This document shows positions 1 through 64,000 of a DNA stretch of 64,000 bases, piece after piece (positions within the stretch are counted from its first letter, which is position 1; each line of letters starts with the position of its first letter). This DNA comes from Patescibacteria group bacterium (GTDB lineage Bacteria; Patescibacteriota; Minisyncoccia; Phycocordibacterales; PALSA-1337). The position numbers were made by a program, and so were the translations under genes. Location: contig JAZKBV010000003.1 in assembly GCA_040388415.1 (NCBI GenBank), positions 47,571 through 111,570 of the forward strand, given 5' to 3'. The notes under the pieces are model-generated. The model saw only the letters and a program-made list of their open reading frames with translations, had not been told where the DNA came from and searched no databases.

Positions 1-1
1 C

Positions 2-1717
2 TGGTGGTATGAGAAGGGGGGAAAGCAGGAATTGGTCAAGAACAAAGATCTCTCTGAGCGCGAATGGGAAAGTGAAGATCTCATCAAAGAAAAGCTGCGC
101 ACGCAGGGCGACCAAGGGCATGAAAGCTTCCGCCTCCGCCTCATTCATGGCATCATCAACTTTCATCGTTTCTTACCGCTCTATGAACGATCAGTCAGAC
201 ACTATATCTTGGATAAGAAGCGCCGTCGTTTTATACTGATCAGCGTTGTCGTGCTCTTTGTCGCTTCAGTCGCGCTCATACCACTTGGCTTTGTTAAGAG
301 TGTTTTCTTTCCGATCCAAGATAGCGATTATGTGTATATAGATATACGTACGCCCGTTGGAACTAACCTGACTGAGACGAGCGCTCGCGTCGAAAGCATC
401 GAGCAGAGGTTGCTCGGCTACAAAGATATCTCCAACTTTTCAACAGTCATTGGACATGCGAGTCCCAACTCTGGTTCATTTGGCGCTGGCGCAGGCACGG
501 GATCGAACCTTGCCTCGATATCGATCATATTGAAAGATGCGGGCGTGCGCAGTATGAAATCATATGATTTTGCTGACAAACTGCGCGTTGATCTGGCTTC
601 GACCACTGGTATGGAAGCGAATGTCTCGACTTTGGCCGGTGGCCCACCGGCAGGAGCTGCTTTTGAAGCCCATATCGCTGGCGATGATCTCGATACACTT
701 TCGAAGATCGTGACCGATCTCAAGCCGATACTTTCATCTATTCCTGGCGTAATCAATGTGAGTGCTTCACAAAAAGAATCAGTGCCAGAGTATACCTTTG
801 AGCTTGATCCTGCAGCGATGGAACAAAATAGTCTCAATGCTGCGGTAGTCGGTTCAGTTTTGCGTACGGCAGTTTCCGGCATCGAACTGACCAAGATCAT
901 TCGAGGGGACAAAGAGATCCAGCTCGTCGCCACGTTCGATCAAAACGCTATCCCTGATCTTTCATCGATCCAAAATCTGCAGGTACTCAATACGCGTGGA
1001 CAGCCAGTATTCCTCAAAGACGTTTCGACTATTAGGCTCAAGCCTGCCGTAGACGTCATCACACGTATCGATCAAAAGCGCACCATCATCCTGTCGGCTG
1101 GCACTGATTCATCTACCAATGGTCAGGCAGTTCTCGCTGCCTTTGAAAAGAAGTTTGCTGAGTACACGATGCCCGCAGGATATTCGATCACCTATGGAGG
1201 AGAAAATGAACAGAATGCCGAGTCGGTCACTTCAGTTCTCCGTGCCATGATTATCGCTCTCATATTGATCGTCGCGACGCTCATCATACAGTTCAATTCA
1301 TTCCGCAAAGCTTTGATCGTGCTCGTGCCGATTCCGCTGGCTTTGATCGGCGTATTTCTGGGCATGGCGCTCTTTGATGTTCCTCTTTCATTCCCTGGTC
1401 TCATCGGTATTTTGGCTCTGTTCGGCATCGTCGTCAAAAACGCCATCATCCTCGTGGACAAGATCAATTTGAATATAAAAAGCGGCATCAAGTTCGAAGA
1501 TGCAATCGTTGATGCAGGCAGGTCTCGTCTCGAGGCTATCTTCATAACATCGATCTGTACGATCATCGGTATTTTGCCCGTCACTCTGTCCAATGAGCTT
1601 TGGCGTTCGCTTGGCGGAGCAGTGATCTTCGGTCTCACGCTGTCATCTTTCCTGACTCTCTATATCGTGCCGGCTTTCTTCCTCTTGCTGGTGAAAGATA
1701 AGAAACAGCACTTCTAA
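2..1717 (+). CDS. RND (AcrB/HAE1-family) efflux transporter, C-terminal half; 5' end lies outside window
   Basis: Frame open from window start; porter-domain-like soluble segment followed by ~6 TM helices (ALIVLVPIPLALIGVFLGMALF.., VIFGLTLSSFLTLYIVPAFFLLL) typical of second half of RND pumps. Confidence 0.65.
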   Translation, partial: WWYEKGGKQELVKNKDLSEREWESEDLIKEKLRTQGDQGHESFRLRLIHGIINFHRFLPLYERSVRHYILDKKRRRFILISVVVLFVASVALIPLGFVKSVFFPIQDSDYVYIDIRTPVGTNLTETSARVESIEQRLLGYKDISNFSTVIGHASPNSGSFGAGAGTGSNLASISIILKDAGVRSMKSYDFADKLRVDLASTTGMEANVSTLAGGPPAGAAFEAHIAGDDLDTLSKIVTDLKPILSSIPGVINVSASQKESVPEYTFELDPAAMEQNSLNAAVVGSVLRTAVSGIELTKIIRGDKEIQLVATFDQNAIPDLSSIQNLQVLNTRGQPVFLKDVSTIRLKPAVDVITRIDQKRTIILSAGTDSSTNGQAVLAAFEKKFAEYTMPAGYSITYGGENEQNAESVTSVLRAMIIALILIVATLIIQFNSFRKALIVLVPIPLALIGVFLGMALFDVPLSFPGLIGILALFGIVVKNAIILVDKINLNIKSGIKFEDAIVDAGRSRLEAIFITSICTIIGILPVTLSNELWRSLGGAVIFGLTLSSFLTLYIVPAFFLLLVKDKKQHF

Positions 1718-1736
1718 ACTTTTTGTCTGCGTACCG

Positions 1737-2258
1737 CTACTCCCACTTCGGTTTGATGCCTGTTTTCTTCATATATCTATATTCATGCCAGGTGAGCCAA
1801 ATGACAGTGATGTCCAGTATGGTAAATACGATGAGCCAGATCGATCCGCGATGAAAGTATTCGTACATCTGATATACGCCAAAGAGGGAAAAGACGGCGA
1901 TAGCGAGCGGATATGACCAGAGTCGTTCTCTAAAGAGATTGTAAACAAGGAAGCCTTTGATGATGCCATGGCTCAAGAGATATAGCGCGAAGAAGTGCTG
2001 TGAAGAGATAGAATATGACTGAGCAAAATGAACGAGGTAGTTGGCAAAAGCGTCCGTAGGGTCATCTGATAATTCATCTTGGGTGATCGACAAAACGATT
2101 CGAATGATAAAATCTTGGCTGATAAAAAGCACCACAAAACCGCCAATAATTTCAATTATGGCATGTGATCCTTTGAGTATCAGACCGATATCAAAAAGGC
2201 GGTGTATGTATTTTTCTTTTCGTTGAGGGTCCATAGATAACTCTATACTAACATGCAA
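1737..2258 (-). CDS. DUF2127-like small membrane protein
   Basis: 173 aa, 4 predicted TM helices, N-terminal HRLFDIGLILKG motif resembling DUF2127 family. Confidence 0.45.
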   Translation of the reverse strand: MHVSIELSMDPQRKEKYIHRLFDIGLILKGSHAIIEIIGGFVVLFISQDFIIRIVLSITQDELSDDPTDAFANYLVHFAQSYSISSQHFFALYLLSHGIIKGFLVYNLFRERLWSYPLAIAVFSLFGVYQMYEYFHRGSIWLIVFTILDITVIWLTWHEYRYMKKTGIKPKWE

Positions 2259-2310
2259 CTCGACTAACTTTTTTGTGCGCGCAAGGTTGCCTTACGCTGT
2301 GATTATTTTG

Positions 2311-2383
2311 TGCGCGCACTAGGATTCGAACCTAGGACCCCACCAGTATCAGTGGTGTGCTCTACCAACTGAGCTATGCGCGC
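2311..2383 (-). tRNA. tRNA-Ile (anticodon GAT)
   Basis: Reverse complement folds as cloverleaf: acceptor GCGCGCA/TGCGCGC, D-arm GCTCAGTTGGTAGAGC, anticodon stem CACCA/TGGTG with loop CTGATAC (GAT), T-arm CTAGGTTCGAATCCTAG, discriminator A; CCA not encoded. Confidence 0.85.
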
Positions 2384-2414
2384 GAATTTTGCACTTCAAA
2401 ATTCGGATCGAAAG

Positions 2415-2443
2415 ACTTTTTTTGGGCAAAGCCCGAAAAAAGT
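2415..2443. terminator. Symmetric hairpin flanked by T-run and A-run (bidirectional terminator-like)
   Basis: ctttttttgggc-aaa-gcccgaaaaaag, 12-bp stem with one G.U. Confidence 0.35.
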
Positions 2444-2546
2444 TTTCGACCAGAAGCTCTTTGCACTTAGTGAGATGAAGTACGGCTCAAAGATTGGATC
2501 GAGCTGATACCTCAAATCAGTGGGTATACACTATCAAAATTACCCG

Positions 2547-2574
2547 TTAAATGCAAAGACTCTCGTGGTATAAT
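2547..2574 (+). promoter_or_regulatory. sigma70-like promoter with extended -10 (TGGTATAAT) for downstream membrane protein gene
   Basis: TTAAAT -35-like, 16-nt spacer, TGgTATAAT, 9 nt before ATG region. Confidence 0.4.
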
Positions 2575-2582
2575 CAACCATT

Positions 2583-3572
2583 ATGAATACCAAAACAACC
2601 CCGAAGGATTTTTTCCTTCACCTTGGTGCGACCGTGGCGCTCTATATAGCTACAGGCGCTCTTATCAATCTTTCGTTCAGTGTCATCAACTATTATTTTC
2701 CTGATGCGCTGGCAGGGTACTTCTATGGCAATGCTGTTGCATGGCCAATATCTATCTTGGTCGTGCTCGTTCCTATATTGTATGTGCTCGAGTGGCTCAT
2801 CAATGGGGATATAAAGAAGATGCCTGAAAAGGCTGATCTCATGATTCGCAAATGGAGGATTTATCTCACCTTATTCTTGACCATAGTTCTTATGGGTGGA
2901 GACTTGATTGCTCTCATCAATACATACCTCAACGGAGAGATCACTTCGCGCCTCGTACTCAAAGTTATTCTTGTCCTCTTGGTTGCGGGTTCAGTAGGCA
3001 AGTATTATTACTTTAGTTTGAATACAACTCATCGTTGGTCAAAGCTCGCACGTCAGGTCAATGCATGGTTCGGCCTCGCATTGGTTATCATTGCTATTGT
3101 CGTCGGCTTCATCGCAGTTGGTTCACCTGCAAAACAACGTGCTCTACGCTTTGACGCACAACGCATCAATGATCTGAGCACGGTTCAGTGGAAAGTCGTC
3201 GGTTATTGGCAGCAAAAAGGGAAGCTTCCAACTGCACTCACTGATCTCAATGATACGATCGGAGGATTTACCATGCCTACCGACCCAGAGACAAAGGCTG
3301 TTTATGAGTATTCGATCAGGCCAGCAACAAGCACAAAATCTCTACCAACATTCGCTCTCTGTGCGACATTCGGTGAAAAATCACAAGACCTCGCTGGTAG
3401 AGGTGCTTATGGCGGTGGAAATGTTGGGTATCCAATCGCTTATGATGTTTCGGTATCGTATCCAGGACCAGGAGGAGGCATTTCAGATGTATGGAGCCAT
3501 GAAAAAGGTCGTACTTGTTTTGATCGTACGATCGATCCAGATGTATACCAAGTTATAAAGCCAGTCAAATAA
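2583..3572 (+). CDS. Hypothetical polytopic membrane protein with C-terminal type IV pilin-like soluble domain
   Basis: 329 aa; ~6 N-terminal TM helices; C-terminal segment FDAQRINDLSTVQWKVVGYWQQKGKLPTALTDL resembles the conserved region following the hydrophobic helix of pilins/pseudopilins. Confidence 0.4.
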   Translation: MNTKTTPKDFFLHLGATVALYIATGALINLSFSVINYYFPDALAGYFYGNAVAWPISILVVLVPILYVLEWLINGDIKKMPEKADLMIRKWRIYLTLFLTIVLMGGDLIALINTYLNGEITSRLVLKVILVLLVAGSVGKYYYFSLNTTHRWSKLARQVNAWFGLALVIIAIVVGFIAVGSPAKQRALRFDAQRINDLSTVQWKVVGYWQQKGKLPTALTDLNDTIGGFTMPTDPETKAVYEYSIRPATSTKSLPTFALCATFGEKSQDLAGRGAYGGGNVGYPIAYDVSVSYPGPGGGISDVWSHEKGRTCFDRTIDPDVYQVIKPVK

Positions 3573-3697
3573 TAATCTCAGCAAAATAGTATTTGTGAAG
3601 ATGGCTTTGACTTTCAGAGCCATTTTCCGTATGATAGAACCTCATTTAATTTATAAATAACCGCGCCTCAAAGCGCTTAATTAACCCCTTTTATCCT

Positions 3698-5125
3698 ATG
3701 AACCTCGGAAAGAAAACAAAGATCGTATGTACTATCGGCCCTGCTACAGAGACAGTCGAAAAGCTCGAAGCACTCGTCACTGCCGGCATGAACGTTATGC
3801 GCCTCAACTTCTCGCACGGAGATTTTGCTGAGCACCAAGGCCGCGTCGACAACCTTCGCACCGTCATGAAGAAGCTCGACAAGCCTGTCGCTATCCTCCA
3901 AGACCTCGGTGGCCCAAAGATCCGTATCGGCATGTTCAGCGATGAAAAGGGTATTGTGCTCAAGGCTGGCCAGACATTTACTCTCACCACAAACGAATCA
4001 GAAAAGCTCACCGGTGATGAACATCGCGTCTATATCAACTACCCAAAGCTTCCAAGTGAAGTGAAGGTTGGTGGTACGATCATGGTCCATGACGGCAAGA
4101 AACGTCTCCAGATCACCAAGATCAAAGGCAATGACATCATCTGTAAAGTCATCGTCGGTGGTCCTCTCGGCAACAAGAAGGGTGTCAACCTCCCAGACGC
4201 TGAGCTCACTATCCACGCTCTCACTGCAAAGGATCGCAAGGACCTTGAGTTCGGTCTCAAGAACAAGGTTGATTTCTTCGCACTTTCATTTGTCCGCCGT
4301 CCAGAAGATATCCATGAGCTCCGCGCTATCTTGAAGAAGGCAAAGTCAGACGCACGCATCATTGCAAAGATCGAGACTCCTCAGGCTCTCGATTGTCTCG
4401 ACGCTATCGTTGAAGCGGCTGACGGTATCATGGTTGCTCGTGGTGACCTCGCTATCGAGATCCCTGCAGAAGAAGTTCCTATCGCTCAAAAGCGCATGAT
4501 CGATGCCTGTATCGAAGCTGGCAAGCCAGTCATCGTTGCTACACAAATGCTCGAGTCTATGATCAAGAGTCCGATCCCAACACGCGCTGAAGTTTCAGAT
4601 GTCGCCAACGCTATCAAGGATGGCACAGATGCTATCATGCTTTCAGAGGAAACAACTCTCGGTGAGTACCCAGTTGAGGCAGTCCAGATGATGACCAAGA
4701 TCGCTCTCCGCGTCGAGCAAGATGCATGTTCATGTGAATCAATGGTTGATCATGTCGAAGCACACGGTGATACTGATGTCATCTCACAGGCTGCTGTTCG
4801 CATCGCCCATGACAGCAACGCATCATTCATCGTCGCTATGACTCGTTCAGGACGCACTGCGCGCATGATTGCTCGTTACCGCCCTGCAGAGCACACCCTC
4901 GTTATGTCAGATTCTCCAAAGCATTTGAACAAGCTCGCGCTATCATTCGGCTGTCAGCCAATCGAGACTGCTACATTCAAGACAGTAGAGGAGGCTATGG
5001 TCGTCGTTCGTGAAGTGGCTTTCAAGAACAAGCTCGCAAAGAAGGGGGAGAAAGTGGTCATCGTCTGGGGCTTCCCATTCGGCGGATCAAAGGATACCAA
5101 CCTTATCTTGGTTGAGACGCTTTAG
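3698..5125 (+). CDS. pyk: Pyruvate kinase
   Basis: KIVCTIGPAT, MNVMRLNFSHG, GDLAIEIP, MLESM motifs; 475 aa with C-terminal regulatory domain. Confidence 0.95.
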   Translation: MNLGKKTKIVCTIGPATETVEKLEALVTAGMNVMRLNFSHGDFAEHQGRVDNLRTVMKKLDKPVAILQDLGGPKIRIGMFSDEKGIVLKAGQTFTLTTNESEKLTGDEHRVYINYPKLPSEVKVGGTIMVHDGKKRLQITKIKGNDIICKVIVGGPLGNKKGVNLPDAELTIHALTAKDRKDLEFGLKNKVDFFALSFVRRPEDIHELRAILKKAKSDARIIAKIETPQALDCLDAIVEAADGIMVARGDLAIEIPAEEVPIAQKRMIDACIEAGKPVIVATQMLESMIKSPIPTRAEVSDVANAIKDGTDAIMLSEETTLGEYPVEAVQMMTKIALRVEQDACSCESMVDHVEAHGDTDVISQAAVRIAHDSNASFIVAMTRSGRTARMIARYRPAEHTLVMSDSPKHLNKLALSFGCQPIETATFKTVEEAMVVVREVAFKNKLAKKGEKVVIVWGFPFGGSKDTNLILVETL

Positions 5126-5137
5126 TACAGGAAGATA

Positions 5138-5164
5138 GGAGTAAGGAGAAGGGAGTAAGGAGAA
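5138..5164. repeat. Tandem 13-nt direct repeat ggagtaaggagaa x2 (two Shine-Dalgarno-like TAAGGAG motifs) in pyk 3' region
   Basis: Exact repeat separated by 1 nt; followed at ~5186-5212 by GC hairpin plus T-run (terminator-like). Confidence 0.5.
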
Positions 5165-5248
5165 TCGCAAAAACAGAAGGCGCCGGCGAAAGTCGGTGCT
5201 TTTTATTCACAATTGCCAAAACAAAATATTTGGTGCTAAAATATCCCC

Positions 5249-5989
5249 ATGCAGAACAGCCAATACATCATCCGCGACATACCGCTGGTTCTCGACCGGT
5301 CTCCTTTCGATGACGAGTATCCGCTCCTCATCAGGGATCTGCCTCCGGAAGGGAAACCGCGCGAAAAGCTCATGGCACATGGCCCGGAGGCTTTGACGGT
5401 GTCTGAGTTGGCCGCTCTGCTCATCGTGACCGGCACGACCAAAGAAGACGTGCTGGGCATGACCAACCGCATCATCAGAGATTATGGAGAGCGCAATATC
5501 TTTGCTGAGCACGATCCCACTAAGCTTTCGAAGGATCTCGATATACCGATCGTCAAAGCGTGCACCATCGTGGCTGCGGGAGAGCTCGGTCGTCGATTCT
5601 ACGCTCGGAACCAGAGCGGCTTCACGACGATCAGAAATGCTCACGACGTCTTCGACTACCTCGGAGAACTCCGCTCATTGCCGAAAGAACAGATGCGCGG
5701 TCTGTATCTCAATAGTCACAGTCGCATCATTCGCGACGAAGTCATATCTGTCGGTACGGTCGGGTCCAACTTCGCTCATCCACGCGAAGTGTTCCGTCCT
5801 GCTCTAGAATCGTCCGCTGTCGCCGTCATCCTCGCACACAACCATCCATCGGGAGAAGCTACGCCGAGCCCTGAAGACATCGAGATCACCAAACGACTCA
5901 TCCAGGCAGGCAAGCTCATGGGTATACGCCTCATTGATCACGTCATCATCACCAAAGACGGCTTTACGAGCGTCAAAGCCGATTACTAA
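5249..5989 (+). CDS. radC: RadC-family JAMM/MPN+ domain protein (UPF0758)
   Basis: ILAHNHPSGEATPSPEDIEITKRL JAMM motif, N-terminal HhH-like region. Confidence 0.85.
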   Translation: MQNSQYIIRDIPLVLDRSPFDDEYPLLIRDLPPEGKPREKLMAHGPEALTVSELAALLIVTGTTKEDVLGMTNRIIRDYGERNIFAEHDPTKLSKDLDIPIVKACTIVAAGELGRRFYARNQSGFTTIRNAHDVFDYLGELRSLPKEQMRGLYLNSHSRIIRDEVISVGTVGSNFAHPREVFRPALESSAVAVILAHNHPSGEATPSPEDIEITKRLIQAGKLMGIRLIDHVIITKDGFTSVKADY

Positions 5990-5993
5990 CAAC

Positions 5994-6308
5994 ATGTATA
6001 GAGATTACACCCTTACCTCACCATCGCTTGATGGTATTTTGCGTCACGACAGTATCACGTATGAAGGCCTCGAGCGCCCAGTAGATATTTTACGAGCTTT
6101 TGACAGGCCGAGCGACCAGATTCGCGATTTAGACAGGCCTGAGAACAGAAAAATACTCAATGATTACTATAATGACCTCTACGGACTCTTTATGAGGAAA
6201 ATGGGGCAGTTTATCGCTGAAAAGGCGGTTTCCCCTGAAGAAGAGCTCAAATTACAGGCTATTTTGCAGGAACTCATCAAAGTCAAAAAAGCATTGACTT
6301 TAGAGTAG
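5994..6308 (+). CDS. Hypothetical small protein (104 aa)
   Basis: ORF immediately after radC stop; ATG at 5994 chosen because upstream part of track ORF overlaps radC. Confidence 0.4.
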   Translation: MYRDYTLTSPSLDGILRHDSITYEGLERPVDILRAFDRPSDQIRDLDRPENRKILNDYYNDLYGLFMRKMGQFIAEKAVSPEEELKLQAILQELIKVKKALTLE

Positions 6309-6312
6309 TTTA

Positions 6313-6323
6313 TGTGGTATAAT
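6313..6323 (+). promoter_or_regulatory. Extended -10 promoter element TGtGGTATAAT
   Basis: Located ~70 nt upstream of 6391 start. Confidence 0.4.
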
Positions 6324-6390
6324 ACCACCAGCTGAAAGTTCTTTTAAAACGTGAGAACGGACGGCTAGAAAACATCAATCCGGAGCATAC

Positions 6391-7785
6391 ATGCTCCATA
6401 CTGAAAGGCTCGTTGTGAATAAAAAACTAGAAGAAGCAGTCAAGTTCCTTGCGCAATTCAACCAAGTGGTAATGCATAAATCCCCGCACTTGGATGAAAT
6501 CGTGGCATATTATCTCCTCAAGGTATACGGCATGCTCAAGGCGAGTGTTCGCTTTGTTGATGCTGACATTACCGGGACAGAAGCTGATCATGATCGTAAT
6601 TGTGTCCTACCAATCGGTTGTGGTGACAATTGTCGCTTCAATGAGCATCGCAAAGGTATCGAGCGACTCAAGGGTGAATGCGCAACGACTCTCGCTGCAA
6701 AATTCCTTGGGATTAACGAACTACCGGAAGTAAAACGCCTCATCGCTGAAGTCCTTAAGTGCGACACCGAAGCAGGTTGCATGCCGACGCAGTTGGCTGA
6801 GTTGGTCAAGGTTGCCAATCGTTCTATGCCGGGAAATTATCTTGGCGTTCTGACATGGGTGACGACTGCTCTCAAGGCAATCATTCACAATGAGCAATAT
6901 CACTTCACGGCTCTTCCCGGCGAGAAATCTCTGGTGGATCTTTTGAAGGCGATGGATGCTGAAGGTAAATACTTCAGCGAGGATTCACGGATCCGTGAGC
7001 ACCTCTTCCGGATATCGCATGACAGTTTGCGCCGTTCGGACAAATGCATAACGGAACTCGCGTCAATATTGCAGGCCATGCATCGTTTGCCCTACAAGGC
7101 AGAGGATATCAGCACTTGGCTCGAGACTCCGCTCTTGCAGATTACTTCAGACCAGCTCCAGTTTTGGCAGCTGGTTGACCTGTATAAAAAGCAGGAAATC
7201 ATTCCGGTGCGCGCGATGGATAACCGTGGCGAATACGAGCTCAAGCTCATGGTCATCGAAAGCGATGATCTGCAAGCGCCTCGTGCAGCTCGGTTTACTG
7301 GTGCAGATATCGTTCTTTGCCGCACTTCGAAGGGTAACGTGATGATCTCTGTTGACACGCGAATCCCCGACCTCAATCTCTCCAACGTGGTCCGCATGAT
7401 ACGTTGGATGGATTTACCTAAGAAGATCACGAATGAGCCGAGTTGGCTTGACTTAGGTGTTCCTGGTGCGCACGACTTGCATTGTTTGGCGCATTGGTAT
7501 TACTTCAAGAAGGGAGAGCAGATCTTCAACGGAAGCCAGACACATTCTGCTCCGCCGACCAAGATACCTACGGAGGCGCTGGTGGAGGCCATCAAGTATG
7601 GTTTGCATCCGCACTATGTCAAAATGTGGTGCAATGATCGGCGCATCGTCATGAACCCGAAACGCTTGGCTGAGGCGATGCAACACAGAAAGCAATCATC
7701 GGAGAAGCCGGCCGGCGACATGGGATTGAAGATTGATCTTCAGCCGAAAAATCGGGCGGCGACTAATGTCGTTGCTGTAGCGTAA
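6391..7785 (+). CDS. Hypothetical protein; N-terminal HxxxHxDE motif reminiscent of MYG1/UPF0160 metal-dependent hydrolases
   Basis: 464 aa; MHKSPHLDEIVAYYLL near N-terminus; no other recognisable motif. Confidence 0.3.
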   Translation: MLHTERLVVNKKLEEAVKFLAQFNQVVMHKSPHLDEIVAYYLLKVYGMLKASVRFVDADITGTEADHDRNCVLPIGCGDNCRFNEHRKGIERLKGECATTLAAKFLGINELPEVKRLIAEVLKCDTEAGCMPTQLAELVKVANRSMPGNYLGVLTWVTTALKAIIHNEQYHFTALPGEKSLVDLLKAMDAEGKYFSEDSRIREHLFRISHDSLRRSDKCITELASILQAMHRLPYKAEDISTWLETPLLQITSDQLQFWQLVDLYKKQEIIPVRAMDNRGEYELKLMVIESDDLQAPRAARFTGADIVLCRTSKGNVMISVDTRIPDLNLSNVVRMIRWMDLPKKITNEPSWLDLGVPGAHDLHCLAHWYYFKKGEQIFNGSQTHSAPPTKIPTEALVEAIKYGLHPHYVKMWCNDRRIVMNPKRLAEAMQHRKQSSEKPAGDMGLKIDLQPKNRAATNVVAVA

Positions 7786-7870
7786 GTTCGTTCCACGTCT
7801 CTCTCACGAGGGCCCTCATTTAATTGGGGGCTCTTTTTTTATTCAAAAATCATAGACTATTTGGTGGATT

Positions 7871-9220
7871 ATGCTCTATACTATCTCTATGAATACCCGA
7901 ACCTATTTCCAAGGAAAGCGCATCGCAGTCATAGGTCTGGGTCCGCACGGGGAAATGGTTGATGATGTGAAATTTCTCATAAAAGCAGATGCACTCGTCT
8001 CAGTGTATGATCTCCGTAGCGAAGCACGTCTCAAAAACCATATCATATTTCTTCGCTCAGTCGGCCTGGCGAACTATGTATGCAGCTCTATTCCGCCCGA
8101 TGATTTGCTCGATATGGATCTCATCATCTTGTCGCACGAGTATCCTCGCGATTCGTCCTTTCTCAAAGGCGCTCGTGAAAAGGGTATACAGATCGAATAC
8201 CCCGAAACTCTCTTTTTTCGTCTTGCGCCACCAGTGACAGTTGTCGGCGTCATGGGCGCATATGGCAAAGCCACGGTCGTCTCAGTGCTTGCGCCACTGT
8301 TGGAGATGGCCTGCGAAGCTGATGGCACTCAGGATATGTTCACGCTCGACCCGGAGTCCGGAGACGGTATCCTTATCGCATTGAAAAAGATAAAGAGCGG
8401 AGACATAGCACTCATACGCGTGATCGAATCTATGATGCCGGAACTTTATGAGATGCGCGTCAGCCCGCATGTCGCTATCTTTACGAGCGTTCCGCCGAAG
8501 GGCTCCTACACGACCTCGCCATTTGAGATACTAACCTATCAGACATATAACAATTTTATCATTGCGAGTGATGAGGTCATCGATGCTATCCATCGTTTCA
8601 AATTTCAGCCGAAGGCAAAGATGTTGCGTACGAAATCATCTATCATTCCGGCTTCGTGGTCGCTAGGCATTGAGAATGTAGGTCTTTGGAATCATGATCG
8701 CGATAATGCGGCGCTCGCTCTTCAGGCTGCGCAATTATTCAAGGTTCCTGATGAGGTTTCAGAGTCGCTTATGGAAAAATGGAAGCCGCTCAAAGGCAGG
8801 CTTGAATTCGTCAAAAAGGTAAAGAATATCGAATTTTATAATGATACTGCATCCGTTTCGCCCGGCTCTACGATCGTCGGCGTCCGTTGTTTGAATAAAG
8901 ATCGCAATCTCATTCTCATACTCGGTGGCGTTGATGCTGGCCAGGATTATAGAGAGTTGTATGCCGTATTACCGGTATGTGCTCATACAGTTATTTTGTT
9001 GCCTGGCAGCGGCACAATGAAAGAGCGTAAAACGTTGAATACGATTGATAATGTTACTGTTCTTTCAGCGCCAGATATCCAAGAAGCTGTCAGGCTTGCT
9101 CGTGACAATGCACGCCAAGGCGATCGAGTACTTTTCAGTCCAGGTTTTGCGGCTGGTGGACTTGAATCTTCACGCAAAGAGAGAGGAGAAGCGTTCGTGA
9201 GAGCAGTGAGGACGCTCTAA
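7871..9220 (+). CDS. Mur ligase family, MurD-like (UDP-MurNAc-L-Ala:D-Glu ligase-like) with divergent nucleotide-binding loop
   Basis: MurD-like N-terminal Rossmann (KRIAVIGLGPHG), central GAYGKAT in place of canonical G[ST]NGK[ST]T, C-terminal domain FYNDTAS / ILILGG. Confidence 0.55.
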   Translation: MLYTISMNTRTYFQGKRIAVIGLGPHGEMVDDVKFLIKADALVSVYDLRSEARLKNHIIFLRSVGLANYVCSSIPPDDLLDMDLIILSHEYPRDSSFLKGAREKGIQIEYPETLFFRLAPPVTVVGVMGAYGKATVVSVLAPLLEMACEADGTQDMFTLDPESGDGILIALKKIKSGDIALIRVIESMMPELYEMRVSPHVAIFTSVPPKGSYTTSPFEILTYQTYNNFIIASDEVIDAIHRFKFQPKAKMLRTKSSIIPASWSLGIENVGLWNHDRDNAALALQAAQLFKVPDEVSESLMEKWKPLKGRLEFVKKVKNIEFYNDTASVSPGSTIVGVRCLNKDRNLILILGGVDAGQDYRELYAVLPVCAHTVILLPGSGTMKERKTLNTIDNVTVLSAPDIQEAVRLARDNARQGDRVLFSPGFAAGGLESSRKERGEAFVRAVRTL

Positions 9221-9236
9221 GAAAATCGACTTAATT

Positions 9237-10118
9237 TTATTCGCCGCAAATAAGACAAACAACTGGCCCTTCAATTTTATGTCCTGCATACACTGCTTGC
9301 ATAGCGCCGACAACAGACAGTGCGCTGTTAGTTGAAATATCTAACCCGGTGTGTTTTTCGGTGAGCAGTTGAGCTGTCTCGATGTTTTCATTGGTTGCGA
9401 ACCAGCCATACCCGCCTGTCTTTTGAATGAGCGGGGTTAAGTCATTTTTTCTGTACGCTGTAATATCAGTGATTGCATCAGCGACCGAAGGCTCATCTGG
9501 CCCATCGTAGCTATTCAACCCATCAGAGAGCGGATGACATGAAGATGTTTGTATAATGTGTATCTGAGGAATCTTTGTGGCAGAATTATTTAAAAAATAT
9601 GTCGCCAATGCTTGAGCTGTCGTACCAGATGAGGTACCGATGAATATAGCACCGAGATTTTTGATCTGGCCAAGCTCTTCCGCGAGCGACTCATATCCTT
9701 TGAGAGCGAGGTTGTCGGTTGATTGGCGTAGACTGCGCATGCCATCATTCATCGCTTGAGTGAGTGCTTGGAGAGGGCGTTCTTTCTTGAGGATGCGGAT
9801 ATAGTCGTCGGCGTATGCGAGCAATTTTTGATATTTATGTTCAGCGACATGGTTTCCGACAAAAATATCTAATTCTAACAATGAATCTTTTTTCTCTTTG
9901 TTGAGTTTTTGGATATGGATAGCTGCAGCGAGCGCAGCATTTCCTGATGAAGAGATGGCAAAGCGGCTTTCTCCCTGATTGCGATACACTTCGATCATGA
10001 CTGGTATAGATCTGCCTTTATGTGAGCCATAGGGGCTCAAGTCTTCACGCTTGAAGTAAAGGTTGGTGACGCCAATGGCCGCTGCAAGGTCGCTATATTG
10101 TTCGAGGGGAGTCTGCAT
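9237..10118 (-). CDS. PLP-dependent fold-type-II enzyme, ACC deaminase/D-cysteine desulfhydrase-like
   Basis: LYFKREDLSPYGSHKGRS lysine motif, glycine-rich GTSSGTTAQ loop; 293 aa. Confidence 0.5.
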   Translation of the reverse strand: MQTPLEQYSDLAAAIGVTNLYFKREDLSPYGSHKGRSIPVMIEVYRNQGESRFAISSSGNAALAAAIHIQKLNKEKKDSLLELDIFVGNHVAEHKYQKLLAYADDYIRILKKERPLQALTQAMNDGMRSLRQSTDNLALKGYESLAEELGQIKNLGAIFIGTSSGTTAQALATYFLNNSATKIPQIHIIQTSSCHPLSDGLNSYDGPDEPSVADAITDITAYRKNDLTPLIQKTGGYGWFATNENIETAQLLTEKHTGLDISTNSALSVVGAMQAVYAGHKIEGPVVCLICGE

Positions 10119-10196
10119 GAAAGTATTGTCATACTATCGCATTTCAAGTACTATGGAAAGACAGCCTCGAATACATGAAGCTGCGATTTATTATCT

Positions 10197-10394
10197 ATGA
10201 TTCATCAAAACCTTAAAACCATGAATGCTAAACTTGTATGTCCAGAATGTAAAAATGACGTCGACCTATCGCGCTACCCAAACCTCGTCGTCGGTATGGT
10301 TGTCGAGTGTAACCACTGCGGTATGACGCTTGCTATCAAAGAGATCGCCGACAATGGCGAGGTCAAGGCAGATATCGTAGATGAGGGTAAATAA
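10197..10394 (+). CDS. LysW-like zinc-ribbon small protein (probable start at M9, nt 10221)
   Basis: CPECKNDVDL...PNLVVGMVVECNHCGMTLAI parallels LysW CPECGAELxLxNPELGExVxCxDCGAELEV, acidic C-terminal tail but ends DEGK, not the canonical terminal Glu. Confidence 0.4.
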   Translation: MIHQNLKTMNAKLVCPECKNDVDLSRYPNLVVGMVVECNHCGMTLAIKEIADNGEVKADIVDEGK

Positions 10395-10408
10395 GCTCGA
10401 TTAAAGAC

Positions 10409-11812
10409 TTAGCGGAGCTTATTGACTGTTTCCTCGATCATTCCTCTGAAGCCGTGTGACCCAAGAAAGACGATGCAGTCGTCTTTTTTTGTTTCTGCGA
10501 TGAGGAAGTTAACCAAAGCGGCGTCGTCTTCAAAGTACTTTACATTTTTGTGCGTTTGTTCGATCGTTTGAACCAGATCCGTGCCTTCCATAGGTTTAGC
10601 TGAATCGTCCTCGGGCACTTTGAGTTTTGTGAGACGGGGAATGACAACGACGTCAGCATCTTTAAAAGCATTGTCATATTTGTGGGCAGTTTCGTACTGA
10701 CGTCCACCGATGTTCGGTTCATATACTGCGATAATGTTGCTCTTGTACACTTCTCGGACGCTTTCGAGGACCGAGGTCGCTTTTTCGGCAGTCGGCGCAT
10801 GGCAGTCGAGGAGAGTAACGTCTCCTTCAAATCTTTTTTCAAAGCGGCGTTTGATGCCTTTGAAGTCTTTGATGGCATCGATGATCTTGTCTGTAGGTAT
10901 GCCGACTTCGTGCGCCATGGCAAAAGCAGCAGTTATATTTTCCACATTGAAACGTCCAAGCATTGGTGAATGAATTTCATAGCAGGCATCTTTTGATGTG
11001 ATCTGAAAATGAAGGCCATTTTTCGTGTAGGCGATAGAGTGATATGAATAGTCTGCAGATTCGTTTTTGCCGTAGGTGACGGCTTTTTTTCCCGTAGCCT
11101 CAAGAGTTTTTTTGACGCCATTTTCATCGATACATGCAACGATGAGACCGTCATCTGGAATGCCGGCAACTAATCTTTCAAATGTATCGAAGTAGTCCTT
11201 TTCCGTAGGATAAAGATCAGCATGGTCCCATGAGACAGAAGTGAGAAGGAGATAGGTAGGAGCATAGTACACGAACTTTGGACGGCGGTCTGAGATAGAG
11301 ACTTGGTACTCATCACCCTCGACGACGCTCCAATCAGAATCAGAAAGCGCGCCCGTAGGATGTGAAAGCGAAAGTCCACCGGTAAAATAACTTGGTGTGC
11401 GACCGCTACTGATCATGATAAATGAAAGAAGGGCGGATGCTGTCGTCTTGCCCCATGTGCCAGCAACCACGATTGAATTCTTTTTTATAAAGTATTTCTG
11501 AAGGACTTCGGCATATGAGAATGCAGGGATATTATGTTCTTGTGCGTATAGCGTTTCAGGATTAGAAGGGCTTGTACCGGTGCCACCGATCATGACGAAG
11601 TCAGGCGGTACGTTTCCGTTTGGACAGATGTTCTCAGGGTGCCAGCCAGCATAGTATTCGACGCCCGCATCTTTGAGGTATGTTGAAACAGGAGGAAAGA
11701 AACCCTTATCTGATCCAGTTACTTTGACGCCGGCTTTATGAAAAGCGATAGCGAGCGCGCTGGTTGCTACGCCGCAGATACCGATGACGTGGACGTGTTT
11801 AGGAAGATTCAT
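10409..11812 (-). CDS. Mur ligase, MurC/Mpl family (UDP-N-acetylmuramate:amino acid/peptide ligase)
   Basis: N-terminal HVHVIGICGVATSALAIAFHKAGVKVTGSDKGFFPPVSTYL (Mpl/MurC-type), P-loop VAGTWGKTT, 467 aa. Confidence 0.75.
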   Translation of the reverse strand: MNLPKHVHVIGICGVATSALAIAFHKAGVKVTGSDKGFFPPVSTYLKDAGVEYYAGWHPENICPNGNVPPDFVMIGGTGTSPSNPETLYAQEHNIPAFSYAEVLQKYFIKKNSIVVAGTWGKTTASALLSFIMISSGRTPSYFTGGLSLSHPTGALSDSDWSVVEGDEYQVSISDRRPKFVYYAPTYLLLTSVSWDHADLYPTEKDYFDTFERLVAGIPDDGLIVACIDENGVKKTLEATGKKAVTYGKNESADYSYHSIAYTKNGLHFQITSKDACYEIHSPMLGRFNVENITAAFAMAHEVGIPTDKIIDAIKDFKGIKRRFEKRFEGDVTLLDCHAPTAEKATSVLESVREVYKSNIIAVYEPNIGGRQYETAHKYDNAFKDADVVVIPRLTKLKVPEDDSAKPMEGTDLVQTIEQTHKNVKYFEDDAALVNFLIAETKKDDCIVFLGSHGFRGMIEETVNKLR

Positions 11813-11835
11813 AGAGCTATATTAGCAGATACTGC

Positions 11836-12513
11836 TTATTTCTTCACGAGTATTTTCTTCACTTCTTCAAGATCATCTGACCACTTTGTGCCATCGAACC
11901 ACTCAAGTCCAGCAAATTGGAGCTTGTAGGTATCTGTTGGGCGCTGGAGGGAACCGAGATAGACATATTTTTTAACTGTACCTTTCGCGTGGCTGATAGC
12001 CATGGTCATCATTCCCATGCCCATATCTTTTGGCGACATGTCGATATGATAAAACGGATATGAGTAATGTAGAATGTTTTTATTTTCATAACATATAGCG
12101 TAGCCAAGATTCTCCGCATCTTTTGAATATATGAAAAGGTTTGTGAAGTTGCTCTTGTTGGCATCCGTCAGCATCTCTTTTATCTTTTGCGCGCTCATGA
12201 TGCCTGGTCCGAACTTTTTCTCATAGAAATATTTCGCATCCATAGCCAACTTGTAATTGTAGTCTTTCAAAGGCACTTCAGTCGATTTGAGACTGAGTTC
12301 TTTATCAGTTGCGCCGACCTTCTTCAAAATCCTTTTATTTTCACTCGATAGCTCGAATTTACTCAAATCGATGCGCACGCTTCTTGTCTGGTGCATAACT
12401 CCTTTGCCGATGCGTGTAAAGACATAGCCCTGATCGTACATATCAGAGATATTCTTATCTGAAAAGTCAGTGATTATTTTTTCATTCCAGTGAAGGTATT
12501 CCATATAAACCAA
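11836..12513 (-). CDS. Aminoacyl-tRNA--protein transferase-like protein (Bpt/ATE_C-like, GNAT fold)
   Basis: C-terminal KYVYLGS...YKLQFAGLEWFDGTKW resembles Bpt/ATE1 C-terminal motif KYLYLGYWI..M.YK..F.P.E.L..G.W; 225 aa. Confidence 0.4.
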   Translation of the reverse strand: MVYMEYLHWNEKIITDFSDKNISDMYDQGYVFTRIGKGVMHQTRSVRIDLSKFELSSENKRILKKVGATDKELSLKSTEVPLKDYNYKLAMDAKYFYEKKFGPGIMSAQKIKEMLTDANKSNFTNLFIYSKDAENLGYAICYENKNILHYSYPFYHIDMSPKDMGMGMMTMAISHAKGTVKKYVYLGSLQRPTDTYKLQFAGLEWFDGTKWSDDLEEVKKILVKK

Positions 12514-12516
12514 GGG

Positions 12517-13644
12517 TTAGTGCAACGCCAGCCAGAATCCGAATACGACGAAGATAAAATGAATGACCCAGAAACGCATGACAGTTTTTTCTTCACTCCA
12601 ACCTTTGATCTCAAAATGATGATGAAGAGGAGCCATAGCAAAGACTTTTCTGCCAAAGAGGTATCGTGAGCCGACTTGTATGAGGACTGAAAAAGCTTCG
12701 ATATAGAACATGAAGCCGAGGAAAAAGAGAGAGCTGAGCTCACCGATAGCGAGCGTGTTCACTGCGAGGAGGGCACCCAAGCCGAGCGATCCCACGTCGC
12801 CCATCATGAATCGAGCTGGTTTGATATTGAAATACGTATAGGTCGCCAGTGCACCCACGGTTGTCGCATTCAGAATAGCGATCTCTCCAAAACCGTTGAT
12901 CCATGAGAGGAGGGCGAGGGCGCTAAATGTGGTGACGAGCATGCCGCCAGCGAGGCCGTCCATGCCATCAGCGATGTTGACTGCATTCGCTGTGAACATA
13001 ACTACAAGGATGACGATCGGCACGATGAACCAACCTGCATCGATCGCGAAGTTGAAAGGAAAATAGATGAAATGCCACGCAGGCCCGAGTCTCCAATAGA
13101 CCCACCAGGCGGTCACACTTCCAGCGATGAATTGGAGGATGAGCTTTTCATGGACAAGGACACCGCGACGTGTACGCGAACCGAACCAGACTGAGAGGCG
13201 CTTGAACATAGTCCAAGGGAGCGTGATGATGTACCAGAGACGCATCGACCACTGCTTGTGGATGCGTATGAGTATGAGGATATGTTTGAGCTTGCGTGAA
13301 TGGCGTTCTGCGCCATATATGCTCATGAGATCGTCGACTCCTCCCAAAAGAGCAGAGATGAGCATAACTGCAATCGGTACCCACGTAAAACTGCGAGACC
13401 AATTGAAAAGGAATGTGATGATAGCCACTGTCAGGATGACGAGTAGTCCTCCCATGACTGGTGTTTTTGATTTATATGCATGTGAGCCGAGCCCTTGAAG
13501 CTCAGTTTTGGCTCCTTTGACGACATTGTAGCGATAGAGCAGTCGAGTGAGGAATGGTGCCCAGAGAAAAGAAACGATGGTGCCTGCCAGCATAAAACCC
13601 ATAATATAAGCCAAATCAGCGGTTCCTTGGAGAATGCTTAACAT
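12517..13644 (-). CDS. mraY: Phospho-N-acetylmuramoyl-pentapeptide transferase
   Basis: KSKTPVMGGL, NAVNIADGMDGLAGG, MGDVGSLGLG, APLHHHFE motifs; 10 TM. Confidence 0.9.
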   Translation of the reverse strand: MLSILQGTADLAYIMGFMLAGTIVSFLWAPFLTRLLYRYNVVKGAKTELQGLGSHAYKSKTPVMGGLLVILTVAIITFLFNWSRSFTWVPIAVMLISALLGGVDDLMSIYGAERHSRKLKHILILIRIHKQWSMRLWYIITLPWTMFKRLSVWFGSRTRRGVLVHEKLILQFIAGSVTAWWVYWRLGPAWHFIYFPFNFAIDAGWFIVPIVILVVMFTANAVNIADGMDGLAGGMLVTTFSALALLSWINGFGEIAILNATTVGALATYTYFNIKPARFMMGDVGSLGLGALLAVNTLAIGELSSLFFLGFMFYIEAFSVLIQVGSRYLFGRKVFAMAPLHHHFEIKGWSEEKTVMRFWVIHFIFVVFGFWLALH

Positions 13645-13684
13645 ACGTTACAGCGTAGCATGTTTTACTGTTATTTTGAACCTT

Positions 13685-14464
13685 TTAGGAGAAGATGTGC
13701 AGGCGTCGAAGCGAGGTGAGTGATTTTTGTGCACGGGCATATATACGGTTCATTGGGCCCGTAGTGCCACCTTCGGTCCAAACTTGTTCAGTGATCGGTT
13801 TTTCTGGATTAAGTATCTCGACGACGCCTTGCTTGATGCCGCTTCCGTATATGCCATCTTCAGGATACGCGACTGCATGCGCATAGTGTATTTTTGCTGG
13901 AGTGAAGTTTTGATATTCAATCTGATATATGACAAGCACATGATCGCGATCTGTGCCATCAGGTCCGCCGATCATAGTAATGATATCTCCAGGTTGAGCT
14001 TCTTTGATCTCGATTGTTCTACTGTTTTTCTCATGAGCAAATGTTGCGACGTCACAATTCTCGATAGGGCGGAGAGCGCAGCGTACTTTACCGATCAATC
14101 CGGTGCAGTTAATGAAATGTATATGTTTGTCGAGCGATCCTTTTTTTAATTCTTGGGATTCAGTATTCAATACATAGTAAGCAAATGCTGAACAGTCGAT
14201 ACCTATGTTGTTATCAGTGAGTGTTTTTTTGAGGAGCTCATTTGTGACTGCCGACTGATCAGCATGATCTTTGAGCATGATGCTCTTTATCTCCTCGAAT
14301 ATTTCTTGCGGGCTACCTTTGCCTATAGTGCTTCGGAGGGCGGCGCGTGCTCGCGTCGTCTTGTTGTTGAAATAAGGTATAGAGCAAACCGCTCCGCCAA
14401 TAGTAAAATGGAGATATTGGTCGATGACAGATAAGGCTCGGTTTGAGAGTGTCTTGGTATTCAT
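13685..14464 (-). CDS. Putative papain-fold cysteine hydrolase (NlpC/P60-CHAP-like)
   Basis: GIDCSAFAYYVL (Cys motif) and GDIITMIGG...DHVLVIY (His motif) in correct order; 259 aa. Confidence 0.35.
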   Translation of the reverse strand: MNTKTLSNRALSVIDQYLHFTIGGAVCSIPYFNNKTTRARAALRSTIGKGSPQEIFEEIKSIMLKDHADQSAVTNELLKKTLTDNNIGIDCSAFAYYVLNTESQELKKGSLDKHIHFINCTGLIGKVRCALRPIENCDVATFAHEKNSRTIEIKEAQPGDIITMIGGPDGTDRDHVLVIYQIEYQNFTPAKIHYAHAVAYPEDGIYGSGIKQGVVEILNPEKPITEQVWTEGGTTGPMNRIYARAQKSLTSLRRLHIFS

Positions 14465-14479
14465 ATGTGGATTATATCA

Positions 14480-15730
14480 CTACTGACTGCTCATCACGTC
14501 GACGATCTCTTTTCCTCGCTTGTTGAATCTACCATGAGTCTCCATGATGCCAAGCATGCTCTGGATACGGAGAAGATCAGTATTCTCATCAATATTAGGG
14601 TAAAGAATAGTCTGATGTCCAAGCTTGGCAAGAGCTTGTAACTGTTTATCAGAAATACTTTGTGTGATGCGGGTCACGCGCTGGATGATCTGTGAGCCGT
14701 CGTTTATCGGAATGATGCGCTCTTCTCCTTTCTCCTTTCTCCTTTCTTCTAATGCGCCAAGGTGCGCCTCAAATATAGTCTGACCATCGACGCCGAGCTC
14801 ACGATTCTTCTGTTGCAACTGCGACTCATATGTCGTTGATGCTGGCTGGCGCGCATTGATCTCGATCAAGAATATCTTGTTCAATTCATCGTCGCGCATA
14901 ACATCGATGCCGAAGAGGCCTCTCCAACCGTCAGTCTGTAGTTTGCCTGCTACATCGGTAGCCATGGCTTCTATGACGCCGATCTCATCTTCATTCAATA
15001 GGGAATGGGTGAGCGACCAGTCGTTACCTATTGTGGTGAACAGATTTTCGGTGAATGGGGGAATACCAGTGATCTGGTAGCTGATATTGCCGAGAAATAT
15101 ATTTTTTTCACTGACTACGACATTGAGTGTGAACGAAGGGCCGTGCACATATGAACTGACGCGCGCAAGTCTTTCAGGAAATTTTTCTTGCACAGCTTTG
15201 AGTTCATCGGCTGAATTGACCAATGTGGTACCGAGACCCGTATGGCTATGGGCCCATTGAATGATTAACGGCTTCTTATTCCACATGATATCTTTGGCTA
15301 TGGTAAGCGAATGAGCAGGGAGGTATTTTTCACCGAGTGCGCCAAGATATTCTACTTGGGTCATTTTATTTTCGATCTTTTCTGCGAGCATGCTTGAGGG
15401 GTTCAACAAGTTCCAGTTATTTTTTTTGCAGATTTCTTCTATCTGAGGTGTATTTTTGAATACAAGAATCGAGATATTATTTACAGCGATATTTTTAATG
15501 AATGAATGGACAGCCTCATGGTTGAGCAACTCGCGCGTATCCAAAAGCTCGCCATCTTTTTGCGTTGTTTCTATCAAATGAATAAAGTCAGGATAGATTT
15601 TTTTGACTGATTCCGCATACGCAGTCTTATTCGCCATGATTTGATAGCCTGCATGTGGCTGTGCGCCTAAAGCGCGTTCAATATCGCGTGTGACGTAGAG
15701 TGCAACAGGGGTTTCGGATGATTTTGCCAT
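14480..15730 (-). CDS. ATP-grasp domain ligase with N-terminal extra domain
   Basis: C-terminal GWRGLFGIDVM...KIFLIEINARQ ATP-grasp signature; 416 aa. Confidence 0.6.
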   Translation of the reverse strand: MAKSSETPVALYVTRDIERALGAQPHAGYQIMANKTAYAESVKKIYPDFIHLIETTQKDGELLDTRELLNHEAVHSFIKNIAVNNISILVFKNTPQIEEICKKNNWNLLNPSSMLAEKIENKMTQVEYLGALGEKYLPAHSLTIAKDIMWNKKPLIIQWAHSHTGLGTTLVNSADELKAVQEKFPERLARVSSYVHGPSFTLNVVVSEKNIFLGNISYQITGIPPFTENLFTTIGNDWSLTHSLLNEDEIGVIEAMATDVAGKLQTDGWRGLFGIDVMRDDELNKIFLIEINARQPASTTYESQLQQKNRELGVDGQTIFEAHLGALEERRKEKGEERIIPINDGSQIIQRVTRITQSISDKQLQALAKLGHQTILYPNIDENTDLLRIQSMLGIMETHGRFNKRGKEIVDVMSSQ

Positions 15731-15758
15731 AGAGCCAGTTTACTGTTAAAGTGCATTC

Positions 15759-16457
15759 ATGTCCATATTTTCTATTATCGGAACCCCTATCGGCAACCTC
15801 GACGACATTACGCTTCGTGCATTGAAGACTCTTGCGAGCTCAAATCTCGTTTTGTGTGAAGATACGCGTATGACAAAGCGATTATTCGACAGGCATGCTA
15901 TTTCAGTACCGATGAAGTCGTACCACATGCATAGCAAGATATCTCGTGTCGACGAGATTATCTCTCTTCTCAAAGAAGGTAAGAACATTTCTCTCGTTTC
16001 AGATGCAGGCACTCCTGGCATCTCTGATCCTGGCGCAGAGCTTGTCACAAGGATTAGAAAAGAGTGCGCGGTTGAAATTGTGAATGGCGAACTGAAGATA
16101 GAAGCGATCCCTGGCCCATCAGCACTGACGTCAGCTCTTTCTATTGCGGGCGTACCATGTGCAGATTTCACCTTCCTCGGTTTTTTGCCTCATAAAAAGG
16201 GGAGAGAAACTCTTTTTAAAGAAATCGCTGTATCAGAACGCACGATGGTCTTCTATGAATCGCCACATCGTATTTTGAAAACACTTGATTCTCTGGTTGA
16301 ACATCTCGGTATCACGAAAAAAGTCACTGTGTGCCGCGAGCTTACAAAAATATTTGAAGAAGTGGTCGCAGGTACAGCACAGGAAGTAAAAGCATATTTT
16401 GAAGTACATGCAGATAAAGTGCGCGGCGAGTTCGTGGTCATTGTGAGCGGGGAATAA
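15759..16457 (+). CDS. rsmI: 16S rRNA (cytidine1402-2'-O)-methyltransferase
   Basis: GTPIGNLDDITLRALKTL, LCEDTR, tetrapyrrole-methylase fold, 232 aa. Confidence 0.85.
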   Translation: MSIFSIIGTPIGNLDDITLRALKTLASSNLVLCEDTRMTKRLFDRHAISVPMKSYHMHSKISRVDEIISLLKEGKNISLVSDAGTPGISDPGAELVTRIRKECAVEIVNGELKIEAIPGPSALTSALSIAGVPCADFTFLGFLPHKKGRETLFKEIAVSERTMVFYESPHRILKTLDSLVEHLGITKKVTVCRELTKIFEEVVAGTAQEVKAYFEVHADKVRGEFVVIVSGE

Positions 16458-16490
16458 AAACCGCAGGTGTTGATGCTGCGGTGTGTTACT
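16455..16490. terminator. Hairpin ccgcag-gtgttgat-ctgcgg between convergent genes
   Basis: 6-bp GC stem, flanked by A-run upstream and T-rich downstream. Confidence 0.4.
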
Positions 16491-16932
16491 TGGGCCGTTC
16501 TCGTGCCAATGAAATAAATTCATTGACATCGTGTATATCTTCATCACGAGTTGAAAGGATGGCTAGTCCATCGCTGAACTGTATGATGAGCGTCTGGTCG
16601 CATTCTTTTTCTGAAAGAACTTTGTGTGTATCAATCAACTTGAATGGTTGCCAGTGATCCGAAAATTGAATTACTGGATCACTTGTTAGAATTAGGTGGT
16701 GATCTAAGTTGATTTCCGCTCGGATTTCTTCGCCGGGGCAATATTCAGCCATTGGCTGCACACGAAGTTTGCACTCCAGTCCAGAATCTATAGTGATACT
16801 GGATAGGAATCCGATAAACCATTTTTCTTTTTTGTAAATCCGCACAACTGCCCTTTGGTCGTCCGAACGACTTTCAGGCAAGTACGGATGTATCATTTCC
16901 TCGGTGAGAGGAATAGTGTCGCTAATTTTCAT
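16486..16932 (-). CDS. Hypothetical protein (148 aa)
   Basis: Clean ORF convergent with rsmI; no recognisable motif. Confidence 0.45.
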   Translation of the reverse strand: MKISDTIPLTEEMIHPYLPESRSDDQRAVVRIYKKEKWFIGFLSSITIDSGLECKLRVQPMAEYCPGEEIRAEINLDHHLILTSDPVIQFSDHWQPFKLIDTHKVLSEKECDQTLIIQFSDGLAILSTRDEDIHDVNEFISLARERPK

Positions 16933-17004
16933 ATCCGTATTTTGTTGTGTTTTAACGTTTCCTTCTGGTGCTATCGTATCATTTTAAGGTATAATCGTAA
17001 AACT

Positions 17005-17289
17005 ATGTCAAAACGCCAATTAATTATTCTATTTGCTGCTCTTATTATTTTATTCACTCTCGTTCTAGGTCTACGGTCAGTGTGGACGTCGACGCTCAAC
17101 ATCATATTGGCTCTTCTTATCATCGCGGTTGCGTATACAACCACTCGACCATCTCAAAATTCGGCCAAGAAATCAATGAATGCGCCGTACGTCGACGCTC
17201 ATGGTGGCACATCATCCGCGCCAGCATTCCGCGCTCCTGCTCCGTCTGAACCTGAACCAGAAGCAAAAGAACCAACTCCACAAATATAA
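17005..17289 (+). CDS. Small membrane protein with Pro/Ala/Glu-rich tail (94 aa)
   Basis: ATG at 17005 preceded by TATAAT at ~16990; one or two TM helices (LIILFAALIILFTLVLGL; LNIILALLIIAVAY). Confidence 0.45.
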   Translation: MSKRQLIILFAALIILFTLVLGLRSVWTSTLNIILALLIIAVAYTTTRPSQNSAKKSMNAPYVDAHGGTSSAPAFRAPAPSEPEPEAKEPTPQI

Positions 17290-18524
17290 TGAAGATTCGC
17301 GAGTATAGCGCAAAAGCCCAGATCGCAACGGTCATTGTAGTGGCTTTTGTTCTTGTCCTTGCAGGTGTCTCGTGTGCGTGGTTCTTGCCACTCGGTAAAG
17401 TTTCATATTCAGATCAATCAGCTTATGCCGCTACGAGCACACCTGCTGTTGTCGCAGTTGAAATTGCCTCTACAACTCCTGTATTTGTGGTCACCCATAT
17501 CACTACACCTCAACCAGTCAAAGCGGCATACTATACCAGTTGGGCTGCGGGCACACCTTCATTTAAAAAACAAATGTTCGCGCTCATCGATGATTCTGAG
17601 CTTAATAGTCTCGTCATCGACGTAAAAGATTATAGTGGACGAATCAGTTTTCCCATGGATGACCCAAAGATACGTAAGATAGGATCGGTGCAGGAGCGCA
17701 TCCCTGAGATCAAAGAGATGATAGGGCAGCTTCATGACAAGGGTATATATGTCATCGGCCGGGTGGCAGTCTTCCAGGATCCATTTATTGTGAAGGTCCA
17801 CCCTGAATGGGCGGTGCTCGACAAACGAACAGGTAAACAATGGAAAGATTCGGGCGGTGCATATTGGGCTGATCCAGACAAAAAAGAGATGTGGGATTAT
17901 GTCACTACGATCGCCAAAGAGGCATATGCGGTCGGCTTTGATGAAATCAATTTTGACTACGTACGTTTTCCTTCTGATGGTGCTCTTGGCAATGCTCTAT
18001 TTGATAAGCCAGCAAGTACGACGAAGGCAGTTGCACTCAAAGAGTTTTTCTCATATCTACATGATGAATTATCACCACTTGGTATCACGATTTCAGCGGA
18101 TATTTTTGGTCAGGTGACAAGCGATAAAGGAGACATGGGCATAGGTCAGCATTTTGAGAATGTATTGCCATATTTTGATTACGTCAGTCCTATGGTATAT
18201 CCGTCCCATTACATCTCAGGATTTTTGAATTATACAAAGCCCGCAGAGCATCCTTACGAGATCGTTAAATATGAATTGGATACAGCGGTAGCGCGAGCAA
18301 TCGCTGCTTCATCAAGCCCAGAGAAGATCCGTCCATGGCTTCAGGCATTCGATCTCGGCGCTATCTATACACCTGCAATGGTTCATACCCAGATGCAAGC
18401 CACAGCTGACGCGGGCGCGAATGGGTGGCTGCTTTGGAATGCAGGATCAGTGTACAAGAGGGAATTTGTCATGCCATATATGCACGCAACGACTACAGCA
18501 AAAGCTCCTGTGAAAGTCATATAG
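17289..18524 (+). CDS. Putative secreted/membrane-anchored glycoside hydrolase-like TIM-barrel protein (DUF4015/GHL-like)
   Basis: N-terminal TM anchor, then SLVIDVKDYSG, YVIGRVAVFQD, GFDEINFDYVRFP, YVSPMVYPSHY motifs typical of putative glycosyl hydrolase-like family. Confidence 0.4.
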   Translation: MKIREYSAKAQIATVIVVAFVLVLAGVSCAWFLPLGKVSYSDQSAYAATSTPAVVAVEIASTTPVFVVTHITTPQPVKAAYYTSWAAGTPSFKKQMFALIDDSELNSLVIDVKDYSGRISFPMDDPKIRKIGSVQERIPEIKEMIGQLHDKGIYVIGRVAVFQDPFIVKVHPEWAVLDKRTGKQWKDSGGAYWADPDKKEMWDYVTTIAKEAYAVGFDEINFDYVRFPSDGALGNALFDKPASTTKAVALKEFFSYLHDELSPLGITISADIFGQVTSDKGDMGIGQHFENVLPYFDYVSPMVYPSHYISGFLNYTKPAEHPYEIVKYELDTAVARAIAASSSPEKIRPWLQAFDLGAIYTPAMVHTQMQATADAGANGWLLWNAGSVYKREFVMPYMHATTTAKAPVKVI

Positions 18525-18662
18525 TCGCTCTTGCGCTTTTTCGTAGGAGTGGTACTATTTATATCCGGAGCACACTGGCCTGGAACTATCGAAACCAGAC
18601 CTGCACGCATAGTGTAAGGTGTGCTGCTCATTCAAAGTTAGTCAAACAAAGAAAGACATGTT

Positions 18663-18893
18663 ATGGCAAGAAAAATTGTGGCAGACGTACCGGAAACGCC
18701 GGTTGTGAACAGCAGCAAAATCACCAGGATGGTCAACCGCATTGTCGACGAAGCACCGATTGCAGGTTCCTATCTCTCTGTGTCACTCAGACGCGGGGAT
18801 GAAAAAATGAACACGTTGGTGAATGGAAACACCATCGACGGTGCGAAGCAGGCAGTTCGCGTGTTCGTCCAGGAAGGCTGGGTCCCGGCGTAA
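18663..18893 (+). CDS. Hypothetical small protein (76 aa)
   Basis: ORF preceded by structured leader, followed by intrinsic terminator. Confidence 0.4.
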   Translation: MARKIVADVPETPVVNSSKITRMVNRIVDEAPIAGSYLSVSLRRGDEKMNTLVNGNTIDGAKQAVRVFVQEGWVPA

Positions 18894-18923
18894 TTCGTAT
18901 TTGTCACCATAACTTTTATATGC

Positions 18924-18960
18924 AACCCGACGCCTGGAGGCCGTCGGGTTGTTTTCTTTT
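18924..18960 (+). terminator. Rho-independent terminator
   Basis: aacccgacg-loop-cgtcgggtt followed by gttttctttt. Confidence 0.6.
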
Positions 18961-19014
18961 GTTTATAGTTGCTACTTAATTTATGATACAATAGTATCAA
19001 ACACCGTTATTTAT

Positions 19015-20952
19015 ATGGACGACAACCGCGTTACATATTTCGCCGAGACTGATGCCCGCAACAAACGGGTAAAGTTTGGCATCAAGTCTATCGATCGCAC
19101 CAAGCACGTCTATGTGATTGGTAAAACAGGCATGGGCAAGTCTACCTTGCTCGAGAACATGGCTGTGCAAGATATTCAGAATGGAGCCGGCATGGCATTC
19201 ATCGATCCACACGGAAAGACCGCTGACCTCCTCCTTGAGTATGTTCCAAAAGAGCGTATCCGCGACGTCATTGTCATTGCGCCATTTGATACGGATTATC
19301 CTATTTCATTCAACGTTCTTGAAAGCGTTGATCCAAAGAAACGTCACCTCGTCGTCGGCGGTCTCATGAGCACCTTCAAAAAGATCTGGGAAGATGCCTG
19401 GTCAGCGCGTATGGAGTATATTTTGACCAATACGCTTCTTGCTCTTCTCGAAGTGCCAGGTACAACTCTCCTCGGTGTCAACCGTTTGCTTTCCGATAAG
19501 GCATATAGAAATGAGATTGTCGCTCAAGTCCAAGATCCTTCGGTCAAGGCTTTTTGGGTAAAAGAGTTCGCCAACTATACTGAGCGTCAGGCCGCTGAAG
19601 CCGTGCCTGCAATCCAAAATAAAGTTGGTCAATTTACTGCAAATCCATTGATCAGAAACATGATTGGTCAGCCGGTTTCGTCTTTTGATTTTCGTAAAGC
19701 GATGGATGAAGGGAAGATCATCATTATCAACCTTTCAAAAGGACGCATCGGCGACGAGAATATGAAGCTCCTTGGAGGATTGCTTGTGACCAAGATTTAC
19801 CTCGCTGCCATGTCGCGCGCTGATGTGCCAGATCGTGTGGTCAAGATGTTGCCACATTTCTATCTTTTTGTGGATGAATTCCAAAACTTCGCCAATGCGT
19901 CATTCTCCGACATTCTCTCAGAGTCGCGTAAATACAAGCTCAACCTCACTATCGCTCATCAATATATCGAACAAATGGATGAAAATGTCAGTGCTGCTGT
20001 ATTCGGCAACGTGGGTACTATGATTGTATTCCGCGTGGGCGCGACTGATGCAGAAGCACTTGAAAAGGAATTCGCTCCTCAGTTCACTATGGAGGATCTG
20101 GTAAATCTCGGACAGTTCCAGATGTATCTCAAGCTTATGATCAACGGACTGACATCTGCGCCATTTTCTGCTACATCGATGCCACCTATACCACAGCAAA
20201 AAATCTCATATGTAAAAGAGATTATGGATGCATCACGCGAGCAGTTTGCTCGTCCACGTGCTGAAGTTGAAGAGATTATTATGAAATTCCATGAGCCGAC
20301 ACCTGCACCAAAGAAGGAGCCTGTAGCCGGTAAAGCGCCCCTTACTGGTGACTTGAGGAAGCCTGAGCAAAAAATGCCGCCAGCTCCTGTACCAAAAGCT
20401 GACGCACCGGCGACTGTGCCAATGCCAACATCAGCGCCAAAGCCAGAGCAAAGACCAGTTTCAAAATTCGTCCCACCAGTGAGAGCGACTGCGCCCTCGC
20501 CGTTGCTCAAAGATACACTTGCAAAGCTTGTTGCACAGCCACGACCTGCGCCGAAGGAAACCCCGCCTCCTGCACCAAAGCTTGAAGTTGAGCCAGCAGA
20601 AGCCAAGCATCAGCCATTCAAAAAAGCTTTTGATGCAGTTCAGTCGACGAAACCTACGCCACTTACAAATCCCGCTCCGGTACCAGTTCCAGTGCCAGCC
20701 GTAAGACCTGTATCGCTTTCTGCTTTGAGTAAACCAAGCCTTGTCTCGTCAGCTTCGCCCGCATCGCCACGTCCCGATCAGAAAGCACAGACGCCTCAAA
20801 ATGTCAGCCAATTAAAAAATGCGTTGGCGGCAGCACTTGCGAAATCGAAGCCCGCGGATACACAGAAGCCAATTGAGACAATTAAGCCAGTTTCAGAGCA
20901 GCCAAACGAGGTTCCCGAAGAAGTGCTCAAGAAGGTCTTGAAGATTGACTAA
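19015..20952 (+). CDS. TraD/TrwB/VirD4-like type IV secretion coupling-protein ATPase with long Pro/Ala/Lys-rich low-complexity C-terminal tail
   Basis: Walker A VIGKTGMGKSTLL, Walker B HFYLFVDEFQNF, TIAHQYIEQM; start moved to ATG 19015 because track ORF start lies inside upstream terminator; last ~240 aa PAPKKEP/PAPVP repeats. Confidence 0.55.
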   Translation: MDDNRVTYFAETDARNKRVKFGIKSIDRTKHVYVIGKTGMGKSTLLENMAVQDIQNGAGMAFIDPHGKTADLLLEYVPKERIRDVIVIAPFDTDYPISFNVLESVDPKKRHLVVGGLMSTFKKIWEDAWSARMEYILTNTLLALLEVPGTTLLGVNRLLSDKAYRNEIVAQVQDPSVKAFWVKEFANYTERQAAEAVPAIQNKVGQFTANPLIRNMIGQPVSSFDFRKAMDEGKIIIINLSKGRIGDENMKLLGGLLVTKIYLAAMSRADVPDRVVKMLPHFYLFVDEFQNFANASFSDILSESRKYKLNLTIAHQYIEQMDENVSAAVFGNVGTMIVFRVGATDAEALEKEFAPQFTMEDLVNLGQFQMYLKLMINGLTSAPFSATSMPPIPQQKISYVKEIMDASREQFARPRAEVEEIIMKFHEPTPAPKKEPVAGKAPLTGDLRKPEQKMPPAPVPKADAPATVPMPTSAPKPEQRPVSKFVPPVRATAPSPLLKDTLAKLVAQPRPAPKETPPPAPKLEVEPAEAKHQPFKKAFDAVQSTKPTPLTNPAPVPVPVPAVRPVSLSALSKPSLVSSASPASPRPDQKAQTPQNVSQLKNALAAALAKSKPADTQKPIETIKPVSEQPNEVPEEVLKKVLKID

Positions 20953-20972
20953 AGGTGTGGGAGCATTGATAT

Positions 20973-22157
20973 ATGACATCACGACGCATACTCATTTTCT
21001 CTTTTGCGTACTATCCGCGCTTCGTCGGCGGGGCAGAGGTTGCGATAAAAGAGATCACTGACCGTATCCCTCCTGAAACAATTGAGTTTGACCTTATCTG
21101 TCTCCGCCTCGATTCGCGCTTGCCAGCTTTCGAGCGTATCGGCAATGTGAACGTGCACCGTATCGGTTTCTCACAGCATAAAGAATTTTCGACAGATTCG
21201 TTGCCGTGGTACCTCCATATAAATAAATATTTGTATCTTTTTACGGGAGTGCGAAAAGCTCTCTCGCTTCACCGAAAAAGAAAGTACGATGCTATCTGGT
21301 CGCTCATGGCTACCTATAGCTCATTTGCAGCAGTTATATTCAAGATCCTCAAACCAAAGATTCCTTTCATCTTTACTCTGCAGGACGGCGACCCCATCCC
21401 ATATATCAAGCGTAAAGCCTTGCCGCTGTACCCATTATTTAAAATGATGTTTACCCGCGCTGATCATATACAAACTATTTCAACGTATCTTGCAGAGTGG
21501 GCAAAAGATATGGGCGCAAAGTGTCCTGTGACTGTGGTGCCAAATGCAGTCGACTTCGACTTATTCTCGACAAAAGAGTCTGTTGAACAACAAAGCGAGC
21601 TGAAAGAAAAACTCGGTAAAAAAGAAGGTGATGTCTTTATCATTACCACATCACGGCTTGTGGTAAAAAATGCAATCAACGATGTCATCGACGCGCTTTC
21701 ATATGTGCCTGAAAATGTGAAGTTTATTATCCTTGGTCAAGGGTACCAGGAGGCACAGCTCAAGGCACAGGTAGCTGAGCTTGAATTACAGGATCGCGTG
21801 AAGTTCCTTGGTTATGTTCCACACAAAGAGATGCCGAAGTATCTGCATATATCAGATATATTCATCCGTCCTTCGCTTTCAGAAGGGTTTGGTAATTCAT
21901 TCATTGAAGCCATGGCTGCAGAGATACCTGTCATAGCTACACCTGTTGGTGGTATCACCGATTTTCTCATTGAAGGAGAAACGGGACTATTCTGCGACGT
22001 ACATAGTCCGCGCAGTATCGCTCAGAAGGTAGAAAAATTGATCAGGGACAAAGAGTCGAAGGATTACATTGTCGCTCGCGCAAAAAAGATGGTCCAGGAA
22101 AAATATGAATGGAATATCATTGTCGAACGCATGCAAGACATTTTCCTCAGTATGTAA
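20973..22157 (+). CDS. Glycosyltransferase family 4
   Basis: EGFGNSFIEAMAAEIPVIAT, GT-B fold. Confidence 0.85.
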   Translation: MTSRRILIFSFAYYPRFVGGAEVAIKEITDRIPPETIEFDLICLRLDSRLPAFERIGNVNVHRIGFSQHKEFSTDSLPWYLHINKYLYLFTGVRKALSLHRKRKYDAIWSLMATYSSFAAVIFKILKPKIPFIFTLQDGDPIPYIKRKALPLYPLFKMMFTRADHIQTISTYLAEWAKDMGAKCPVTVVPNAVDFDLFSTKESVEQQSELKEKLGKKEGDVFIITTSRLVVKNAINDVIDALSYVPENVKFIILGQGYQEAQLKAQVAELELQDRVKFLGYVPHKEMPKYLHISDIFIRPSLSEGFGNSFIEAMAAEIPVIATPVGGITDFLIEGETGLFCDVHSPRSIAQKVEKLIRDKESKDYIVARAKKMVQEKYEWNIIVERMQDIFLSM

Positions 22158-22164
22158 AGTGAAT

Positions 22165-22176
22165 CCGTAGTATAAT
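22165..22176 (+). promoter_or_regulatory. -10 element TAGTATAAT upstream of 22184
   Basis: Consensus TATAAT 8 nt before ATG region. Confidence 0.35.
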
Positions 22177-22183
22177 TACTCTT

Positions 22184-23221
22184 ATGAAAATCCTTATTGC
22201 TTCTGGCATATATCCCCCTGACATTGGCGGTCCTGCGCAGTACGCGCGCAACCTCTATGAGACATGGAAAGGCCGAGATCACGATGTTAAAGTCGCTGCC
22301 TATCGTTGGGAGCGTGCGTTTCCTCCGCTCGTCAGGCATTTTTTGTACTTCCTCAAGATCATTCGTAAAGGCTGGAAGGCTGACCTTATACTCGTGCTCG
22401 ATACATGGTCAGCGGCAGTGCCGACGATGCTCGCATGTTCGCTTATGGGAAAAAAATACATTCTCCGCACGGGAGGAGACTTTTTGTGGGAGACATATGT
22501 TGAGAGAACGGGAGATCTTGTTTTGTTCAAAGACTTTTATGGAAAAGATAATGCAGCCGGCTCAGAATTCGTGGCAAAGCTATCAACGAAGGAAAAGCTC
22601 GTCTTTAAGCTCGGTGGGGCTTCGCTTCGTCGCGCGCATAAGGTCATATTCAGCACCCCATGGCAAAAACAGATTTTTGAAAAAGCATACAATCTCGATT
22701 CAAAGAAAGATATCATCGTTGAAAATTATTGTGGGGAACGCATGGATGCAGTTGAACCAGATAACAGAACTTTTTTAGCAAGCACGCGCATTTTGAAGTG
22801 GAAGAATATCGATTTGCTTAAAGAGGCGTTCGCAGAGGCCCAGGCCGAGGTTAAGCGCCGTGGTCTGCCAGATATTGATATGGATACGAGCAAGGCCATG
22901 TACTCGAACTTCGTCGAGCGCATGCATCGTTCATATGCGGTCATCCTTGCTTCTCTTGGTGACATCAGCCCGAACATGATTTTTGATGCAGTGATGACTC
23001 GTACGCCGTTTATCGTCACAAAAGAGATCGGTATCACAGAGAGGATTACAGACGCCGCTATTTTCATCGATCCAAAAAATAAGCAAGACATCGTAAATAA
23101 GATCGTCTGGATGGCAGATCCGGCGAATCGTGCAGTACAAGCAAAGAAAGTCCAAGCGCTGCCATTTATGCATTCGTGGGACGATATAGCTCGTGAGATC
23201 TTGGAGATAGGGAAGAAGTAA
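22184..23221 (+). CDS. Glycosyltransferase, GT4-like (divergent)
   Basis: N-terminal GIYPPDIGGPAQYARNL typical GT4 N-domain. Confidence 0.5.
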   Translation: MKILIASGIYPPDIGGPAQYARNLYETWKGRDHDVKVAAYRWERAFPPLVRHFLYFLKIIRKGWKADLILVLDTWSAAVPTMLACSLMGKKYILRTGGDFLWETYVERTGDLVLFKDFYGKDNAAGSEFVAKLSTKEKLVFKLGGASLRRAHKVIFSTPWQKQIFEKAYNLDSKKDIIVENYCGERMDAVEPDNRTFLASTRILKWKNIDLLKEAFAEAQAEVKRRGLPDIDMDTSKAMYSNFVERMHRSYAVILASLGDISPNMIFDAVMTRTPFIVTKEIGITERITDAAIFIDPKNKQDIVNKIVWMADPANRAVQAKKVQALPFMHSWDDIAREILEIGKK

Positions 23222-23230
23222 AAACATAAT

Positions 23231-24244
23231 ATGAAGAGATTATTGATGGTATCGACAGATCGAAAGATATTTGAGGCGGGGAGCGCTGTTCGCGCGCGTC
23301 AGATTGAATACGCAAAAAACTTTGAAGAAGTGCATATCATTGTTTTTGCAAAAGGTCAGCATGAGACGCACAATGAAATTGTGATCGGACCGAACTGCTG
23401 GGCGTATTCGACGCAGTCGTTGTCACGCTGGCTGTACACTTTTGACGCCTTACGCCTCGCCAAATTTATCGTTTCAAAAAGAAATATTACAGATGTCACT
23501 TGTCAGGATCCTTTTCAAACCGCATCAGTCGGCGTCTCGCTCAAAAAACAGTTTCCACAGGTACAGTTAGAACTGCAGGTACATACTGATATTGGTTCTC
23601 CGCATTTTACCTATACGTGGGGCAATAAGATTAGAAAGACAATGGCGCTATCGTATCTCGTAAAAGCTGACTACATCCGCGTCGTTTCAAATAAAATTAA
23701 AAATTATTTGATTGAGACATTGAAAATTGAGGACTCAAAGATTGAGGTGCGACCTGTGCCCGTTGATGTGGAAAAAATTAAACATGCGCCGATTATTTCT
23801 GGTGCAGATCTGCATAAAAAATATCCTCAGTTTGAAAAGATTGTTTTGATGGCATCACGCATTGAAAAAGAAAAGAATATTGTGCTCGCTATTGAAGCAT
23901 TTAAAAAAGTGGTTGAGAAGGTTCCAAAAGTAGGTCTGATTATTGTGGGCGAAGGTTCTCTTAGCTCCTACCTCCTAGCTCTTACCTCAAAACTTGGTCT
24001 AAGCGATTCCGTCATCTTTGAATCATGGGCAGATCAACATACGCTTTATTCTTACTATAAAACCGCTGACATCTTTCTTGTTACCTCGCTATTTGAAGGG
24101 TACGGCATGACTCTCATTGAGGCGAACGCTGCTGGTTGTAAGATCGTCTCGACTGATGTCGGTGTCGCCCGAGAAATCAGCGCGACCGTCGTTCTAGACA
24201 CCCCACAAAGCGTTTCAGAGGGAATCATTGGAATTATCAGTTAA
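23231..24244 (+). CDS. Glycosyltransferase family 4
   Basis: EGYGMTLIEANAAGCKIVST. Confidence 0.8.
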   Translation: MKRLLMVSTDRKIFEAGSAVRARQIEYAKNFEEVHIIVFAKGQHETHNEIVIGPNCWAYSTQSLSRWLYTFDALRLAKFIVSKRNITDVTCQDPFQTASVGVSLKKQFPQVQLELQVHTDIGSPHFTYTWGNKIRKTMALSYLVKADYIRVVSNKIKNYLIETLKIEDSKIEVRPVPVDVEKIKHAPIISGADLHKKYPQFEKIVLMASRIEKEKNIVLAIEAFKKVVEKVPKVGLIIVGEGSLSSYLLALTSKLGLSDSVIFESWADQHTLYSYYKTADIFLVTSLFEGYGMTLIEANAAGCKIVSTDVGVAREISATVVLDTPQSVSEGIIGIIS

Positions 24245-24267
24245 AAAGCGATATACTGGGCTTTATT

Positions 24268-25146
24268 ATGGCTGACATGACCAAACCCCTCATCGGATTT
24301 ATCGGACAAGGCTGGATCGGTAAGAACTACTCGAATGACCTCGAAGCGCGCGGGTATACCGTCGTGCGTTATGGTCTGGAAGATGAATATAAGGGCAATA
24401 AAGCAAAGATCAAAGGGTGCGATGTTGTATTTATCGCTGTACCGACGCCTACAACTAAGAAGGGTTTTGACGATAGCTATGTGCGTTCAGTTCTGCCTCT
24501 CATCGGCAAGGGCAAGATCGCTATTATCAAATCGACACTGATCGTCGGGTGCACCGAGCGGTTGCAGAAGTCATTTAAAAATATTATCGTCACCCACTCG
24601 CCAGAATTCTTGAGCGAAAAGACTGCAGCATATGATGCAGCTCATCCTGATCGCAATATAGTGGGCATTCCGGTCAACAACAAAAAATATGTTGATGCTG
24701 CGAATCTTGTTATATCAGTATTGCCACCAGCGCCGTTTTCGTTGGTCTGTAGTTCATCTGAAGCTGAGCTCATTAAATACAGCCACAATGTACACGGCTA
24801 CATCCAAGTGGTCTTTGCCAATATCCTTTACGATCTTGCCCAAGAATTTTCGATGGATTGGGAAGTGCTTTTCAAGGCGTTCTCAGCTAACCCTCTCATG
24901 GTTCCACGATATCTTCGTCCAGTTCATCAGAGCGGTCGTGGCGCGGGCGGAAACTGCTTTGTGAAAGATTTTGAGGCCTTCATACGTCTCTTTGAGAACA
25001 AGGTGAATGATAAGACGGGTATTGCTGCGCTCAAAGCGATACGTGAAAAAAATATCCAACTCCTCGTCTCTTCTGGAAAAGATTTGGAAAAGATTAAAGA
25101 AATGTATGGTCAGGGTGTAATCAAAAAACATCAAAAAAATAAATGA
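24268..25146 (+). CDS. Nucleotide-sugar (UDP-glucose/GDP-mannose) dehydrogenase-like protein lacking C-terminal domain
   Basis: IGFIGQGWIG Rossmann, FIAVPTP, catalytic-Cys-like GGNCFVKD; only 292 aa. Confidence 0.5.
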   Translation: MADMTKPLIGFIGQGWIGKNYSNDLEARGYTVVRYGLEDEYKGNKAKIKGCDVVFIAVPTPTTKKGFDDSYVRSVLPLIGKGKIAIIKSTLIVGCTERLQKSFKNIIVTHSPEFLSEKTAAYDAAHPDRNIVGIPVNNKKYVDAANLVISVLPPAPFSLVCSSSEAELIKYSHNVHGYIQVVFANILYDLAQEFSMDWEVLFKAFSANPLMVPRYLRPVHQSGRGAGGNCFVKDFEAFIRLFENKVNDKTGIAALKAIREKNIQLLVSSGKDLEKIKEMYGQGVIKKHQKNK

Positions 25147-26225
25147 AGCTCCTCATCCTTACTCAAAAAGTAGATAAGCTTGATCCGATTCTCGGTTTCT
25201 TTCATCGTTGGATAGAGGAGTTTGCTGCGCAAGCAGAAAAGGTGACAGTTATAACACTTAATGAAGGTGTCCATCAATTACCAGCGAATGTGACTGTTTT
25301 GTCGCTCGGTAAGAGCAAGGAACAGAAGGTTGGTTTTAAGGATAGAGCGCGATTCGTCTTTAGATTTTATGGTTATATTTGGAGCCAGAGGAAAAATTAT
25401 GATACGGTTTTTGTACATATGAACCCGATATACGTCGTCTTTGGTGGATTATTCTGGAAAATATTTGGCAAGAAAATATCGATGTGGTACACACACCGCG
25501 CCGTGGATCTGAAATTGCGCGTCGCTGAAGTATTTGCCGATGTTATTTTCACCGCCGCAAAAGAAAGTTTCAAATTGCCAAGTAACAAAGTGGTCGTTAC
25601 AGGTCATGGTATCGACGTTTCTCAGTTTCTCAGCATGCAGCGTTCGAAAGCGATCGGCACTGAGCCTATCCGCCTGTTGCATGTTGGGCGTGTCACGCAG
25701 ATCAAAAACTGCGATACGTTGATTGAAGCAGCAAAAATCCTTGCTGAGAAGTGGGACAAGAAGTTTGAGGTGGTCTTTGCGGGCAGTCCTATCACCGACG
25801 CTGACAGATCCTATATGGCATCACTATCTTCGCTTATTTCGACGTATAAGCTCGATGACATCATTCATTTCATCGGCCACGTCGCACCATCTGATATCAG
25901 CAAGCAATATGCTGCCTGCGATGCAACGGTCAATCTCACGCCCACAGGTGGTATCGACAAAGCTGTGCTCGAATCAATGGCTTCAGGAGTAGCGGTATTT
26001 TCTTCAAACCAAGCGTTTGTGAATTATTTTGATCGATATGCAGGTAGACTCATTTTCAAAGAGCGCGACCCAGCCGATTTGGCACATAAAATAATGGATC
26101 TATTTTCAACTGGTCCAGAAAAAGCTGGTGCAGATCTGCAAAAGATAGCCGAAGAGAAGGCGGATGTTGGTGTGCTTATACATACTATCTCTGATAAACT
26201 GACTTTGTTATGGAAAAACAAGTAA
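25143..26225 (+). CDS. Glycosyltransferase (GT-B, GT4-like)
   Basis: LTPTGGIDKAVLESMASGVAVFSS C-terminal donor-binding motif. Confidence 0.6.
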   Translation: MKLLILTQKVDKLDPILGFFHRWIEEFAAQAEKVTVITLNEGVHQLPANVTVLSLGKSKEQKVGFKDRARFVFRFYGYIWSQRKNYDTVFVHMNPIYVVFGGLFWKIFGKKISMWYTHRAVDLKLRVAEVFADVIFTAAKESFKLPSNKVVVTGHGIDVSQFLSMQRSKAIGTEPIRLLHVGRVTQIKNCDTLIEAAKILAEKWDKKFEVVFAGSPITDADRSYMASLSSLISTYKLDDIIHFIGHVAPSDISKQYAACDATVNLTPTGGIDKAVLESMASGVAVFSSNQAFVNYFDRYAGRLIFKERDPADLAHKIMDLFSTGPEKAGADLQKIAEEKADVGVLIHTISDKLTLLWKNK

Positions 26226-26830
26226 ACAAGGATCATTATAATTTCAAAGTATATTCTCATCTCGGCAGATGGGTGAGCTATTTCTTTCAACTTGAGCAAG
26301 TCTTTTCTTTTAGCCCAACATCTATCCTTGAGATCGGTGTCGGCGACCGTGTCTTTGGGGATTATATAAAAAATAATACTAGTATAAAGTATCTCTCAGC
26401 CGATGTAGCCGAAGATCTCAAGCCTGATGTAGTTGCAAGTGTGACAGCATTGCCTTTCACTGACGGAGAGTTCGATGTCTCATGTGCTTTTGAAGTACTT
26501 GAGCATATTCCATTTGATTCATTTGGAGTGGCGTTGCGAGAGATGTCTCGTGTGTCAAAAAAAGCAGTTATTATCAGCCTTCCGCACTTCGGCCCCTCAT
26601 GTGAGCTTTCATTCAAGATTCCTTTTATCAAAAGAGTAAAGCTTGCCTTCAAGCTTCCATTCCATCCGATTCATGTCTGGAATGGTGAGCATTATTTCGA
26701 AATAGGAAAAAAAGGGTATGAGATTAGCGAGATACGTAAAGTACTACGAAAAGATTTTGTCATCCAAAAAGATTTTGTGCCATTTGAAAACCAGTATCAC
26801 CATTTCTTTGTTCTTGTTCCAAAAAAGTAA
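26210..26830 (+). CDS. Class I SAM-dependent methyltransferase
   Basis: ILEIGVGDRVFG motif I, FEVLEHIP post-II. Confidence 0.6.
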   Translation: MEKQVNKDHYNFKVYSHLGRWVSYFFQLEQVFSFSPTSILEIGVGDRVFGDYIKNNTSIKYLSADVAEDLKPDVVASVTALPFTDGEFDVSCAFEVLEHIPFDSFGVALREMSRVSKKAVIISLPHFGPSCELSFKIPFIKRVKLAFKLPFHPIHVWNGEHYFEIGKKGYEISEIRKVLRKDFVIQKDFVPFENQYHHFFVLVPKK

Positions 26831-26841
26831 TCGTTACGCGT

Positions 26842-27873
26842 ATGAAAATAGCTTTCATTCCACCAAAGAAGAGAAGTGAGTACCTGACCAATACCGTGTT
26901 GGACGGTCTTTTGTGGTTGAAGCGCGATGGGAATGGTCCTACCTCTGACATTGAGCTTGCGTTGCCGCCTGAAGAATACCTTTGTCCGTACGATATTTCA
27001 CCATATGTTTTAAGTCAGGCAGAATTTGATACGTTTGCCCAATCAGCTGATTTGATCATTCTTACGTTTGGAAAAAACACTACCAACTATGAGCTCGCAG
27101 AAAAAATAGGTCGTTGGGACAAAACTGTTTTTATCGATGGTGGGGAACTTGGTAAAGATAGGCGTTATGATGCTGGTATCCGCGCTCAAGTTGAAACAAT
27201 GACTTATGACGGCTTTGGTCGCATATACACTGATATGCTTAACAAATGTGCGCTCTACTTCCGACGTGAAAAACCCTATATCAAAGGCATCATTCCACTA
27301 CCGTTCGGCATTGAGTCGCGTTATTTGGCTCAATATGATCCGACTAAAAAAAGAGACATAGATTTTTGCTGTATTTTCGGTCAGGATGAATACCCGATCC
27401 TGCGCAGGAAAGTGACAAAACTGCTTGAGAAATTTTGCAAGAAAAATGGTTTTACCTGCCAGACAAAGAAGACTAAAGGATTTACTTTTGAAGATGATCA
27501 GAAGGTGGCGGGCAGAGATCCGTTCTACGAGATTCTCTCGCGTTCAAAAGTGGGCATATCGATCGGTGGTGGCGGCTTCGATACAGCACGCTTTTGGGAG
27601 ATATTGGGCAATGATTGCATGCTCATAACGGAGACTATCGATATATATGAAAAAGAAAATACCTTACTGGATTATAAGAGGATCATTCAGTTCAAGGATC
27701 TGGCTGAATTCGAAGCAAGATTACTTGAAGTCGCTGATTTTATCAAAAATAGCTATAATCAAACCGATAGATCAAGAGAGTACGCAGAAATCATCGATAC
27801 GCATTCAAGCAAGGCTCGAGCACTGACTGTTCTCACCGAGGCAGCGAAAAAGGGCATTATTTCTTTTAATTAA
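26842..27873 (+). CDS. Hypothetical protein in glycan locus (possible non-canonical glycosyltransferase)
   Basis: 343 aa, no clear motif. Confidence 0.35.
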   Translation: MKIAFIPPKKRSEYLTNTVLDGLLWLKRDGNGPTSDIELALPPEEYLCPYDISPYVLSQAEFDTFAQSADLIILTFGKNTTNYELAEKIGRWDKTVFIDGGELGKDRRYDAGIRAQVETMTYDGFGRIYTDMLNKCALYFRREKPYIKGIIPLPFGIESRYLAQYDPTKKRDIDFCCIFGQDEYPILRRKVTKLLEKFCKKNGFTCQTKKTKGFTFEDDQKVAGRDPFYEILSRSKVGISIGGGGFDTARFWEILGNDCMLITETIDIYEKENTLLDYKRIIQFKDLAEFEARLLEVADFIKNSYNQTDRSREYAEIIDTHSSKARALTVLTEAAKKGIISFN

Positions 27874-27879
27874 AACAAT

Positions 27880-28665
27880 ATGACGACATCTCAGTATGAT
27901 TGCGCGATAGTTATCCCTTCATGTGACTCATATGAAGAAGCGTGGGGCCCCTTTTTCGGTTTCTTTTTCAAATACTGGCCCGATTGTCCATTTCCTATTT
28001 ATCTCATCACCGAAACAAAAAAATTCGACGATCCTCGAGTGCAGATGATTAATCTTGGTAAAGACTTTGGTTGGGCGAACAATATGATCAAATCACTCGC
28101 TATCATTCCCGAAAATAATTTTATCTATTTTCTCGAGGATGTCTTTATCATGAAGAAAGTAGATACGGCTCGTGTACTCTCGCTTCTCAATCTTCTCAAA
28201 AAAGATACTATCTCATGTTTGCGCCTCTTTCCATTACCTGGACCTAGTACACAGTACGGTGACACAAAAGACCTCGGACTCATCGCTCAAAACGCCGAAT
28301 ATCGCGTCTCGACCATGCCAGCGATCTGGAATAAAGCTGCATTCAGTAGATTGCTCGTCGCGGGTGAGAATGCATGGCAAATGGAGCTCGATGGCACCAA
28401 GCGCGCTCATGCTATGAATGAATTGTTCGTAAGCGTCTGGCCGGGCGATGCGGTCATAGATATATTTGCTACTGCTATCAAGCGCGGACGCTGGCTCTAC
28501 GATGCGGTTCAGCTGTGTCACAAAGAGGGCATACCAGTAAAGCCGGTGAGACCAGTAGAAAGTTTCAATGAATATGTCATACGCAAAGCATGTTATCTTC
28601 CTGTCATCGGTGGATTCTTCAGGGTAGGGCATCGCTGGTATCACGCTCGGGGTAAAAAGAAGTAG
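27880..28665 (+). CDS. Hypothetical protein in glycan locus
   Basis: 261 aa, no clear motif. Confidence 0.35.
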   Translation: MTTSQYDCAIVIPSCDSYEEAWGPFFGFFFKYWPDCPFPIYLITETKKFDDPRVQMINLGKDFGWANNMIKSLAIIPENNFIYFLEDVFIMKKVDTARVLSLLNLLKKDTISCLRLFPLPGPSTQYGDTKDLGLIAQNAEYRVSTMPAIWNKAAFSRLLVAGENAWQMELDGTKRAHAMNELFVSVWPGDAVIDIFATAIKRGRWLYDAVQLCHKEGIPVKPVRPVESFNEYVIRKACYLPVIGGFFRVGHRWYHARGKKK

Positions 28666-28670
28666 ATAAG

Positions 28671-28709
28671 AAAAAACAGCGTTCCTCGAAAGGAACGCTG
28701 TGTGTTTTT
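28671..28709. terminator. Bidirectional intrinsic terminator
   Basis: aaaaaac-agcgttcct-cgaa-aggaacgct-gtgtgtttttg between convergent genes. Confidence 0.65.
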
Positions 28710-28714
28710 GTGAA

Positions 28715-29536
28715 TCAATGTAAGACTTCGAAATTGAGGCGCGCTGCTGCGAGCTCCATTGAAGCATTGATACGCGCACGTTGCACGTCGCGTTTTTCAC
28801 GCATCCCTGCATCATCTTCGGCCAGCTGTTCGGGCGGATGAACATAATCAACCGTGACCGACTTCACTTCGAGGCCAGCATCGAGGAACCAGAGGACTGG
28901 GACAAACAAAATCTGCCATTTGTCACTGTCAGAATCCGGTTCGTCAGCGCCGTTGTAAATGGCCATCATGCGAGCAGCTTCAGCTGTCATCACACGTGGG
29001 CCAAAGTAGAGATCAAGGGCAGGCTGATTGGTGATGTTGGCCAGCTCCCAGTTTCCGCGGTATTCCGAGAATTGCTGATAGGGTGGATAACCGTCAAGAT
29101 TCTTCCGGCGCGGGATAACCACATCGGCTTCTTCGAAGACGATTTCATTGAGGCAGGGAACAAGCAACGGAATGAGCGTGTGTTTTTCCGGCTCAAGCCA
29201 AACGATGATGTCCGCGCCAGAATCGATACCTGCTCCGAGAGCTTGGCGGCGGGATGCACCCATACCAGACTCTTTCTGATCAATGACAATGACTCCTGTT
29301 TCCCGTAGCGCTTTCTTGAAGGAAAGACACGGACTGCCGTCAATGACGATAAGGTTGTAACCATGCTGCTTGCATGCGAGGCACGTCTTGATCGCTAGGC
29401 GAGCACGTGGCTCGTCGACTGACTGATATGAAGTTGTCGTCACGAGGACGACTTTTTTTAAATGTTCACTCACGGCATAGTCCTTTTTGTTGTGCGTTTG
29501 CTGTGTCAGTCCGATGTTGTATCGAACTAAATTCAA
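28715..29536 (-). CDS. Hypothetical protein, GT-A-fold glycosyltransferase-like; compositionally GC-richer than neighbours
   Basis: KVVLVTTTSYQS...IVIDGSP pattern; visibly higher GC than flanking glycan genes. Confidence 0.3.
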   Translation of the reverse strand: MNLVRYNIGLTQQTHNKKDYAVSEHLKKVVLVTTTSYQSVDEPRARLAIKTCLACKQHGYNLIVIDGSPCLSFKKALRETGVIVIDQKESGMGASRRQALGAGIDSGADIIVWLEPEKHTLIPLLVPCLNEIVFEEADVVIPRRKNLDGYPPYQQFSEYRGNWELANITNQPALDLYFGPRVMTAEAARMMAIYNGADEPDSDSDKWQILFVPVLWFLDAGLEVKSVTVDYVHPPEQLAEDDAGMREKRDVQRARINASMELAAARLNFEVLH

Positions 29537-29629
29537 GCACCATTATAACATTTTATGTACTTAATGTCAATTTGTAGATTTACGTTCGTATCTCTGATAT
29601 AGTACGAATCTAAACGCTTATATTTCCAC

Positions 29630-30670
29630 ATGAAAAAAGCACTCATCACAGGCATTACCGGACAAGATGGATCATATCTCGCAGAGTTTCTTCTGAACAA
29701 AGGTTATGAGGTGCATGGACTCATTCGCCGCGCATCTTCTTTTAATACTGGCCGCTTGAGTCATATTTTTCAGGATCCCCATGAGAAGAATAAAAAGCTC
29801 ATCCTTCATTATGGAGACTTGTCAGACTCAAGCAACATCTCGCGACTTCTCGAAAAGATTCGTCCTGATGAGATCTACAACCTCGGTGCACAGAGCCATG
29901 TCCGTGTCAGCTTTGATATACCAGAATATACCGGCGACATCGTTGGTCTCGGCACGCTCCGCCTCCTCGATGCGATCAAGGATACACAGATAAAGACAAA
30001 GTTCTACCAAGCTTCATCGAGCGAGATGTTCGGTAAAGCGGTTGAATTGCCTTTGACTGAAAAATCAGCATTTCATCCCCGCTCGCCCTATGGCTGTGCA
30101 AAAGTGTTCGCCTATTGGACGACCAAGAACTATCGTGAGAGCTACGGCATCTTTGCGGTCAACGGCATCCTTTTCAATCATGAGTCTCCTCGCAGAGGTG
30201 AGACGTTCGTAACGCGCAAGATCACTCGCGGACTATCTCGCATCAAGCTTGGTTTGGAAGACAAGCTCCACCTCGGTAATCTCGATGCAAAGCGCGATTG
30301 GGGTCATGCCCAAGACTATGTAGAGGGTATGTGGCTCATGCTACAAGCAAAAAAACCTGATGACTACGTGCTCGCTATGGGAGAGATGCATTCCGTTAGA
30401 GAGTTCGTTGAACTTGCTGCAAAATGCTTGGGTATCGACCTCATCTGGAAAGGCAAAGGTATCAAAGAAGTTGGTATAGATAAAAAGACAAAGAAAGTAA
30501 TCATTGAGATTGATCCGCACTATTTCAGACCAGCAGAAGTTGATGTGTTACTCGGTGATTCAAAGAGAGCGCGAAAAGAGCTTGGTTGGAAGCCGAAGAT
30601 TTCATTCAAACAGCTCATCGAGCTCATGGTGGATGCTGATATGGAAAAGGAATCAGGAAAGAAGAAATAA
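29630..30670 (+). CDS. gmd: GDP-mannose 4,6-dehydratase
   Basis: [19 protein letters not shown], YxxxK SDR motif, full-length 346 aa. Confidence 0.95.
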
Positions 30671-30673
30671 ACT

Positions 30674-31834
30674 ATGATTAAACTCGTCAAATCAACTTTC
30701 TATAAAGAAAAAGAAACCAAGGCATCTTTGGCAGAGTTCATACTCAAGACAGATATTTTGAGTATGGGTGATGAGTGTAAAAAATTCGAGGCGGCATTTG
30801 CTAAAAAACAAAAAAGAAAATACGCGCTACTCGTTTCGAGTGGTTCAATGGCCAACCAAGTCTTGATCCAGTCAGTGCTGAATAAAGGTTTGCTTAAAAA
30901 AGGCGATAAGGTCGCAGTGTCCGCACTCACCTGGGCGACCAATATCATGCCGCTACTCCAGCTTGGTCTTGAGCCAGCTATCCTCGACGTTGATATCGCC
31001 ACATTCAACGTCTCTTCAGTTGAGCTTGAAAAACACATAAAAGGCATCAAAGCATTTTTCATAACTAATGTGCTCGGCTTGTGCGGCGATATGACTCAGA
31101 TTAAAAAAGTATGTGACAAGCATGGTGTACTTTTGCTCGAAGATAATTGCGAGTCGCTCGGCTCAGAGATCGACGGCAAGCTTCTGGGTAACTTTGGACT
31201 TGCCTCGACGTTCTCATTTTTTGTCGGACATCATCTCTCAACAATCGAGGGTGGCATGGTCTGTACTGATGATGAGGATTTATACAATATGCTCGTTATG
31301 GTACGTGCGCATGGTTGGGACCGAAACCTTTCTCCTGAAATACAGCAGAAGCTCAGAAAAGAAGCTGGCTGTGACGATTTTTATGCCAAGTATACATTTT
31401 ATGATCTTGCCTATAATGCTCGTCCAACTGAGATCACTGGTTTTCTCGGTAACTCTCAGCTTCCATATCTCGATCTGATGATCGCCAAGCGTGTTTCAAA
31501 TTTTAAGCGTTTTGCTGAAGCGGTGAATGCAAATGATGATTTTATGAATATTGATTATTCACATGTCGATATAGTTTCAAATATGGCTATGCCTATCGTA
31601 TGCAAGACGCCAGAAAAAGCCGAGATCTATAAAAAGAAATTTGCTGGTGCTGTGGAGATACGACCGGTTATTGCGGGCAACATGCTCAATCAACCATTTT
31701 ATAAAAAATATGTGACGAGCAGTGCTACATATCCGAACACTGACTTTGTTCATCAGAACGGCTTTTATTTTGCCAACAATGCAGAATTAACAGATGAAGA
31801 AGTTGACCTTATCGTTTCACTGCTTCAAAAATAA
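30674..31834 (+). CDS. DegT/DnrJ/EryC1-family PLP enzyme with His replacing catalytic Lys: GDP-4-keto-6-deoxymannose 3-dehydratase (ColD)-like
   Basis: SFFVGHHLSTIEGG where aminotransferases have K 8 residues before GEGG; flanked by gmd and fcl-like genes. Confidence 0.6.
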   Translation: MIKLVKSTFYKEKETKASLAEFILKTDILSMGDECKKFEAAFAKKQKRKYALLVSSGSMANQVLIQSVLNKGLLKKGDKVAVSALTWATNIMPLLQLGLEPAILDVDIATFNVSSVELEKHIKGIKAFFITNVLGLCGDMTQIKKVCDKHGVLLLEDNCESLGSEIDGKLLGNFGLASTFSFFVGHHLSTIEGGMVCTDDEDLYNMLVMVRAHGWDRNLSPEIQQKLRKEAGCDDFYAKYTFYDLAYNARPTEITGFLGNSQLPYLDLMIAKRVSNFKRFAEAVNANDDFMNIDYSHVDIVSNMAMPIVCKTPEKAEIYKKKFAGAVEIRPVIAGNMLNQPFYKKYVTSSATYPNTDFVHQNGFYFANNAELTDEEVDLIVSLLQK

Positions 31835-31835
31835 T

Positions 31836-32783
31836 ATGAATACAATTAAAAAAAATTCAAAGATATATATCGCTGGCCACACAGGCTTGGTCGGCAGTGC
31901 GATCGTCAGAAAACTGCAAGCTGAAGGCTATACCAGCATCGTTACACGCATACGCACAGAGCTGGATCTCTTGGATGCAAAAGCAGTCGGTCATTTCTTT
32001 TCTATAGAAAAACCTGAGTATGTTATCGATGCCGCAGCTCGAGTTGGAGGCATAAAAGCAAACATGACCTTTCCTGCAGAATTTCTCTATGAGAACCTCC
32101 AGATACAAAATAATCTCATTTGGTCAGCGCATCGGCATGAAGTCAAAAAATTCCTATTCCTTGGCAGCTCATGCATATATCCCCGCAGCGCTCCTCAACC
32201 GATGAAAGAAGAGTATTTTCTCGACGGGAAGCTCGAGCCGACCAACGAAGGATATGCTCTGGCAAAAATCTCAGGCATGAAGCTGTGTGAAAAGATCAAT
32301 ACTGAATATAAAAAAGATTTTATTTCTTGTATGCCGACGAACATCTATGGTCCTCATGATAATTTCAGCGAAGAATCATCTCACGTTATTCCAGCTCTTA
32401 TCCAACGTTTCCATAAAGCAAAGCTTGCTCACGATCCTGAAGTAGTGATTTGGGGTAGTGGCATCAGTCGCAGAGAATTCTTGTACGTTGACGATCTGGC
32501 TGAAGCGATTGTTTGGCTCATGGAGAACTACGATCAAAAAGAATTTTTGAATGTAGGCACCGGCGAGGATGTATCTATCAAAGAATTGGCTACGCTCATA
32601 AAAGAGATCGTGGGTTATGAAGGCAAGCTCGTATTTGATACGACAAAGCCCGACGGTATGCCAAAAAAGCTTCTCGACGTTTCAAAGCTCACGGCTCTCG
32701 GTTGGCAGTCAAAAACGAAGCTCGAAGATGGTCTCAAGCAAAGCTACGCATGGTTTTTGGAATACGGGCAAAAACAAAAATAA
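31836..32783 (+). CDS. GDP-L-fucose synthase family epimerase/reductase (Fcl / GDP-L-colitose synthase ColC-like)
   Basis: KIYIAGHTGLVGSAI, YAxAK motif; start taken at ATG 31836 right after upstream stop. Confidence 0.8.
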   Translation: MNTIKKNSKIYIAGHTGLVGSAIVRKLQAEGYTSIVTRIRTELDLLDAKAVGHFFSIEKPEYVIDAAARVGGIKANMTFPAEFLYENLQIQNNLIWSAHRHEVKKFLFLGSSCIYPRSAPQPMKEEYFLDGKLEPTNEGYALAKISGMKLCEKINTEYKKDFISCMPTNIYGPHDNFSEESSHVIPALIQRFHKAKLAHDPEVVIWGSGISRREFLYVDDLAEAIVWLMENYDQKEFLNVGTGEDVSIKELATLIKEIVGYEGKLVFDTTKPDGMPKKLLDVSKLTALGWQSKTKLEDGLKQSYAWFLEYGQKQK

Positions 32784-32808
32784 TCCAAATCATGATAGTA
32801 TAGCCTCT

Positions 32809-33489
32809 ATGAATACATCTACTCCAGACAGCAGATTTGACCCTGTGGCATCGTCAAAGACATTCAATAGGATCTTGGATGGTCTCTCTCTTCGTGACAC
32901 AAAAACCCTTGATCTTGGTTGTGGCTACGGTGAGTATCTTGTAAAGTTTGGCGCTGGGAGTGTTGGCGTGACGACGACATTGGCTGAAGTTGAATATGGC
33001 AAAACGCATAACCTCAATATAGTAAAAGGGAATGTGGAGCTCATCGACACACTTGGCCTCGATAGATCTTTTGGGGCGATCTGGGCGAATAATCTTTTTG
33101 AACATTTGCTCGCGCCACATGCTTTTTTGATAAAGCTTAAAACAATCACTAAACCCGAGGGACTACTCATTCTTGGTGTTCCGGTGATCCCTGTCATACC
33201 TGCCATGATGAAGATAGGTAAATTCCGGGGCGCACTAGCTGTTGCTCATGTGAATTTCTTTACACGAGAAAGCTTGAAGCTGAGCGTCGAGCGTGCTGGC
33301 TGGAAAGTGTCAGCCGTTCGCCCCTTTATCTTTTCAAATAAGATTTTGGATACTGTTGCAAGCTATTTTGCGCCACATCTTTATGTCGTTGCGCGCAATA
33401 ATGCAGACTTTAAATATGATGTAAAGAAATTGAAAGAGTGGAAAGACGACGCTCACTATAAGAGCATTCTCGATATCACTGGGCAATGA
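32809..33489 (+). CDS. Class I SAM-dependent methyltransferase
   Basis: LDLGCGYGEYL motif I; start at ATG 32809 after fcl stop. Confidence 0.6.
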   Translation: MNTSTPDSRFDPVASSKTFNRILDGLSLRDTKTLDLGCGYGEYLVKFGAGSVGVTTTLAEVEYGKTHNLNIVKGNVELIDTLGLDRSFGAIWANNLFEHLLAPHAFLIKLKTITKPEGLLILGVPVIPVIPAMMKIGKFRGALAVAHVNFFTRESLKLSVERAGWKVSAVRPFIFSNKILDTVASYFAPHLYVVARNNADFKYDVKKLKEWKDDAHYKSILDITGQ

Positions 33490-34610
33490 AAATCCTCTAT
33501 CTACAGAATATAAGGCTGCCCACGGAAAAGGCTCATGGTCTGCAGGTCATGGAAACTTGTCACTCATTGGCTCTCGCTGGCCATGAGGTCAACTTGGTCA
33601 TAGGTTCATATTTGTCGCTCGAGGAAAATGGCATTTTTGGCGTCTACGATATAGAAAAGAATTTTTCAATTAAAAAAGTCCCCGTAAGCTTCGGTCGGCA
33701 AGATCCCGAGCATACCAGTTTTTTGATGAAATCGATCATATTTGTCTATAATGCCTGGAGATCATATGGAAAAAGTTCGTTTGATATCGTCTATACGCGC
33801 GACACGCTGACCGCATTAGTATTTTCTATGCTCGGTAAAAAAGTGTTCTATGAGATTCATGATGTGCGCCATAGTCTGCTCCAGAAATTAGCCTTACAGA
33901 AAGCGGTGGGAGTGATCAGTATCACTCGCGGCTTAGTAGATTATTGTGAAAGCATCGGTGTAAAGAAAGAAAAGATCTGCATCGCGCCTGACGCAGTGGA
34001 CTTGGCCGAGTTCCAAATACGCGCTACGCAGCGTGAATGCAGGGAAAAGCTCGGTTTACCTCAAGATAAAAAGATCGTTTTGTATACAGGTCATCTCTAT
34101 TCATGGAAAGGGGCCGATACTTTTGCCGAGTCAGCGCAGTTTCTGGATGAAAATACAATGGTCTCTTTTGTTGGTGGGCATGATTATGATATCGAAGTGT
34201 TCAAGAAACGTTTTGCTAATGCGCATATCTCTGTGCTTGGGCGTAAATCCCATGACCTCATGCCATACTACATGAAAGCAGCTGATGTTCTCGTGCTCCC
34301 AAATAGCGCCAAAGAAGACATATCGCGCCTTTATACATCGCCGATAAAACTATTTGAGTACATGGCAAGCAGTCAGCCGATCGTCGCGTCAGATTTGCCG
34401 TCACTACGCGAGGTGCTTACTGAGAAAAATTGTACTTTTTTTGAAGCAGACAATGCAGAGTCGCTCGCAGGCACTATAAAGAAAGTCTTGGTTGATGCGC
34501 AGTCAGCGGGTATACTTGCCGAGCAAGCTTTGATCGATGTGCAAGAGTATACGTGGCAAAAGCGCGCGCAAAAGATCATCGATTTCATCAAGACTACCAA
34601 ACATGATTAA
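33486..34610 (+). CDS. Glycosyltransferase family 4
   Basis: GT-B, C-terminal ...PIKLFEYMASSQPIVAS. Confidence 0.8.
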   Translation: MKILYLQNIRLPTEKAHGLQVMETCHSLALAGHEVNLVIGSYLSLEENGIFGVYDIEKNFSIKKVPVSFGRQDPEHTSFLMKSIIFVYNAWRSYGKSSFDIVYTRDTLTALVFSMLGKKVFYEIHDVRHSLLQKLALQKAVGVISITRGLVDYCESIGVKKEKICIAPDAVDLAEFQIRATQRECREKLGLPQDKKIVLYTGHLYSWKGADTFAESAQFLDENTMVSFVGGHDYDIEVFKKRFANAHISVLGRKSHDLMPYYMKAADVLVLPNSAKEDISRLYTSPIKLFEYMASSQPIVASDLPSLREVLTEKNCTFFEADNAESLAGTIKKVLVDAQSAGILAEQALIDVQEYTWQKRAQKIIDFIKTTKHD

Positions 34611-35316
34611 AGATCCAGCATTTTATAATAAAGAAAGCGCGCAGTATTCTGCGAAGCGTTATCCAGTCGTAGCAACGAACTACATTCAGTTTTTCTTTAA
34701 AAAAAGGCTCAGTCTGACCCTCTCACATTTGAGAAGTTTATTCGGCAAGAGCAATGGTCTCAATCTACTCGAGGTCGGGTGCGCTGATGGGGTAGTATTG
34801 CGCGATATACAGAAAAAACTGCCTGCAGTATTTTCAGGCATGACTGGGATCGATACAGCAAAAGATATGATCGTTGCTGCTGCCTCGCTCGATAGTACCC
34901 ATAAGATGAAGTTTTATGTCCGTGGTGAAGAGCCTGTGCAGACGTACGATACGATCGTTGAGATCGGGGTTGCTAACTATGCTGATTTTGACACGGAGCT
35001 TGTCTATGCGAGTGAACATCTCAAAGTGGGAGGCGCATACATACTTTCTATTGCTGGGAACGATTCGCTCAATGCGCGTCTCGGTGGTGGGGTAGGGTAT
35101 AATAATTTCTTATCTTATGCTGAATATCAAAAGAAGATACGTGCGGTATTTGATATAAAAAAGATAATCCCGGTTGGATTTCATGTTCCATTCATCTGGA
35201 GAGTTCCTTTTATTGCACGTTGCATTCAGCCGATTGTTGAGCTGATTTTTCTCCATACGTTACCTCGCCTCGCTCATGAAAAAATCTTCTTTTTAAAGAA
35301 AAAGAATGTGTTATAA
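34603..35316 (+). CDS. Class I SAM-dependent methyltransferase
   Basis: LLEVGCADGVV motif I; ATGATTAA overlap with upstream stop. Confidence 0.6.
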   Translation: MIKDPAFYNKESAQYSAKRYPVVATNYIQFFFKKRLSLTLSHLRSLFGKSNGLNLLEVGCADGVVLRDIQKKLPAVFSGMTGIDTAKDMIVAAASLDSTHKMKFYVRGEEPVQTYDTIVEIGVANYADFDTELVYASEHLKVGGAYILSIAGNDSLNARLGGGVGYNNFLSYAEYQKKIRAVFDIKKIIPVGFHVPFIWRVPFIARCIQPIVELIFLHTLPRLAHEKIFFLKKKNVL

Positions 35317-35325
35317 TTTGAAACC

Positions 35326-36207
35326 ATGATGTTTTATACTAAGGCAAATAACAGCAAAAGCTTCGTGTACCACCGTATGGCAATGATCGCTGGATGGAGA
35401 AGTGGAGCGCTTACATTCCAAGATGCAATCTTACTCGCGTTACCAGCTCGTATTTTGCCACGCAGAAATGAGCTCACCTCACGTTATGAATCTTTTCTGA
35501 ATGAGCAATCTGAAAAAGAAATAAGAACATTTATGGATAAAGACTACCCGAATGTTTTTGAAAATATACTGGGAAATTCTAAGTTATCACTTATTTTTCA
35601 AATTTTTGTCAAAGATGAGTATAAAGCAAAAAGCTTTCTGAAACCTGACTCAGTAGTCATAGATGCAGGAGGAAATATCGGCATTTTTGCGATCTTCTCA
35701 TCCTTGCATTGTCCGCAAGGAAAAATATTCTCATTTGAACCAGTGACAAAAACATATGGTATTATGCTTGAAAATATAAAGAAGTATCCCAACATAAGAG
35801 CTATGAATATCGGACTTGGAGAGAAAGGGGGCGATCAAACGATTCTCACATCTTCTTGGAATGCTGGTATAAGCGCAGTCAGTGATAGTAGTCTAGCTCT
35901 CAAAAATAGCCGGTTTTTTGATGGATCAGAAAAAATTCAGATTATAACTATTGATGACATGGTGGAACATGAGCATATATCACATGTTGATGTGATCAAG
36001 ATCGACACTGAGGGCTATGAAGCAAGCATATTAAAGGGTGCTCAAAAAACTATTTTTAGAGACAAACCAATAATAACCATGTCTGCTTACCACAATAAAG
36101 ACGATAAGACAGATCTGCCTAAAATCCTTAAAGCGATTTGCCCAGAATATAAATGCGAACAATACAATCGGTATGAAGAGGACATGGTCTGTTCGGTTAC
36201 ATCATAA
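35326..36207 (+). CDS. FkbM-family methyltransferase
   Basis: VIDAGGNIGIFAI ... IKIDTEGYE. Confidence 0.8.
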   Translation: MMFYTKANNSKSFVYHRMAMIAGWRSGALTFQDAILLALPARILPRRNELTSRYESFLNEQSEKEIRTFMDKDYPNVFENILGNSKLSLIFQIFVKDEYKAKSFLKPDSVVIDAGGNIGIFAIFSSLHCPQGKIFSFEPVTKTYGIMLENIKKYPNIRAMNIGLGEKGGDQTILTSSWNAGISAVSDSSLALKNSRFFDGSEKIQIITIDDMVEHEHISHVDVIKIDTEGYEASILKGAQKTIFRDKPIITMSAYHNKDDKTDLPKILKAICPEYKCEQYNRYEEDMVCSVTS

Positions 36208-37111
36208 GCCATTCTTCGGGAATAAGATCATGTGCGATAGTCTTTGGGTCGCCAAAGCGTTGTTTTGGCGCTACGACGATCTTTTGTGGGTTAGTGTTAA
36301 GCCAAGCACCCCACCAGCTATATGAGCTCTTGGCGATGATGTTATGTGAGCATGAACTCATGATGATGAGCTCTTCATAGTCCGGAATCTTATATTTGGA
36401 TATATAGACAGCGTCAGCGCCAAAATCCATATTGTTTTTGACCCACTCTATCTCATCAGAAAATACAAAGATGCGGAGCGGAGCACCGTTAGTTTTTTCT
36501 TTTATATACTGAAGCGCTTTCGAATAATATTCGCGCGTGAGCTCACCATGTTTTTTGAGCAGCGCGGGATCATTCGCTTGGTCGCCGCGGCGAATATGGA
36601 TCGATACTGAAAGAGCGGATTCGATCATTTTCTCTAGTTCAGCAGCTTTGTCTGAAAGCGGTTTTTTGAGCTGTAAATCATTTCGGATGACAGCTTCAAA
36701 TCCTTTGAAATATTTTTCACTTTGCCAGACGCCAGATAGATAGCTGTCATGATCAATGCTCATGACTTCAGGTATAAAGTCGAAACCAGGCTCGAGAATG
36801 ACCTTTCTTTTATGGAGTGGTTTAATCGATTCGATGAATCTAAATCCTTTGCGAATGATCTTTGAGAGTGTGTCTTGCTTGATAGGATCTGGAATGCCTG
36901 TTTTAATGAAGTCGCTATCAGTGGCGATAAGCTGTTCTATATTTGTAATATTGAAGTGGGGAAGCTTGAATGAACGATCTGGTTCGATATTAAGGCCGTA
37001 GAAGTGCGTATCTAGTCTGAGTTCAGTGCTATTTTTGAGCGACAAGGCCCGCCCAAGGGCGTACTGGAAGAGTTGATTGCCTATGCCTCCTGATATGCGG
37101 GTGATGATCAT
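36197..37111 (-). CDS. GT11 alpha-1,2-fucosyltransferase-family glycosyltransferase
   Basis: ISGGIGNQLFQYA, HIRRGD motifs. Confidence 0.8.
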   Translation of the reverse strand: MIITRISGGIGNQLFQYALGRALSLKNSTELRLDTHFYGLNIEPDRSFKLPHFNITNIEQLIATDSDFIKTGIPDPIKQDTLSKIIRKGFRFIESIKPLHKRKVILEPGFDFIPEVMSIDHDSYLSGVWQSEKYFKGFEAVIRNDLQLKKPLSDKAAELEKMIESALSVSIHIRRGDQANDPALLKKHGELTREYYSKALQYIKEKTNGAPLRIFVFSDEIEWVKNNMDFGADAVYISKYKIPDYEELIIMSSCSHNIIAKSSYSWWGAWLNTNPQKIVVAPKQRFGDPKTIAHDLIPEEWLMM

Positions 37112-37122
37112 AGTGATGATTG

Positions 37123-39168
37123 TTATTTAAAAAATGCTTTGTATTTTTCTTTGTTCTCAAGAAGATATTGTGGCAGATCTGATTCATCTACCCATAGTTT
37201 TACATTTTTGCCACGGTGGTCGATATTTTTTGTGATTGCATCTTCAAGCTCGGCTATGTATTTTTTGTTTCCATAAAATGGATGGTCTGCTTCAGTAATC
37301 TTTCTTCGGGCACCGTCTATGCCCCCTTGAAAGTTGAAGTGCCAACCGCCGTTTCGAAGAACAGTGAATGCTGTTTTACCCTTTAAGCTGCGGATATCAT
37401 TGAGAGACCGAGCCTTTATGTTCTTGTATTTTGTCACAACCGTCCCGCTCCAACCCATCCAATCTTCATCTGATCGATTATTGAGATAATACATATAAGG
37501 CAATTGACGAGGCTTGAAGTAGCTATCCTGAGAATAATCAATAACAAGCTTCGGGTTCCATATTTCATCAAGGTCAGATAGGTAACATACATCAGCATCA
37601 TTCAACCCGACAAGCGCTTTCCTAATAGATTCTTTCATGTAGCATTCTTTGACCCAATATGGCTTTGAATGGTCAATTGTATCGTTTGAAATGCAATATT
37701 CAAGTGTTTCTCTGTCGATAGTTTGAGCTTCGCTGAGCTGAGACAATCTTTTTTTCATGTCAGTATCGTCTTGAGGTATATCGTCGATGACATGGTGGAT
37801 TATTTTGTGCGCCCATTTTTTGTAGCGGTTTTTGTTCTCTTCAAAATGCAGCTTTTTCTTATTTCCTGAAAATGTTTCTGCATACTCGACTATAACAAAA
37901 TAGTCGACATATGGGTCAAGGATATTCAGGCGTATCTCCAAGAGGTCGAGCTCATTGAAAAAGGGGAAGACATCGTATATCTTTATTTTTTTTCTGTATT
38001 CGGCGATTTGATTCTTTGCTAGCCATACCATTTTTCTAAGTCTAATTTCGTTTATTGCTTCGATTACCTGATTTGGATATTTGAGTATTTTCTTGACTAT
38101 ACGTTTGCTATTTTTTCTTGTTATAAAAGAAAACTTTTTGGCATTGCGAATAGTTCTTGTAATATTATCTTTTATCCAGATAGCGCTTCGAAGCCCTCGT
38201 GCACGGAAGAGCCAGATGAGCGCATATATCACCGTAACGTCATTTCTAATCGCTTTAAATATCTGCCAATTATTTTTTATCCGGTTCACAATAGTTTTTT
38301 TGAATTTGCCTGAATGAGCAGTATAAAGCGCTTCATTTCTTTTCATATAATCAGCAAGCTCAGAGGCGCACGAGTCATACCCACTTAGATCTCCTTTTCT
38401 ATCTAAATACATCCAGCTTTGCGTAAGGTTATATCCCAAGCTCCAATATCCATCTGAGATGTTGTGCCGCGCCCAATATTTAGGAGCTATGCAGAATTTG
38501 AGGTCTTCCGAAAGCCATGCAGGGAACCAGGCGAAGCTCGAATTTGAGAGTATGAGGTATTTTGCATTTTTGATCACCGCGTAATCTTTGCCGATATTCC
38601 AATGGTTGACCTCAAAATCAGGGAAGAATTTTTTTGCTGTCTTTACGTCATCGGTAACGACGACGAATCTGAAATTAGGGTTGATATTTCGCATATGGGC
38701 GATCGCATTATCCCAGTATCGTTGTGGCAAGAAAAAATCTACGTCGAACGCATATCCGCCGCCCCGAAAATTGATGATGCATATGCTCTCGTCTGAGTAA
38801 TCCCTGCAATCGAATTCAGGCCTGATTCGCAGCCACTCGCGAATCTCGTTTTTTCGATGGGCGATGTATTGTTCGTCCTGCATGTAGCCATCGATTTGCG
38901 TGCCGTTAGGCACGTTCACTAGATCGGCGTCATACGTGCGTATATCCGATCCGTTGAGAGAGTGAATGATCTCCTTTTCCTGATAATAGTTCGTCACGCT
39001 TTTAATTTCTTCACCCAAGTTGATCGGCATGAAATCATGACCTTTGAATAACTCTGGCGAAACTAAGCCGAAATCGCATCCGCGATCTTTTGCGATGACG
39101 CGGGCAGTCACATAGCACCAAAGCTGGTTGCCAAGTCCTTGTCCGTTGTAGAATTTAGTCGATATCAT
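37123..39168 (-). CDS. Fused two-domain glycosyltransferase: N-terminal GT11-like + C-terminal GT17-like
   Basis: N-term NGQGLGNQLWCYV (GT11 motif variant); C-term YDVFPFFNELDLLEIRLNIL...VDYFVIVE (GT17-like); start at 39168 gives ATGA overlap with upstream GT2 stop. Confidence 0.5.
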   Translation of the reverse strand: MISTKFYNGQGLGNQLWCYVTARVIAKDRGCDFGLVSPELFKGHDFMPINLGEEIKSVTNYYQEKEIIHSLNGSDIRTYDADLVNVPNGTQIDGYMQDEQYIAHRKNEIREWLRIRPEFDCRDYSDESICIINFRGGGYAFDVDFFLPQRYWDNAIAHMRNINPNFRFVVVTDDVKTAKKFFPDFEVNHWNIGKDYAVIKNAKYLILSNSSFAWFPAWLSEDLKFCIAPKYWARHNISDGYWSLGYNLTQSWMYLDRKGDLSGYDSCASELADYMKRNEALYTAHSGKFKKTIVNRIKNNWQIFKAIRNDVTVIYALIWLFRARGLRSAIWIKDNITRTIRNAKKFSFITRKNSKRIVKKILKYPNQVIEAINEIRLRKMVWLAKNQIAEYRKKIKIYDVFPFFNELDLLEIRLNILDPYVDYFVIVEYAETFSGNKKKLHFEENKNRYKKWAHKIIHHVIDDIPQDDTDMKKRLSQLSEAQTIDRETLEYCISNDTIDHSKPYWVKECYMKESIRKALVGLNDADVCYLSDLDEIWNPKLVIDYSQDSYFKPRQLPYMYYLNNRSDEDWMGWSGTVVTKYKNIKARSLNDIRSLKGKTAFTVLRNGGWHFNFQGGIDGARRKITEADHPFYGNKKYIAELEDAITKNIDHRGKNVKLWVDESDLPQYLLENKEKYKAFFK

Positions 39169-39950
39169 TTGGTGTAGCCTATAATGCTTACGATACAAGA
39201 CTTTATGAAACTTTTCATTCTTTTTGCTTTATATAGCAAGAGCAGGGCATGTTTGTGTCTTATCTTATGTTTTTTCAGCACATAGGCATACTCAGTCTCT
39301 CTCCGTTTCGTTGGGCTCGAATTGCCCATTTGGTTTTCGTGAACGCGTATAGCTATATCGACGCTGCCCAAGATTTTCGGGTTACCATAAAGGTTAAAAA
39401 GCGCGCGATAAAAATCAAGATCTTGCCACCAGATCAAGTTCGTATCAAATAAAGGGATGCTCGGGCTATTTTTTATAGTGACCACGGATGGCGCGCTCAC
39501 GGTATTTTTTTCTAGTATTTTTTCTCCATTAAAGCGAGGGTGGAACTCTCTAAAATAATTCGCTCCATCTTTTGTATGGATGCAGGCTGTTATAAGCCAT
39601 GCATCTTTTGCTAGGTCAAAATTATCGACGATATGTTGGAGCGACTCACTGTGATAAAGGTAGTCATCCAAGAAGAGTATTTTGATCAGTTTCCCGGTTG
39701 CGCGCTTTAGTGCATTATTCGTATTATCCGAAGGTGTTGCCCGAGGGTCTTCCTTGAAATAATGGATATCAAGCCTGTCGCCGTATTCGCGGCACACATC
39801 TTCGATCGCTGTATTTTTTGATTGATCAGAAACAACAATGTCAAAATCTTTGAATGTTTGGATGCACATCATATCGAAGCTGCGCTTTAGATACTGTGCA
39901 CCCTTACCACCCATTTCATATGCCGAGATGCAGATACTGATATGCTTCAT
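39165..39950 (-). CDS. Glycosyltransferase family 2 (GT-A)
   Basis: ISICISAYE...DIVVSDQS N-terminal GT2 pattern. Confidence 0.55.
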   Translation of the reverse strand: MKHISICISAYEMGGKGAQYLKRSFDMMCIQTFKDFDIVVSDQSKNTAIEDVCREYGDRLDIHYFKEDPRATPSDNTNNALKRATGKLIKILFLDDYLYHSESLQHIVDNFDLAKDAWLITACIHTKDGANYFREFHPRFNGEKILEKNTVSAPSVVTIKNSPSIPLFDTNLIWWQDLDFYRALFNLYGNPKILGSVDIAIRVHENQMGNSSPTKRRETEYAYVLKKHKIRHKHALLLLYKAKRMKSFIKSCIVSIIGYTK

Positions 39951-40008
39951 TTGTGTTTAGAATACTACTATAAGTTGCGATTTTTGCCCACTTGAAGATT
40001 ATCGAACT

Positions 40009-41628
40009 TTACATGAGAAGCTCGTTGATAATGGATCGTATTTTCTTATCTCTATCTTCTTGATCGCGCACGGTCTTCCAACCTGAAGCGCCGAAGATAT
40101 GCATCCAGTCGCCTATGTATTCTACCTCATCCAATGATAGGTCATTCACGGTCGTCGTGGGATTTTTTTGTTCCCGGATTTTTTTATGCGAATATGCAGG
40201 AAAAATGATCTTTTCTTGTTGAATCTTTGAATAGAACGAGTCCCAATTCATGCCACCAGTATCAACGGCAGTGCCATGTATCCTTCCATTGAGAAAATTC
40301 GCATGTATCCCGTCAAATGCTGATGCAGTATAAAAACAGAATCCAGCCCAGAGATACCACAACGAACCTCTCATCTGGAGATGGCCATATATGCGTTGCG
40401 AATCGAGGTGAGGAACGATGGATGTTTTTCTAATCGGAAAAATGTCATGGTCAAGAAAGCCGAAATAACGTGCGCCTCGCTTGCTCACATAATTTTTGTA
40501 AATCCAGTTGAGCGATGCGCCGTGGGAGGCCGAGCGTGTGAGAGGGTTTTTCGGAAGCTTCACATAAGCCACATTTTCGATTGCGCATAACTCTTTAATT
40601 TCCGCTGCTATTTTTATGTCAGGCGTGTTATCGAATACAGTATAAAAATAAGGATCAGTAAGGTTTTTTCGGAGCAGCTTGATCTGCCACTCGATGACTT
40701 CTTTATTGTTAAAAGCAACGGTGGCAAGGTCGATGACATATTTATTTTTGAGCGGAAGGATATCGCAGTTGATATGGTCGCATGCATTGAAGGGTATGCG
40801 ATAGAAGGCCTGTTCTCTGTATCTCAGGTATATCTTTTTAAAATGGAATCTAGCTTTGCTCATTACTATTCTCAAAATAAATAAGCACATATACCAAAAG
40901 TATACAGGCTGGATTATTTTGTATTTTTTAATCAAAAATGAAAGATATTTTTTTTGTACGTTCATGAGCTCGATGCCTCGCACCCGACTTTCGAAATATG
41001 TGCTTATCTGGTCCGCATGGATCCTTTTCTTGAGCAAGACCTCGGGTACATTTGCGATACATAATCCAGCGCTCATTGCTCGGACGTATAAGTCGTATTC
41101 ATTCTCGTAACGGTATTTTTCAGTATAGGCCAGACTCTTCCTCTCTAGATCGCTTTTACGGATAATGAGAGAAGATGATTCAACTTCATTTTTGAGAAGC
41201 ATTCCGCTGTGAACGTGCGTGACGAACTGAGGATATTTCCTAATCGCATTTCTTGATCCTATCTCTTGGATCTGACTTCCTGCAATGGCTATTTCTGGAT
41301 GAACATCCATGAAATGTACAAGTGTCTCAATTCTTGCAGGATAGCTGATATCATCGGCGTCCATTCTCACGATGTACTCGCCACGCGCCGAGCTTAATCC
41401 CTGGTTGAGCGCTTTAGTGATGCCGGTATTCTTTTCATTCTTTAAATAGGTGATCCGGCGGTCTTTGATCGACGCCACTATTTTTTCTGTCACGTCTAAT
41501 GATCCATCATTGATAATGATCAGTTCAAAATCAGGAAAAGTCTGGTACAGGATGCTGTCGATAGCATCTTTGATATATTTTTTGCCATTGAATACAGGTA
41601 GTATAACCGAAACTTTTGGATTACTCAT
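40009..41628 (-). CDS. Glycosyltransferase family 2 with additional ~300-aa C-terminal domain of unknown function
   Basis: VSVILPVFNGKKYIKDAIDSILYQTFPDFELIIINDGS...RMDADD; C-terminal half with FDNTPD / GFLDHD motifs. Confidence 0.75.
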   Translation of the reverse strand: MSNPKVSVILPVFNGKKYIKDAIDSILYQTFPDFELIIINDGSLDVTEKIVASIKDRRITYLKNEKNTGITKALNQGLSSARGEYIVRMDADDISYPARIETLVHFMDVHPEIAIAGSQIQEIGSRNAIRKYPQFVTHVHSGMLLKNEVESSSLIIRKSDLERKSLAYTEKYRYENEYDLYVRAMSAGLCIANVPEVLLKKRIHADQISTYFESRVRGIELMNVQKKYLSFLIKKYKIIQPVYFWYMCLFILRIVMSKARFHFKKIYLRYREQAFYRIPFNACDHINCDILPLKNKYVIDLATVAFNNKEVIEWQIKLLRKNLTDPYFYTVFDNTPDIKIAAEIKELCAIENVAYVKLPKNPLTRSASHGASLNWIYKNYVSKRGARYFGFLDHDIFPIRKTSIVPHLDSQRIYGHLQMRGSLWYLWAGFCFYTASAFDGIHANFLNGRIHGTAVDTGGMNWDSFYSKIQQEKIIFPAYSHKKIREQKNPTTTVNDLSLDEVEYIGDWMHIFGASGWKTVRDQEDRDKKIRSIINELLM

Positions 41629-41633
41629 GGATG

Positions 41634-43016
41634 TTAAATCGGATTAACTGGAGTAACTGTTGTAGCCTCAAGTGGTTTCTTTCGAATAAAAATGATGATT
41701 TGTAGTCCGAACAGAATAAAGTTCAAGAGTATTTGAGCCCAGAGCAATCCCCAGATGCCATAGAAGTAGAGCAATACTGAAAGCAATAGTATTCTCAGTG
41801 TTGGCATGACAAAGCTGACGATATAGAGCTCTTTCGTTTTGCGTTGAGCAATGAGAGCCATTTGCACGACCGTGGTGACGAGTGAGAAAAAAGATAGGGC
41901 ATAGATCTGCGTATAATGTATAGAATCGACATATGCAGGAAAGAACGTATGGAACGCCCATGGAGCGAACGCCGCATAGCTGCCTTCGCTTACGACGACA
42001 AGGACGACTATGACCCATAGCTTTTTCTTCAAGATATCTTTTACCTGTTCCTCTGATCGGTCTGATAATCTGAGAAGCACGAGGTTTGGAATGAATTTGA
42101 GGATGCCAGAGATCTTTTCTGGTATGATCGTGGCAAATGAATATATAGCGAGAGCGGTTGAGCCGATGAAATGGAAAACAAGCAGAGAGTCGAGCTGTCC
42201 CGCCAATGTTCCAAAGATATTCATTACAGACAGATGGATACCATAGGAAATGGTCTCATTATCTCTTTTTTCGTTTGGCGGAATATGTTTTATGACATAC
42301 AGATATAAGATGAAGTTGGTGAGAAATATGAAAAAGTAGTTTGCCGCCACGATCCAGAGAACATTTCTTGTAAAGTAAAGCGCAAGAAGGATCGGGACGT
42401 AGCTGATTATATTGTTGAAAAGTCCGTAGTATGTACCAATACGAAATAATTTTTTCCCGCCCAGATATGCGACCCACGTATTGAATGCGTTTCCAAGGGG
42501 GAGAAAAATAGCAATCAATATAAATGCTGTTCCGAGCGTATAGTTGCTGTGTATGAAGTACCATGACGATACGCTGAGTCCGAGAACGGCAGGGATGATA
42601 CCTGCCATGAGCTGGAAATGAACCGAATGCTTGAATTCTCCTTCAAATCCACGCGCCACTGCACGAGTGACAGCGCCGTTCATGTTATTGAGTGTTGTTG
42701 CGCCGATGAGCCCTGCAATAGCAAGTATGTATTGATACGTTCCGTAGGCATCTTTGCTCATGTATCGTGCAAACAAGAGCGATCCAGCAAAAGACATGAT
42801 CGTCACTATTGCCATGTTGAAATTGCTCCAAAATGTGCCGCTCGCCAAGTACACCATATCCGTCTTGGTGTACTGCTCTGACCAGCGAAGAAGTGAAATA
42901 AGTCTATTTTTCATGCGTTTGACTATGTTGGAAAGGTGATTGTGCAATACTAACATATCTTGCACCAGCTTGTTGAGTATTTGTCGTACATTAAGTATGA
43001 TGTATGAATTACCCAT
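41634..43016 (-). CDS. Wzx-like oligosaccharide flippase (MOP superfamily); alternative start at 42914
   Basis: ~12 TM helices, length and topology typical of polysaccharide flippases. Confidence 0.65.
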   Translation of the reverse strand: MGNSYIILNVRQILNKLVQDMLVLHNHLSNIVKRMKNRLISLLRWSEQYTKTDMVYLASGTFWSNFNMAIVTIMSFAGSLLFARYMSKDAYGTYQYILAIAGLIGATTLNNMNGAVTRAVARGFEGEFKHSVHFQLMAGIIPAVLGLSVSSWYFIHSNYTLGTAFILIAIFLPLGNAFNTWVAYLGGKKLFRIGTYYGLFNNIISYVPILLALYFTRNVLWIVAANYFFIFLTNFILYLYVIKHIPPNEKRDNETISYGIHLSVMNIFGTLAGQLDSLLVFHFIGSTALAIYSFATIIPEKISGILKFIPNLVLLRLSDRSEEQVKDILKKKLWVIVVLVVVSEGSYAAFAPWAFHTFFPAYVDSIHYTQIYALSFFSLVTTVVQMALIAQRKTKELYIVSFVMPTLRILLLSVLLYFYGIWGLLWAQILLNFILFGLQIIIFIRKKPLEATTVTPVNPI

Positions 43017-43028
43017 ATATAAATTAAT

Positions 43029-45236
43029 ATGCCACTCAAATCCCTTACTCGATTCCTTACGCTTGCACCGCTATTCCTTATACCGTTCTTTCCTTTGATC
43101 GTTGAGAATTCATTCTTCTTTCCATTCATTACCGGCAAAGCTTTCTATTTCCGTATTCTCGTTGAGATCGCTTTTGCTAGTTGGATTATCCTCGCATGTC
43201 TCGACGCAAAGTATCGTCCAAAGATAAACGCACTCACACTCGGCGTCACTGCATTCGCGCTCATCACGCTCGCCGCTGACCTTCTCGGCGTGAACCCGCT
43301 CCGCAGTCTCTGGTCAAACTTTGAGCGTATGGAAGGTTGGATCGTTATCGCGCATCTCTGGATGTTCTTCATGGTCATAACTCATGTATTTGGCGCAGGG
43401 GAGATAGGCAAGAAACTGTGGCGTCAATGGTTGAATGTTTCCCTCGTCGCGTCGCTCTTGGTTGCCTGCTATGGTTTCGCGCAGCTATTTGGTTGGGCTG
43501 AGATCCATCAAGGATCGGTTCGTATCGATGCGTCTCTCGGCAATGCAGCATACATGGCCGTGTATATGCTCATCAGCACTGGATTTGCCGTATTCCTCTT
43601 TTTGGAATCACGAGCGCGCCGCACAGTAAAAAACATCTTTGACCTCAGCGTATTCGAGTGGCTCTACGCTATCGGCGCTCTTGTCTTCGCTTTCTTGCTT
43701 TTTGAAACAGCGACTCGCGGTACTGCATTTGGCTTGATTGGTGGCGCCATGCTCGCCCTCTTCTTGTATGCTCTCCTCGCTGGTCCAACAAAGAAAGCTT
43801 CTCGCATGGTCGCTGGCGGCATCATCGTCGTCATCATGCTTATCGGCGGCGCACTATGGTCAGCGCGCGATACGTCTTTCGTAAAGAATAATCAAGCGCT
43901 CAACCGTCTCACATCCATCACTCTTTCTGAGATACAGACACAAGGCCGCGCCTATATCTGGCCTATGGCAGTAAAAGGATCGCTTGAGCGCCCTGTTCTC
44001 GGTTGGGGCCAGGAAAATTTCAATTATATCTTCAACGCCAACTATAACCCTGCCATGTATAACCAAGAGCAGTGGTTCGATCGCGCGCACAGCGTCTATC
44101 TCGACTGGTTGGTTGCATCTGGCTTCGTAGGTTTGTTGGCATATCTGGCATTATATGTATTCTTCTTGCTCGCTGTATGGAGATCGACTCTCACCATCGC
44201 CGAAAAGAGCGCATTGACTGGCCTTCTTGTTGGTTATGCGATCCACAACGTCTTTGTGTTCGATAACCTTGCGAGCTATGTATCATTTTTCGCCCTTCTC
44301 GGTCTCGGCGCTTCATTGAAGTCAGCAAAGGCACAAGATGTTCCAAAGCCAGTGCGCGAGATAAGTCCTGATATCATCGAATACGTCATTGCACCGCTCT
44401 CGATCATCATTCTTTTGGGCGGGCTCTATATGTTTAATGTTCGTCCGATCCAGGAAAATACTCGTCTGATCGATGCGCTTCGTGCATGTAGTGGTAGCAG
44501 CATGCCTGATGCCACGCTCTTCCAGCGCGCCCTAGATGCAGGGTCATATATGGGCATGCAGGAGATTCGTGAGCAGATATTCTCATGTACGCCAAATGTC
44601 ATTAACTCTCAACAGATACCTGGTCCCACAAAGCAGGCGTTCGGCGAGCTTGCAATGACTGCGATTACGGATCAGATCGCCGCTTCTCCAAAGGATGCTC
44701 GTATATATACTCTCGCTGGTTCATTCCTCGAGCAAGTCGGCTCATTCCAACAAGCTGTTCCATTCCTTGAAACAGCGCACAAGCTTTCTCCTGCAAAGCA
44801 GACCATCGCATTTGCGCTTTCAACGGCATACATCAATATCGGCAAATATGATCAGGCTATCGCATTGCTCAAGCAAGCATATGAATCGGCGACAGAAAAT
44901 GCGGATGCAAAGTCAGCCTATCTCACCGCGCTTATCATCGGAGGACAGGAGTCGCAAGCGAAAGCGCTTTTCGGCAGCATGCCTGAGCTCTTCAATAATG
45001 AACGCGTTGCGCAGGCATACGCATTGAATAAGCAGTACGATAAAGCCATTGCCATTTACAAAAATATCATCGGTACAAGCACTGATCAAGTCAGTACCCA
45101 GTTCAGACTTGCGGAAATACTCTTTAGCGCAGGACGATCATATGAATCAGTCGCGCTTCTGAAAGCGATCGAAACTGCTCATCCAGAGTACAAGGCTCAG
45201 CTCGAAGCTGCTATAAAGCAGATTCAATCAAAATAG
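43029..45236 (+). CDS. O-antigen ligase/polymerase-like (Wzy_C domain) membrane protein with C-terminal TPR repeats
   Basis: Multi-TM N-domain with RAHSVYLDWLVASGFVGLL (Wzy_C-like), periplasmic loop, ~250-aa C-terminal TPR-like region. Confidence 0.6.
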   Translation: MPLKSLTRFLTLAPLFLIPFFPLIVENSFFFPFITGKAFYFRILVEIAFASWIILACLDAKYRPKINALTLGVTAFALITLAADLLGVNPLRSLWSNFERMEGWIVIAHLWMFFMVITHVFGAGEIGKKLWRQWLNVSLVASLLVACYGFAQLFGWAEIHQGSVRIDASLGNAAYMAVYMLISTGFAVFLFLESRARRTVKNIFDLSVFEWLYAIGALVFAFLLFETATRGTAFGLIGGAMLALFLYALLAGPTKKASRMVAGGIIVVIMLIGGALWSARDTSFVKNNQALNRLTSITLSEIQTQGRAYIWPMAVKGSLERPVLGWGQENFNYIFNANYNPAMYNQEQWFDRAHSVYLDWLVASGFVGLLAYLALYVFFLLAVWRSTLTIAEKSALTGLLVGYAIHNVFVFDNLASYVSFFALLGLGASLKSAKAQDVPKPVREISPDIIEYVIAPLSIIILLGGLYMFNVRPIQENTRLIDALRACSGSSMPDATLFQRALDAGSYMGMQEIREQIFSCTPNVINSQQIPGPTKQAFGELAMTAITDQIAASPKDARIYTLAGSFLEQVGSFQQAVPFLETAHKLSPAKQTIAFALSTAYINIGKYDQAIALLKQAYESATENADAKSAYLTALIIGGQESQAKALFGSMPELFNNERVAQAYALNKQYDKAIAIYKNIIGTSTDQVSTQFRLAEILFSAGRSYESVALLKAIETAHPEYKAQLEAAIKQIQSK

Positions 45237-45247
45237 CGTCGACGCTA

Positions 45248-45275
45248 TTGCAGCTGCAAGATACTATAGTATAAT
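45248..45275 (+). promoter_or_regulatory. Strong sigma70-like promoter TTGCAG-16-TATAAT in non-coding region
   Basis: Overlaps perfect palindrome TTGCAGCTGCAA; adjacent upstream palindrome GCGTCGACGC. Confidence 0.45.
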
Positions 45276-45281
45276 TGGTCT

Positions 45282-45346
45282 GTGAGTACCCTAGGTGGGC
45301 ACTCTCCAATAAATGTCTCGCAAAGTGCCGCCCTCGGCGGCCTTTT
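45282..45346 (+). ncRNA. Candidate small non-coding RNA (~65 nt) bounded by promoter and intrinsic terminator
   Basis: 5' hairpin GAGUACCC/GGGCACUC, then terminator gccgcc-ctc-ggcggc-cuuuu; no ORF. Confidence 0.3.
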
Positions 45347-45502
45347 GCGTTAAGAGATAATTTCTTGGTATACTTGAGTGCAGATTGCACCAAATGACGG
45401 CGAGCGGCTGTACTCACATTATATTTAGACATATTATTTGGAGCTCACACCCGCTCGCCATCATTGGGTACAATTACCACGTTCGTGGATATACCTTAGA
45501 TT

Positions 45503-46597
45503 ATGATTATTCAAGAAAATATATCTCTAGCTCAATATACGACATTCAAGATCGGCGGTTCAGCTCGATTTTTTTGTTTAGTGACGGGCATAGATGAATT
45601 AAAGGAAGCAGTCAAGTTCGCAAAAGAAAAAAACGTACCTTTCTTTGTCCTTGGTGGAGGGTCAAATGTGCTCATCTCAGATGAAGGATTCCATGGCCTG
45701 GTCATAAAGATGGAGATAAAGGGGAAAGTTAAAAGGCAAAAGTTAAAAGGCAAAAATGAAAGTCAAAAGAGTGAAAATATAGAACTTGAGATTGTTTCTG
45801 CTGGCGCAGGAGAAATGTGGGATGATTTTGTCGAATGGACACTTGCTAACGGTTTCAATGGATTGGAAAATCTTTCAGCTATTCCTGGCACTGTCGGCGC
45901 TGCGCCTGTGCAGAATATCGGCGCGTATGGAGCAGAGATCGGACAGTTTGTTTCGAGTGTTCATGCATTTGATACTCATACGATGAAAGAGATTGAATTG
46001 AATGCTCGTGACTGTCATTTCGGTTACAGAAACAGCTTGTTCAAACACGAAAAGGGAAGATATATTGTCACTTGCGTTGATTTTTCTTTGAAGAAAGATG
46101 GGAAGGTGAATGTTGAGTACAGGGATTTGAAGGAGTATTTTAATAAGTTACAAGTGACAAGTGGACCCAGTGGCGAATCTGCTGATTCGAAGGTACAAGA
46201 AATCACACCATCGCAGGTTCGTGAGGCAGTGATTGATATTCGTTGGCATAAATTGCCTGATTGGAATAAGTGGGGCACTGCAGGATCGTTTTTCAAAAAC
46301 CCTGTGGTCACACAAGAAAAGTTTGATGAGTTGAAAGTTAAGTACCCAGCGATGCCGAGCTTCCCCGAGGCTAGTGGCGGCGTCAAAATACCGCTTGGTT
46401 GGATACTCGATAATGTGTGTCATCTCAAAGGCGTTATGACTGGCGGTGTAGGCACCTATGAAAAGCAGGCACTGGTCATCGTCACCAAGCCAGGAGCTAA
46501 AGCAAAAGAGGTAGTCGATTTTACGCATGATTTGATGAAGCAAGTGAAGGACGCGACCGGGATTACGATCGAAGCTGAGGTGGAATGGGTGAATTAG
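45503..46597 (+). CDS. murB: UDP-N-acetylenolpyruvoylglucosamine reductase
   Basis: FAD-binding FKIGGSARFF, VLGGGSNVL; C-terminal MurB domain; contains short Lys-rich tandem-repeat insertion. Confidence 0.9.
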   Translation: MIIQENISLAQYTTFKIGGSARFFCLVTGIDELKEAVKFAKEKNVPFFVLGGGSNVLISDEGFHGLVIKMEIKGKVKRQKLKGKNESQKSENIELEIVSAGAGEMWDDFVEWTLANGFNGLENLSAIPGTVGAAPVQNIGAYGAEIGQFVSSVHAFDTHTMKEIELNARDCHFGYRNSLFKHEKGRYIVTCVDFSLKKDGKVNVEYRDLKEYFNKLQVTSGPSGESADSKVQEITPSQVREAVIDIRWHKLPDWNKWGTAGSFFKNPVVTQEKFDELKVKYPAMPSFPEASGGVKIPLGWILDNVCHLKGVMTGGVGTYEKQALVIVTKPGAKAKEVVDFTHDLMKQVKDATGITIEAEVEWVN

Positions 46598-46762
46598 CCG
46601 AGGTCCGACCTCAGTATTGACATTTACTCAATAAAGCGTAGTTTTGGTATCAGGTTTGTTCGTTGTCAACAAAACTGCTCTGAAAGGAGCTCGCATAAAC
46701 AATGTTTCTGAGAGGAAACATGGCAACACTAATGCCTGAAAGGGCAGAAAGCAGAGGTAGTT

Positions 46763-47557
46763 ATGAAAAATGCAACGCAGGTCCGTAAATTACTGGTTGG
46801 CGACTTGATGCCAAAAGCGGTCACTGATGCAGAGAAGGAAATTCTTGCAACAGTGTTTGATCGTCTCATTGAAGCGCCCGATTGGGCAATTGTCCCGCAG
46901 ATAGTTGTCGAATTGGTTGATTCGACCGCTGATTCAGACTTGTCTGGGTCAATACCGACACGACGGTTGAAAAGCGGGGAATCGATAGAAAATATCTTGG
47001 AGGCACTGATCAATGCGTTTCCAGGACAAGCAGGAAACATGCCCGAAATCGTCCATTTGGCGATGAAAAATATTAACCAGGACAAAAATTTCAAGGATGA
47101 TCTTGGTCAGCATGCAGTCTTAATGACTTTTCTCTTCGAGCTTGCGGATTTTAATGTATTCAAGTTCGATAAGGTGACATTCGATAAACATCTCATTGAG
47201 TTTTTGGGAGAGGGGTTTACGAAGTGCTATTTTAGGAGGTCGCTGATATACAACAATCAGTCGGGTAAACTTTCGAATCATATTGCGAAATTCATCACGA
47301 ACGCTCAGATTTCGCTTAAGACAGACAAAGTAAGTAATCGTTGGGATTCTTTGTTGGGGTTACTGACTATTGCTAGACAGGCATTTCCTGACCACGCTCC
47401 AATGGGTGATGCGTCACTGGAGTATGCACTACTCAACGACTTGTGTTTCAAGATGTTTGGCACGCTATCGCCCATCAAGAAGCTTGATGTTGTTAATGGT
47501 TACTTTAATGCAACCAGTGCGCCAGTTGCTCCCTCGAATGAGCTTGTGACAAAATAA
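46763..47557 (+). CDS. Hypothetical protein (264 aa)
   Basis: Clean ORF, no recognisable motif. Confidence 0.45.
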
Positions 47558-47570
47558 AAACTCCTTTCTC

Positions 47571-47607
47571 ACACCCACCCTGGTTCGCAGGAGTGGGTTT
47601 TTTTATT
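47571..47607 (+). terminator. Rho-independent terminator
   Basis: acccaccctg-gttcg-caggagtgggt + 7 T. Confidence 0.6.
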
Positions 47608-47636
47608 GTCTCAAATATGCTAAAGTGCCTGTTACT

Positions 47637-50195
47637 ATGTCTATTTTCAGCAAACTATTTGGGGGCGATCATACTGCATCGGTGAAGCGATTTGAGCCTA
47701 TGGTGGCCCAGATCAACGCTCTTGAACCTGTCATTCAAAAACTATCAGATACAGAGCTCAAAGAGAAAAGCTTTGGCTTTAGGAAGCGTCTCCAGGAAAC
47801 AAAAAATAGAGAAGAAGAAAATAAGATCCTCGAAGAAATCCTTCCCGAGGCTTTTGCACTTGTGCGCGAAGCGGGTCGTCGCACGCTCGGTCAGCGCCAT
47901 TTCGATGTGCAGCTTATCGGTGGTATGGTCCTCAACTCCGGTGGCATCGCTGAAATGCGTACCGGTGAAGGAAAGACGCTTGTCGCTACACTTCCTGCGT
48001 ATCTCAATGCGTTGTCAGGAAAGGGTGTGCATGTTGTCACAGTGAATGATTACCTTTCACGTCGTGACGCTGCGTGGATGGGTCAGATATATTACGCTCT
48101 CGGTTTGTCAGTAGCCGTCATCAACCACGAAAGCTCATTTGTATATGATCCTGCTCACACAACCAAAGAAGAAGATGAGAAAGAAGATGAGCTCGGTTCA
48201 TTCAAGATCGTTCATGAGTTCTTGCGCCCTGTCACACGCCGTGAGGCCTATGCTGCTGATATCACCTACGGTACGAACAACGAATTCGGCTTCGACTACC
48301 TCCGCGATAACCTCGAGTATGATCCTGCCAAGCTCCGCCAGCGCGAACCGAACTATGTTGTCGTGGATGAGATCGACTCTATTTTGATTGACGAAGCGCG
48401 TACACCACTCATCATCTCTGCACCTACTCGCGACGCTGAAAGTGTCTACAAGCAGTTTGCGTCGCTCACATCTTCATACAAGAAAGATGAAGATTTTACT
48501 GTTGATGAAAAGCGTAAAGCGATCCAGCTTCTCGGTCCAGGTATCGAAAAAGCTGAGAAGTCTCTCGGCATCACGAACCTTTATACAGATGCAGGTATCA
48601 AGTTCGTTCACCACCTCGAGACCGCCGTTCGCGCCAAGGCTCTCTACAGTAAGGATGTTGACTATGTGGTCAAGGATAATGAGATTGTGATCGTGGATAC
48701 ATTTACTGGTCGTCTCCAGCCGGGACGCCGTTGGTCAGAAGGTTTGCATCAGGCGATTGAAGCGAAAGAGGGCGTCAGTATTCAGCAAGAGTCACGCACT
48801 TATGCGTCGATCACCTTCCAAAACTTTTTCCGCATGTATCCAAAGCTTTCAGGTATGACAGGTACGGCATCGACTTCAAGCGAAGAATTTTTCAAAGTGT
48901 ATGGCCTTGCCGTCTATCAGGTTCCTACAAACAGGAAAGCGGTCCGTATCGACAGTCAAGATCAGATCTTCCAGACGGAGATCGGCAAGTTCAAGGCGAT
49001 CGCACGCAAGGTCAAAGAGCTTCATTCAAAAGGTCAGCCAGTTCTGATTGGTACGGTCTCTATCGAGAAAAACGAATTGCTCTCGCAGTTTTTGAAGAGC
49101 GAAGGCGTGCCTCATGAGATGCTCAATGCAAAGAACCATGAGCGCGAAGGTGAGATCGTCGCTCAGGCAGGTAAGAAGGGTGCAGTGACTATCGCTACCA
49201 ACATGGCGGGTCGCGGCGTTGACATCAAGCTCGGTGGCAACCCGAACACGCCTGTATTATATGAAGAGATAAAGACAGCAGGTGGACTCTTTGTTCTCGG
49301 TACTGAACGTCATGAAGCGCGTCGTATCGATGATCAGCTCCGTGGTCGTGCAGGACGTCAGGGTGATCCAGGTGAGACGCAGTTCTTCGTTTCTCTCGAG
49401 GATTCACTCATGCGCGTCTTTGCTTCTGATACGCTCAAGTCTATGATGGGTAAGCTCGGTGTCAAAGAAGATGAGCCGATCCAACACAGTATCATCTCAA
49501 AGTCTCTCGAAAATGCTCAAAAGAAGATCGAAGGATTCAACTTCGACTCGCGCAAGCATGTCTTGGAGTTTGATGATGTCATCAACAGTCAGCGTACGAG
49601 TATCTACAAGAAGCGTAGAGCATTGCTTCTTGGCTCAGTTGATGAAGTAGAAAAAGAATTGAATGAGATTTTGGGGGTGAATGATCAAGTATCAATAACC
49701 AATGACATAATAGCGACAAAGGAAATTGTCGATAAGAAAATAGCTGAATTCGGCCGCGAAGATTTCCTCAATGCTATTCGTATTGTTCTCCTACAAACGA
49801 TTGATATGTATTGGGTCGAGCACCTCGAAGTGATGGATTACACTCGTTCAAGTGTGAACCTACGTGCCTACGGTCAACGTGATCCGCTCATTGAATATAA
49901 GAAAGAAGGTTTAAGATTATTCCGCGAAATGAACACAGCTATCCGCGATCAATTCATCCGTATTCTGCCAAATATAGTTCCAGTCAATAAGAATGCTAAC
50001 AATCCAAATATAAAGGGCGTACAAGATGCCGAGTTCAAAGAGATTCACGAAAATGCCCAGGTGATCGGCGCTGGTGATGGTTCAAGTAAAGGCAACAACT
50101 CTCAAGTAAAAAGTGCTCCCGAGGTCGGAAGAAATGATCCTTGTCCATGCGGTTCAGGTAAGAAATACAAGAAGTGCCATGGGGTTGGTAAGTAA
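47637..50195 (+). CDS. secA: Preprotein translocase ATPase SecA
   Basis: DEAD motor motifs, C-terminal zinc finger [14 protein letters not shown]; ATG 47637 preferred over GTG 47625. Confidence 0.95.
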
Positions 50196-50202
50196 ATCAA
50201 TC

Positions 50203-50685
50203 ATGAAGCCTCGCAAACTCCTCACTCTCTGTCTCATCGTCAAAGATCATCGAGTACTGCTCGGGATGAAAAAGCGAGGTTTCGGCGAAGGGCACTGGAA
50301 TGGCTTTGGTGGGAAAGTTGAACCAGGTGAAGAGATTGAGTCTGCGGCGAAAAGGGAAGTCTTTGAAGAAGCTGGAGTGACGCTCTCATCGGCTGAAAAG
50401 ACTGGCGTACTTAATTTCGAATTCGAGAGCGATCCAGAGAAGCTTTTGGAAGTTCATGTCTTTAGGTCCGATGTTTTTACTGGTGAACCGATTGAGACAG
50501 AAGAAATGAGACCGCAGTGGTTCGCTTTCGATGAGATACCATACGATAAAATGTGGTCAGATGATGCGTACTGGCTGCCTCTCTTGTTGAAAGGGAAAAA
50601 ATTTGAGGGATATTTTCTTTTTGATAAGCCTTCAAGTGCTACGTATCAGGCAAAGATAGTTAGGCAGGAACTTACAGTTAAATAA
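50203..50685 (+). CDS. Nudix hydrolase, MTH1/NUDT1-like 8-oxo-dGTP diphosphatase
   Basis: LLGMKKRGFGEGHWNGFGGKVEPGEEIESAAKREVFEEAGV closely parallels MTH1 N-terminus and Nudix box. Confidence 0.75.
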   Translation: MKPRKLLTLCLIVKDHRVLLGMKKRGFGEGHWNGFGGKVEPGEEIESAAKREVFEEAGVTLSSAEKTGVLNFEFESDPEKLLEVHVFRSDVFTGEPIETEEMRPQWFAFDEIPYDKMWSDDAYWLPLLLKGKKFEGYFLFDKPSSATYQAKIVRQELTVK

Positions 50686-50686
50686 A

Positions 50687-50899
50687 ATGCTTAAACTTGG
50701 CGTATATAAACACTATAAAGGAAATGAGTACGAAGTGATTGGTTTTGCTAAGCATAGTGAAACTCTGGAAGACATCGTTATCTATCAAGCTCAATATGGA
50801 GACAAACAGACATGGGTTCGTCCGCTCAAGATGTTTACGGAAGTAGTCGAAGTGAACGGAAAGAAGGTGCCGAGATTTGCTTTCATTGGAGAAAAATAA
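50687..50899 (+). CDS. DUF1653 family protein
   Basis: YKHYKGNEYEV...VRP...VPRFAF. Confidence 0.65.
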   Translation: MLKLGVYKHYKGNEYEVIGFAKHSETLEDIVIYQAQYGDKQTWVRPLKMFTEVVEVNGKKVPRFAFIGEK

Positions 50900-51111
50900 T
50901 GAAAAAGAAAATAGAAAAATTGAAGGGCACGCTTTCCGTCGAACATCTGCATCATTTTCGTTGCGGTGCATGCGACAAGTGGTGGTCAATCGGTGATCCT
51001 TCTATCGCTTTGCCAGGCAAACAGTCGGCCACGAAAAGAGAATGGTTTTGTCCTTGGTGTGGAGAGAAGAATATCTTTGGTGATGGAACGGAGATTAAGA
51101 GGGAGTTTTAG
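50899..51111 (+). CDS. Small zinc-ribbon protein (CxxC...CxxC), hypothetical
   Basis: FRCGACDKWW ... FCPWCGEK; TAATG overlap with upstream. Confidence 0.4.
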   Translation: MKKKIEKLKGTLSVEHLHHFRCGACDKWWSIGDPSIALPGKQSATKREWFCPWCGEKNIFGDGTEIKREF

Positions 51112-51169
51112 GTAGAATGCCGCGTAAAACTTGAATAAAAGCCCAATTTATTGTACTATAGGTTCCCTA

Positions 51170-52189
51170 ATGGCATTCATCGACGAAATACAATTTCATG
51201 CGAAAGCAGGCCGTGGCGGAGACGGCGTTGTTCGTTGGCGCCATGAACGTGGAAAAGAGTTCTCTGGCGCGGCTGGCGGTAATGGTGGCAAAGGCGGTGA
51301 CATCTATGTTCGCGCTGTCCGCGATATCAATATTCTCGCACGCCACAAAGTCGTGAAGGAGTTCAAGTCACGCAGCGGCGATGAAGGTCAAAACTGGAGC
51401 CGTCAGGGAGCATCAGGCGAAGATTTCTATATCGAGCTTCCTATAGGCTCAGTCATCCGCAACCTTCAGACAGATCGTGTCGTTGAACTTGTCGAAGATG
51501 GTCAGGTCTCAAAGCTCCTTCATGGCGGTCGCGGCGGTGTCGGTAACGAGCATTTCAAAGCTTCAACGAACGTTACCCCTATGCAGTCGACTCCTGGCAT
51601 GCCCGGCGAAGAAGCTGACTTTGTCGTTGAGCTTAACCTCATTGCTGACGCTGGTCTCATCGGTCTCCCAAATGCGGGCAAGTCGAGTCTTTTGAATGCG
51701 CTCACTCGTGCCAATGCAAAAGTAGCGAGCTACGCCTTTACGACACTCGATCCAAACCTTGGCGCACTCGCCGGTGGATATGTCCTCGCTGATATTCCAG
51801 GTCTTATCGAAGGTGCGTCAGAAGGCAAAGGTCTCGGTCATAAGTTTTTGAAGCACGTGAAGCGCACCAAGATTCTCCTCCACCTCGTTTCTCTTGAAAA
51901 TAAAGCTCTCGTGGGCACCTATAAAACTGTCCGTAAGGAGCTTGAGAAGTACGGTCATGGACTCACAGATAAGAAGGAAATTTTGATATTAAGTAAGACT
52001 GATACAGTTACTGGTACACCTACTGAGATAGCAAAAAAGATCAAGGCCGCAAAAACTGCGCTCAAAAAGTACAATAAAAACATTTTGGAAGTCTCTATCC
52101 TCGATGATGCGTCGCTCAAGAAGCTCGCAGATCAGATCGTGGTGCTCATTCGTCAGCAACAGGCTGATGAAGCGAAGGTTACAGAGTAG
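51170..52189 (+). CDS. obg: GTPase Obg/CgtA
   Basis: Obg-fold glycine-rich N-domain (AKAGRGGDG, GGNGGKGGD), G1 GLPNAGKSSLL, G3 DIPGLIEGA. Confidence 0.9.
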   Translation: MAFIDEIQFHAKAGRGGDGVVRWRHERGKEFSGAAGGNGGKGGDIYVRAVRDINILARHKVVKEFKSRSGDEGQNWSRQGASGEDFYIELPIGSVIRNLQTDRVVELVEDGQVSKLLHGGRGGVGNEHFKASTNVTPMQSTPGMPGEEADFVVELNLIADAGLIGLPNAGKSSLLNALTRANAKVASYAFTTLDPNLGALAGGYVLADIPGLIEGASEGKGLGHKFLKHVKRTKILLHLVSLENKALVGTYKTVRKELEKYGHGLTDKKEILILSKTDTVTGTPTEIAKKIKAAKTALKKYNKNILEVSILDDASLKKLADQIVVLIRQQQADEAKVTE

Positions 52190-52256
52190 TTTGCATTCTA
52201 GTCTTTTTGGCGCTACAGTTATATTTCAGAACAACCTCTTTTGAGAAAGGAACGCT

Positions 52257-52541
52257 ATGAACAAAGTAACCTATGGGCTGGATACTATTATCCAGCACTT
52301 TCCTGAAATGCTTGACCAAGCTAAAGCAGGGCATGTTGTTGTTTCAAAAATTGTCACAGCCAAGGGGATACTGGTTGCACGCGTCGTGCATTTTCCAAAT
52401 ATTTCCCTTTTTTCGCCGGATGACTATTTGAAAAGACAAGTTGAAGCCCTTTTGTTGCATGATTGTGTTGGTCAAATTCGAATCAAGCGTCGCGGAGCAC
52501 ACGGAATTTCGTTTGTTGGTCGACCGCTAATACGCCTTTAG
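52257..52541 (+). CDS. Hypothetical small protein, weak Phd/YefM-antitoxin-like N-terminus
   Basis: 94 aa; no cognate toxin gene adjacent. Confidence 0.25.
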   Translation: MNKVTYGLDTIIQHFPEMLDQAKAGHVVVSKIVTAKGILVARVVHFPNISLFSPDDYLKRQVEALLLHDCVGQIRIKRRGAHGISFVGRPLIRL

Positions 52542-52547
52542 TCTCAC

Positions 52548-52573
52548 AGCGCCGGCATTATCGGCGCTTTTTA
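52548..52573 (+). terminator. Intrinsic terminator
   Basis: agcgccg-gcattat-cggcgct + tttt. Confidence 0.5.
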
Positions 52574-52575
52574 AT

Positions 52576-53427
52576 TTAGCGAGAACTATATTTCTTCAAG
52601 ATATTTGTCGCCATAGTCTCATAGAATCTCGGTAACTCCTCCAAGAATTCGGTTGAAGTAAAACAAGTCATTTTCCGGGCATGTGATATCGACAGGCGAG
52701 AGTGTCTGAGGATCTTTCGGGCCACACGAGGGGAGACCGTTGTGTCGAATGCTTTTCTGTATTCACGAACAGATCTACCTTTGCCAATAGCTTGTTCAAG
52801 CCATAGGGTGACGAGGGTATGCTGACCCTTTTTCATATCTTCCGGCCAATCGAGAGCGTCATCTGAGAGTTGGCGTGCACCGATGAAGTGATAGAAGTAT
52901 TTCTGGCATAGCCTGATGTGTTTTAGCTCTACTTGCATTTTCATCATTAAAGCTAGCAGCGGCACAGACGCAGCCGCTGATTTTAATATATACGGTGATC
53001 TTATTGTTGTTGAGCACATTTTAGAATTTGCGCATTCCATCATGCCGATTTTTCCGATCAGCTTGTTTTTTAGTTTTTTATTTAGGCGCAAACTGTGAAT
53101 CATCTCATCGACCATCGGTCGCAGAGTGGAAAATATAGCTAAGCTATCATGTTCAAACTTTTTTTCATCTCGTATTTCATCAAGCGCTGTCCACGCGGTC
53201 CATGCAACGATTCCTATAGCTACGCACGTTTTGTAATCAAGGTCGTGCTTATTTTTATGGGCAAAATATTTTTGTTCAAATGAGTCGTACGCAAGCTTCG
53301 GTAACAATATGATCGCTCGAAAGCCTTTTTTCTTAATTGTGTCCTTAAGATGTATTTCAACGCACTTCCATTGTTTCTCTGTAATAATATATGAGCTATT
53401 TTTAATACGATGTATCTCTGCTTTCAC
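52576..53427 (-). CDS. Isoprenoid-synthase-fold protein, squalene/phytoene synthase-like (two Asp-rich motifs)
   Basis: TALDEIRDE (DxxxD) and LSDDALDWPEDMKKGQ (second Asp-rich motif cf. NxxRDxxEDxxxGR); 283 aa; overlaps HK gene end by 26 nt. Confidence 0.35.
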   Translation of the reverse strand: MKAEIHRIKNSSYIITEKQWKCVEIHLKDTIKKKGFRAIILLPKLAYDSFEQKYFAHKNKHDLDYKTCVAIGIVAWTAWTALDEIRDEKKFEHDSLAIFSTLRPMVDEMIHSLRLNKKLKNKLIGKIGMMECANSKMCSTTIRSPYILKSAAASVPLLALMMKMQVELKHIRLCQKYFYHFIGARQLSDDALDWPEDMKKGQHTLVTLWLEQAIGKGRSVREYRKAFDTTVSPRVARKILRHSRLSISHARKMTCFTSTEFLEELPRFYETMATNILKKYSSR

Positions 53428-54892
53428 GTGTTGGTAAAGTGATTATGATTGAAGTGCCAAAACCCTTTTTGCTGACGACGTCAATGGTGCCGCCAAGCTC
53501 GCTTGTGATGATGGAGTGCGTGTTCATCAAGCCGATTCCTGTGCCGTGAGATTTTGTCGTCTTTGGATGAGTAAATAATCTTTTGACATGTTCGTCATCC
53601 ATACCGCATCCATTGTCTGATATTGTTATGCGCACCGCATCATGTAGATGCTCACCGTCAATATGAATAGTCTTTTCTACCCCAGCATCTTTGATCGCCT
53701 CGGCTGAAGCGCATGCATCGATCGCATTTGAAAGCAGATTGATCAGCATGTATTGAATGCGTAACGGGTTCGCGTCGATAGTTATCGACTCGCTGATATT
53801 CATCACGATACGCACATTATTTCGCCGAGCATTATACGCTATAACATCGTATGCCATATGCACCTTTTTGTTCAGGTTTGAGCATTTGTTCTCATGAAGC
53901 TGTATAGGCGATATGAGATTGTGTGCGCTTTCCATGAATGAGTTCATCCGTTGCGATGCTTGGAGCGTCTTGTTGATCATTGCTCGAGTTGCATCTATTG
54001 AATATTTTTCTGGATTATTACCAACCTCCTCCATGTATAAACTCATCGAAGTAAGAGGGTTCATCAAGTCATGAATGATACCTCTGGCAAGCTCGCCGAC
54101 TTTCACGACACGATCCATTTCAGCTAGTCTTTTTCGTTGGCTGGCGATAAGCTCCTCCGTGCGCTCACTGACCTTCTGTTCGAGAGTGTTTCGTTCTTTT
54201 TGGAGCAGACACTCAGATATCCTTGCTCTCTGCAATGATCTGTCGATCTCTCTGTTTGAAAGCCAAACAATAAAGCTGATGAACAAAAACATGACCGAAT
54301 AGGTGATGACATCAGTTACGCTTATCTCGTCGAGACGCCAGTCAGGCACATTGAGATGGATTGCTTCGTGAACACCAAGCACTGACAGGCTCAAAATCAT
54401 AATTCCTGCAGTTATAAATCCAAACGTTGAATTTATCAGTACACTTGCAATAGCGATCACGAGCACGGTCAACAATAGTGTTTCAGGCAAACTCGCGCCC
54501 CATTGCCATCCTGTATATATCGTCCCAACTGCATTTATGAACAAAAGTAGGGCAGTGGAGATCCTCCAATAACCTTTCTTTGAAAGATAAAGTAGTGTTG
54601 CGTACAAAATGATGATAAACGTAAAAAGCACGGGGCTCATGCCAGCGTATGCTTCTACTGTCGCAGCATTCCAATAGAGCGTAGCGCCGAGGGTACTCAA
54701 TGCACAAAGTGAAATAACGAGGATGACGTTCAGTATATACTCACGACGTCTGTCATCTTCATTTTTGGACAGTGGCTGAAGCACTCTTTTGAATCCTTTT
54801 GAACATATTATCAAACACAATGTCGCACGAGCCATCCACGCTCGTGCGACCATACCCATTTTCTTTACTGCCTGTACAAGAAAATAAGACAT
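53402..54892 (-). CDS. Sensor histidine kinase
   Basis: ~6 TM N-domain, HisKA (ELARGIIHDLMNPLT), HATPase_c (ISDNGCGMD ... GTGIGL). Confidence 0.85.
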   Translation of the reverse strand: MSYFLVQAVKKMGMVARAWMARATLCLIICSKGFKRVLQPLSKNEDDRRREYILNVILVISLCALSTLGATLYWNAATVEAYAGMSPVLFTFIIILYATLLYLSKKGYWRISTALLLFINAVGTIYTGWQWGASLPETLLLTVLVIAIASVLINSTFGFITAGIMILSLSVLGVHEAIHLNVPDWRLDEISVTDVITYSVMFLFISFIVWLSNREIDRSLQRARISECLLQKERNTLEQKVSERTEELIASQRKRLAEMDRVVKVGELARGIIHDLMNPLTSMSLYMEEVGNNPEKYSIDATRAMINKTLQASQRMNSFMESAHNLISPIQLHENKCSNLNKKVHMAYDVIAYNARRNNVRIVMNISESITIDANPLRIQYMLINLLSNAIDACASAEAIKDAGVEKTIHIDGEHLHDAVRITISDNGCGMDDEHVKRLFTHPKTTKSHGTGIGLMNTHSIITSELGGTIDVVSKKGFGTSIIITLPTRESRDTSY

Positions 54893-54901
54893 GTGTATGT
54901 G

Positions 54902-55129
54902 TTAGCTATTCCAGGGAGCGTAAGCTCCACCGTTCTGTTGACCGAGGGTTCGGGTACCCTGGTCAGTAGGTCTGCGCATCATTGGTGGTTTTGTCATCAT
55001 GTTAATAATAGTTATGTCGACACATAACTGGATACAGCATAACAAGTCAAGATAAAGAACTGATAAAAAAGTCTTCAAAAAGCGATAAAGTTCTGATAAA
55101 GGATTGATGAATTTTTCCAAAGTCACCAT
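54902..55129 (-). CDS. Possible small hydrophobic protein encoded between response regulator and kinase genes
   Basis: 75-aa ORF exactly filling RR-HK gap on same strand; hydrophobic segment FLSVLYLDLLCCIQLCVDITII; could be non-coding. Confidence 0.25.
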   Translation of the reverse strand: MVTLEKFINPLSELYRFLKTFLSVLYLDLLCCIQLCVDITIINMMTKPPMMRRPTDQGTRTLGQQNGGAYAPWNS

Positions 55130-55132
55130 CAG

Positions 55133-55828
55133 TTATTTTCTAAAGCGCGCCAGGTTCGCAGGAATATCCATCATGTACCCATGTCCCGGTACATTAGCTA
55201 TCAAATCTTTCTTTTTACCTGCGTTTATCTTTTTGCGTAAATTGCGGATGTGCGCCTCAACGGTATTTGAAAATGGGTCACTATCCGCTGTCCACACATG
55301 TTCCATAATAGTGCTTCTTGATAAAATAATACTTTGGTGCCTCATCATATACTCGAGTAGCGCAAATTCTTTCTTCGTTAAATGAATGTGTTTACCGCCT
55401 CGCTGTGCGCTATGGGAATTTGGCTCAAGGATCAAATCATCAATGATACGTTGATTACTTTGAACTGTGGGCGTACGACGAGCTACTGCCTTGATACGAG
55501 AACGCAGTTCGATGAATGAGAATGGTTTGACCATGTAATCGTCAGCTCCGCTATCAAGCGCCAGCACTTTTGTTTCTACTCCTCCGGTGACTGAGATAAA
55601 AATAATCGGCGTCATTTTTCCTGCACCTCGAATGTCGCTGCATACGGTCAATCCATTTTTTCCTGGCAAAGAATGATCGAGCAGGATGCAATCGTAATCA
55701 TAGTTTCTTCCGAGAAAAGATCCTTCATTCCCATTTGGCGCAATGTCGACGGCGTGAGTGTCAGCGCGAAGGCCAAGCGACAGGGCATCTGAGATGGAGG
55801 GATCGTCTTCAACAAGGAGAATTTTCAT
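55133..55828 (-). CDS. Response regulator, OmpR/PhoB family
   Basis: Receiver (MKILLVEDD ... DHSLPGKNG ... KPF) plus winged-helix trans_reg_C. Confidence 0.9.
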   Translation of the reverse strand: MKILLVEDDPSISDALSLGLRADTHAVDIAPNGNEGSFLGRNYDYDCILLDHSLPGKNGLTVCSDIRGAGKMTPIIFISVTGGVETKVLALDSGADDYMVKPFSFIELRSRIKAVARRTPTVQSNQRIIDDLILEPNSHSAQRGGKHIHLTKKEFALLEYMMRHQSIILSRSTIMEHVWTADSDPFSNTVEAHIRNLRKKINAGKKKDLIANVPGHGYMMDIPANLARFRK

Positions 55829-55857
55829 GGCGATAGTATATCAGGAAATTATTTCGA

Positions 55858-55886
55858 TTGACAAATGTTCCTGTGGAATATATGTT
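55858..55886 (+). promoter_or_regulatory. Promoter-like TTGACA-17-TATGTT in divergent intergenic region
   Basis: Followed by AAGGGA SD-like and ATG 55900. Confidence 0.35.
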
Positions 55887-55899
55887 GATAAGGGAATTT

Positions 55900-56298
55900 A
55901 TGACAACTAAAAATAATCTTAAACCACATGTGAATGTGGGTCGGATCAGTCACCCGCGAGCTTCATTGTTCATCGGTCTGCTTACTGCAGGCATTGTGAC
56001 CTTTCGTCGTGAGCCATATCTTCGCGAAGTAAGTCTTACCTGTCTTGAAGACCTTCACTTATCTGGCAAGCCGCCAGGGCAATATGTCGAACAGCTTGTG
56101 CTCATCATACCCGATCCGGTAGATGAGCGTCAGCTCACGTCGATCATGGAGGCGCTTTCGGTCAAGTTGTTTCCAAGTTCATCACCAAGTGCTTCAGGTG
56201 AATCTTGGCCACCACCACTCAAAAAACGCGTGCCACTGAAGTATCTTCCTGGACACAAACATCGTGTCGCAATCCACTCATCCCGCGCTCGTCGATAA
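55900..56298 (+). CDS. Hypothetical protein (132 aa)
   Basis: ATG with SD-like aaggga; no motif. Confidence 0.4.
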   Translation: MTTKNNLKPHVNVGRISHPRASLFIGLLTAGIVTFRREPYLREVSLTCLEDLHLSGKPPGQYVEQLVLIIPDPVDERQLTSIMEALSVKLFPSSSPSASGESWPPPLKKRVPLKYLPGHKHRVAIHSSRARR

Positions 56299-56325
56299 TG
56301 CCATTATCGACGGTGCGGTTTTTTA
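56290..56325 (+). terminator. Intrinsic terminator (perfect 11-bp palindrome + T-run)
   Basis: cgtcgataatg-c-cattatcgacg then gtgcggtttttta. Confidence 0.6.
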
Positions 56326-56350
56326 TTTGTATATGGTATAGAATATCCTC

Positions 56351-56602
56351 ATGACTCCCTTCAAAGAAAAAATCTTCAACATCGTCCGTAAAATTCCAAA
56401 AGGAAAAACAATGACTTACAAAGAAGTTGCCATCAAAGCTGGCAGACCTCAGGCTTTTCGTGCTGTCGGCAATATTTTGAATACGAACTATGACCCAAAG
56501 ATTCCTTGTCATCGTGTTGTTAGAAGCGATGGTAAAACTGGCGGATGGAACAGGGGGATGAAGCAGAAAGCTGAGTTACTCAAAAAAGAGAGGGGTAATT
56601 GA
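56351..56602 (+). CDS. MGMT-family protein (methylated-DNA-protein-cysteine methyltransferase DNA-binding/active-site domain only)
   Basis: AGRPQAFRAVGNILNTN...IPCHRVV active-site motif; 83 aa. Confidence 0.8.
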   Translation: MTPFKEKIFNIVRKIPKGKTMTYKEVAIKAGRPQAFRAVGNILNTNYDPKIPCHRVVRSDGKTGGWNRGMKQKAELLKKERGN

Positions 56603-56637
56603 CTCGTTTTTGATTAAGTTGTAGTGTGTGTTTAGAT

Positions 56638-57063
56638 ATGAAAAAACTCATCACAATAGATACTGTTACGTATGACCTTTACATCAAAACATTCGGACTC
56701 GAAGCAAACGCTCGTCTCGTCGAACACCTAGGTGCGCAAGACTTCGAGAATTACGTGGTTAGTCGTCGGCTTGGCGGCAAACCAATCGAACTTGTCTCGA
56801 TCACGAAAGACAAGCTTGAAGATTTCATCGAAACCAATAAGCGCGGAATTGTCTTCAAGTTCGACACCTATATTGGCAAACGCGGTGAACGCGATGTGTT
56901 CCCAGTTGTGGTCAGCGTGCTCAATAATGACACGACGTTCAAATCGGCATTTCAACAAGCGATTGACGTTCGTCTCGTCGCCTTCAAATTGGCATCAAAA
57001 CCGCCCAGTCGTGTCAAAATGGTGCACAAAAGAAAACTCGCATACACAGGCTCTACGCCCTAG
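56638..57063 (+). CDS. Hypothetical protein (141 aa)
   Basis: Clean ORF between MGMT and nuclease genes. Confidence 0.4.
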   Translation: MKKLITIDTVTYDLYIKTFGLEANARLVEHLGAQDFENYVVSRRLGGKPIELVSITKDKLEDFIETNKRGIVFKFDTYIGKRGERDVFPVVVSVLNNDTTFKSAFQQAIDVRLVAFKLASKPPSRVKMVHKRKLAYTGSTP

Positions 57064-57079
57064 TTGTTATTTCACTCAT

Positions 57080-57111
57080 GCCGTCATCCTTTGTTGGGTG
57101 GCGGCTTTTTT
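57080..57111 (+). terminator. Intrinsic terminator
   Basis: gccgucaucc-uuuguu-gggúggcggc (G.U-containing stem) + tttttt. Confidence 0.5.
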
Positions 57112-57127
57112 ATGTTAAAATACCCCC

Positions 57128-57898
57128 ATGTCAGACTTCTACAACCCCCGCCGAACACGCAATGTATTTGACCCGCAGAGTGCCGAATACTTCAAAGCGA
57201 GCCGTTCAAAGATAGATCTCTTTTTGAATTGCCCATTGTGCTACTACCTCGATGCGCGCCTCGGTGTCGCTCGTCCTCCTGGTTTTCCATTTTCACTGAA
57301 CTCTGCTGTCGATACGCTCCTCAAAAAAGAGTTCGATATCCTCCGCGAAAAGAAGCGTCCGCATCCGCTCATGCACGCCTTTGGTGTTCGTGATGTCATC
57401 CCATTTGCACATGAAGATATGGATATTTGGCGCTCGAATTTCAAAGGCATCACGTACCTCGACCCTGAGACGAATCTGCTCATTACCGGTGCCGTGGACG
57501 ACGTTTGGATAAATGAAAAAGGGGAACTCATCATCGTTGACTACAAATCGACCAGCAAAGAAGAAAAAGTGACTCTCGATAAAGAATGGCAGATTGGCTA
57601 TAAACGTCAGATGGAAGTGTACCAGTGGCTGTTCCGCAAGAATGGATTCACTGTTTCACCGACAGGATACTTCGTCTATTGCAACGGTAAGACTGATGTG
57701 AAGTCATTTGATGCGAAGCTGGAATTCGATATCGACCTTATCCCTTATACCGGCAATCCCGATTGGATCGAGCCATTGCTCCCAAAAATGAAAGCATGTC
57801 TCATGAGTGAAAAGCCTCCAAAACCGAACACTGAGTGCGACTATTGTCGTTACCGCAAGGCTGCGCGCGATGTGCAGGAAGAGCAGAAGAAGGGGTAG
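57128..57898 (+). CDS. PD-(D/E)XK nuclease superfamily protein with 2+2 cysteines (Cas4/RecB-nuclease-domain-like)
   Basis: IIVDYKST core motif; CPLCYY near N-terminus and CDYCRY near C-terminus. Confidence 0.55.
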   Translation: MSDFYNPRRTRNVFDPQSAEYFKASRSKIDLFLNCPLCYYLDARLGVARPPGFPFSLNSAVDTLLKKEFDILREKKRPHPLMHAFGVRDVIPFAHEDMDIWRSNFKGITYLDPETNLLITGAVDDVWINEKGELIIVDYKSTSKEEKVTLDKEWQIGYKRQMEVYQWLFRKNGFTVSPTGYFVYCNGKTDVKSFDAKLEFDIDLIPYTGNPDWIEPLLPKMKACLMSEKPPKPNTECDYCRYRKAARDVQEEQKKG

Positions 57899-57907
57899 TT
57901 TCACTTT

Positions 57908-58201
57908 CTACGGCGAAACCTCGAAACTATCAACGATAATCTTTGTAATCCCCTCAACATCTTTCGTATAAATAAATACATACTGCACAGCCCCATTACC
58001 ACGAACGACAGCTTTTACGCCTCCACTTATCGGTAAAAATTTTATATCACGTCTACCACCAGACACGTGCCTGATCTCTCCCAGGCTTATTTTAGTTACC
58101 TCGGAAAGTCTGGTGACAAGATTTACCACCTCAGCAGACGCATCAGTTGTCGTACCGTGACTGCTGGTTATTTTGCCACCGAGTTTAGTATTTGGTGCCA
58201 T
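57908..58201 (-). CDS. Hypothetical small protein (97 aa) downstream of dnaE
   Basis: Same strand as dnaE, 16 nt after its stop. Confidence 0.35.
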   Translation of the reverse strand: MAPNTKLGGKITSSHGTTTDASAEVVNLVTRLSEVTKISLGEIRHVSGGRRDIKFLPISGGVKAVVRGNGAVQYVFIYTKDVEGITKIIVDSFEVSP

Positions 58202-58216
58202 GGATTTTTATTAACC

Positions 58217-61200
58217 CTACAACACCTTCACTCTCTCCAAGATAAAACCTTTCTCATCATTGCGACTGTTTACTGCCGCTTTGATCGCTAGACACTTATC
58301 TATGACGAGATGCGCAGCAAATTCTTTATAAGATCGAGGGAATACAACAACCTCCGCAGAACCAGAAAAGTCCGCAACGGTCATGAAAGCCATAGTTTCA
58401 TTTTTCTTGGTTTGGATAGGGCGTATAGCCGTGACGATGACAGCTATGACGACAGCATCACCATCTTTCTTTGTTTCCAAAGCCTTTTTAATATTAATAT
58501 CGCTCTTGGTAATGTTGTCGCGGTACTTCTCAAGTGGATGGCCTGAGAGATATAAACCAAGTAACTCCTTTTCCCATGCCAGACGGTCTTTCATATCTAT
58601 TGGCGGTGCAGAAAGAAGTTTGAGTGCAGGTACAGAAGCGCTATCAGCCATCATGCCAAAAAGTGAGGTTTGATCGCTGTGACCTGCTCCGCTTTCTTTG
58701 TTATAGGCCAGAAGAAGATCGAGGTTGCCTAGGAGGACGGCACGGTCTTCACCAAAACAATCGAGCGCGCCGGCTTTGATGAGAGATTCAAGTGATTTTT
58801 TATTGAGATTTCTATCTTTGATACGCTCAAGAAAACTTGAAAGAGAAATGAATGGGCCATTTTTCTTGCGCTCATCGATGATGGTTGTTGCTATGCCTTG
58901 GCCGAAGTTTTTGATTGTCACAAGCCCGAATCGGATACGATCCTTCTTATCTCTTACCTCTTGGCTCTTACCTCCCTTTACGACAGTGAACTGACTAAAG
59001 CTTTCATTGACATCAGGTGGCAATACAGGAATCTCCATACGCTTACATTCTTCGATAGTCTCAGCGACTTTTTCTGTATCGCCAGACTCTGATGATAGTA
59101 CGGCTGAGAGATATATCTCAGGAAAATGAGCTTTGAGGTATGCGGTAATATATGCCACGCGACCGTATGACACTGAGTGAGCTTTGTTGAAACCATAGGC
59201 TGCAAATGGCTCGATCCACTTCCAGACCTCTTTTGCTTTCTTTGGCGACCATTTGCTGTGGCTGATACAACCTTCGATGAACTTCTCTTTTTGCTTAGCC
59301 ATCTCTTCTGGAATCTTTTTACCGACGGCTTTACGAAATTTATCCACTTCGCCCCATGAGTAACCAGCGATGAGATGCGCCATCATGAGAAGGTCATCTT
59401 GGTACACGAGGATGCCGTAGGTCTTGTCGAGGATCTTTTCCAGCATGGGGTCGAGATACTGGATGAGTGAACGGTCATGCTTACGGGCGATATAATCAGG
59501 GATAAAGCCAATAGGACCAGGACGATAGAGGGCCACCATAGCGTTGATATCGTGGATGGTAGTTGGCTTGAGGTCTTTGAGGAAGCGCGTCATACCGTCG
59601 CCGTTCAACTGGAACAGGTCAGCTGTCTCTCCGCGCGCCAGCATTTCAAATGTTTTTTTATCATCGATAGGCACATTTTCATAATCGACAGTAACGCCTT
59701 CGATGGTTTTGATACGGGCGATAGCGTCAGCGATGATGGTCAAGTTTTTGAGGCCGAGGAAGTCGAACTTGAGGAGACCTGCTTCTTCGATGGAATACAT
59801 ATCGTACTGGCTGATGATCTTGCCTTCGCCCTTTGGATCGAACTGGAGCGGAGTAAAATCGGTGAGCGCAGTGGGGGCGATGACGACACCAGCAGCATGG
59901 ACGCCGATGTGACGGGCACATCCTTCGATCTTCAGTGCCATGTCGATGATGCGTCGCGTATCAGGTTCGGTGTCATACATAGTTTTGAGTTCGGGTGTCT
60001 CAGTGAGGGCGCGTTGTATAGTCATGGCGAAGCCTTGTGAACCCATCGGGATCATCTTGGAGATACGATCACCAGTTGCCACAGGGAAACCGAGGGCACG
60101 AGCAACGTCACGGACTGAACCGCGTGCTGCCATCGTTCCGAAGGTACCGATCTGGGCCACTTTTTCCGCACCATATTTTCTGCGAACGTAGCCAATCATC
60201 TCGTCACGGCGGTCATCGGCATAGTCCATATCGATATCAGGGGCTGAAGGACGATCAGGATTCAAGAAACGCTCGAAGGGAATCTCATACTCGATCGGGT
60301 TGATATTGGTAATACCAGAAAGATACGTCACAAGAGAACCAGAGACGGATCCACGAATGTTGGAGAGGATGCCGTTTTCTTTGGCGAAGCGGAGAAGGTC
60401 AGCCACTACGAGGAAGTACGGCGCATATCCTTTGTCGCGGATGACTTTGAGCTCATACTCAGCGCGTTTGACGAGTTCAGGTGTCTGCTCGAGTCCGCGG
60501 ACAGGAAATCCTTCGTATACGAGGTGTTTGAGTTCATCATCGGGTGTGCGTCCACTTTCCACAACGAATGCAGGGAATACCCATTTACCAAGTTCCATTT
60601 CGAACGTACAGCGCTCAACTATTTTCGCAGTATTTTCCAAGGCCTCCGGCATATCACGGAAAAGTTCTTCTGCACGTTCGCCAGAGATAAAAGAAAAATC
60701 ATCTTCATCATTTTCAGACATGCGATCAGATGAGTCGCTGTGACTGTTGACGCGAACGAGGGTCTCACGAGCCAGGCGGTCATCAGGAACCATATAGTAC
60801 ACGTCGTGTGCAGCCATAACAGGGATATTTTGACTCTTGGCGAAAGTAGCGAGAGTTGTCATGTTCACTTCGTGGCCGTCCATCTCAGGGTGGCGAGTGA
60901 TCTCTATGTAAAGGCGATTTTCTTCGGGTGTTTTTCCGCCAAATGTTTTTTTGTACCATTCAGCGATCTCTTTGGCTTTGTCTTGATTTCTGCCCTTGAG
61001 TGCTTGGACTATGTCGCCAGAAAATGAAGGAGAAATAGCGATGAGACCTTCATTGTATTTTTCGAGAAGTTCGCGGTCGATGCGGGGCTTATAGTAAAAG
61101 CCTTCGAGGTGAGAGAGGGTGACGAGGTGAATGAGATTACGATAGCCGGTTTCATTCATGGCGAGGAGGACAAGACGGGTGCGACGATTGTCGATACCAG

Positions 61201-61438
61201 CCTGCATGTCCTTGCGTCCGCGGATTGCCATGAAAAAGTCGACACCGATGATTGGTTTGATCCCGGCTTTCTGGGCGGCTTTGAAGAATTCGATGGCGCC
61301 ATAGAGATTACCGGCATCGGTGAGAGCGAGCGCTGGCATCCCAAACTCGACGGCTTTATCTACGAGTTCATCCACTTTCGGTAAGGCAGAGAGGAGAGAG
61401 TAGTGCGAGTGAGTGTGGAGGTGGGAGAAGCGGGACAT
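58217..61438 (-). CDS. dnaE: DNA polymerase III alpha subunit
   Basis: PHP domain HLHTHSHYSLL, polymerase core and OB-fold; 1073 aa. Confidence 0.95.
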   Translation of the reverse strand: MSRFSHLHTHSHYSLLSALPKVDELVDKAVEFGMPALALTDAGNLYGAIEFFKAAQKAGIKPIIGVDFFMAIRGRKDMQAGIDNRRTRLVLLAMNETGYRNLIHLVTLSHLEGFYYKPRIDRELLEKYNEGLIAISPSFSGDIVQALKGRNQDKAKEIAEWYKKTFGGKTPEENRLYIEITRHPEMDGHEVNMTTLATFAKSQNIPVMAAHDVYYMVPDDRLARETLVRVNSHSDSSDRMSENDEDDFSFISGERAEELFRDMPEALENTAKIVERCTFEMELGKWVFPAFVVESGRTPDDELKHLVYEGFPVRGLEQTPELVKRAEYELKVIRDKGYAPYFLVVADLLRFAKENGILSNIRGSVSGSLVTYLSGITNINPIEYEIPFERFLNPDRPSAPDIDMDYADDRRDEMIGYVRRKYGAEKVAQIGTFGTMAARGSVRDVARALGFPVATGDRISKMIPMGSQGFAMTIQRALTETPELKTMYDTEPDTRRIIDMALKIEGCARHIGVHAAGVVIAPTALTDFTPLQFDPKGEGKIISQYDMYSIEEAGLLKFDFLGLKNLTIIADAIARIKTIEGVTVDYENVPIDDKKTFEMLARGETADLFQLNGDGMTRFLKDLKPTTIHDINAMVALYRPGPIGFIPDYIARKHDRSLIQYLDPMLEKILDKTYGILVYQDDLLMMAHLIAGYSWGEVDKFRKAVGKKIPEEMAKQKEKFIEGCISHSKWSPKKAKEVWKWIEPFAAYGFNKAHSVSYGRVAYITAYLKAHFPEIYLSAVLSSESGDTEKVAETIEECKRMEIPVLPPDVNESFSQFTVVKGGKSQEVRDKKDRIRFGLVTIKNFGQGIATTIIDERKKNGPFISLSSFLERIKDRNLNKKSLESLIKAGALDCFGEDRAVLLGNLDLLLAYNKESGAGHSDQTSLFGMMADSASVPALKLLSAPPIDMKDRLAWEKELLGLYLSGHPLEKYRDNITKSDINIKKALETKKDGDAVVIAVIVTAIRPIQTKKNETMAFMTVADFSGSAEVVVFPRSYKEFAAHLVIDKCLAIKAAVNSRNDEKGFILERVKVL

Positions 61439-61474
61439 GGGAGAAGTATAGCAAATAAGGGGTTTTTACTGTGA

Positions 61475-61502
61475 TTGACATTTATCTAAAAAGTGATATA
61501 AT
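61475..61502 (+). promoter_or_regulatory. Consensus sigma70 promoter TTGACA-16-TATAAT
   Basis: Both hexamers perfect; ~130-nt leader to ATG 61631. Confidence 0.55.
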
Positions 61503-61511
61503 TCACTCAGA

Positions 61512-61529
61512 ACGTTAAAAAATTAACGT
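61512..61529 (+). promoter_or_regulatory. Perfect inverted repeat ACGTTAA-aaaa-TTAACGT just downstream of promoter (operator-like)
   Basis: 7-bp arms, 4-nt spacer at about +10 to +27. Confidence 0.35.
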
Positions 61530-61630
61530 GACATTAATGAATCACATCTTTGGTTCATATCGTATGACATCAAGTGTTTTGGTGTAACGATCCATGTTGG
61601 TGATGAAAAATCTCTGAAAGGAGATATAAG

Positions 61631-62116
61631 ATGAAAACAAAAGACGAAAAGTATATTGTAAATTTAGCGAATCAGCTAATCGGAAATTTGAAGGTTCCAA
61701 TCCAGTTGGTATCAGGAGAAATGAATCCTCGGGAGTTTAACCTTCTCTTCAGGAAATGGGGTTTTGGAAGTCGATTGGAAACAATTATTCGGAAAATGAA
61801 TCCGGAAACTCTGGGGCACATCGTTATGCATGCCATAAATGATTACGAGGATTCTTCAGATTTTCGGCGGACGATGTTTCAGGACATTTTCCAGGAAGGA
61901 GAAGTTTTCTTCAAGCGGTCCGATATCGGTCTTCATGTGCTTCAAGAAGTTGCTTATGGAGTAGTTGTTGCGACGATGTATGACATTCTTATCACTGAAT
62001 GGTGGATTGGGAACGTTGAAGAAGGATCTGTTGATCCTGACACTTTAGGTTATAAAACTCGCCCCGCTATGAGAATCTTTGTTCGTTCGGTTCGGTTGCA
62101 TGATTTATTGCAGTAA
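61631..62116 (+). CDS. Hypothetical protein (161 aa)
   Basis: SD aaaggag, own promoter and terminator. Confidence 0.5.
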   Translation: MKTKDEKYIVNLANQLIGNLKVPIQLVSGEMNPREFNLLFRKWGFGSRLETIIRKMNPETLGHIVMHAINDYEDSSDFRRTMFQDIFQEGEVFFKRSDIGLHVLQEVAYGVVVATMYDILITEWWIGNVEEGSVDPDTLGYKTRPAMRIFVRSVRLHDLLQ

Positions 62117-62135
62117 TTTGATTTTGTTCTTCATG

Positions 62136-62169
62136 GCCCTTCGCACTCATCATGCGACGGGCTTTTTTT
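62136..62169 (+). terminator. Intrinsic terminator
   Basis: gcccttcgca-ctcatca-tgcgacgggc + ttttttt. Confidence 0.6.
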
Positions 62170-62173
62170 ATTG

Positions 62174-62202
62174 TTGACCAGCTCTCTGGTCGGGTGTATA
62201 AC
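62174..62202 (+). promoter_or_regulatory. Promoter TTGACC-17-TATAAC overlapped by perfect inverted repeat GACCAG-ctct-CTGGTC
   Basis: IR spans -35 and spacer (62176-62191). Confidence 0.5.
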
Positions 62203-62255
62203 TACTTTAGATAAACCAAAGCATAGCCAATGAATGGTTATGCAGAAAGGAAATA

Positions 62256-62777
62256 ATGCCCACTAACACAGAGTTGCTTACAGCTGTGAATAATCTCACT
62301 AAAATCGAACCGGCAAAAGACCTTATTTTGCCCAATCAAAGGACGAAGGGTTGGATTGAGTATATGCATTTAGTGCTCTTCGTTCATCCGGTTGATGGTG
62401 TGTTACGGATTTGGACCGGACACATTACAAGTTTGCCTGGCAGCCACGGTGACGGTTTTGAGATCGACAACGTCGTCAAGACAGTCGTCTGGACTGACCT
62501 ACCGCTCCGGAATTGTGATCGTCTGAATGATTGTCATGAGAAGACATTCAAAGTGAACAACCCGCTTCTTATCCGTCGCGATGAAGTTCACTTTTTCAAG
62601 GATGAAAATCTGGCTCTCAAATGGTTCCATGGAGTCTTGTCACCGGAGGAGATTGGTCTGGTCGTCAAACTTCTTTCAATGGAAGATTTTGGTCTGTCAT
62701 TTCAGGCGCCTGAAATGAAAGGCAGCACTCGGCGATTCGAAGAGGTTCCCAGTGCACAATCCAGCTGGTGGAAATAA
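62256..62777 (+). CDS. Hypothetical protein (173 aa)
   Basis: Own promoter/terminator; no motif. Confidence 0.5.
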   Translation: MPTNTELLTAVNNLTKIEPAKDLILPNQRTKGWIEYMHLVLFVHPVDGVLRIWTGHITSLPGSHGDGFEIDNVVKTVVWTDLPLRNCDRLNDCHEKTFKVNNPLLIRRDEVHFFKDENLALKWFHGVLSPEEIGLVVKLLSMEDFGLSFQAPEMKGSTRRFEEVPSAQSSWWK

Positions 62778-62793
62778 CGCACATTTTGGTTCA

Positions 62794-62827
62794 AGCCCTT
62801 CGCATTCACAACGCGCTGGGCTTTTTT
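62794..62827 (+). terminator. Intrinsic terminator, sequence-related to the one at 62136
   Basis: agcccttcgcattcacaacgcgctgggc + tttttt. Confidence 0.45.
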
Positions 62828-62859
62828 ATTATCTATTACGTAGTAAGATAGTTTTACTT

Positions 62860-63468
62860 ATGAAATCTCTCAAACCCCAATTCCTCATCGGCATAGACGA
62901 AGTGGGACGTGGCCCTATTGCAGGTGCTGTGGCTGTTGGAGCTTTTTGTATTCCAATTAAAAATCTCATCAAAGTCCGCCGCATTTTTCGTGGCGTCAAA
63001 GAGTCAAAGCAATTATCTGAACAGCAGAGGGAAGGATGGTTCGGTATCATTCAACAGAGTCAAAAGGTTGGACTGATCGATTTTGCGGTCACATTTCAAA
63101 GCGAGAAAATCATTGATACAAAAGGTCTGTCGTATGCCATTAAGCGTGCGCTCGCGATTTCCTTAAATACTATCGCTCCTAAACCGGATGTAATCCAAGT
63201 CCTTCTCGATGGAGGTTTGAAAGCACCTGCTGAATTCACGAATCAAAAAACGATCATAAAAGGCGATGAAAAAGAGTTAGTCATTGCACTGGCATCTATT
63301 TGTGCAAAAGTGCTGCGTGATCGAAAAATGAATGCACTGGCGAAGAAATATACTCAATATGGTTTTGAAAAGCATAAAGGATATGGGACCCGCGCGCATT
63401 ATGAAGCGATAAAAAAATATGGGCAGCTTCCCCTTCATCGAACTTCTTTTCTAAAAGCAAAAAGCTAG
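62860..63468 (+). CDS. rnhB: Ribonuclease HII
   Basis: LIGIDEVGRGPIAGAVAVGA, DSK, 202 aa from ATG 62860. Confidence 0.9.
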   Translation: MKSLKPQFLIGIDEVGRGPIAGAVAVGAFCIPIKNLIKVRRIFRGVKESKQLSEQQREGWFGIIQQSQKVGLIDFAVTFQSEKIIDTKGLSYAIKRALAISLNTIAPKPDVIQVLLDGGLKAPAEFTNQKTIIKGDEKELVIALASICAKVLRDRKMNALAKKYTQYGFEKHKGYGTRAHYEAIKKYGQLPLHRTSFLKAKS

Positions 63469-63592
63469 TGGCGTGACAGAAGATGTCATCCGACCACTAG
63501 CGACTCCTTACCGTGCGCAATATGGAACTGACCATTCACATTGTCATATTGCCCAGCCGATTTTATGCTAGCACTAAAATGTAGATTGTACA

Positions 63593-64000
63593 CTAGATGG
63601 TAAAAACCAAGAAAAGTATGAGAAAGGTGATCGCCAAAATAATATTAATTACAACGCCAGTAAGCGTTCCTATCACTCCAACAGTTGCTGCCTTGAGGGC
63701 ATGAGTACTACTCTGTTTTCGTCTCAATTCACCAATGATGATACCGATAAATAGCCCGAGAAATCCCCCAAATAAAGGGAAAATGATCGTGCCAATGATT
63801 GCCCCTGCAATACCATAGAGAAATGTTTTACCACGTGCGCCACCATAGTGTGCGCCGAGGATGCCAGCGAGTTGGTCGATGATTACTGAACAAATGGCAA
63901 TGATGCCGAGGATAAGGAGCTCGTTTAGGCTGAGGCGAGTGAAATGATCGATAAAGCCATATATGAGGGCTACAATAAAGAGATATGGTATACCTGGCAG
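63593..64000 (-). CDS. DUF456-family membrane protein, 5' end outside window
   Basis: Reverse-strand frame open to window edge: ...LAGILGAHYGGARGKTF...GELRRKQSS...; stop TAG at 63593-63595. Confidence 0.45.
   Translation of the reverse strand: MPGIPYLFIVALIYGFIDHFTRLSLNELLILGIIAICSVIIDQLAGILGAHYGGARGKTFLYGIAGAIIGTIIFPLFGGFLGLFIGIIIGELRRKQSSTHALKAATVGVIGTLTGVVINIILAITFLILFLVFTI

What the first reader, a model, noticed from the sequence alone, without database searches (positions are those of the whole stretch)
9237..15730. Peptidoglycan-precursor cluster carrying non-canonical accessory genes
Core genes are present: a MurD-like ligase, a MurC/Mpl-family ligase and MraY. Co-localised with them are five unusual genes: a fold-type-II PLP enzyme of the ACC-deaminase/D-Cys-desulfhydrase type (which could supply or racemise an amino acid), a LysW-like zinc-ribbon protein, an ATE_C/Bpt-like aminoacyl-tRNA-dependent transferase homolog, an NlpC/P60-like cysteine hydrolase and an ATP-grasp ligase. 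Together they look like a module for making or editing a non-standard stem peptide or cross-bridge, with tRNA-dependent or ATP-grasp amino-acid addition and a dedicated trimming peptidase.
Basis: inference. Interest (0 to 1): 0.6.

Follow-up and report, generated by a model that had tools for sequence, protein, structure and literature searches.

The report
Cell-wall precursor operon with unusual partners
This window from an ultra-small Parcubacteria-group (CPR) bacterium carries a tightly conserved operon in which cell-wall precursor enzymes (MurC/Mpl-type ligase, MraY, a MurD relative) are linked, and in relatives physically fused, to a tRNA-dependent transferase homologue, an ATP-grasp ligase, a probable cysteine amidase, a small PLP enzyme and a LysW-like zinc-ribbon protein, which suggests a cell-wall peptide chemistry that I could not find described in the papers I searched.

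Summary
All eight ORFs and their domain assignments were recovered. There are three corrections. The MurD-like gene lies just outside the stated range. The PLP enzyme resembles threonine synthases, dehydratases and racemases, not ACC deaminase. The NlpC/P60 call is weak.

The gene order is ATP-grasp, P60-like, MraY, ATE-like, MurC/Mpl-like, LysW-like Zn-ribbon, PLP enzyme. It is nearly invariant in 80 species-level genomes. It also recurs in Magasanikbacteria with completely different flanking genes.

Gene fusions tie the accessory genes to the Mur enzymes. ATP-grasp is fused to P60-like in at least 62 protein clusters. ATE-like is fused to the MurC/Mpl ligase. The ligase is fused to P60-like and, separately, to MurB. 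ATP-grasp is fused to NUDIX.

Predicted structures place the ATE-like protein among aminoacyl-tRNA transferases (ATE1, MprF, FemX). They place the ATP-grasp among PurK-type enzymes and amino-acid or peptide ligases, not Ddl or LysX.

The most likely function is a lineage-specific module that builds or edits a modified or branched UDP-MurNAc-peptide before MraY. The chemistry is entirely inferred. I could not test whether canonical copies of these genes exist elsewhere in the genome. I found no published description. Verdict: new variant of a known kind; interest about 0.67.

The parts
14480..15730 (-). ATP-grasp carboxylate-amine ligase (416 aa), first gene of the 5-gene minus-strand operon
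13685..14464 (-). Probable NlpC/P60-type (papain-like) cysteine amidase, cytoplasmic (259 aa)
   Evidence: Pfam NLPC_P60 22.8 bits vs cutoff 23. 4/24 members match. Invariant C91 (DCS motif), H175 and H196. No PDB sequence hit. Fused to the ATP-grasp or to the MurC/Mpl-like ligase in relatives.
12517..13644 (-). MraY, phospho-MurNAc-peptide translocase (375 aa)
   Evidence: TIGR00445 183.6 bits (cutoff 192); WecA only 36 bits. VDDLMS, NAVNIADGMDGLAGG and PLHHHFE are present in the translation; I recall these as MraY catalytic motifs. Linked to the ATE-like gene in 73/73 loci.
11836..12504 (-). ATE/Bpt-superfamily aminoacyl-tRNA transferase homologue (about 222 aa from the conserved Met; the ORF extends to 12513)
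10409..11812 (-). MurC/Mpl-family UDP-MurNAc ligase (467 aa), a distinct CPR subfamily
   Evidence: All three Mur-ligase domains. murC 255 and mpl 197 bits, both below cutoff. Profile vs PDB: Mpl 3hn7 207.4 bits, about equal to MurC 1gqq 207.0. Has GICG, GSD..FPPVS and EGDEY..S..D.R.KF like Mpl. WDHAD, GKTT and RR catalytic residues retained. MurC L-Ala residues H376/R377 align to N/I.
10221..10394 (+). LysW-like zinc-ribbon protein (57 aa from the conserved Met; the ORF starts at 10197) with invariant C-terminal ...(E/D)IVDEGK
   Evidence: Pfam Zn_ribbon_LysW in 20/20 members, best 2.9e-8. Top two PDB profile hits are LysW proteins, E 0.033 and 0.087. Tail conservation shown. Present in 61/64 loci. 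Divergently paired with PALP; the pair is inverted together in L086.
9237..10118 (-). Minimal fold-type II PLP enzyme (293 aa)
   Evidence: Pfam PALP 110 bits. Invariant K34 (GSHKGR), SSSGN and GTSSGTT. PDB profile hits: threonine synthases 1e-14, aspartate racemase 6e-10, Ser/Thr dehydratases, serine racemase. Present in 62/63 loci.
7871..9220 (+). MurD-derived protein (449 aa) with an atypical central domain; more loosely linked to the block
   Evidence: TIGR murD 130 bits (cutoff 212); Mur_ligase_M not detected. Full-length profile hit to S. agalactiae MurD, 2.9e-35. In the alignment the Mg-binding Glu is Arg, the DHxD His is Lys/Gly, the carbamylated Lys is an invariant Gln, and the NDSK Lys is Ala. 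Present in 50/57 loci and absent from the Magasanikbacteria block.
45503..46597 (+). MurB (UDP-MurNAc synthesis). Distant in this window but directly adjacent to the block in Magasanikbacteria and in L054/L076
   Evidence: Pfam FAD_binding_4 + MurB_C. MurB sits immediately upstream of the ATP-grasp gene in L054, L076, L087, L088 and L089. A ligase-MurB fusion exists, P0293.

Best explanation
This is a conserved operon of the Parcubacteria group. It encodes the cytoplasmic assembly line for a lineage-specific, modified or branched peptidoglycan precursor.

Shown here:
- The block holds a catalytically intact MurC/Mpl-family UDP-MurNAc ligase and an intact MraY.
- It holds an aminoacyl-tRNA-transferase-fold protein (ATE/Bpt/Fem/MprF superfamily).
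- It holds an ATP-grasp ligase of the PurK / amino-acid-ligase / PylC structural group.
- Next to the ATP-grasp, or fused to it, is a probable NlpC/P60 Cys-His hydrolase.
- It holds a small PLP enzyme and a LysW-like Zn-ribbon protein.
- All of these are linked by conserved gene order and by gene fusions.

Inferred mechanism:
1. MurB makes UDP-MurNAc.
2. The MurC/Mpl-like ligase attaches L-Ala or a short peptide.
3. MurE and MurF, encoded elsewhere, complete the stem. The MurD relative may take part.
4. The ATE-like enzyme transfers an amino acid from an aminoacyl-tRNA to a free amino group of the nucleotide- or lipid-linked peptide. This is a Fem-like step.
5. The ATP-grasp ligase adds a further residue in an ATP-dependent step. 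That residue is probably a D- or non-proteinogenic amino acid made by the PLP enzyme, by analogy with the Asl ligase and racemase pair.
6. The P60-like amidase reverses or proof-reads that bond.
7. The LysW-like protein acts as an adaptor or carrier for one of these enzymes.
8. MraY then loads the finished precursor onto the lipid carrier.
For: - Domain and fold assignments.
- Tight operon structure in the window. Gaps between the five minus-strand genes are 15, 40, 3-12 and 23 bp.
- Near-invariant linkage in 80 species-level genomes.
- The same 7-gene block, next to MurB, occurs in Magasanikbacteria and Wolfebacteria with unrelated flanks. A rearranged version occurs in L090: ATE-like, then ligase-P60 fusion, then MraY.
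- Fusions: ATP-grasp+P60-like in >=62 clusters; ATE-like+ligase in L089 and L034; ligase+P60-like (P0364); ligase+MurB (P0293); ATP-grasp+NUDIX, with an intact NUDIX box in 9/15, which hints at a nucleotide-linked substrate.
- The MraY motifs and the ligase catalytic residues are intact.
- Parcubacteria, including the C7867 clade that carries this block (L041), have murA, murB, murE, murF, murG, murJ, ftsI and rodA. That clade lacks the FemAB-type protein found in most other OD1 genomes (PMC4508563).
- Known precedents recalled in PMC2922099: Fem ligases for L-amino-acid and Gly bridges, and ATP-grasp ligases for D-amino-acid bridges.
Against: - No biochemical or muropeptide data exist. Every catalytic step is inferred from context.
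- The NlpC/P60 assignment is weak.
- Synteny in this lineage also extends to unrelated neighbours (RsmI, RadC, pyruvate kinase, DUF4015). Gene order within Paceibacteria alone is therefore weak evidence. The cross-lineage block and the fusions carry the argument.
- The ATE-like protein is very strongly conserved, more like an essential core enzyme than an optional decoration.
- The MurD relative lacks residues I recall as invariant in Mur ligases, so the canonical order of steps may not hold.
- The ligase has Mpl-like features, and the MurC L-Ala-binding His/Arg are changed. This leaves room for a peptide-loading route.
- I could not inspect whole genomes for canonical MurC, MurD, MraY, Ddl, Alr or MurI.
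Confidence: 0.5

Rival explanations
1. Housekeeping replacement. The peptidoglycan is ordinary. The accessory genes are non-orthologous substitutes for missing standard enzymes. The ATP-grasp makes the D-Ala-D-Ala (or D-Ala-D-X) dipeptide for MurF in place of Ddl. The PLP enzyme is the amino-acid racemase in place of Alr or MurI. The ATE-like protein replaces FemX. The P60-like protein is a dipeptidase or recycling amidase.
For: - The Parcubacteria core gene table lists murA, B, E, F, G, J but no ddl, no racemase, and no murC, murD or mraY rows (PMC4508563 supplement).
- The PLP enzyme's profile hits include PLP-dependent Asp and Ser racemases, and it has an SSSGN motif.
- L-amino-acid (dipeptide) ligases are among the closest structural neighbours of the ATP-grasp.
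- All members are very highly conserved, as expected for essential genes.
Against: - Fusing a dipeptide synthetase to an amidase or a NUDIX hydrolase is hard to explain for a simple Ddl role.
- The LysW-like protein has no role in this model.
- The core table is a >=13-of-17-genomes list built from annotation. A missing row is weak evidence of absence.
Confidence: 0.2
2. Salvage or off-nucleotide peptide route. The ligase works like Mpl and loads a pre-formed peptide onto UDP-MurNAc. The peptide is either scavenged from host muropeptides and trimmed by the P60-like amidase, or assembled or repaired off the nucleotide by the ATE-like and ATP-grasp enzymes, possibly on the C-terminal Lys tail of the LysW-like carrier.
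For: - Mpl-like sequence features are present: GICG, GSD..FPPVS, DEY plus a relative of the (S/T)AFFDKRSK segment. All 150 nearest representative clusters share them, including a bona fide Mpl, P0302.
- The MurC L-Ala-binding H376/R377 are not conserved.
- The ligase is fused to P60-like and to ATE-like. Those fusions would be consecutive steps only if the ligase handles peptides.
- ATE/Bpt enzymes act on N-terminal Asp/Glu (my recollection, not checked). That would suit adding L-Ala to a gamma-D-Glu peptide.
- The MurD relative looks catalytically atypical.
- The Zn-ribbon protein has a LysW-like carrier fold.
- CPR bacteria depend on hosts for building blocks (PMC13293708).
Against: - The TIGR murC model scores higher than the mpl model (255 vs 197), and both are below cutoff.
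- A DEY/RPKY-type segment also occurs in the PDB MurC 9ir5 (EACEYTNSFLNFRPKY), which I take to be Gram-positive-type, so the motif is not exclusive to Mpl.
- MurE and MurF are retained in these lineages. That would be redundant if whole peptides were loaded.
- The cluster ATP-grasp is not of the LysX/RimK type that partners LysW.
- No transporter for muropeptides is conserved in the block.
Confidence: 0.18
3. The block makes a different lipid-linked glycopeptide (not the sacculus peptidoglycan), or some accessory genes are only syntenic passengers with unrelated functions, for example an N-end-rule transferase and a general amino-acid enzyme.
For: - Long-range synteny with clearly unrelated genes exists in Paceibacteria.
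- Every family-specific score is below its curated cutoff.
- A large surface-glycan cluster lies nearby in the window.
Against: - The block persists with different flanks in other lineages.
- Four kinds of fusion join the accessory proteins to each other or to the Mur ligase.
- MraY has the HHH and DD motifs I recall as typical of MurNAc-pentapeptide translocases.
- MurB adjoins the block in several lineages.
Confidence: 0.07

Closest known systems
Fem/MurM aminoacyl-tRNA-dependent peptidoglycan branch transferases (e.g. Weissella viridescens FemX, S. aureus FemX/A/B)
   Different: There is no Pfam FemAB match. The protein is half the size, about 222 aa. The best structural and sequence relatives are ATE1 and Bpt. 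In some genomes it is fused to a Mur ligase. Donor and acceptor are unknown.
ATE1 / Bpt N-end-rule aminoacyl-tRNA-protein transferases
   Different: Scores are far below the family cutoffs (29-36 bits vs 170-358). No match to the ATE_N domain was found; from memory the protein also seems to lack ATE_N's Cys-rich motif, which I did not check. Genomic context and fusions point to a peptidoglycan-precursor substrate, not protein N-termini.
Aslfm/AslA D-aspartate ligase plus aspartate racemase of Enterococcus faecium / Lactococcus lactis (ATP-grasp cross-bridge synthesis)
   Same: An ATP-grasp ligase is encoded with an amino-acid-modifying enzyme in a peptidoglycan context. It would add a residue to UDP-MurNAc-pentapeptide using ATP (precedent cited in PMC2922099).
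   Different: The partner here is a fold-type II PLP enzyme, not a PLP-independent Asp/Glu racemase. The ATP-grasp is paired or fused with a Cys-His hydrolase or with NUDIX. No sequence comparison with Asl could be run with the tools available.
Mpl, murein peptide ligase of the recycling pathway (E. coli, Psychrobacter arcticus 3hn7)
   Same: It is the equal-best PDB match (207 bits). It shares GICG, GSD..(Y/F)PP(M/V)S, the Tyr of DEY, and a diverged version of the (S/T)AFFDKRSK segment.
   Different: The TIGR01081 score is 197 against a cutoff of 389. The motif reads VSISDRRPK. The C-terminal substrate domain differs from both Mpl and MurC. The gene sits in a biosynthetic operon with MraY rather than standing alone.
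LysW/ArgW amino-group carrier proteins with LysX/ArgX ATP-grasp ligases
   Same: The Zn-ribbon globular domain matches (CPEC...C..CG; Pfam and PDB best hits). It has a flexible acidic C-terminal tail. An ATP-grasp gene is in the same cluster.
   Different: The tail ends ...VDEGK, with a terminal Lys, instead of ...EDWGE, with a terminal Glu. The conserved ATP-grasp is of the PurK/Lal type, not RimK/LysX. No LysZ, LysY, LysJ or LysK homologues were seen among the annotated cluster genes or flanks. The context is peptidoglycan, not lysine or arginine synthesis.
Glutathionylspermidine synthetase/amidase and carbamoyl-phosphate synthetase (ligase plus Cys-His hydrolase pairs)
   Same: The architecture pairs an ATP-dependent ligase with a Cys-His hydrolase in one protein or operon. 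The hydrolase either makes and breaks the same amide bond or supplies an amine. This comparison comes from my own knowledge, not from a test here.
   Different: No sequence relationship was shown. The substrate context here is UDP-MurNAc-peptide.

Membership tests
MurC (UDP-MurNAc:L-Ala ligase, TIGR01082) | Score at or above the curated equivalog cutoff (335.1 bits) | tested here: not met
   255.3 bits. The nearest relatives, P0246-P0271, are also below cutoff.
MurC (UDP-MurNAc:L-Ala ligase, TIGR01082) | L-Ala-binding residues of H. influenzae MurC (Tyr346, His348, His376, Arg377, Arg380; PMC3060825) | tested here: not met
   In the profile alignment to 1gqq, QPHRYSR aligns to EPNIGGR. His376 becomes Asn and Arg377 becomes Ile. 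Arg380 is kept.
Mpl (murein peptide ligase, TIGR01081) | Score at or above the curated cutoff (388.7 bits) | tested here: not met
   196.9 bits.
Mpl (murein peptide ligase, TIGR01081) | Mpl-specific motifs: GI(C/G)GTFM, Tyr182 of DEY, (S/T)AFFDKRSK (PMC3060825) | tested here: inconclusive
   The window protein has GICGVATS and EGDEYQVSISDRRPKF. The Tyr and the D.RxK core are present, the rest has diverged. A similar segment also occurs in the PDB MurC 9ir5.
Mur ligase superfamily | Three-domain architecture and catalytic residues (P-loop Lys, Mg-binding Glu, DHxD His, Asn pair, Arg, Asp) | tested here: met
   This row is for the MurC/Mpl-like protein. Pfam finds Mur_ligase, Mur_ligase_M and Mur_ligase_C. 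GTWGKTT, EGDEY, WDHAD, FNVEN, KRR and LLD are present and invariant in the family.
MurD (TIGR01087) | Score at or above cutoff (211.95 bits), plus the central-domain residues I recall as invariant: Mg-binding Glu, His of DHxD, carbamylated Lys | tested here: not met
   130.5 bits; Mur_ligase_M not detected. In the alignment with S. agalactiae MurD, Glu is Arg, His is Lys/Gly, and Lys is an invariant Gln. The P-loop and the HxxxN motif are kept.
MraY (TIGR00445) | Score at or above cutoff (192.05 bits) | tested here: not met
   183.6 bits, which is narrowly below. The next family, WecA, scores only 36 bits.
MraY (TIGR00445) | Catalytic Asp-Asp, the N..N..DG.DGL motif and the HHH motif (motif set recalled from memory) | tested here: met
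   VDDLMS, NAVNIADGMDGLAGG and APLHHHFE are all present in the translation.
ATE1/Bpt aminoacyl-tRNA-protein transferases (PF04377; NCBIfam PRK01305 models) | Sequence score above the family cutoffs | tested here: not met
   ATE_C 17.6 bits vs cutoff 25. Bpt models 29-36 bits vs cutoffs of 170-358. Many homologues do carry a precomputed PF04377 hit.
ATE1/Bpt aminoacyl-tRNA-protein transferases (PF04377; NCBIfam PRK01305 models) | GNAT-type aa-tRNA transferase fold | tested here: met
ATE1/Bpt aminoacyl-tRNA-protein transferases (PF04377; NCBIfam PRK01305 models) | Uses aminoacyl-tRNA as donor | not testable with these tools
   This needs an in vitro assay.
FemABX family (PF02388) | Sequence membership in FemAB | tested here: not met
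LysW/ArgW amino-group carrier proteins | LysW-type Zn-ribbon globular domain | tested here: met
   20/20 family members hit PF21344, best E 2.9e-8. The window protein scores 24-25 bits against a cutoff of 27. The top two PDB profile hits are LysW, at E 0.033 and 0.087.
LysW/ArgW amino-group carrier proteins | C-terminal acidic tail ending in Glu (EDWGE), whose gamma-carboxyl carries the substrate (recalled from memory) | tested here: not met
   The tail is (E/D)IVDEGK in 62 of 66 distinct sequences and always ends in Lys.
LysW/ArgW amino-group carrier proteins | Partner LysX/ArgX (RimK-type ATP-grasp) and LysZ/Y/J/K genes | tested here: not met
NlpC/P60 (PF00877) | Family score and the Cys-His-His/polar catalytic triad in a papain-like fold | tested here: inconclusive
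   22.8 bits vs cutoff 23. 4/24 members match at E<0.01, and one hits Amidase_6. C91, H175 and H196 are invariant. hhalign to an E. coli Spr sequence recalled from memory gives only 27 columns at 53% probability. No structure model could be made.
D-Ala-D-Ala ligase (Ddl) | Ddl-type ATP-grasp sequence and structure | tested here: not met
Fold-type II PLP enzymes (PF00291) | PALP domain with the PLP-binding Lys | tested here: met
   110.5 bits vs cutoff 35. K34 is invariant in GSHKGR.
ACC deaminase / D-cysteine desulfhydrase subfamily | Closest relatives are ACC deaminases or D-Cys desulfhydrases | tested here: not met
   None appear among the NCBIfam or PDB hits. The best hits are threonine synthases, an Asp racemase and Ser/Thr dehydratases.

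The most novel reading that the evidence does not exclude
Parcubacteria-group bacteria do not build their stem peptide only by the textbook MurC-D-E-F relay. Instead, an Mpl-type ligase loads a peptide that is assembled or repaired off the nucleotide. An ATE/Bpt-like aminoacyl-tRNA transferase and a PurK/Lal-type ATP-grasp ligase do this work on the C-terminal Lys tail of a LysW-like carrier protein. An NlpC/P60 enzyme releases or transfers the peptide. The MurD homologue has become a non-catalytic or re-purposed subunit. This would be a carrier-protein, tRNA-dependent route to peptidoglycan precursors.
Probability: 0.12. Interest if true: 0.9.

Novelty: new variant of a known kind. Interest (0 to 1): 0.67.

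Why it matters
The cell envelope of CPR/Patescibacteria is still called unclear in the papers I read (PMC5220378; PMC8871954). This group makes up a large share of bacterial diversity. Reviews say only that peptidoglycan genes are frequently present (PMC13293708).

This block gives a concrete and widely conserved set of candidate enzymes for a lineage-specific wall chemistry. The ATE-like and ATP-grasp searches each returned more than a thousand homologous protein clusters, spread over at least two lineages.

The candidates are: an ATE/Bpt-type tRNA-dependent transferase where Fem enzymes would be expected; a ligase-amidase pair that is often one protein; a LysW-like protein with a Lys-ending tail; and a MurD relative that lacks residues I recall as invariant in Mur ligases.

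Each protein is small, soluble and testable in vitro with UDP-MurNAc-peptides and aa-tRNA. If the model is confirmed, it would extend tRNA-dependent and carrier-protein chemistry in cell-wall synthesis. It could also help explain how host-dependent ultra-small bacteria obtain wall building blocks.

Tried and rejected
- The exact-sequence look-up of the ligase found only a 4-kb contig, so it gave no wider context.
- Profile searches of the ATE-like, ATP-grasp and P60-like families against PDB sequences found nothing significant. I therefore used structure prediction for the first two. The P60-like protein could not be modelled because the cap is two jobs.
- The afdb50 fold library was unavailable. 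I could not look for Asl-type D-Asp ligases among structural neighbours.
- I tried to settle MurC versus Mpl using HMM scores, nearest neighbours and motifs. The result is ambiguous. The family lies between or outside both curated models. The 'Mpl-specific' segment also resembles one in the PDB MurC 9ir5, which I take to be Gram-positive-type.
- I considered the ATP-grasp as a LysX-like partner of the Zn-ribbon, and as a Ddl. Neither is favoured structurally.
- I looked for Zn-ribbon fusions and for other proteins ending in DEGK. There are none.
- I checked for a dedicated tRNA near the block. The only tRNA is tRNA-Ile(GAU), about 7 kb from the cluster's nearest gene.
- The promoter and terminator scans were uninformative.
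- Nine literature searches found no description of this block. The paper by Iyer et al. 2009 on amidoligases was not available.
- I could not read whole genomes. Whether canonical murC, murD, mraY, ddl or racemase genes exist elsewhere rests only on the core-gene table of PMC4508563.

Full report
**1. What is in the window.**

The region holds eight genes. Five sit tightly packed on the minus strand:
- ATP-grasp, 14480-15730
- NlpC/P60-like, 13685-14464
- MraY, 12517-13644
- ATE/Bpt-like, 11836-12513 (the conserved Met is at 12504)
- MurC/Mpl-like ligase, 10409-11812

The gaps between them are 15, 40, 3-12 and 23 bp.

A 57-65 aa Zn-ribbon gene follows on the plus strand (10197/10221-10394). 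It converges on the ligase gene and diverges from a PLP-enzyme gene (9237-10118, minus strand). A MurD-like gene (7871-9220, plus strand) converges on the PLP gene.

Nearly all family-specific scores fall below the curated cutoffs:

| Protein / model | Score (bits) | Cutoff (bits) |
|---|---|---|
| murC | 255 | 335 |
| mpl | 197 | 389 |
| murD | 130 | 212 |
| mraY | 183.6 | 192 |
| ATE_C | 17.6 | 25 |
| NLPC_P60 | 22.8 | 23 |
| Zn_ribbon_LysW | 24 | 27 |

The flanking genes include DUF5671, DUF4015, RsmI, RadC and pyruvate kinase. Named homologues come from Paceibacteria, Parcubacteria and Taylorbacteria MAGs. The source is therefore a Patescibacteria (CPR) genome, and the exact proteins sit on a 131,680-bp NCBI MAG contig.

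MurB lies 30 kb away, next to SecA.

**2. Is the neighbourhood conserved?**

The ATE-like protein has 1705 homologous clusters, and the listed top hits are 59-100% identical.

A scan of one genome per GTDB species returned 169 matches, of which I analysed 80 loci. The order ATP-grasp, P60-like, MraY, ATE-like, ligase, Zn-ribbon (opposite strand), PALP, MurD-like (opposite strand) is nearly invariant.

Linkage to the ATE-like gene, counted only where the locus has enough flanking sequence:

| Gene | Loci with the gene / eligible loci |
|---|---|
| MraY | 73/73 |
| ATP-grasp | 68/68 |
| P60-like | 70/71 |
| Ligase | 64/64 |
| Zn-ribbon | 61/64 |
| PALP | 62/63 |
| MurD-like | 50/57 |

The single P60-like exception, L076, is a fusion with the ATP-grasp.

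In these genomes unrelated neighbours (RsmI, RadC, PK, DUF4015) are also syntenic. Gene order inside this lineage is therefore not sufficient evidence by itself.

The decisive observation is that the block recurs in other lineages with entirely different flanks. In Magasanikbacteria and Wolfebacteria it reads MurB, ATP-grasp, P60-like, MraY, ATE-like, ligase, Zn-ribbon, PALP. The flanks there are SecA, SecDF and S30AE, and no MurD-like gene is nearby. A more distant contig, L090, carries ATE-like, then a ligase-P60 fusion, then MraY.

**3. Gene fusions.**

- The ATP-grasp and P60-like proteins are a single polypeptide in at least 62 distinct 90%-identity clusters, 615-772 aa long.
- The ATE-like protein is fused to the N-terminus of the MurC/Mpl-like ligase in L089 (681 aa; ATE 1-218, ligase 218-678) and in L034.
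- The ligase is fused to the P60-like domain in P0364, and to MurB in P0293.
- In another set of Magasanikbacteria the ATP-grasp carries a C-terminal NUDIX domain. The NUDIX box is intact in 9 of 15. This hints at a nucleoside-diphosphate-linked substrate.

These fusions connect ATP-grasp, P60-like, ligase, ATE-like and MurB into one functional network. They are the strongest evidence here that the accessory genes act on UDP-MurNAc-derived precursors.

**4. The individual proteins.**

*PLP enzyme.* It is a minimal fold-type II enzyme with the catalytic Lys. It is nearest to threonine synthases, then to a PLP-dependent Asp racemase and to Ser/Thr dehydratases. It is not ACC-deaminase-like.

*Zn-ribbon.* All 20 family members tested hit the LysW globular-domain model, and LysW proteins are the two best PDB hits. 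The tail is (E/D)IVDEGK and always ends in Lys, where LysW ends in Glu.

*P60-like.* It has invariant Cys91 (in a DCS motif), His175 and His196. Sequence support is only borderline, and no structure could be obtained.

*MraY.* It has the DD, N..N..DG.DGL and HHH motifs, which I recall as the MraY catalytic motifs.

*Ligase.* It retains the Mur-ligase catalytic residues checked and looks fully competent. It scores equally against Mpl (3hn7) and MurC (1gqq). It shares the GICG, GSD..FPPVS and DEY..D.R.KF features with Mpl. The His376 and Arg377 that bind L-Ala in H. influenzae MurC align to Asn and Ile. All 150 nearest representative clusters in a 1.84-billion-protein library are of this Mpl-like or intermediate type; I checked ten of them against the curated models and one, P0302, is a bona fide Mpl.

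*MurD-like.* It aligns over its full length to MurD. It has Arg in place of the Mg-binding Glu, Lys/Gly in place of the DHxD His, an invariant Gln in place of the carbamylated Lys, and Ala in place of the NDSK Lys. It may not be a canonical MurD.

**5. The rest of the pathway.**

I could not read whole genomes. The core-gene table of Nelson and Stegen (PMC4508563) covers 17 Parcubacteria, including the C7867 clade that carries this block (L041 is C7867-002). It lists murA, murB, murE, murF (next to ftsI), murG, murJ, rodA and mreB. It has no rows for murC, murD, mraY, ddl or any racemase.

[quoted passage not shown] This fits two ideas:
- the block supplies the lineage's MurC-type ligase and MraY;
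- the ATE-like enzyme takes the Fem role.

It is only indirect evidence for either.

**6. Interpretation.**

The best-supported reading (confidence about 0.5) is a lineage-specific module that assembles and edits a modified or branched UDP-MurNAc-peptide before MraY. In this reading:
- a tRNA-dependent (Fem-like) step is done by the ATE-like enzyme;
- an ATP-dependent amino-acid addition is done by the ATP-grasp, which would be Asl-like, with the PLP enzyme supplying the residue;
- the P60-like amidase reverses or proof-reads that bond;
- the LysW-like protein acts as an adaptor or carrier.

Three rivals remain:
- Non-orthologous replacement of Ddl, the racemases and FemX, giving an ordinary wall (about 0.2).
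- An Mpl-type salvage or off-nucleotide peptide route, possibly on the LysW-like carrier (about 0.18).
- A different glycopeptide product, or passenger genes (about 0.07).

Functional coupling to peptidoglycan precursor synthesis is well supported. The specific chemistry is not.

**7. Novelty.**

Nine full-text searches, plus reading of CPR genome papers and a 2026 review, found no description of this block or of any of its accessory families.

The parts belong to known superfamilies. The combination does not match any known system I compared it with:
- an ATE/Bpt-type transferase linked or fused to a Mur ligase;
- an ATP-grasp and P60 fusion;
- a LysW-like protein with a Lys-ending tail;
- an atypical MurD relative.

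I rate it a new variant of a known kind, with interest about 0.67.

Noticed in passing
window 7871-9220 (+): The MurD-like protein keeps the P-loop and the HxxxN motif. It has lost the Mg-binding Glu (now Arg), the His of DHxD (now Lys/Gly), the carbamylated Lys (now an invariant Gln) and the Lys of NDSK (now Ala). I recall these as invariant Mur-ligase residues. The family is still 42-91% conserved. It may be a re-purposed or non-catalytic Mur ligase.
   Followed up: partly
window 20973-45236: A large surface-glycan gene cluster. It contains many GT1/GT2/GT4/GT11/GT17 glycosyltransferases, a GDP-mannose 4,6-dehydratase, a DegT-type aminotransferase, epimerases, several methyltransferases (including FkbM type), a Polysacc_synt flippase and a Wzy_C/O-antigen-ligase protein with TPR repeats.
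   Followed up: no
window 18949-20952 (+) and 17289-18524 (+): A VirD4/TraG-like coupling-protein ATPase lies next to a DUF4015 putative glycosyl hydrolase. The pair is syntenic with the block in most Paceibacteria loci and in the Wolfebacteria locus L091.
   Followed up: no
window 6391-7785 (+): A 464-aa ORF with no Pfam or NCBIfam hit sits between RadC and the MurD-like gene. Homologues are present at this position in only about 6-7 of 80 related loci, so it is not part of the conserved block.
   Followed up: partly
window 45503-46597 (+) and 47625-50195 (+): MurB lies next to SecA here. In Magasanikbacteria the same SecA-...-MurB arrangement directly abuts the ATP-grasp end of the block. 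This suggests an ancestral MurB-block linkage that was broken in this genome.
   Followed up: partly
L052:1703-2560 and L088:7810-8721: An extra RimK-type ATP-grasp gene is inserted between the ATE-like and ligase genes in two divergent loci, close to the LysW-like gene. RimK/LysX-type enzymes are the known partners of LysW.
   Followed up: partly
L088:1220-2848 and proteins P0459, P0472-P0475, P0478, P0482-P0498: These are ATP-grasp-NUDIX fusion proteins in Magasanikbacteria. Most have an intact NUDIX box. In L088 a separate P60-like gene follows.
   Followed up: partly
L086 (about 12.7-13.4 kb): The Zn-ribbon/PALP gene pair is inverted as a unit relative to all other loci, and keeps its divergent arrangement. 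This suggests the two genes form a regulatory or functional pair.
   Followed up: no
window 2310-2383 (-): A single tRNA-Ile(GAU) gene is the only RNA gene detected in the 64-kb window. It lies about 7 kb from the cluster's nearest gene, with no sign of a dedicated cell-wall tRNA.
   Followed up: yes
L005:4190-6552: One related locus has a reverse-transcriptase gene, a Y1 transposase and a HicA toxin inserted between the ATP-grasp and P60-like genes. The block therefore tolerates insertion of mobile elements at that junction.
   Followed up: no

Follow-up and report, generated by a model that had tools for sequence, protein, structure and literature searches.

Zinc ribbons of the LysW fold that invariably end in lysine: a Patescibacteria family encoded near an ATP-grasp ligase, a ThrC-like PLP enzyme and an NlpC/P60-like protein as a candidate carrier system

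LysW-type carriers are known from lysine and arginine biosynthesis, where LysX, LysZ, LysY, LysJ and LysK provide the carrier-pathway functions (PMC12998189). Full-text literature searches returned no paper that connects LysW-like proteins with Patescibacteria/CPR or with peptidoglycan, and no description of the four-gene system analysed here was found in the literature searched. LysW masks the amino group of its substrate on a terminal glutamate. Its tail, flexible and about 10 residues long, ends in EDWGE, and the γ-carboxyl group of the last Glu carries the substrate. To our knowledge such carriers also serve in a small number of Streptomyces pathways, and the terminal Glu is the reactive residue in every case. 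CysO is another small carrier with a reactive C-terminus; it is a β-grasp protein ending in Gly-Gly which is thiocarboxylated by an E1-like enzyme, and it works with the fold-type-II PLP enzyme CysM, a hydrolase freeing the amino-acid product. BtrI of the butirosin pathway is a phosphopantetheinyl ACP with thioester chemistry.

The window, i.e. the whole 64,000-nucleotide stretch of Patescibacteria DNA analysed here, carries a short ORF in which a first-pass annotation had seen two CxxC knuckles and a VDEGK end. The ORF call returned it as described (Table 1). It starts with ATG and encodes a protein of 65 aa, MIHQNLKTMNAKLVCPECKNDVDLSRYPNLVVGMVVECNHCGMTLAIKEIADNGEVKADIVDEGK, in which VDEGK is followed by TAA. 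A search of 5.8 billion proteins retrieved 492 homologues at E<=0.01, and the ORF is thus a genuine gene and not a chance reading frame. Among the 120 matches listed of these 492, lengths are 55-65 aa and identities 62-100%; the named homologues are all from Patescibacteria (Taylorbacteria, Paceibacterota and others). A second Met could serve as an internal start. The first eight residues are conserved at the protein level also where a homologue lacks this Met (e.g. P0027 and P0054), and therefore the 65-aa form is probably the true start. The product is a small, acidic, cytoplasmic zinc ribbon with four cysteines, with a pI of 4.6 as against about 4.05 for LysW.

Table 1. Positions of the zinc-ribbon gene, its parts and its neighbours in the window, and of the additional methyltransferase gene in five other loci.
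Feature	Position	Strand	Remarks
Zinc-ribbon gene	10197-10394	+	65 aa, stop codon included; ORF call and 492 homologues
Alternative internal start	10221	+	would give 57 aa
First zinc knuckle, C15-P-E-C18	10239-10250	+	CPECKN invariant in the window's clade (alignment columns, regex scan)
Second zinc knuckle, C38-N-H-C41	10308-10319	+	followed by invariant G-M-T-L (alignment, regex scan)
C-terminal tail, I60-V-D-E-G-K65	10374-10391	+	terminal Lys invariant, E63 nearly so
Divergent intergenic region, PLP-enzyme gene/zinc-ribbon gene	10119-10196		78 bp
Sigma-70-like site in the 78-bp divergent gap	10126-10154	+	predicted; consensus match only
Terminator-like hairpin and T-run	10463-10489	+	pattern match only; 70 nt past the zinc-ribbon stop, within the 3' end of the MurC-like gene
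ThrC-like fold-type-II PLP enzyme	9237-10118	-	293 aa; Pfam PALP 110 bits; closest conserved neighbour of the ribbon gene
NlpC/P60-like Cys/His enzyme	13685-14464	-	259 aa; PF00877 NLPC_P60 22.8 bits against a cutoff of 23
ATP-grasp amide ligase	14480-15730	-	416 aa; Pfam ATP-grasp_3; orthologues linked to the ribbon/PLP pair in all distant loci
MurD-like ligase	7871-9220	+	130 bits against an NCBIfam equivalog cutoff of 212
MurC-like Mur ligase	10409-11812	-	convergent with the ribbon gene, 14-nt gap; context, not core module
ATE/GNAT gene, arginyl/leucyl-tRNA-protein-transferase-like	11836-12513	-	225 aa; between the MurC-like and MraY genes
About 170-aa MTase gene	L082:4496-5008		
About 170-aa MTase gene	L084:4549-5076		
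About 170-aa MTase gene	L086:4545-5054		
About 170-aa MTase gene	L097:3640-4146		
About 170-aa MTase gene	L099:2787-3293		

The relationship of the protein to LysW was assessed by profile, alignment and fold comparisons. LysW models were its top NCBIfam matches, the ribbon alone aligning (NF041070, 26.3 bits against a cutoff of 75; TIGR01206, 14.3 against 53.2), and PF21344 (LysW) was its best Pfam match at a sub-threshold 24.2 against 27. Most close homologues among the matches listed carry a precomputed PF21344 match, and distant members of the family, from Dojkabacteria and other Patescibacteria, pass the PF21344 cutoff with 35-45 bits. A profile search of 1.84 billion representative proteins provided 68 relatives, and the use of distant members 538 more. 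With hhalign, the window's clade was aligned to a distant clade ending in EEEK over the full length, tail included (99.4%, E 5e-22). Against Thermus LysW the globular domain only was aligned, both for the window's clade (86%, E 5e-6) and for the distant EEEK clade (96.5%, E 8e-10), and in both the match ends before the tail. The Thermus LysW sequence used in these comparisons agrees over its residues 4-34 with the 3wwl alignment. The AF2 model of the zinc-ribbon protein (pLDDT 79) had LysW as its top structural match in two fold searches; the first six Foldseek matches were LysW chains (target-normalised TM-score 0.65-0.85), and ribosomal chains ranked below LysW in both searches.

The first-pass annotation had left open whether this is a divergent carrier protein related to LysW or an unrelated zinc ribbon, and had proposed TIGR01206 and the LysW Pfam model to distinguish the two. 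TIGR01206 falls far short of its cutoff; the Pfam model narrowly misses the window's protein and is reached at the level of the distant family. The HMM ranking and the hhalign probabilities tie the globular domain to LysW, so that an unrelated ribbon is rejected, while a LysW-type globular domain is upheld by the HMM, hhalign and fold searches alike. On sequence comparison, then, the zinc-ribbon protein is a homologue of the LysW globular domain. The spacing of the knuckles, said to match that of LysW/ArgW, proved to be similar and not identical, since the inter-knuckle spacer has 19 residues against 16 in Thermus LysW and the alignments open a 3-residue gap. One relative of 103 aa (P0299) has two LysW-like ribbons in tandem, ends in LIEEEK and scores 81 bits with PF21344 over two stretches. 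Four profile matches that seemed to be fusion proteins (P0268, P0276, P0279 and P0291) look like repeats, frameshifts or chimeras and were set aside as uninformative.

In public databases members of the family are called 'hypothetical', LysW, RPC12/RpoP, L37AE/L43A, S27E, Elf1 and, in one case, 'sulfonate ABC transporter'. A zinc ribbon of the translation or transcription machinery (S27e, L37ae or RpoP-like), or a DNA-binding regulator of the divergent operon, could be read from the JGI names RPC12/RpoP, L37AE and S27E, from the best PDB phmmer match, which is to S27e (E=0.006), and from a gene arrangement resembling regulator-operon pairs. Membership in a ribosomal or other zinc-ribbon family, the outcome that had been named as speaking against LysW, was however not found: the protein scored far below the NCBIfam cutoffs for S27e (18.3 against 70), L37ae (16.3 against 87) and RpoP (16.4 against 72). 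The ribosomal chains rank below LysW structurally, the gene lies among PLP-enzyme, ATP-grasp and murein genes, and the acidity of the protein argues against DNA or RNA binding. We know of no bacteria that use S27e or L37ae. A role of this kind is considered extremely unlikely. None of the labels RPC12/RpoP, L37AE/L43A, S27E, Elf1, LysW or 'sulfonate ABC transporter' is supported by the comparisons made here, and LysW, RpoP, L37ae and S27e can be corrected for the members of the family.

The C-terminal tail sets the family apart. All 279 full-length members end in Lys and none (0/279) in Glu, and the stop codon always follows directly after the Lys. Position -2 is Glu in 271/279 (E63 in the window's protein, 97%), position -3 is Asp or Glu in 272/279 and position -1 is Gly or Glu in 271/279, giving the consensus [IV][IV][DE]E[GE]K; IVDEGK is typical of the window's clade, I[IV]EEEK of most other members. 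The lack of a terminal Glu that had been noted in the window's protein thus holds for all 279 members. Judged by these alignments, the proteins form a Patescibacteria-wide family distinct from LysW, with a tail ending in an invariant lysine as its hallmark. In the AF2 model about 3-4 residues extend past the last β-strand.

The genes next to the ribbon gene were compared in 80 genome loci of close relatives, 78 of which have upstream sequence and 47 at least 8 kb downstream. A gene for a ThrC-like PLP enzyme is divergently adjacent to the ribbon gene in 77/78 (the exception is L076), and the pair stays intact in L032 despite inverted flanks and in L020, which lacks MurC. Genes for an ATP-grasp enzyme and an NlpC-like protein were present in 44/47. 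As general synteny is shared, the close loci are weak evidence alone. In the deep lineages, where the partner enzymes are only 23-36% identical to those of the window, all four genes were found within about 6 kb in each of the 11 loci with enough flank (L081, L082, L083, L084, L086, L088, L090, L097, L098, L099 and L100). The usual layout there is the ribbon gene on the plus strand, followed on the minus strand by the PLP-enzyme gene, the ATP-grasp gene and a gene of 260 aa. The ATP-grasp has 449-528 aa in these loci, and the orthologue of the window's NlpC-like protein about 250-280 aa. At L097 the ribbon and ATP-grasp genes lie on one strand, the stop codon of the former abutting the start of the latter. 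The NlpC/P60-like gene adjoins the ATP-grasp gene in 53/59 loci. The divergent PLP-ribbon pair was seen in six short contigs as well, and 7 loci from a metagenome scan with one family alignment fit the linkage pattern.

In three of the deep loci (L084, L097, L099) hrcA/grpE/dnaK adjoin the module and the called neighbours include no Mur ligase, MraY or Fem gene, which indicates that the core consists of four genes. In the other loci the module is surrounded by mraY, Mur ligases, murG, ftsW and FemAB/ATE-like genes. The ribbon, PLP-enzyme, ATP-grasp and NlpC/P60-like genes thus make up a core with a frequent cell-wall neighbourhood. In the window it is split, the PLP and ribbon genes lying at 9237-10394 and the 259-aa and ATP-grasp genes at 13685-15730, with the MurC-like, ATE-like and MraY genes in between. 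The remark in the first-pass annotation that an ATP-grasp enzyme is encoded nearby was therefore meaningful, the gene being 4.1 kb away and travelling with the ribbon gene across deep lineages; the closest partner, the divergent ThrC-like PLP gene, and the NlpC/P60-like gene had been missed. Five distant lineages have an additional gene of about 170 aa, absent from the window, between the PLP and ATP-grasp genes. Its product consists of an N-terminal hydrophobic helix (membrane anchor) and a SAM methyltransferase, and in the two loci scanned (L097, L099) its best NCBIfam match was archaeal protein-lysine N-methyltransferase (54-62 bits, below cutoff). A methyltransferase of this likeness within the module fits a chemically relevant protein lysine.

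Mur ligase genes flank the pair on both sides in the window. The convergent one had been called Mpl-like. The convergence was confirmed, and the gene scored better with MurC (255 bits, TIGR01082, cutoff 335) than with Mpl (197 bits), both being below cutoff. MurC was rejected as a functional partner, as it is adjacent only in some lineages, L032 has inverted flanks and no Mur ligase is adjacent in L020, L081, L084, L097 and L099. The scores of the MurC-like protein and of the MurD-like one (Table 1), both well under the NCBIfam equivalog cutoffs, suggest divergent Mur ligases in this lineage. The ATE-like gene probably encodes an aminoacyl-tRNA-dependent murein side-chain transferase; in L088 and L100 the ribbon gene has such a neighbour, and in L083 FemAB takes a comparable position. 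Upstream of the MurD-like gene, an ORF of 464 aa (6391-7785, plus strand) has no Pfam or NCBIfam match and is kept in only a few related loci. Farther away, positions 20973-45236 hold glycosyltransferase, sugar-nucleotide, methyltransferase, flippase and O-antigen-ligase-like genes, resembling a surface polysaccharide cluster, and MurB follows this block at 45503-46597. A second CxxC...CxxC zinc-ribbon-like ORF segment (RCGACDKWW...FCPWCGEKN) is located at 50962-51060 (plus strand), just upstream of an Obg GTPase gene.

The PLP enzyme was compared with solved structures and family models. Its profile matched ThrC best in the PDB (2zsj, 1e-27), followed by Asp/Ser racemases and Ser/Thr dehydratases. 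K34 in GSxKxR, the PLP lysine, is invariant, as are the loops SSSGNA and SSGT. With the best ThrC model it scored 47.7 bits against a cutoff of 421; the equivalog cutoff is missed though ThrC is the closest solved family, and the enzyme is therefore described as ThrC-like and not as ThrC. In the window's clade it is without the ThrC-type N-terminal segment of about 25 aa (MSIW...QLTL.EGNTP), which distant orthologues (L081-L100) keep. The window's enzyme matches several ThrC models from about their position 60-80 onwards, and for this reason the ribbon was also considered as an N-terminal domain split off from an archaeal-type threonine synthase. This was rejected, as the distant PLP orthologues have a Cys-free ThrC N-terminus (MSIW...EGNTP) in addition to a separate ribbon gene.

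The 259-aa protein resembles the NlpC/P60 family. G-x-D-C-S (D90-C91-S92) and H175 are invariant in the alignment and H196 nearly so, the GxDCSGF motif matches LytE, and an extra conserved N-terminal domain of about 85 aa is present. Its single-sequence AF2 model has a pLDDT of 33, too low for the model to be used.

The ATP-grasp orthologues matched PRK06524 with 60-130 bits, most of the model being spanned in 4/5, and gave weak matches to MfnD (1e-11), LdmS, BesA, PylC and RimK_fam. The likeness to MfnD, LdmS, BesA and PylC points weakly to a ligase joining an amino-acid carboxylate to an amine. LysX was not among the PDB profile matches, which were weak and generic, and RimK-family matches of the linked ATP-grasp were weak or faint, unlike what is expected of a LysX/ArgX partner. 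ATP-grasp enzymes that extend acidic C-termini exist, as with RimK and S6. The zinc-ribbon protein, whose tail is acidic, might likewise be the end substrate of a modification of the RimK/S6 or tubulin-tyrosine-ligase kind, the ATP-grasp adding residues and the NlpC/P60-like protein trimming them; the ATP-grasp profile weakly matches tubulin-tyrosine ligase and the orthologues weakly match RimK-family models. This appears quite unlikely, since the strictly co-inherited PLP enzyme is left unexplained, the ATP-grasp is outside the RimK family by score and no further functional surface or domain can be recognised in the protein. ATP-grasp macrocyclases exist too, and with Glu and Lys close to each other in the tail and an 'ATP-grasp peptide ligase' (8ynd) among the weak PDB matches, the protein could be a ribosomally made, graspetide-like peptide precursor in which a Lys-Glu side-chain lactam is made. 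Such a precursor is very unlikely: the family is housekeeping-like, single-copy, highly conserved across the superphylum and fixed among cell-wall genes, the protein is a folded zinc domain and not of leader/core layout, and PLP and NlpC/P60 partners are atypical of graspetide clusters.

The set of partners also bears on whether the protein is a genuine LysW/ArgW of α-aminoadipate lysine or arginine biosynthesis. LysW models are its best HMM matches, and some EEEK-type members are labelled 'lysine biosynthesis protein LysW' by JGI and NCBI. Pfam scans of all large ORFs in the 64-kb window, however, found no RimK/LysX, amino-acid kinase, semialdehyde dehydrogenase, class-III aminotransferase or M20 hydrolase, and LysX/Z/Y/J/K functions were not found next to the module in the distant loci, where one M20-type peptidase gene (L098) is about 3 kb outside. 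The LysX/LysZ/LysY-like set that a LysW-type carrier would lead one to look for is thus missing both from the window and from the neighbourhood of the module in related loci. Together with the TIGR01206 and NF041070 scores and the terminal Lys, this leads to rejection of a canonical LysW/ArgW so far as sequence can tell, its chance being very small.

A LysW fold with an invariant terminus, a carboxylate-amine ligase, a PLP enzyme and a papain-like amidase or transferase fit a carrier cycle. It is tentatively proposed, at somewhat short of an even chance, that the zinc-ribbon protein is the carrier or scaffold of a four-protein load-modify-release pathway; it would be a candidate carrier of the AmCP fold in which both the terminus and the enzyme set are new. 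The comparisons show the fold and its homology, the conserved tail, the linked genes and the conserved catalytic residues; covalent loading, attachment site, cargo and step order are inferred. In this cycle the ATP-grasp ligase would spend ATP on joining an amino-acid-type substrate to the ribbon tail through an amide bond. The ThrC-like PLP enzyme would next transform the tethered amino acid. The NlpC/P60-like Cys/His enzyme would then cleave or transfer the product, and the carrier would be regenerated. The product is likely to be destined for a cell-wall peptide, because the module is usually found among mur, mraY and fem-like genes.

Some features count against the carrier reading. The ATP-grasp could be a ligase of free substrates, e.g. 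a Ddl analogue, and fold-type-II PLP enzymes normally bind free α-amino acids with a free carboxylate. Small divergent genes are often regulators. The shortness of the tail in the model may keep it from reaching into an active site. The protein may instead be a non-covalent accessory or regulatory subunit (structural, allosteric or for assembly) of the PLP enzyme, the ATP-grasp or both, with the tail as a docking peptide. That the PLP gene is the most tightly and constantly linked one, transcribed divergently at a distance of about 60-100 bp, and that the modelled tail is short and partly inside a β-hairpin, would suit such a subunit. A free terminal Lys in 279/279, however, suits a reactive or recognised terminus better than an interface. 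All characterised relatives of the fold are covalent carriers, and a load-and-release cycle would call for just such an ATP-grasp and amidase as are linked here. An accessory subunit is thus regarded as possible, yet doubtful.

Within the carrier proposal, the site of attachment was considered. Attachment at an internal Glu, as had been suggested for a carrier without the terminal Glu, is possible at E63; the invariant terminal Lys is no weaker a candidate. Possible groups are the ε-amine of Lys65 as acceptor, the α-carboxylate of Lys65 as donor and the γ-carboxylate of Glu63 as donor. The terminal Lys is slightly preferred, because it is the sole fully invariant residue of the tail, because a cargo tethered by its carboxyl group would leave free the α-amine needed by a fold-type-II PLP enzyme, and because five lineages insert a lysine-methyltransferase-like MTase.

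A more specific form of the carrier proposal is a LysW relative of reverse polarity, in which the amino acid is tethered via its carboxylate to the ε-amine of Lys65 for the protein-templated synthesis of a Patescibacteria-specific cell-wall building block; this is judged unlikely as it stands. The ATP-grasp would join carboxylate to lysine, as PylC or D-aspartate ligase do, and the free α-amino group left over would be available to the ThrC/racemase-like PLP enzyme. In the PLP step Glu or Asp could be inverted from L to D in an ATP-driven manner, or a β/γ-replacement could take place. The NlpC/P60-type (γ-D-glutamyl-type) amidase would free the product for MurD or for cross-bridge synthesis. 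By way of speculation, Lys65 would be γ-glutamylated, the PLP enzyme would epimerise the residue and γ-D-glutamyl release would supply MurD, a scheme consistent with the chemistries of the families and with the adjacent MurD-like gene.

What stands out is a LysW fold whose terminal Lys is invariant, together with an enzyme set of another kind that is conserved across Patescibacteria and tied to murein genes. If the carrier system is true, carrier-protein amino-acid chemistry would gain a new attachment logic, a conserved 'hypothetical' gene block of the most reduced bacteria would be explained, and a lineage-specific step of cell-wall synthesis in Patescibacteria would be exposed.

Among known systems, the pearlin scaffold peptides, on which 3-thia-α-amino acids are made (PMC9303977), are comparable in that a small ribosomal peptide bears the growing amino-acid-derived products at its C-terminus until they are cut off, and the window, L088 and L100 have an ATE-like gene close to the module; they differ in the use of PEARL (LanB-like) enzymes and unstructured peptides, and in Patescibacteria the ATE-like gene is outside the four-gene core. 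Butirosin BtrI/BtrJ/BtrK, BesA and MfnD share an ATP-grasp ligase and a PLP enzyme acting on a tethered or masked amino acid. BesA and MfnD are, however, γ-glutamyl 'protecting group' ligases using free glutamate and not a protein, and their similarity to the window's enzyme is weak. CysO-CysM follows the same plan of carrier, fold-type-II PLP enzyme and hydrolase as the proposed Patescibacteria pathway, whereas the Patescibacteria carrier is a zinc ribbon ending in Lys, and an ATP-grasp is found instead of an E1-like gene. Closest are LysW/ArgW of Thermus, Sulfolobus and Thermococcus, with which the proteins share the size class (54-65 aa), the four-Cys zinc-ribbon fold, sequence homology over this fold, acidity, a conserved C-terminus and a genetic link to an ATP-grasp ligase. 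In Patescibacteria, by contrast, the tail is much shorter and ends in Lys ([DE]E[GE]K), the knuckle spacer has mostly 17-19 residues against 16, the ATP-grasp is PRK06524-like (416-528 aa) and not LysX/RimK, and ThrC-like PLP and NlpC/P60-like enzymes replace LysZ/Y/J/K (PMC12998189). The lysine-ended family is restricted to Patescibacteria, where it is found among murein genes.

Follow-up and report, generated by a model that had tools for sequence, protein, structure and literature searches.

A divergent Bpt/ATE1-like protein encoded among peptidoglycan-precursor genes in Patescibacteria, a candidate tRNA-dependent aminoacyl transferase

The Bpt/ATE1 family is, to our knowledge, known solely for tagging protein N-termini for degradation, and bpt usually neighbours genes of the aat/clpS type. 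The only tRNA-dependent peptidoglycan enzymes that we know of are those of the FemABX/MurM group. In klAte1, R80 (GFRRSG motif) recognises the acidic N-terminal residue, H178 helps to bind the CCA end of the tRNA, and Y303-K304, equivalent to F304-K305 of FemX, is an aromatic-Lys pair that includes the catalytic Lys (PMC9351520). Aminoacyl-tRNA transferases also carry a basic helix with a tRNA-related role (PMC9351520, PMC10115844).

We analysed a 64-kb stretch of patescibacterial DNA (the window; 64,000 nucleotides of contig JAZKBV010000003.1), for which a preliminary description had placed an open reading frame with the motif KKYVYLGSLQRPTDTYKLQFAGLEWFDGTKW between a Mur ligase gene and mraY. 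The reading frame, its translation (11836..12513, minus strand, which includes this motif) and the flanking genes bear out that description. The genes of the locus are as follows.

11836..12504, minus strand: candidate Bpt/ATE1-like gene, 222 aa, start ATG at 12504
12517..13644, minus strand: mraY (phospho-MurNAc-pentapeptide transferase), TIGR00445 E 6e-54, directly upstream of the candidate
10409..11812, minus strand: murC/mpl-like Mur ligase, TIGR01082 E 1e-75, directly downstream of the candidate
13685..14464, minus strand: NlpC/P60-like cysteine peptidase, predicted to be cytoplasmic, NLPC_P60 E 1e-4, with GIDCSAF and DHVLVIY motifs
14480..15730, minus strand: ATP-grasp ligase, weakly Ddl/PylC-like, first gene of the co-directional run
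7871..9220, plus strand: murD-like Mur ligase, under the equivalog cut-off
9237..10118, minus strand: fold-type II PLP enzyme, threonine-synthase- or dehydratase-like
10197..10394, plus strand: LysW-like zinc-ribbon protein, 65 aa, with a conserved C-terminal VDEGK

The candidate gene is separated from mraY by 12 nt and from the murC-like ligase gene by 23 nt, all on the same strand, in a tight operon within which promoter and terminator scans returned nothing informative. A longer version of the reading frame starts from TTG at 12513 and encodes 225 aa; because all homologues start at MEYLHW, we take ATG 12504 to be the true start, and residue numbers throughout are those of the 225-aa version. 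Across related loci, the candidate protein has a median identity of 60.7% to the window copy, versus 56.8% for MurC and 59.2% for MurD; it is conserved to the same degree as the neighbouring Mur ligases. Synteny in relatives identifies the NlpC/P60-like, ATP-grasp, murD-like, PLP-enzyme and LysW-like genes as a conserved block, and the VDEGK tail of the LysW-like protein is found in 57 of the 64 related loci. The peptidase is placed in the cytoplasm since, on reading its sequence by eye, it appears to have no N-terminal hydrophobic segment. The best PDB sequence matches of the ATP-grasp protein are D-Ala-D-Ala ligases (E 0.004), and the murC/mpl-like ligase falls under both equivalog cut-offs (murC 255/335, mpl 197/389).

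The candidate does belong to the Bpt/ATE1 superfamily, though as a divergent member. When the broad candidate family is aligned with Pseudomonas Bpt by hhalign, the probability is 98.2% (E 5e-14) over 181 columns that cover Bpt residues 42-233 of 235, and the Paceibacteria subfamily alone reaches 89% (E 2e-6). All seven NCBIfam arginyltransferase/Bpt models match the window protein (E 7e-9 to 1e-6; relatives reach 1e-14), while PF04377 (ATE_C) gives it 17.6 bits (E 0.006), under the gathering cut-off of 25, and scores 23.3, 25.5 and 29.8 bits among divergent relatives. The AF2 model (pLDDT 92.3) is a compact soluble domain with the ATE1-type fold, that is, a GNAT core and a small N-terminal domain, and the Foldseek top-50 consists entirely of aminoacyl-tRNA transferases: ATE1, A-PGS/L-PGS/MprF, FemX, Sba18 and L/F-transferase. 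The kinship with ATE_C-type enzymes claimed in the preliminary description thus stands at the level of the superfamily, on the hhalign and structure matches. Its naming of the Leu/Phe-tRNA transferase as an ATE_C-type enzyme was mistaken, since Aat (PF03588) is a different family and the bacterial relative is Bpt. Two other families that it had brought up, FemAB (PF02388) and ATE_N (PF04376), give no match to the window protein at E<=1, the former result placing the candidate outside FemABX; likewise, no Pfam match at E<=1 was obtained to the Aat or aaPGS families.

Profile searches of PDB sequences matched only the GNAT motif A of acetyltransferases (best 3d8p, E 0.001), and Pfam acetyltransferase models match the window protein only at E 0.12-0.14. 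The KDMGLG segment of the window protein resembles the Q/RxxGxG/A CoA loop; at the position of its second Gly, 17 of the 27 family sequences have W, Y, F or some other residue, so that CoA binding is no family-wide trait. We rejected a generic GNAT acetyltransferase identity because structure searches place aminoacyl-tRNA transferases clearly higher, the Bpt profiles span 170-180 residues and the CoA-loop Gly varies.

Bpt is the closest sequence family, and JGI and UniRef label the candidate an arginyl or N-end-rule transferase (elsewhere it is a 'hypothetical protein'), from which a genuine Bpt-like N-degron enzyme might be supposed, one that adds a destabilising residue and whose position among cell-wall genes is incidental or serves the turnover of cell-wall enzymes. 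We consider this improbable. The NCBIfam Bpt scores of the window protein, 28.8-35.8 bits, are under the equivalog cut-offs of 170-358; the ATE_N domain is absent; and the columns of Bpt C61/C64/C67 are occupied in the family alignment by K/P, F/Y/M and A/T/S, with one cysteine in the window protein and a family median of 1 versus 6 in Bpt. The compact candidate family (440 clusters at 50% identity, E<=1e-3) stands apart from the bulk of Bpt proper, which comprises at least 7,918 clusters at 90% identity. Furthermore, clpS, clpA and aat are absent from the 64-kb window, and the neighbours of the candidate are peptidoglycan genes in five lineages and protease genes in none. The Arg pair of the GFRRSG motif, described below, also appears not to be conserved. 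The database label 'arginyl-tRNA-protein transferase' is probably wrong for the candidate family.

Three segments of the protein align with motifs of Bpt.

11923..11928, minus strand: codons of Y196-K197, an invariant aromatic-Lys pair aligning with Bpt Y216-K217
12319..12345, minus strand: codons of S57-K65, the conserved basic helix SSEN(K/R)RILKK, helix H57-65 in the model
12049..12069, minus strand: codons of H149-Y155 (HYSYPFY), an aromatic strand aligning with Bpt SAVYTFY

All 27 family sequences have Y196-K197, which is aligned to the YK of Bpt; the pair corresponds to klAte1 Y303-K304 and, through klAte1, to FemX F304-K305. The basic helix aligns with Bpt NRQQKRILKRN and, if the two are structurally equivalent, is likely to bind the tRNA acceptor stem. 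Across subfamilies that are only 25-40% identical to each other, the YK pair, R47, R61, Y150, G165, Y185, G187 and W211 do not vary, and Y150 is the same in every member of the family; K65 is kept in 26 of the 27 sequences. The GFRRSG Arg pair lies opposite V31/F32 in one alignment (broad family) and opposite T33/R34 in the other (Paceibacteria subfamily alone), where R34 is Arg in 15 of 27 family sequences and hence not family-wide. The column of Bpt H118, which from our own reading of the motif spacing we take to be klAte1 H178, is F101 in the window protein and Phe in 21 of 27 family sequences, in a profile-alignment register that is insecure. Two readings of the hhalign alignment differ by one residue around HYxYxFY, YLG and YK, in part owing to an insertion in the reference P0180, and for this reason we trust the motif-level equivalences alone and keep pocket-level statements tentative. 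With that reservation, the Arg-pocket positions of Ate1 are hydrophobic in the candidate (Y150, M168, A172 and V184), and the donor is on this ground probably not arginine.

The gene context extends well beyond the window. In Paceibacteria-type genomes, mraY lies upstream on the same strand in 74 of 74 loci (median gap 16 nt) and a murC-like gene lies downstream, again on the same strand, in 65 of 65 (median gap 70 nt). Microgenomates-type loci have the order murE-candidate gene-murC-murB-murA-murF-mraY, Dojkabacteria have candidate gene-murC-pgeF-murB-murA, and in a fourth CPR group a Mur ligase gene is directly upstream of the candidate. In Verrucomicrobiota, alr is found within 2.5 kb upstream in 35 of 38 loci and immediately upstream in 25 of 38, often with a 4-nt overlap. 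What the lineages have in common as a partner is a Mur ligase of the cytoplasm or alr, and not mraY. NlpC/P60-like peptidase homologues flank the gene in a Woesebacteria locus (L110). Two lineages have ATP-grasp genes close to it, and a single low-coverage contig carries a relative with fused PPDK_N and PEP-utilizer domains. An ATP-grasp gene upstream of alr in Verrucomicrobiota was considered as a further partner and not counted as evidence, because it resembles a divergent purD and has no similarity to the ATP-grasp of the window.

Given that the gene adjoins peptidoglycan-precursor genes in several distant lineages, we propose a role on a cell-wall precursor. The candidate would be a soluble, single-GNAT-domain enzyme derived from Bpt/ATE1, which has lost the ATE_N cysteines and been recruited to peptidoglycan-precursor synthesis as a tRNA-dependent aminoacyl transferase, a reading that we hold with middling confidence. 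We infer this function from the fold, the residues that are conserved and the genes around it, the last of these being its sole link to peptidoglycan. The idea of a Fem/MurM-like activity, put forward when the gene was first described, is strengthened by relatives that adjoin Mur ligases in four CPR lineages and alr in Verrucomicrobiota. Counting against our reading are the Verrucomicrobiota loci, in which no Mur gene occurs within 6 kb of the candidate gene, and the apparent Phe (F101) in place of klAte1 H178; branched stem peptides are, moreover, expected to be unusual in diderm Verrucomicrobiota. Alternatively, the candidate could aminoacylate a lipid or another envelope polymer in the manner of the MprF/aaPGS domain rather than the stem peptide. 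This is very improbable: the protein is compact and soluble, without a membrane segment or a fused flippase, the window protein has no match to DUF2156/LPG_synthase_C, its homology is to Bpt and not to aaPGS, and the cross-lineage partner described above is cytoplasmic.

In the proposed mechanism, the basic helix and an aromatic patch would hold an aminoacyl-tRNA by its acceptor stem and CCA end, and an amino group of the muropeptide precursor would attack the aminoacyl ester. As judged from the gene context, the most likely acceptor would be residue 3 of a UDP-MurNAc-peptide or of lipid I/II, through its free side-chain amine. K197, which follows Y196 and whose conservation is observed, may stabilise the tetrahedral intermediate as do klAte1 K304 and FemX K305. 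The stem peptide would end up branched or extended, and the enzyme would be a functional counterpart of FemX/MurM drawn from another member of the same fold superfamily. Our guess for the donor is a small neutral residue such as Ala or Gly, in keeping with murC and alanine racemase turning up repeatedly as partners.

The PPDK_N/PEP-utilizer fusion and the recurring ATP-grasp genes hint at a possible non-tRNA donor. A GNAT-type acyltransferase could then modify the peptidoglycan precursor without tRNA, using acyl-CoA or an acyl or aminoacyl phosphate supplied by a nearby ATP-grasp enzyme or Mur ligase, and both the motif-A matches in the PDB searches and the CoA-like loop of the window protein would agree with such an activity. 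Still, much of the family has W, Y or F instead of the second Gly of that loop, whereas two hallmarks of the tRNA-dependent members, the catalytic aromatic-Lys pair and basic helix, are invariant; the fusion is known from that one low-coverage contig, and the Verrucomicrobiota ATP-grasp looks purD-like. We thus regard a tRNA-independent enzyme as rather unlikely.

A further alternative keeps the tRNA and moves the reaction to a point before the Mur ligase. Here, the acceptor would be a D-amino acid or a piece of stem peptide, for example D-Glu or gamma-D-Glu-diamino acid, and such pieces could include ones salvaged from a host. The free alpha-amine of this acceptor would receive an L-amino acid (e.g. 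L-Ala), and the adjacent murC/mpl-like ligase would then load the product onto UDP-MurNAc. The ancestral Bpt/ATE1 specificity, an acidic N-terminal residue with a free amine (PMC9351520), would suit this acceptor. The constant partner ligase scores about equally as MurC and Mpl, the cytoplasmic NlpC/P60-like peptidase adjoins the gene in two lineages, and racemase-type partners are seen (alr in Verrucomicrobiota, the fold-type II PLP enzyme in the window). However, the GFRRSG Arg pair lines up with hydrophobic V31/F32 in one register and is represented by R34 alone in the other, and the block also has a murD-like gene, which leaves no obvious gap in the classical route. On balance, we find this order of events unlikely, though worth bearing in mind.

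The amino acid transfer proposed here can be extended to a more ambitious reading, to which we likewise give only a small chance. It holds that a Bpt/ATE1-derived, non-FemABX, tRNA-dependent step is a core part of peptidoglycan-precursor synthesis in much of CPR and some Verrucomicrobiota and that, in Paceibacteria, it belongs to an eight-gene module for a non-canonical stem peptide. The module would consist of the candidate, the ATP-grasp ligase, the NlpC/P60 peptidase, mraY, the murC/mpl-like ligase, murD, the PLP enzyme and the LysW-like carrier with its VDEGK tail, and it would build or re-tailor the stem peptide, possibly from scavenged host fragments. If so, a cell-wall enzyme and the transferases of the N-degron pathway go back to a recent common ancestor, and the wall is made by an undescribed route. 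Even on our main reading, this Bpt/ATE1 offshoot, which lies in cell-wall operons of several CPR lineages and is translationally coupled to alr in Verrucomicrobiota, would show that wall synthesis had recruited this fold a second time, independently of FemABX/MurM. Our literature search found no paper that connects ATE/Bpt homologues of any kind, the candidate family included, with peptidoglycan or the cell walls of CPR bacteria, nor did it find a cell-wall analysis of these bacteria. The candidate offers a clonable enzyme of 222 aa with which to ask about their wall.

Compared with known systems, the candidate is closest to Bpt. The two are homologous over nearly their full length and similar in size (235 aa for Bpt, 222 aa for the candidate), and they share R47 (Bpt R71), the YK catalytic pair, the helix ENRRILKK (Bpt QQKRILKRN), the strand xYxYxFYD (Bpt AVYTFYD) and YLG. 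In contrast, none of the conserved Bpt cysteines C17/C61/C64/C67 is present in the candidate family, RH118 of Bpt is aligned with (K/R)F and the GFRRSG Arg pair is apparently not kept. Bpt is described by the NCBIfam PRK01305 models and by Pfam ATE_N plus ATE_C, whereas the candidate forms a separate, compact family and, unlike Bpt, always lies next to peptidoglycan genes. Relative to eukaryotic ATE1 (PDB 8tzv, 7wfx, 8e3s, 7tif), the candidate is about half the size, lacks the Zn/Fe-S site and the variable C-terminal domain, and shows no detectable sequence similarity (HMMER versus PDB); by alignment, its donor pocket would also lack the acidic klAte1 E277, which is suited to arginine. Aat (PF03588) is, like the candidate, a small single-domain enzyme of the same fold superfamily and is tRNA-dependent, as the candidate is predicted to be. 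The aminoacyl-phosphatidylglycerol synthase domain of MprF/LpiA (DUF2156) is a tandem GNAT on a membrane flippase with a lipid hydroxyl as acceptor, while the candidate is free and soluble. Finally, Weissella viridescens FemX and the other FemABX/MurM enzymes (PF02388) have two tandem GNAT-like domains (~330-420 aa) and a coiled-coil insert, as opposed to the one GNAT domain and no insert of the candidate; what they have in common with it is the aromatic-Lys pair (F304-K305 versus Y196-K197) and the link to peptidoglycan-precursor genes. The candidate is most likely a functional analogue of the Fem enzymes and not a FemABX homologue in architecture, and since it comes from another branch of the superfamily, its cell-wall role would be an independent recruitment.

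The open reading frame at 11836-12513 (minus strand) is present and encodes the C-terminal sequence quoted in the preliminary description, KKYVYLGSLQRPTDTYKLQFAGLEWFDGTKW. Its start is most likely the ATG at 12504 (222 aa) and not the TTG three codons upstream, since all 25 aligned homologues begin at MEYLHW; residue numbers below follow the 225-aa ORF. The gene does lie between a Mur ligase and mraY, all three on the minus strand, with 12 nt separating mraY from the candidate and 23 nt separating the candidate from the murC-like ligase; a terminator scan found no terminator-like sites between them.

Cell-wall block of the window, and murB
14480-15730, minus strand: ATP-grasp protein, first gene of the co-directional run
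13685-14464, minus strand: NlpC/P60-like peptidase, in the run
12517-13644, minus strand: mraY, in the run
11836-12504, minus strand: candidate, in the run
10409-11812, minus strand: murC-like ligase, in the run
10197-10394, plus strand: LysW-like zinc ribbon, adjoining the run
9237-10118, minus strand: fold-type II PLP enzyme, adjoining the run
7871-9220, plus strand: murD-like gene, adjoining the run
45503-46597: murB, also in the window

Copies of the candidate at 52-86% identity were compared in 80 GTDB species representatives. Every locus with sufficient flank (74 of 74) has mraY upstream on the candidate's strand, at a median distance of 16 nt, and 65 of 65 have a murC-like gene downstream, at a median of 70 nt. 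The remaining genes of the block are almost always present, and the candidate protein is as conserved as the adjoining Mur ligases. As these genomes are related, the pattern could by itself be no more than inherited synteny.

Both Mur ligases of the block score below NCBIfam equivalog cut-offs (10409-11812: murC 255/335, mpl 197/389; 7871-9220: murD 130/212). In a Woesebacteria locus (L110), the candidate-adjoining ligase scores a little higher with the Mpl model than with the MurC one, and the locus carries two murE paralogues. The 416-aa ATP-grasp protein shows weak likeness to D-Ala-D-Ala ligases in the PDB (E 0.004), to a model of the archaeal pseudomurein Ddl-like type (E 7e-4) and to PylC (E 9e-3), and may be the lineage's Ddl equivalent or a ligase for side-chain amino acids. 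The NlpC/P60-like peptidase, kept upstream of mraY, has intact Cys (GIDCSAF) and His (DHVLVIY) motifs; on reading its sequence, no N-terminal hydrophobic segment is seen, which suggests a cytoplasmic location. Its distant homologues flank the murE'-candidate-murC trio of L110 (3903-4697, minus; 8103-8807, plus). The LysW-like protein (65 aa) resembles the amino-group carrier LysW only weakly (Pfam E 2.6e-5 and NCBIfam E 5.7e-6, each under its cut-off); its C-terminus, ...E(I/V)VDEGK, is unchanged in 57 of 64 syntenic genomes. Carriers of the LysW type use a Glu at the C-terminus; this tail ends in Lys, and the protein may be a carrier for some amino-acid pathway tied to the cell-wall block. 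The short PLP enzyme (293 aa), threonine-synthase- or dehydratase-like (best PDB match 2zsj, E 4e-7) and conserved beside the LysW-like gene and murD, could act as a racemase or supply a non-standard amino acid to the stem peptide.

Elsewhere in the window, a 464-aa ORF with no Pfam match (6391-7785, plus) recurs beside murD at 25-51% identity in a few related genomes. At 17289-20952 (plus), a putative DUF4015 glycoside hydrolase and, behind it, a TraG/VirD4-like type IV coupling protein are kept beside the cell-wall block in relatives too (L001, a related locus). The region 20973-45236 is a large surface-polysaccharide or glycosylation locus, in which a long run of glycosyltransferases (GT1/GT4, GT2, GT11, GT17-like) is accompanied by sugar-nucleotide enzymes (GDP-mannose 4,6-dehydratase, DegT aminotransferase, epimerases), by methyltransferases, and by a Wzx-type flippase and an O-antigen-ligase/TPR protein.

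The candidate is a member of the Bpt/ATE1 superfamily by homology and fold. Pfam ATE_C matches it only marginally (E 0.006, below the gathering score), and there is no match to ATE_N, FemAB, Leu_Phe_trans or the MprF C-terminal domain. The seven NCBIfam Bpt/arginyltransferase models all hit residues 42-213 (E 7e-9 to 1e-6), far under their equivalog cut-offs, with divergent family members reaching E 1e-14. The broad family aligns by hhalign with a Bpt reference at 98.2% probability (E 5e-14; 181 columns, Bpt 42-233 of 235), and the Paceibacteria subfamily of close relatives alone does so at 89% (E 2e-6). This reference comprises ten aligned Pseudomonas database proteins carrying PF04376 and PF04377, and its low diversity limits residue-level precision. 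An AlphaFold2 model built from a 26-sequence alignment is confident (pLDDT 92.3, pTM 0.90); its top Foldseek match in the PDB is human ATE1 (E 1e-9, query TM 0.71), and the top 50 are aminoacyl-tRNA-dependent transferases only: ATE1, A-PGS/L-PGS/MprF, FemX, Sba18 and L/F-transferase. The outcome named beforehand as contrary to the proposal, matches to unrelated GNAT proteins only and no ATE_C similarity, is thus not what was found, since both Bpt/arginyltransferase profiles and aminoacyl-tRNA transferase folds match.

Sequence-profile searches of the PDB returned generic GNAT motif-A matches only and missed eukaryotic ATE1; no Bpt chain was among the PDB matches. A GNAT acyltransferase that makes no use of tRNA would agree with this result; set beside the Foldseek matches, we consider it unlikely. 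Aminoacylation of a lipid, as by the MprF/aaPGS domain, is highly improbable.

Among clusters at 90% identity, 1,705 are related to the window protein at E<=1e-3. The 120 best of them are 59-100% identical, 201-258 aa long and from Patescibacteria MAGs; databases label relatives 'arginyl-tRNA-protein transferase' (JGI) or 'hypothetical protein' (NCBI). The family is compact and distinct from mainstream Bpt: when 1.84 billion representatives at 50% identity were scanned exhaustively with HMMER, only 440 clusters came up at E<=1e-3 (84 at E<=1e-30); a single Bpt query finds at least 7,918 clusters at 90% identity. The HMMER scan further turned up divergent members of greater length, about 245-280 aa, with the N-terminus MKLLFSExxPDYxxYxFPY; their identity to the window protein is only 25-40%. 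An alignment of 26 sequences (61-85% identity) has 63 invariant columns, and the conserved motifs are GYVFTR, M(H/Q)QTRSxR, SSENRRILKK, HYSYPFY, KDMGLGMM and YLGSLQRPxDTYKLQFxGLEWFDG. Across the whole family, divergent members included, G29, R47, R61, Y150, G165, Y185, G187, Y196, K197, G208 and W211 are invariant.

The Y196-K197 pair aligns with the YK of Bpt and corresponds to Y303-K304 of klAte1, an ATE1 enzyme that K304A and Y303F each inactivate and whose K304 matches the catalytic K305 of FemX (PMC9351520). Also kept are R47 (Bpt R71), the aromatic strand HYSYPFY, and a basic helix in the model, S57-K65, which hhalign aligns with Bpt NRQQKRILKRN. A basic helix reading the acceptor-stem major groove is a shared hallmark of tRNA-dependent GNAT transferases (PMC9351520, PMC10115844), and S57-K65 would be its equivalent. 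The CCA-contacting His seems, with some uncertainty, to be replaced by Phe (F101).

The metal site is lost: residues other than Cys stand opposite Bpt C61/C64/C67, the N-terminal Cys region is missing, and the median Cys count is 1 in the family versus 6 in Bpt. In klAte1, R80 of the GFRRSG Arg pair recognises the acidic N-terminal side chain; one register sets the pair against V31/F32, another against T33/R34, and conservation of R34 does not extend to the whole family. A true N-degron enzyme, as the JGI label would have it, is quite unlikely; clpS, clpA and aat are absent from the 64-kb window. As for the donor, the klAte1 arginine pocket (S255, S273, E277, Y289; Bpt A168, A185, Q189, L201; PMC9351520) corresponds to Y150, M168, A172 and V184 in one hhalign register, a second run shifting the region by one residue. 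These are hydrophobic and bulkier with no acidic residue, which tentatively argues against arginine and is compatible with a small neutral residue.

Divergent members provide independent cases of cell-wall linkage. A Dojkabacteria MAG has the order candidate, murC, pgeF (Cu-oxidase_4), murB (opposite strand) and murA, with mraZ and rsmH further downstream. Microgenomates-type metagenome loci (one named Woesebacteria) have mraZ-rsmH-ftsI-murE-candidate-murC-murB-murA-murF-mraY with 4-17 nt gaps or overlaps, an order kept in 18 of 18 loci with downstream flank. In a fourth group, a Mur ligase with M and C domains only is directly upstream. Verrucomicrobiota/Limisphaerales loci have no Mur genes within 6 kb; in 25 of 38, an alanine racemase (TIGR00492 E 1e-110) directly precedes the homologue, and in 35 of 38 it lies no more than 2.5 kb upstream, often with a 4-nt overlap; the PLP enzyme of the window parallels it. 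The other-side neighbour varies by lineage (mraY, murE, nothing) while the link to a Mur ligase or alanine metabolism persists, and the gene shares operons with peptidoglycan-precursor genes in five lineages.

Two further observations concern these loci. In the Verrucomicrobiota/Limisphaerales locus L118 (3491-6801) and 53 similar loci (L108-L164), a purD-like divergent ATP-grasp (97 bits, cut-off 288) precedes the alanine racemase that stands ahead of the homologue. P0262 (809 aa; locus L084, 6001-8430), with a Mur ligase 5 kb upstream, fuses a divergent member to PPDK_N (ATP-grasp-type) and PEP-utilizer swivel domains; as only one metagenome contig of low coverage carries it, it may be an artefact of assembly, or else hint at a donor other than tRNA.

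Of the original proposal, Bpt/ATE1 membership stands on fold and profiles and the peptidoglycan operon on synteny; the Fem/MurM-like transfer is what we infer. The enzyme would take an aminoacyl-tRNA and aminoacylate an amine on a peptidoglycan precursor, a reading to which we give about an even chance; donor amino acid and acceptor are guesses. Once the stem peptide is finished, its sole free amine is in the side chain of residue 3. In Microgenomates-type loci, the candidate's place beside murE fits a step directly after MurE, like that of the Weissella FemX, an enzyme that uses UDP-MurNAc-pentapeptide (PMC2655667, PMC2175331). Alternatively, the enzyme may act before the Mur ligase, adding an L-amino acid to D-Glu or a stem-peptide fragment, after which the murC/mpl-like ligase would load the product onto UDP-MurNAc. 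Such a route would draw again on the ancestral preference for an amine beside a carboxylate and account for the cytoplasmic NlpC/P60 peptidase and racemase-type partners, and we regard it as rather unlikely.

A full-text literature search of incomplete coverage gave no account of any ATE/Bpt homologue acting in peptidoglycan synthesis, nor of CPR wall enzymes that depend on tRNA. The proposed transfer from tRNA to a precursor amine resembles the action of FemX/MurM. Nevertheless, the candidate is not a member of FemABX, since it does not match PF02388, has a single GNAT domain and measures about 220 aa. Although part of the Bpt/ATE1 superfamily, it lacks ATE_N and its cysteines, falls below the curated score thresholds, and has probably lost the acidic-residue pocket.
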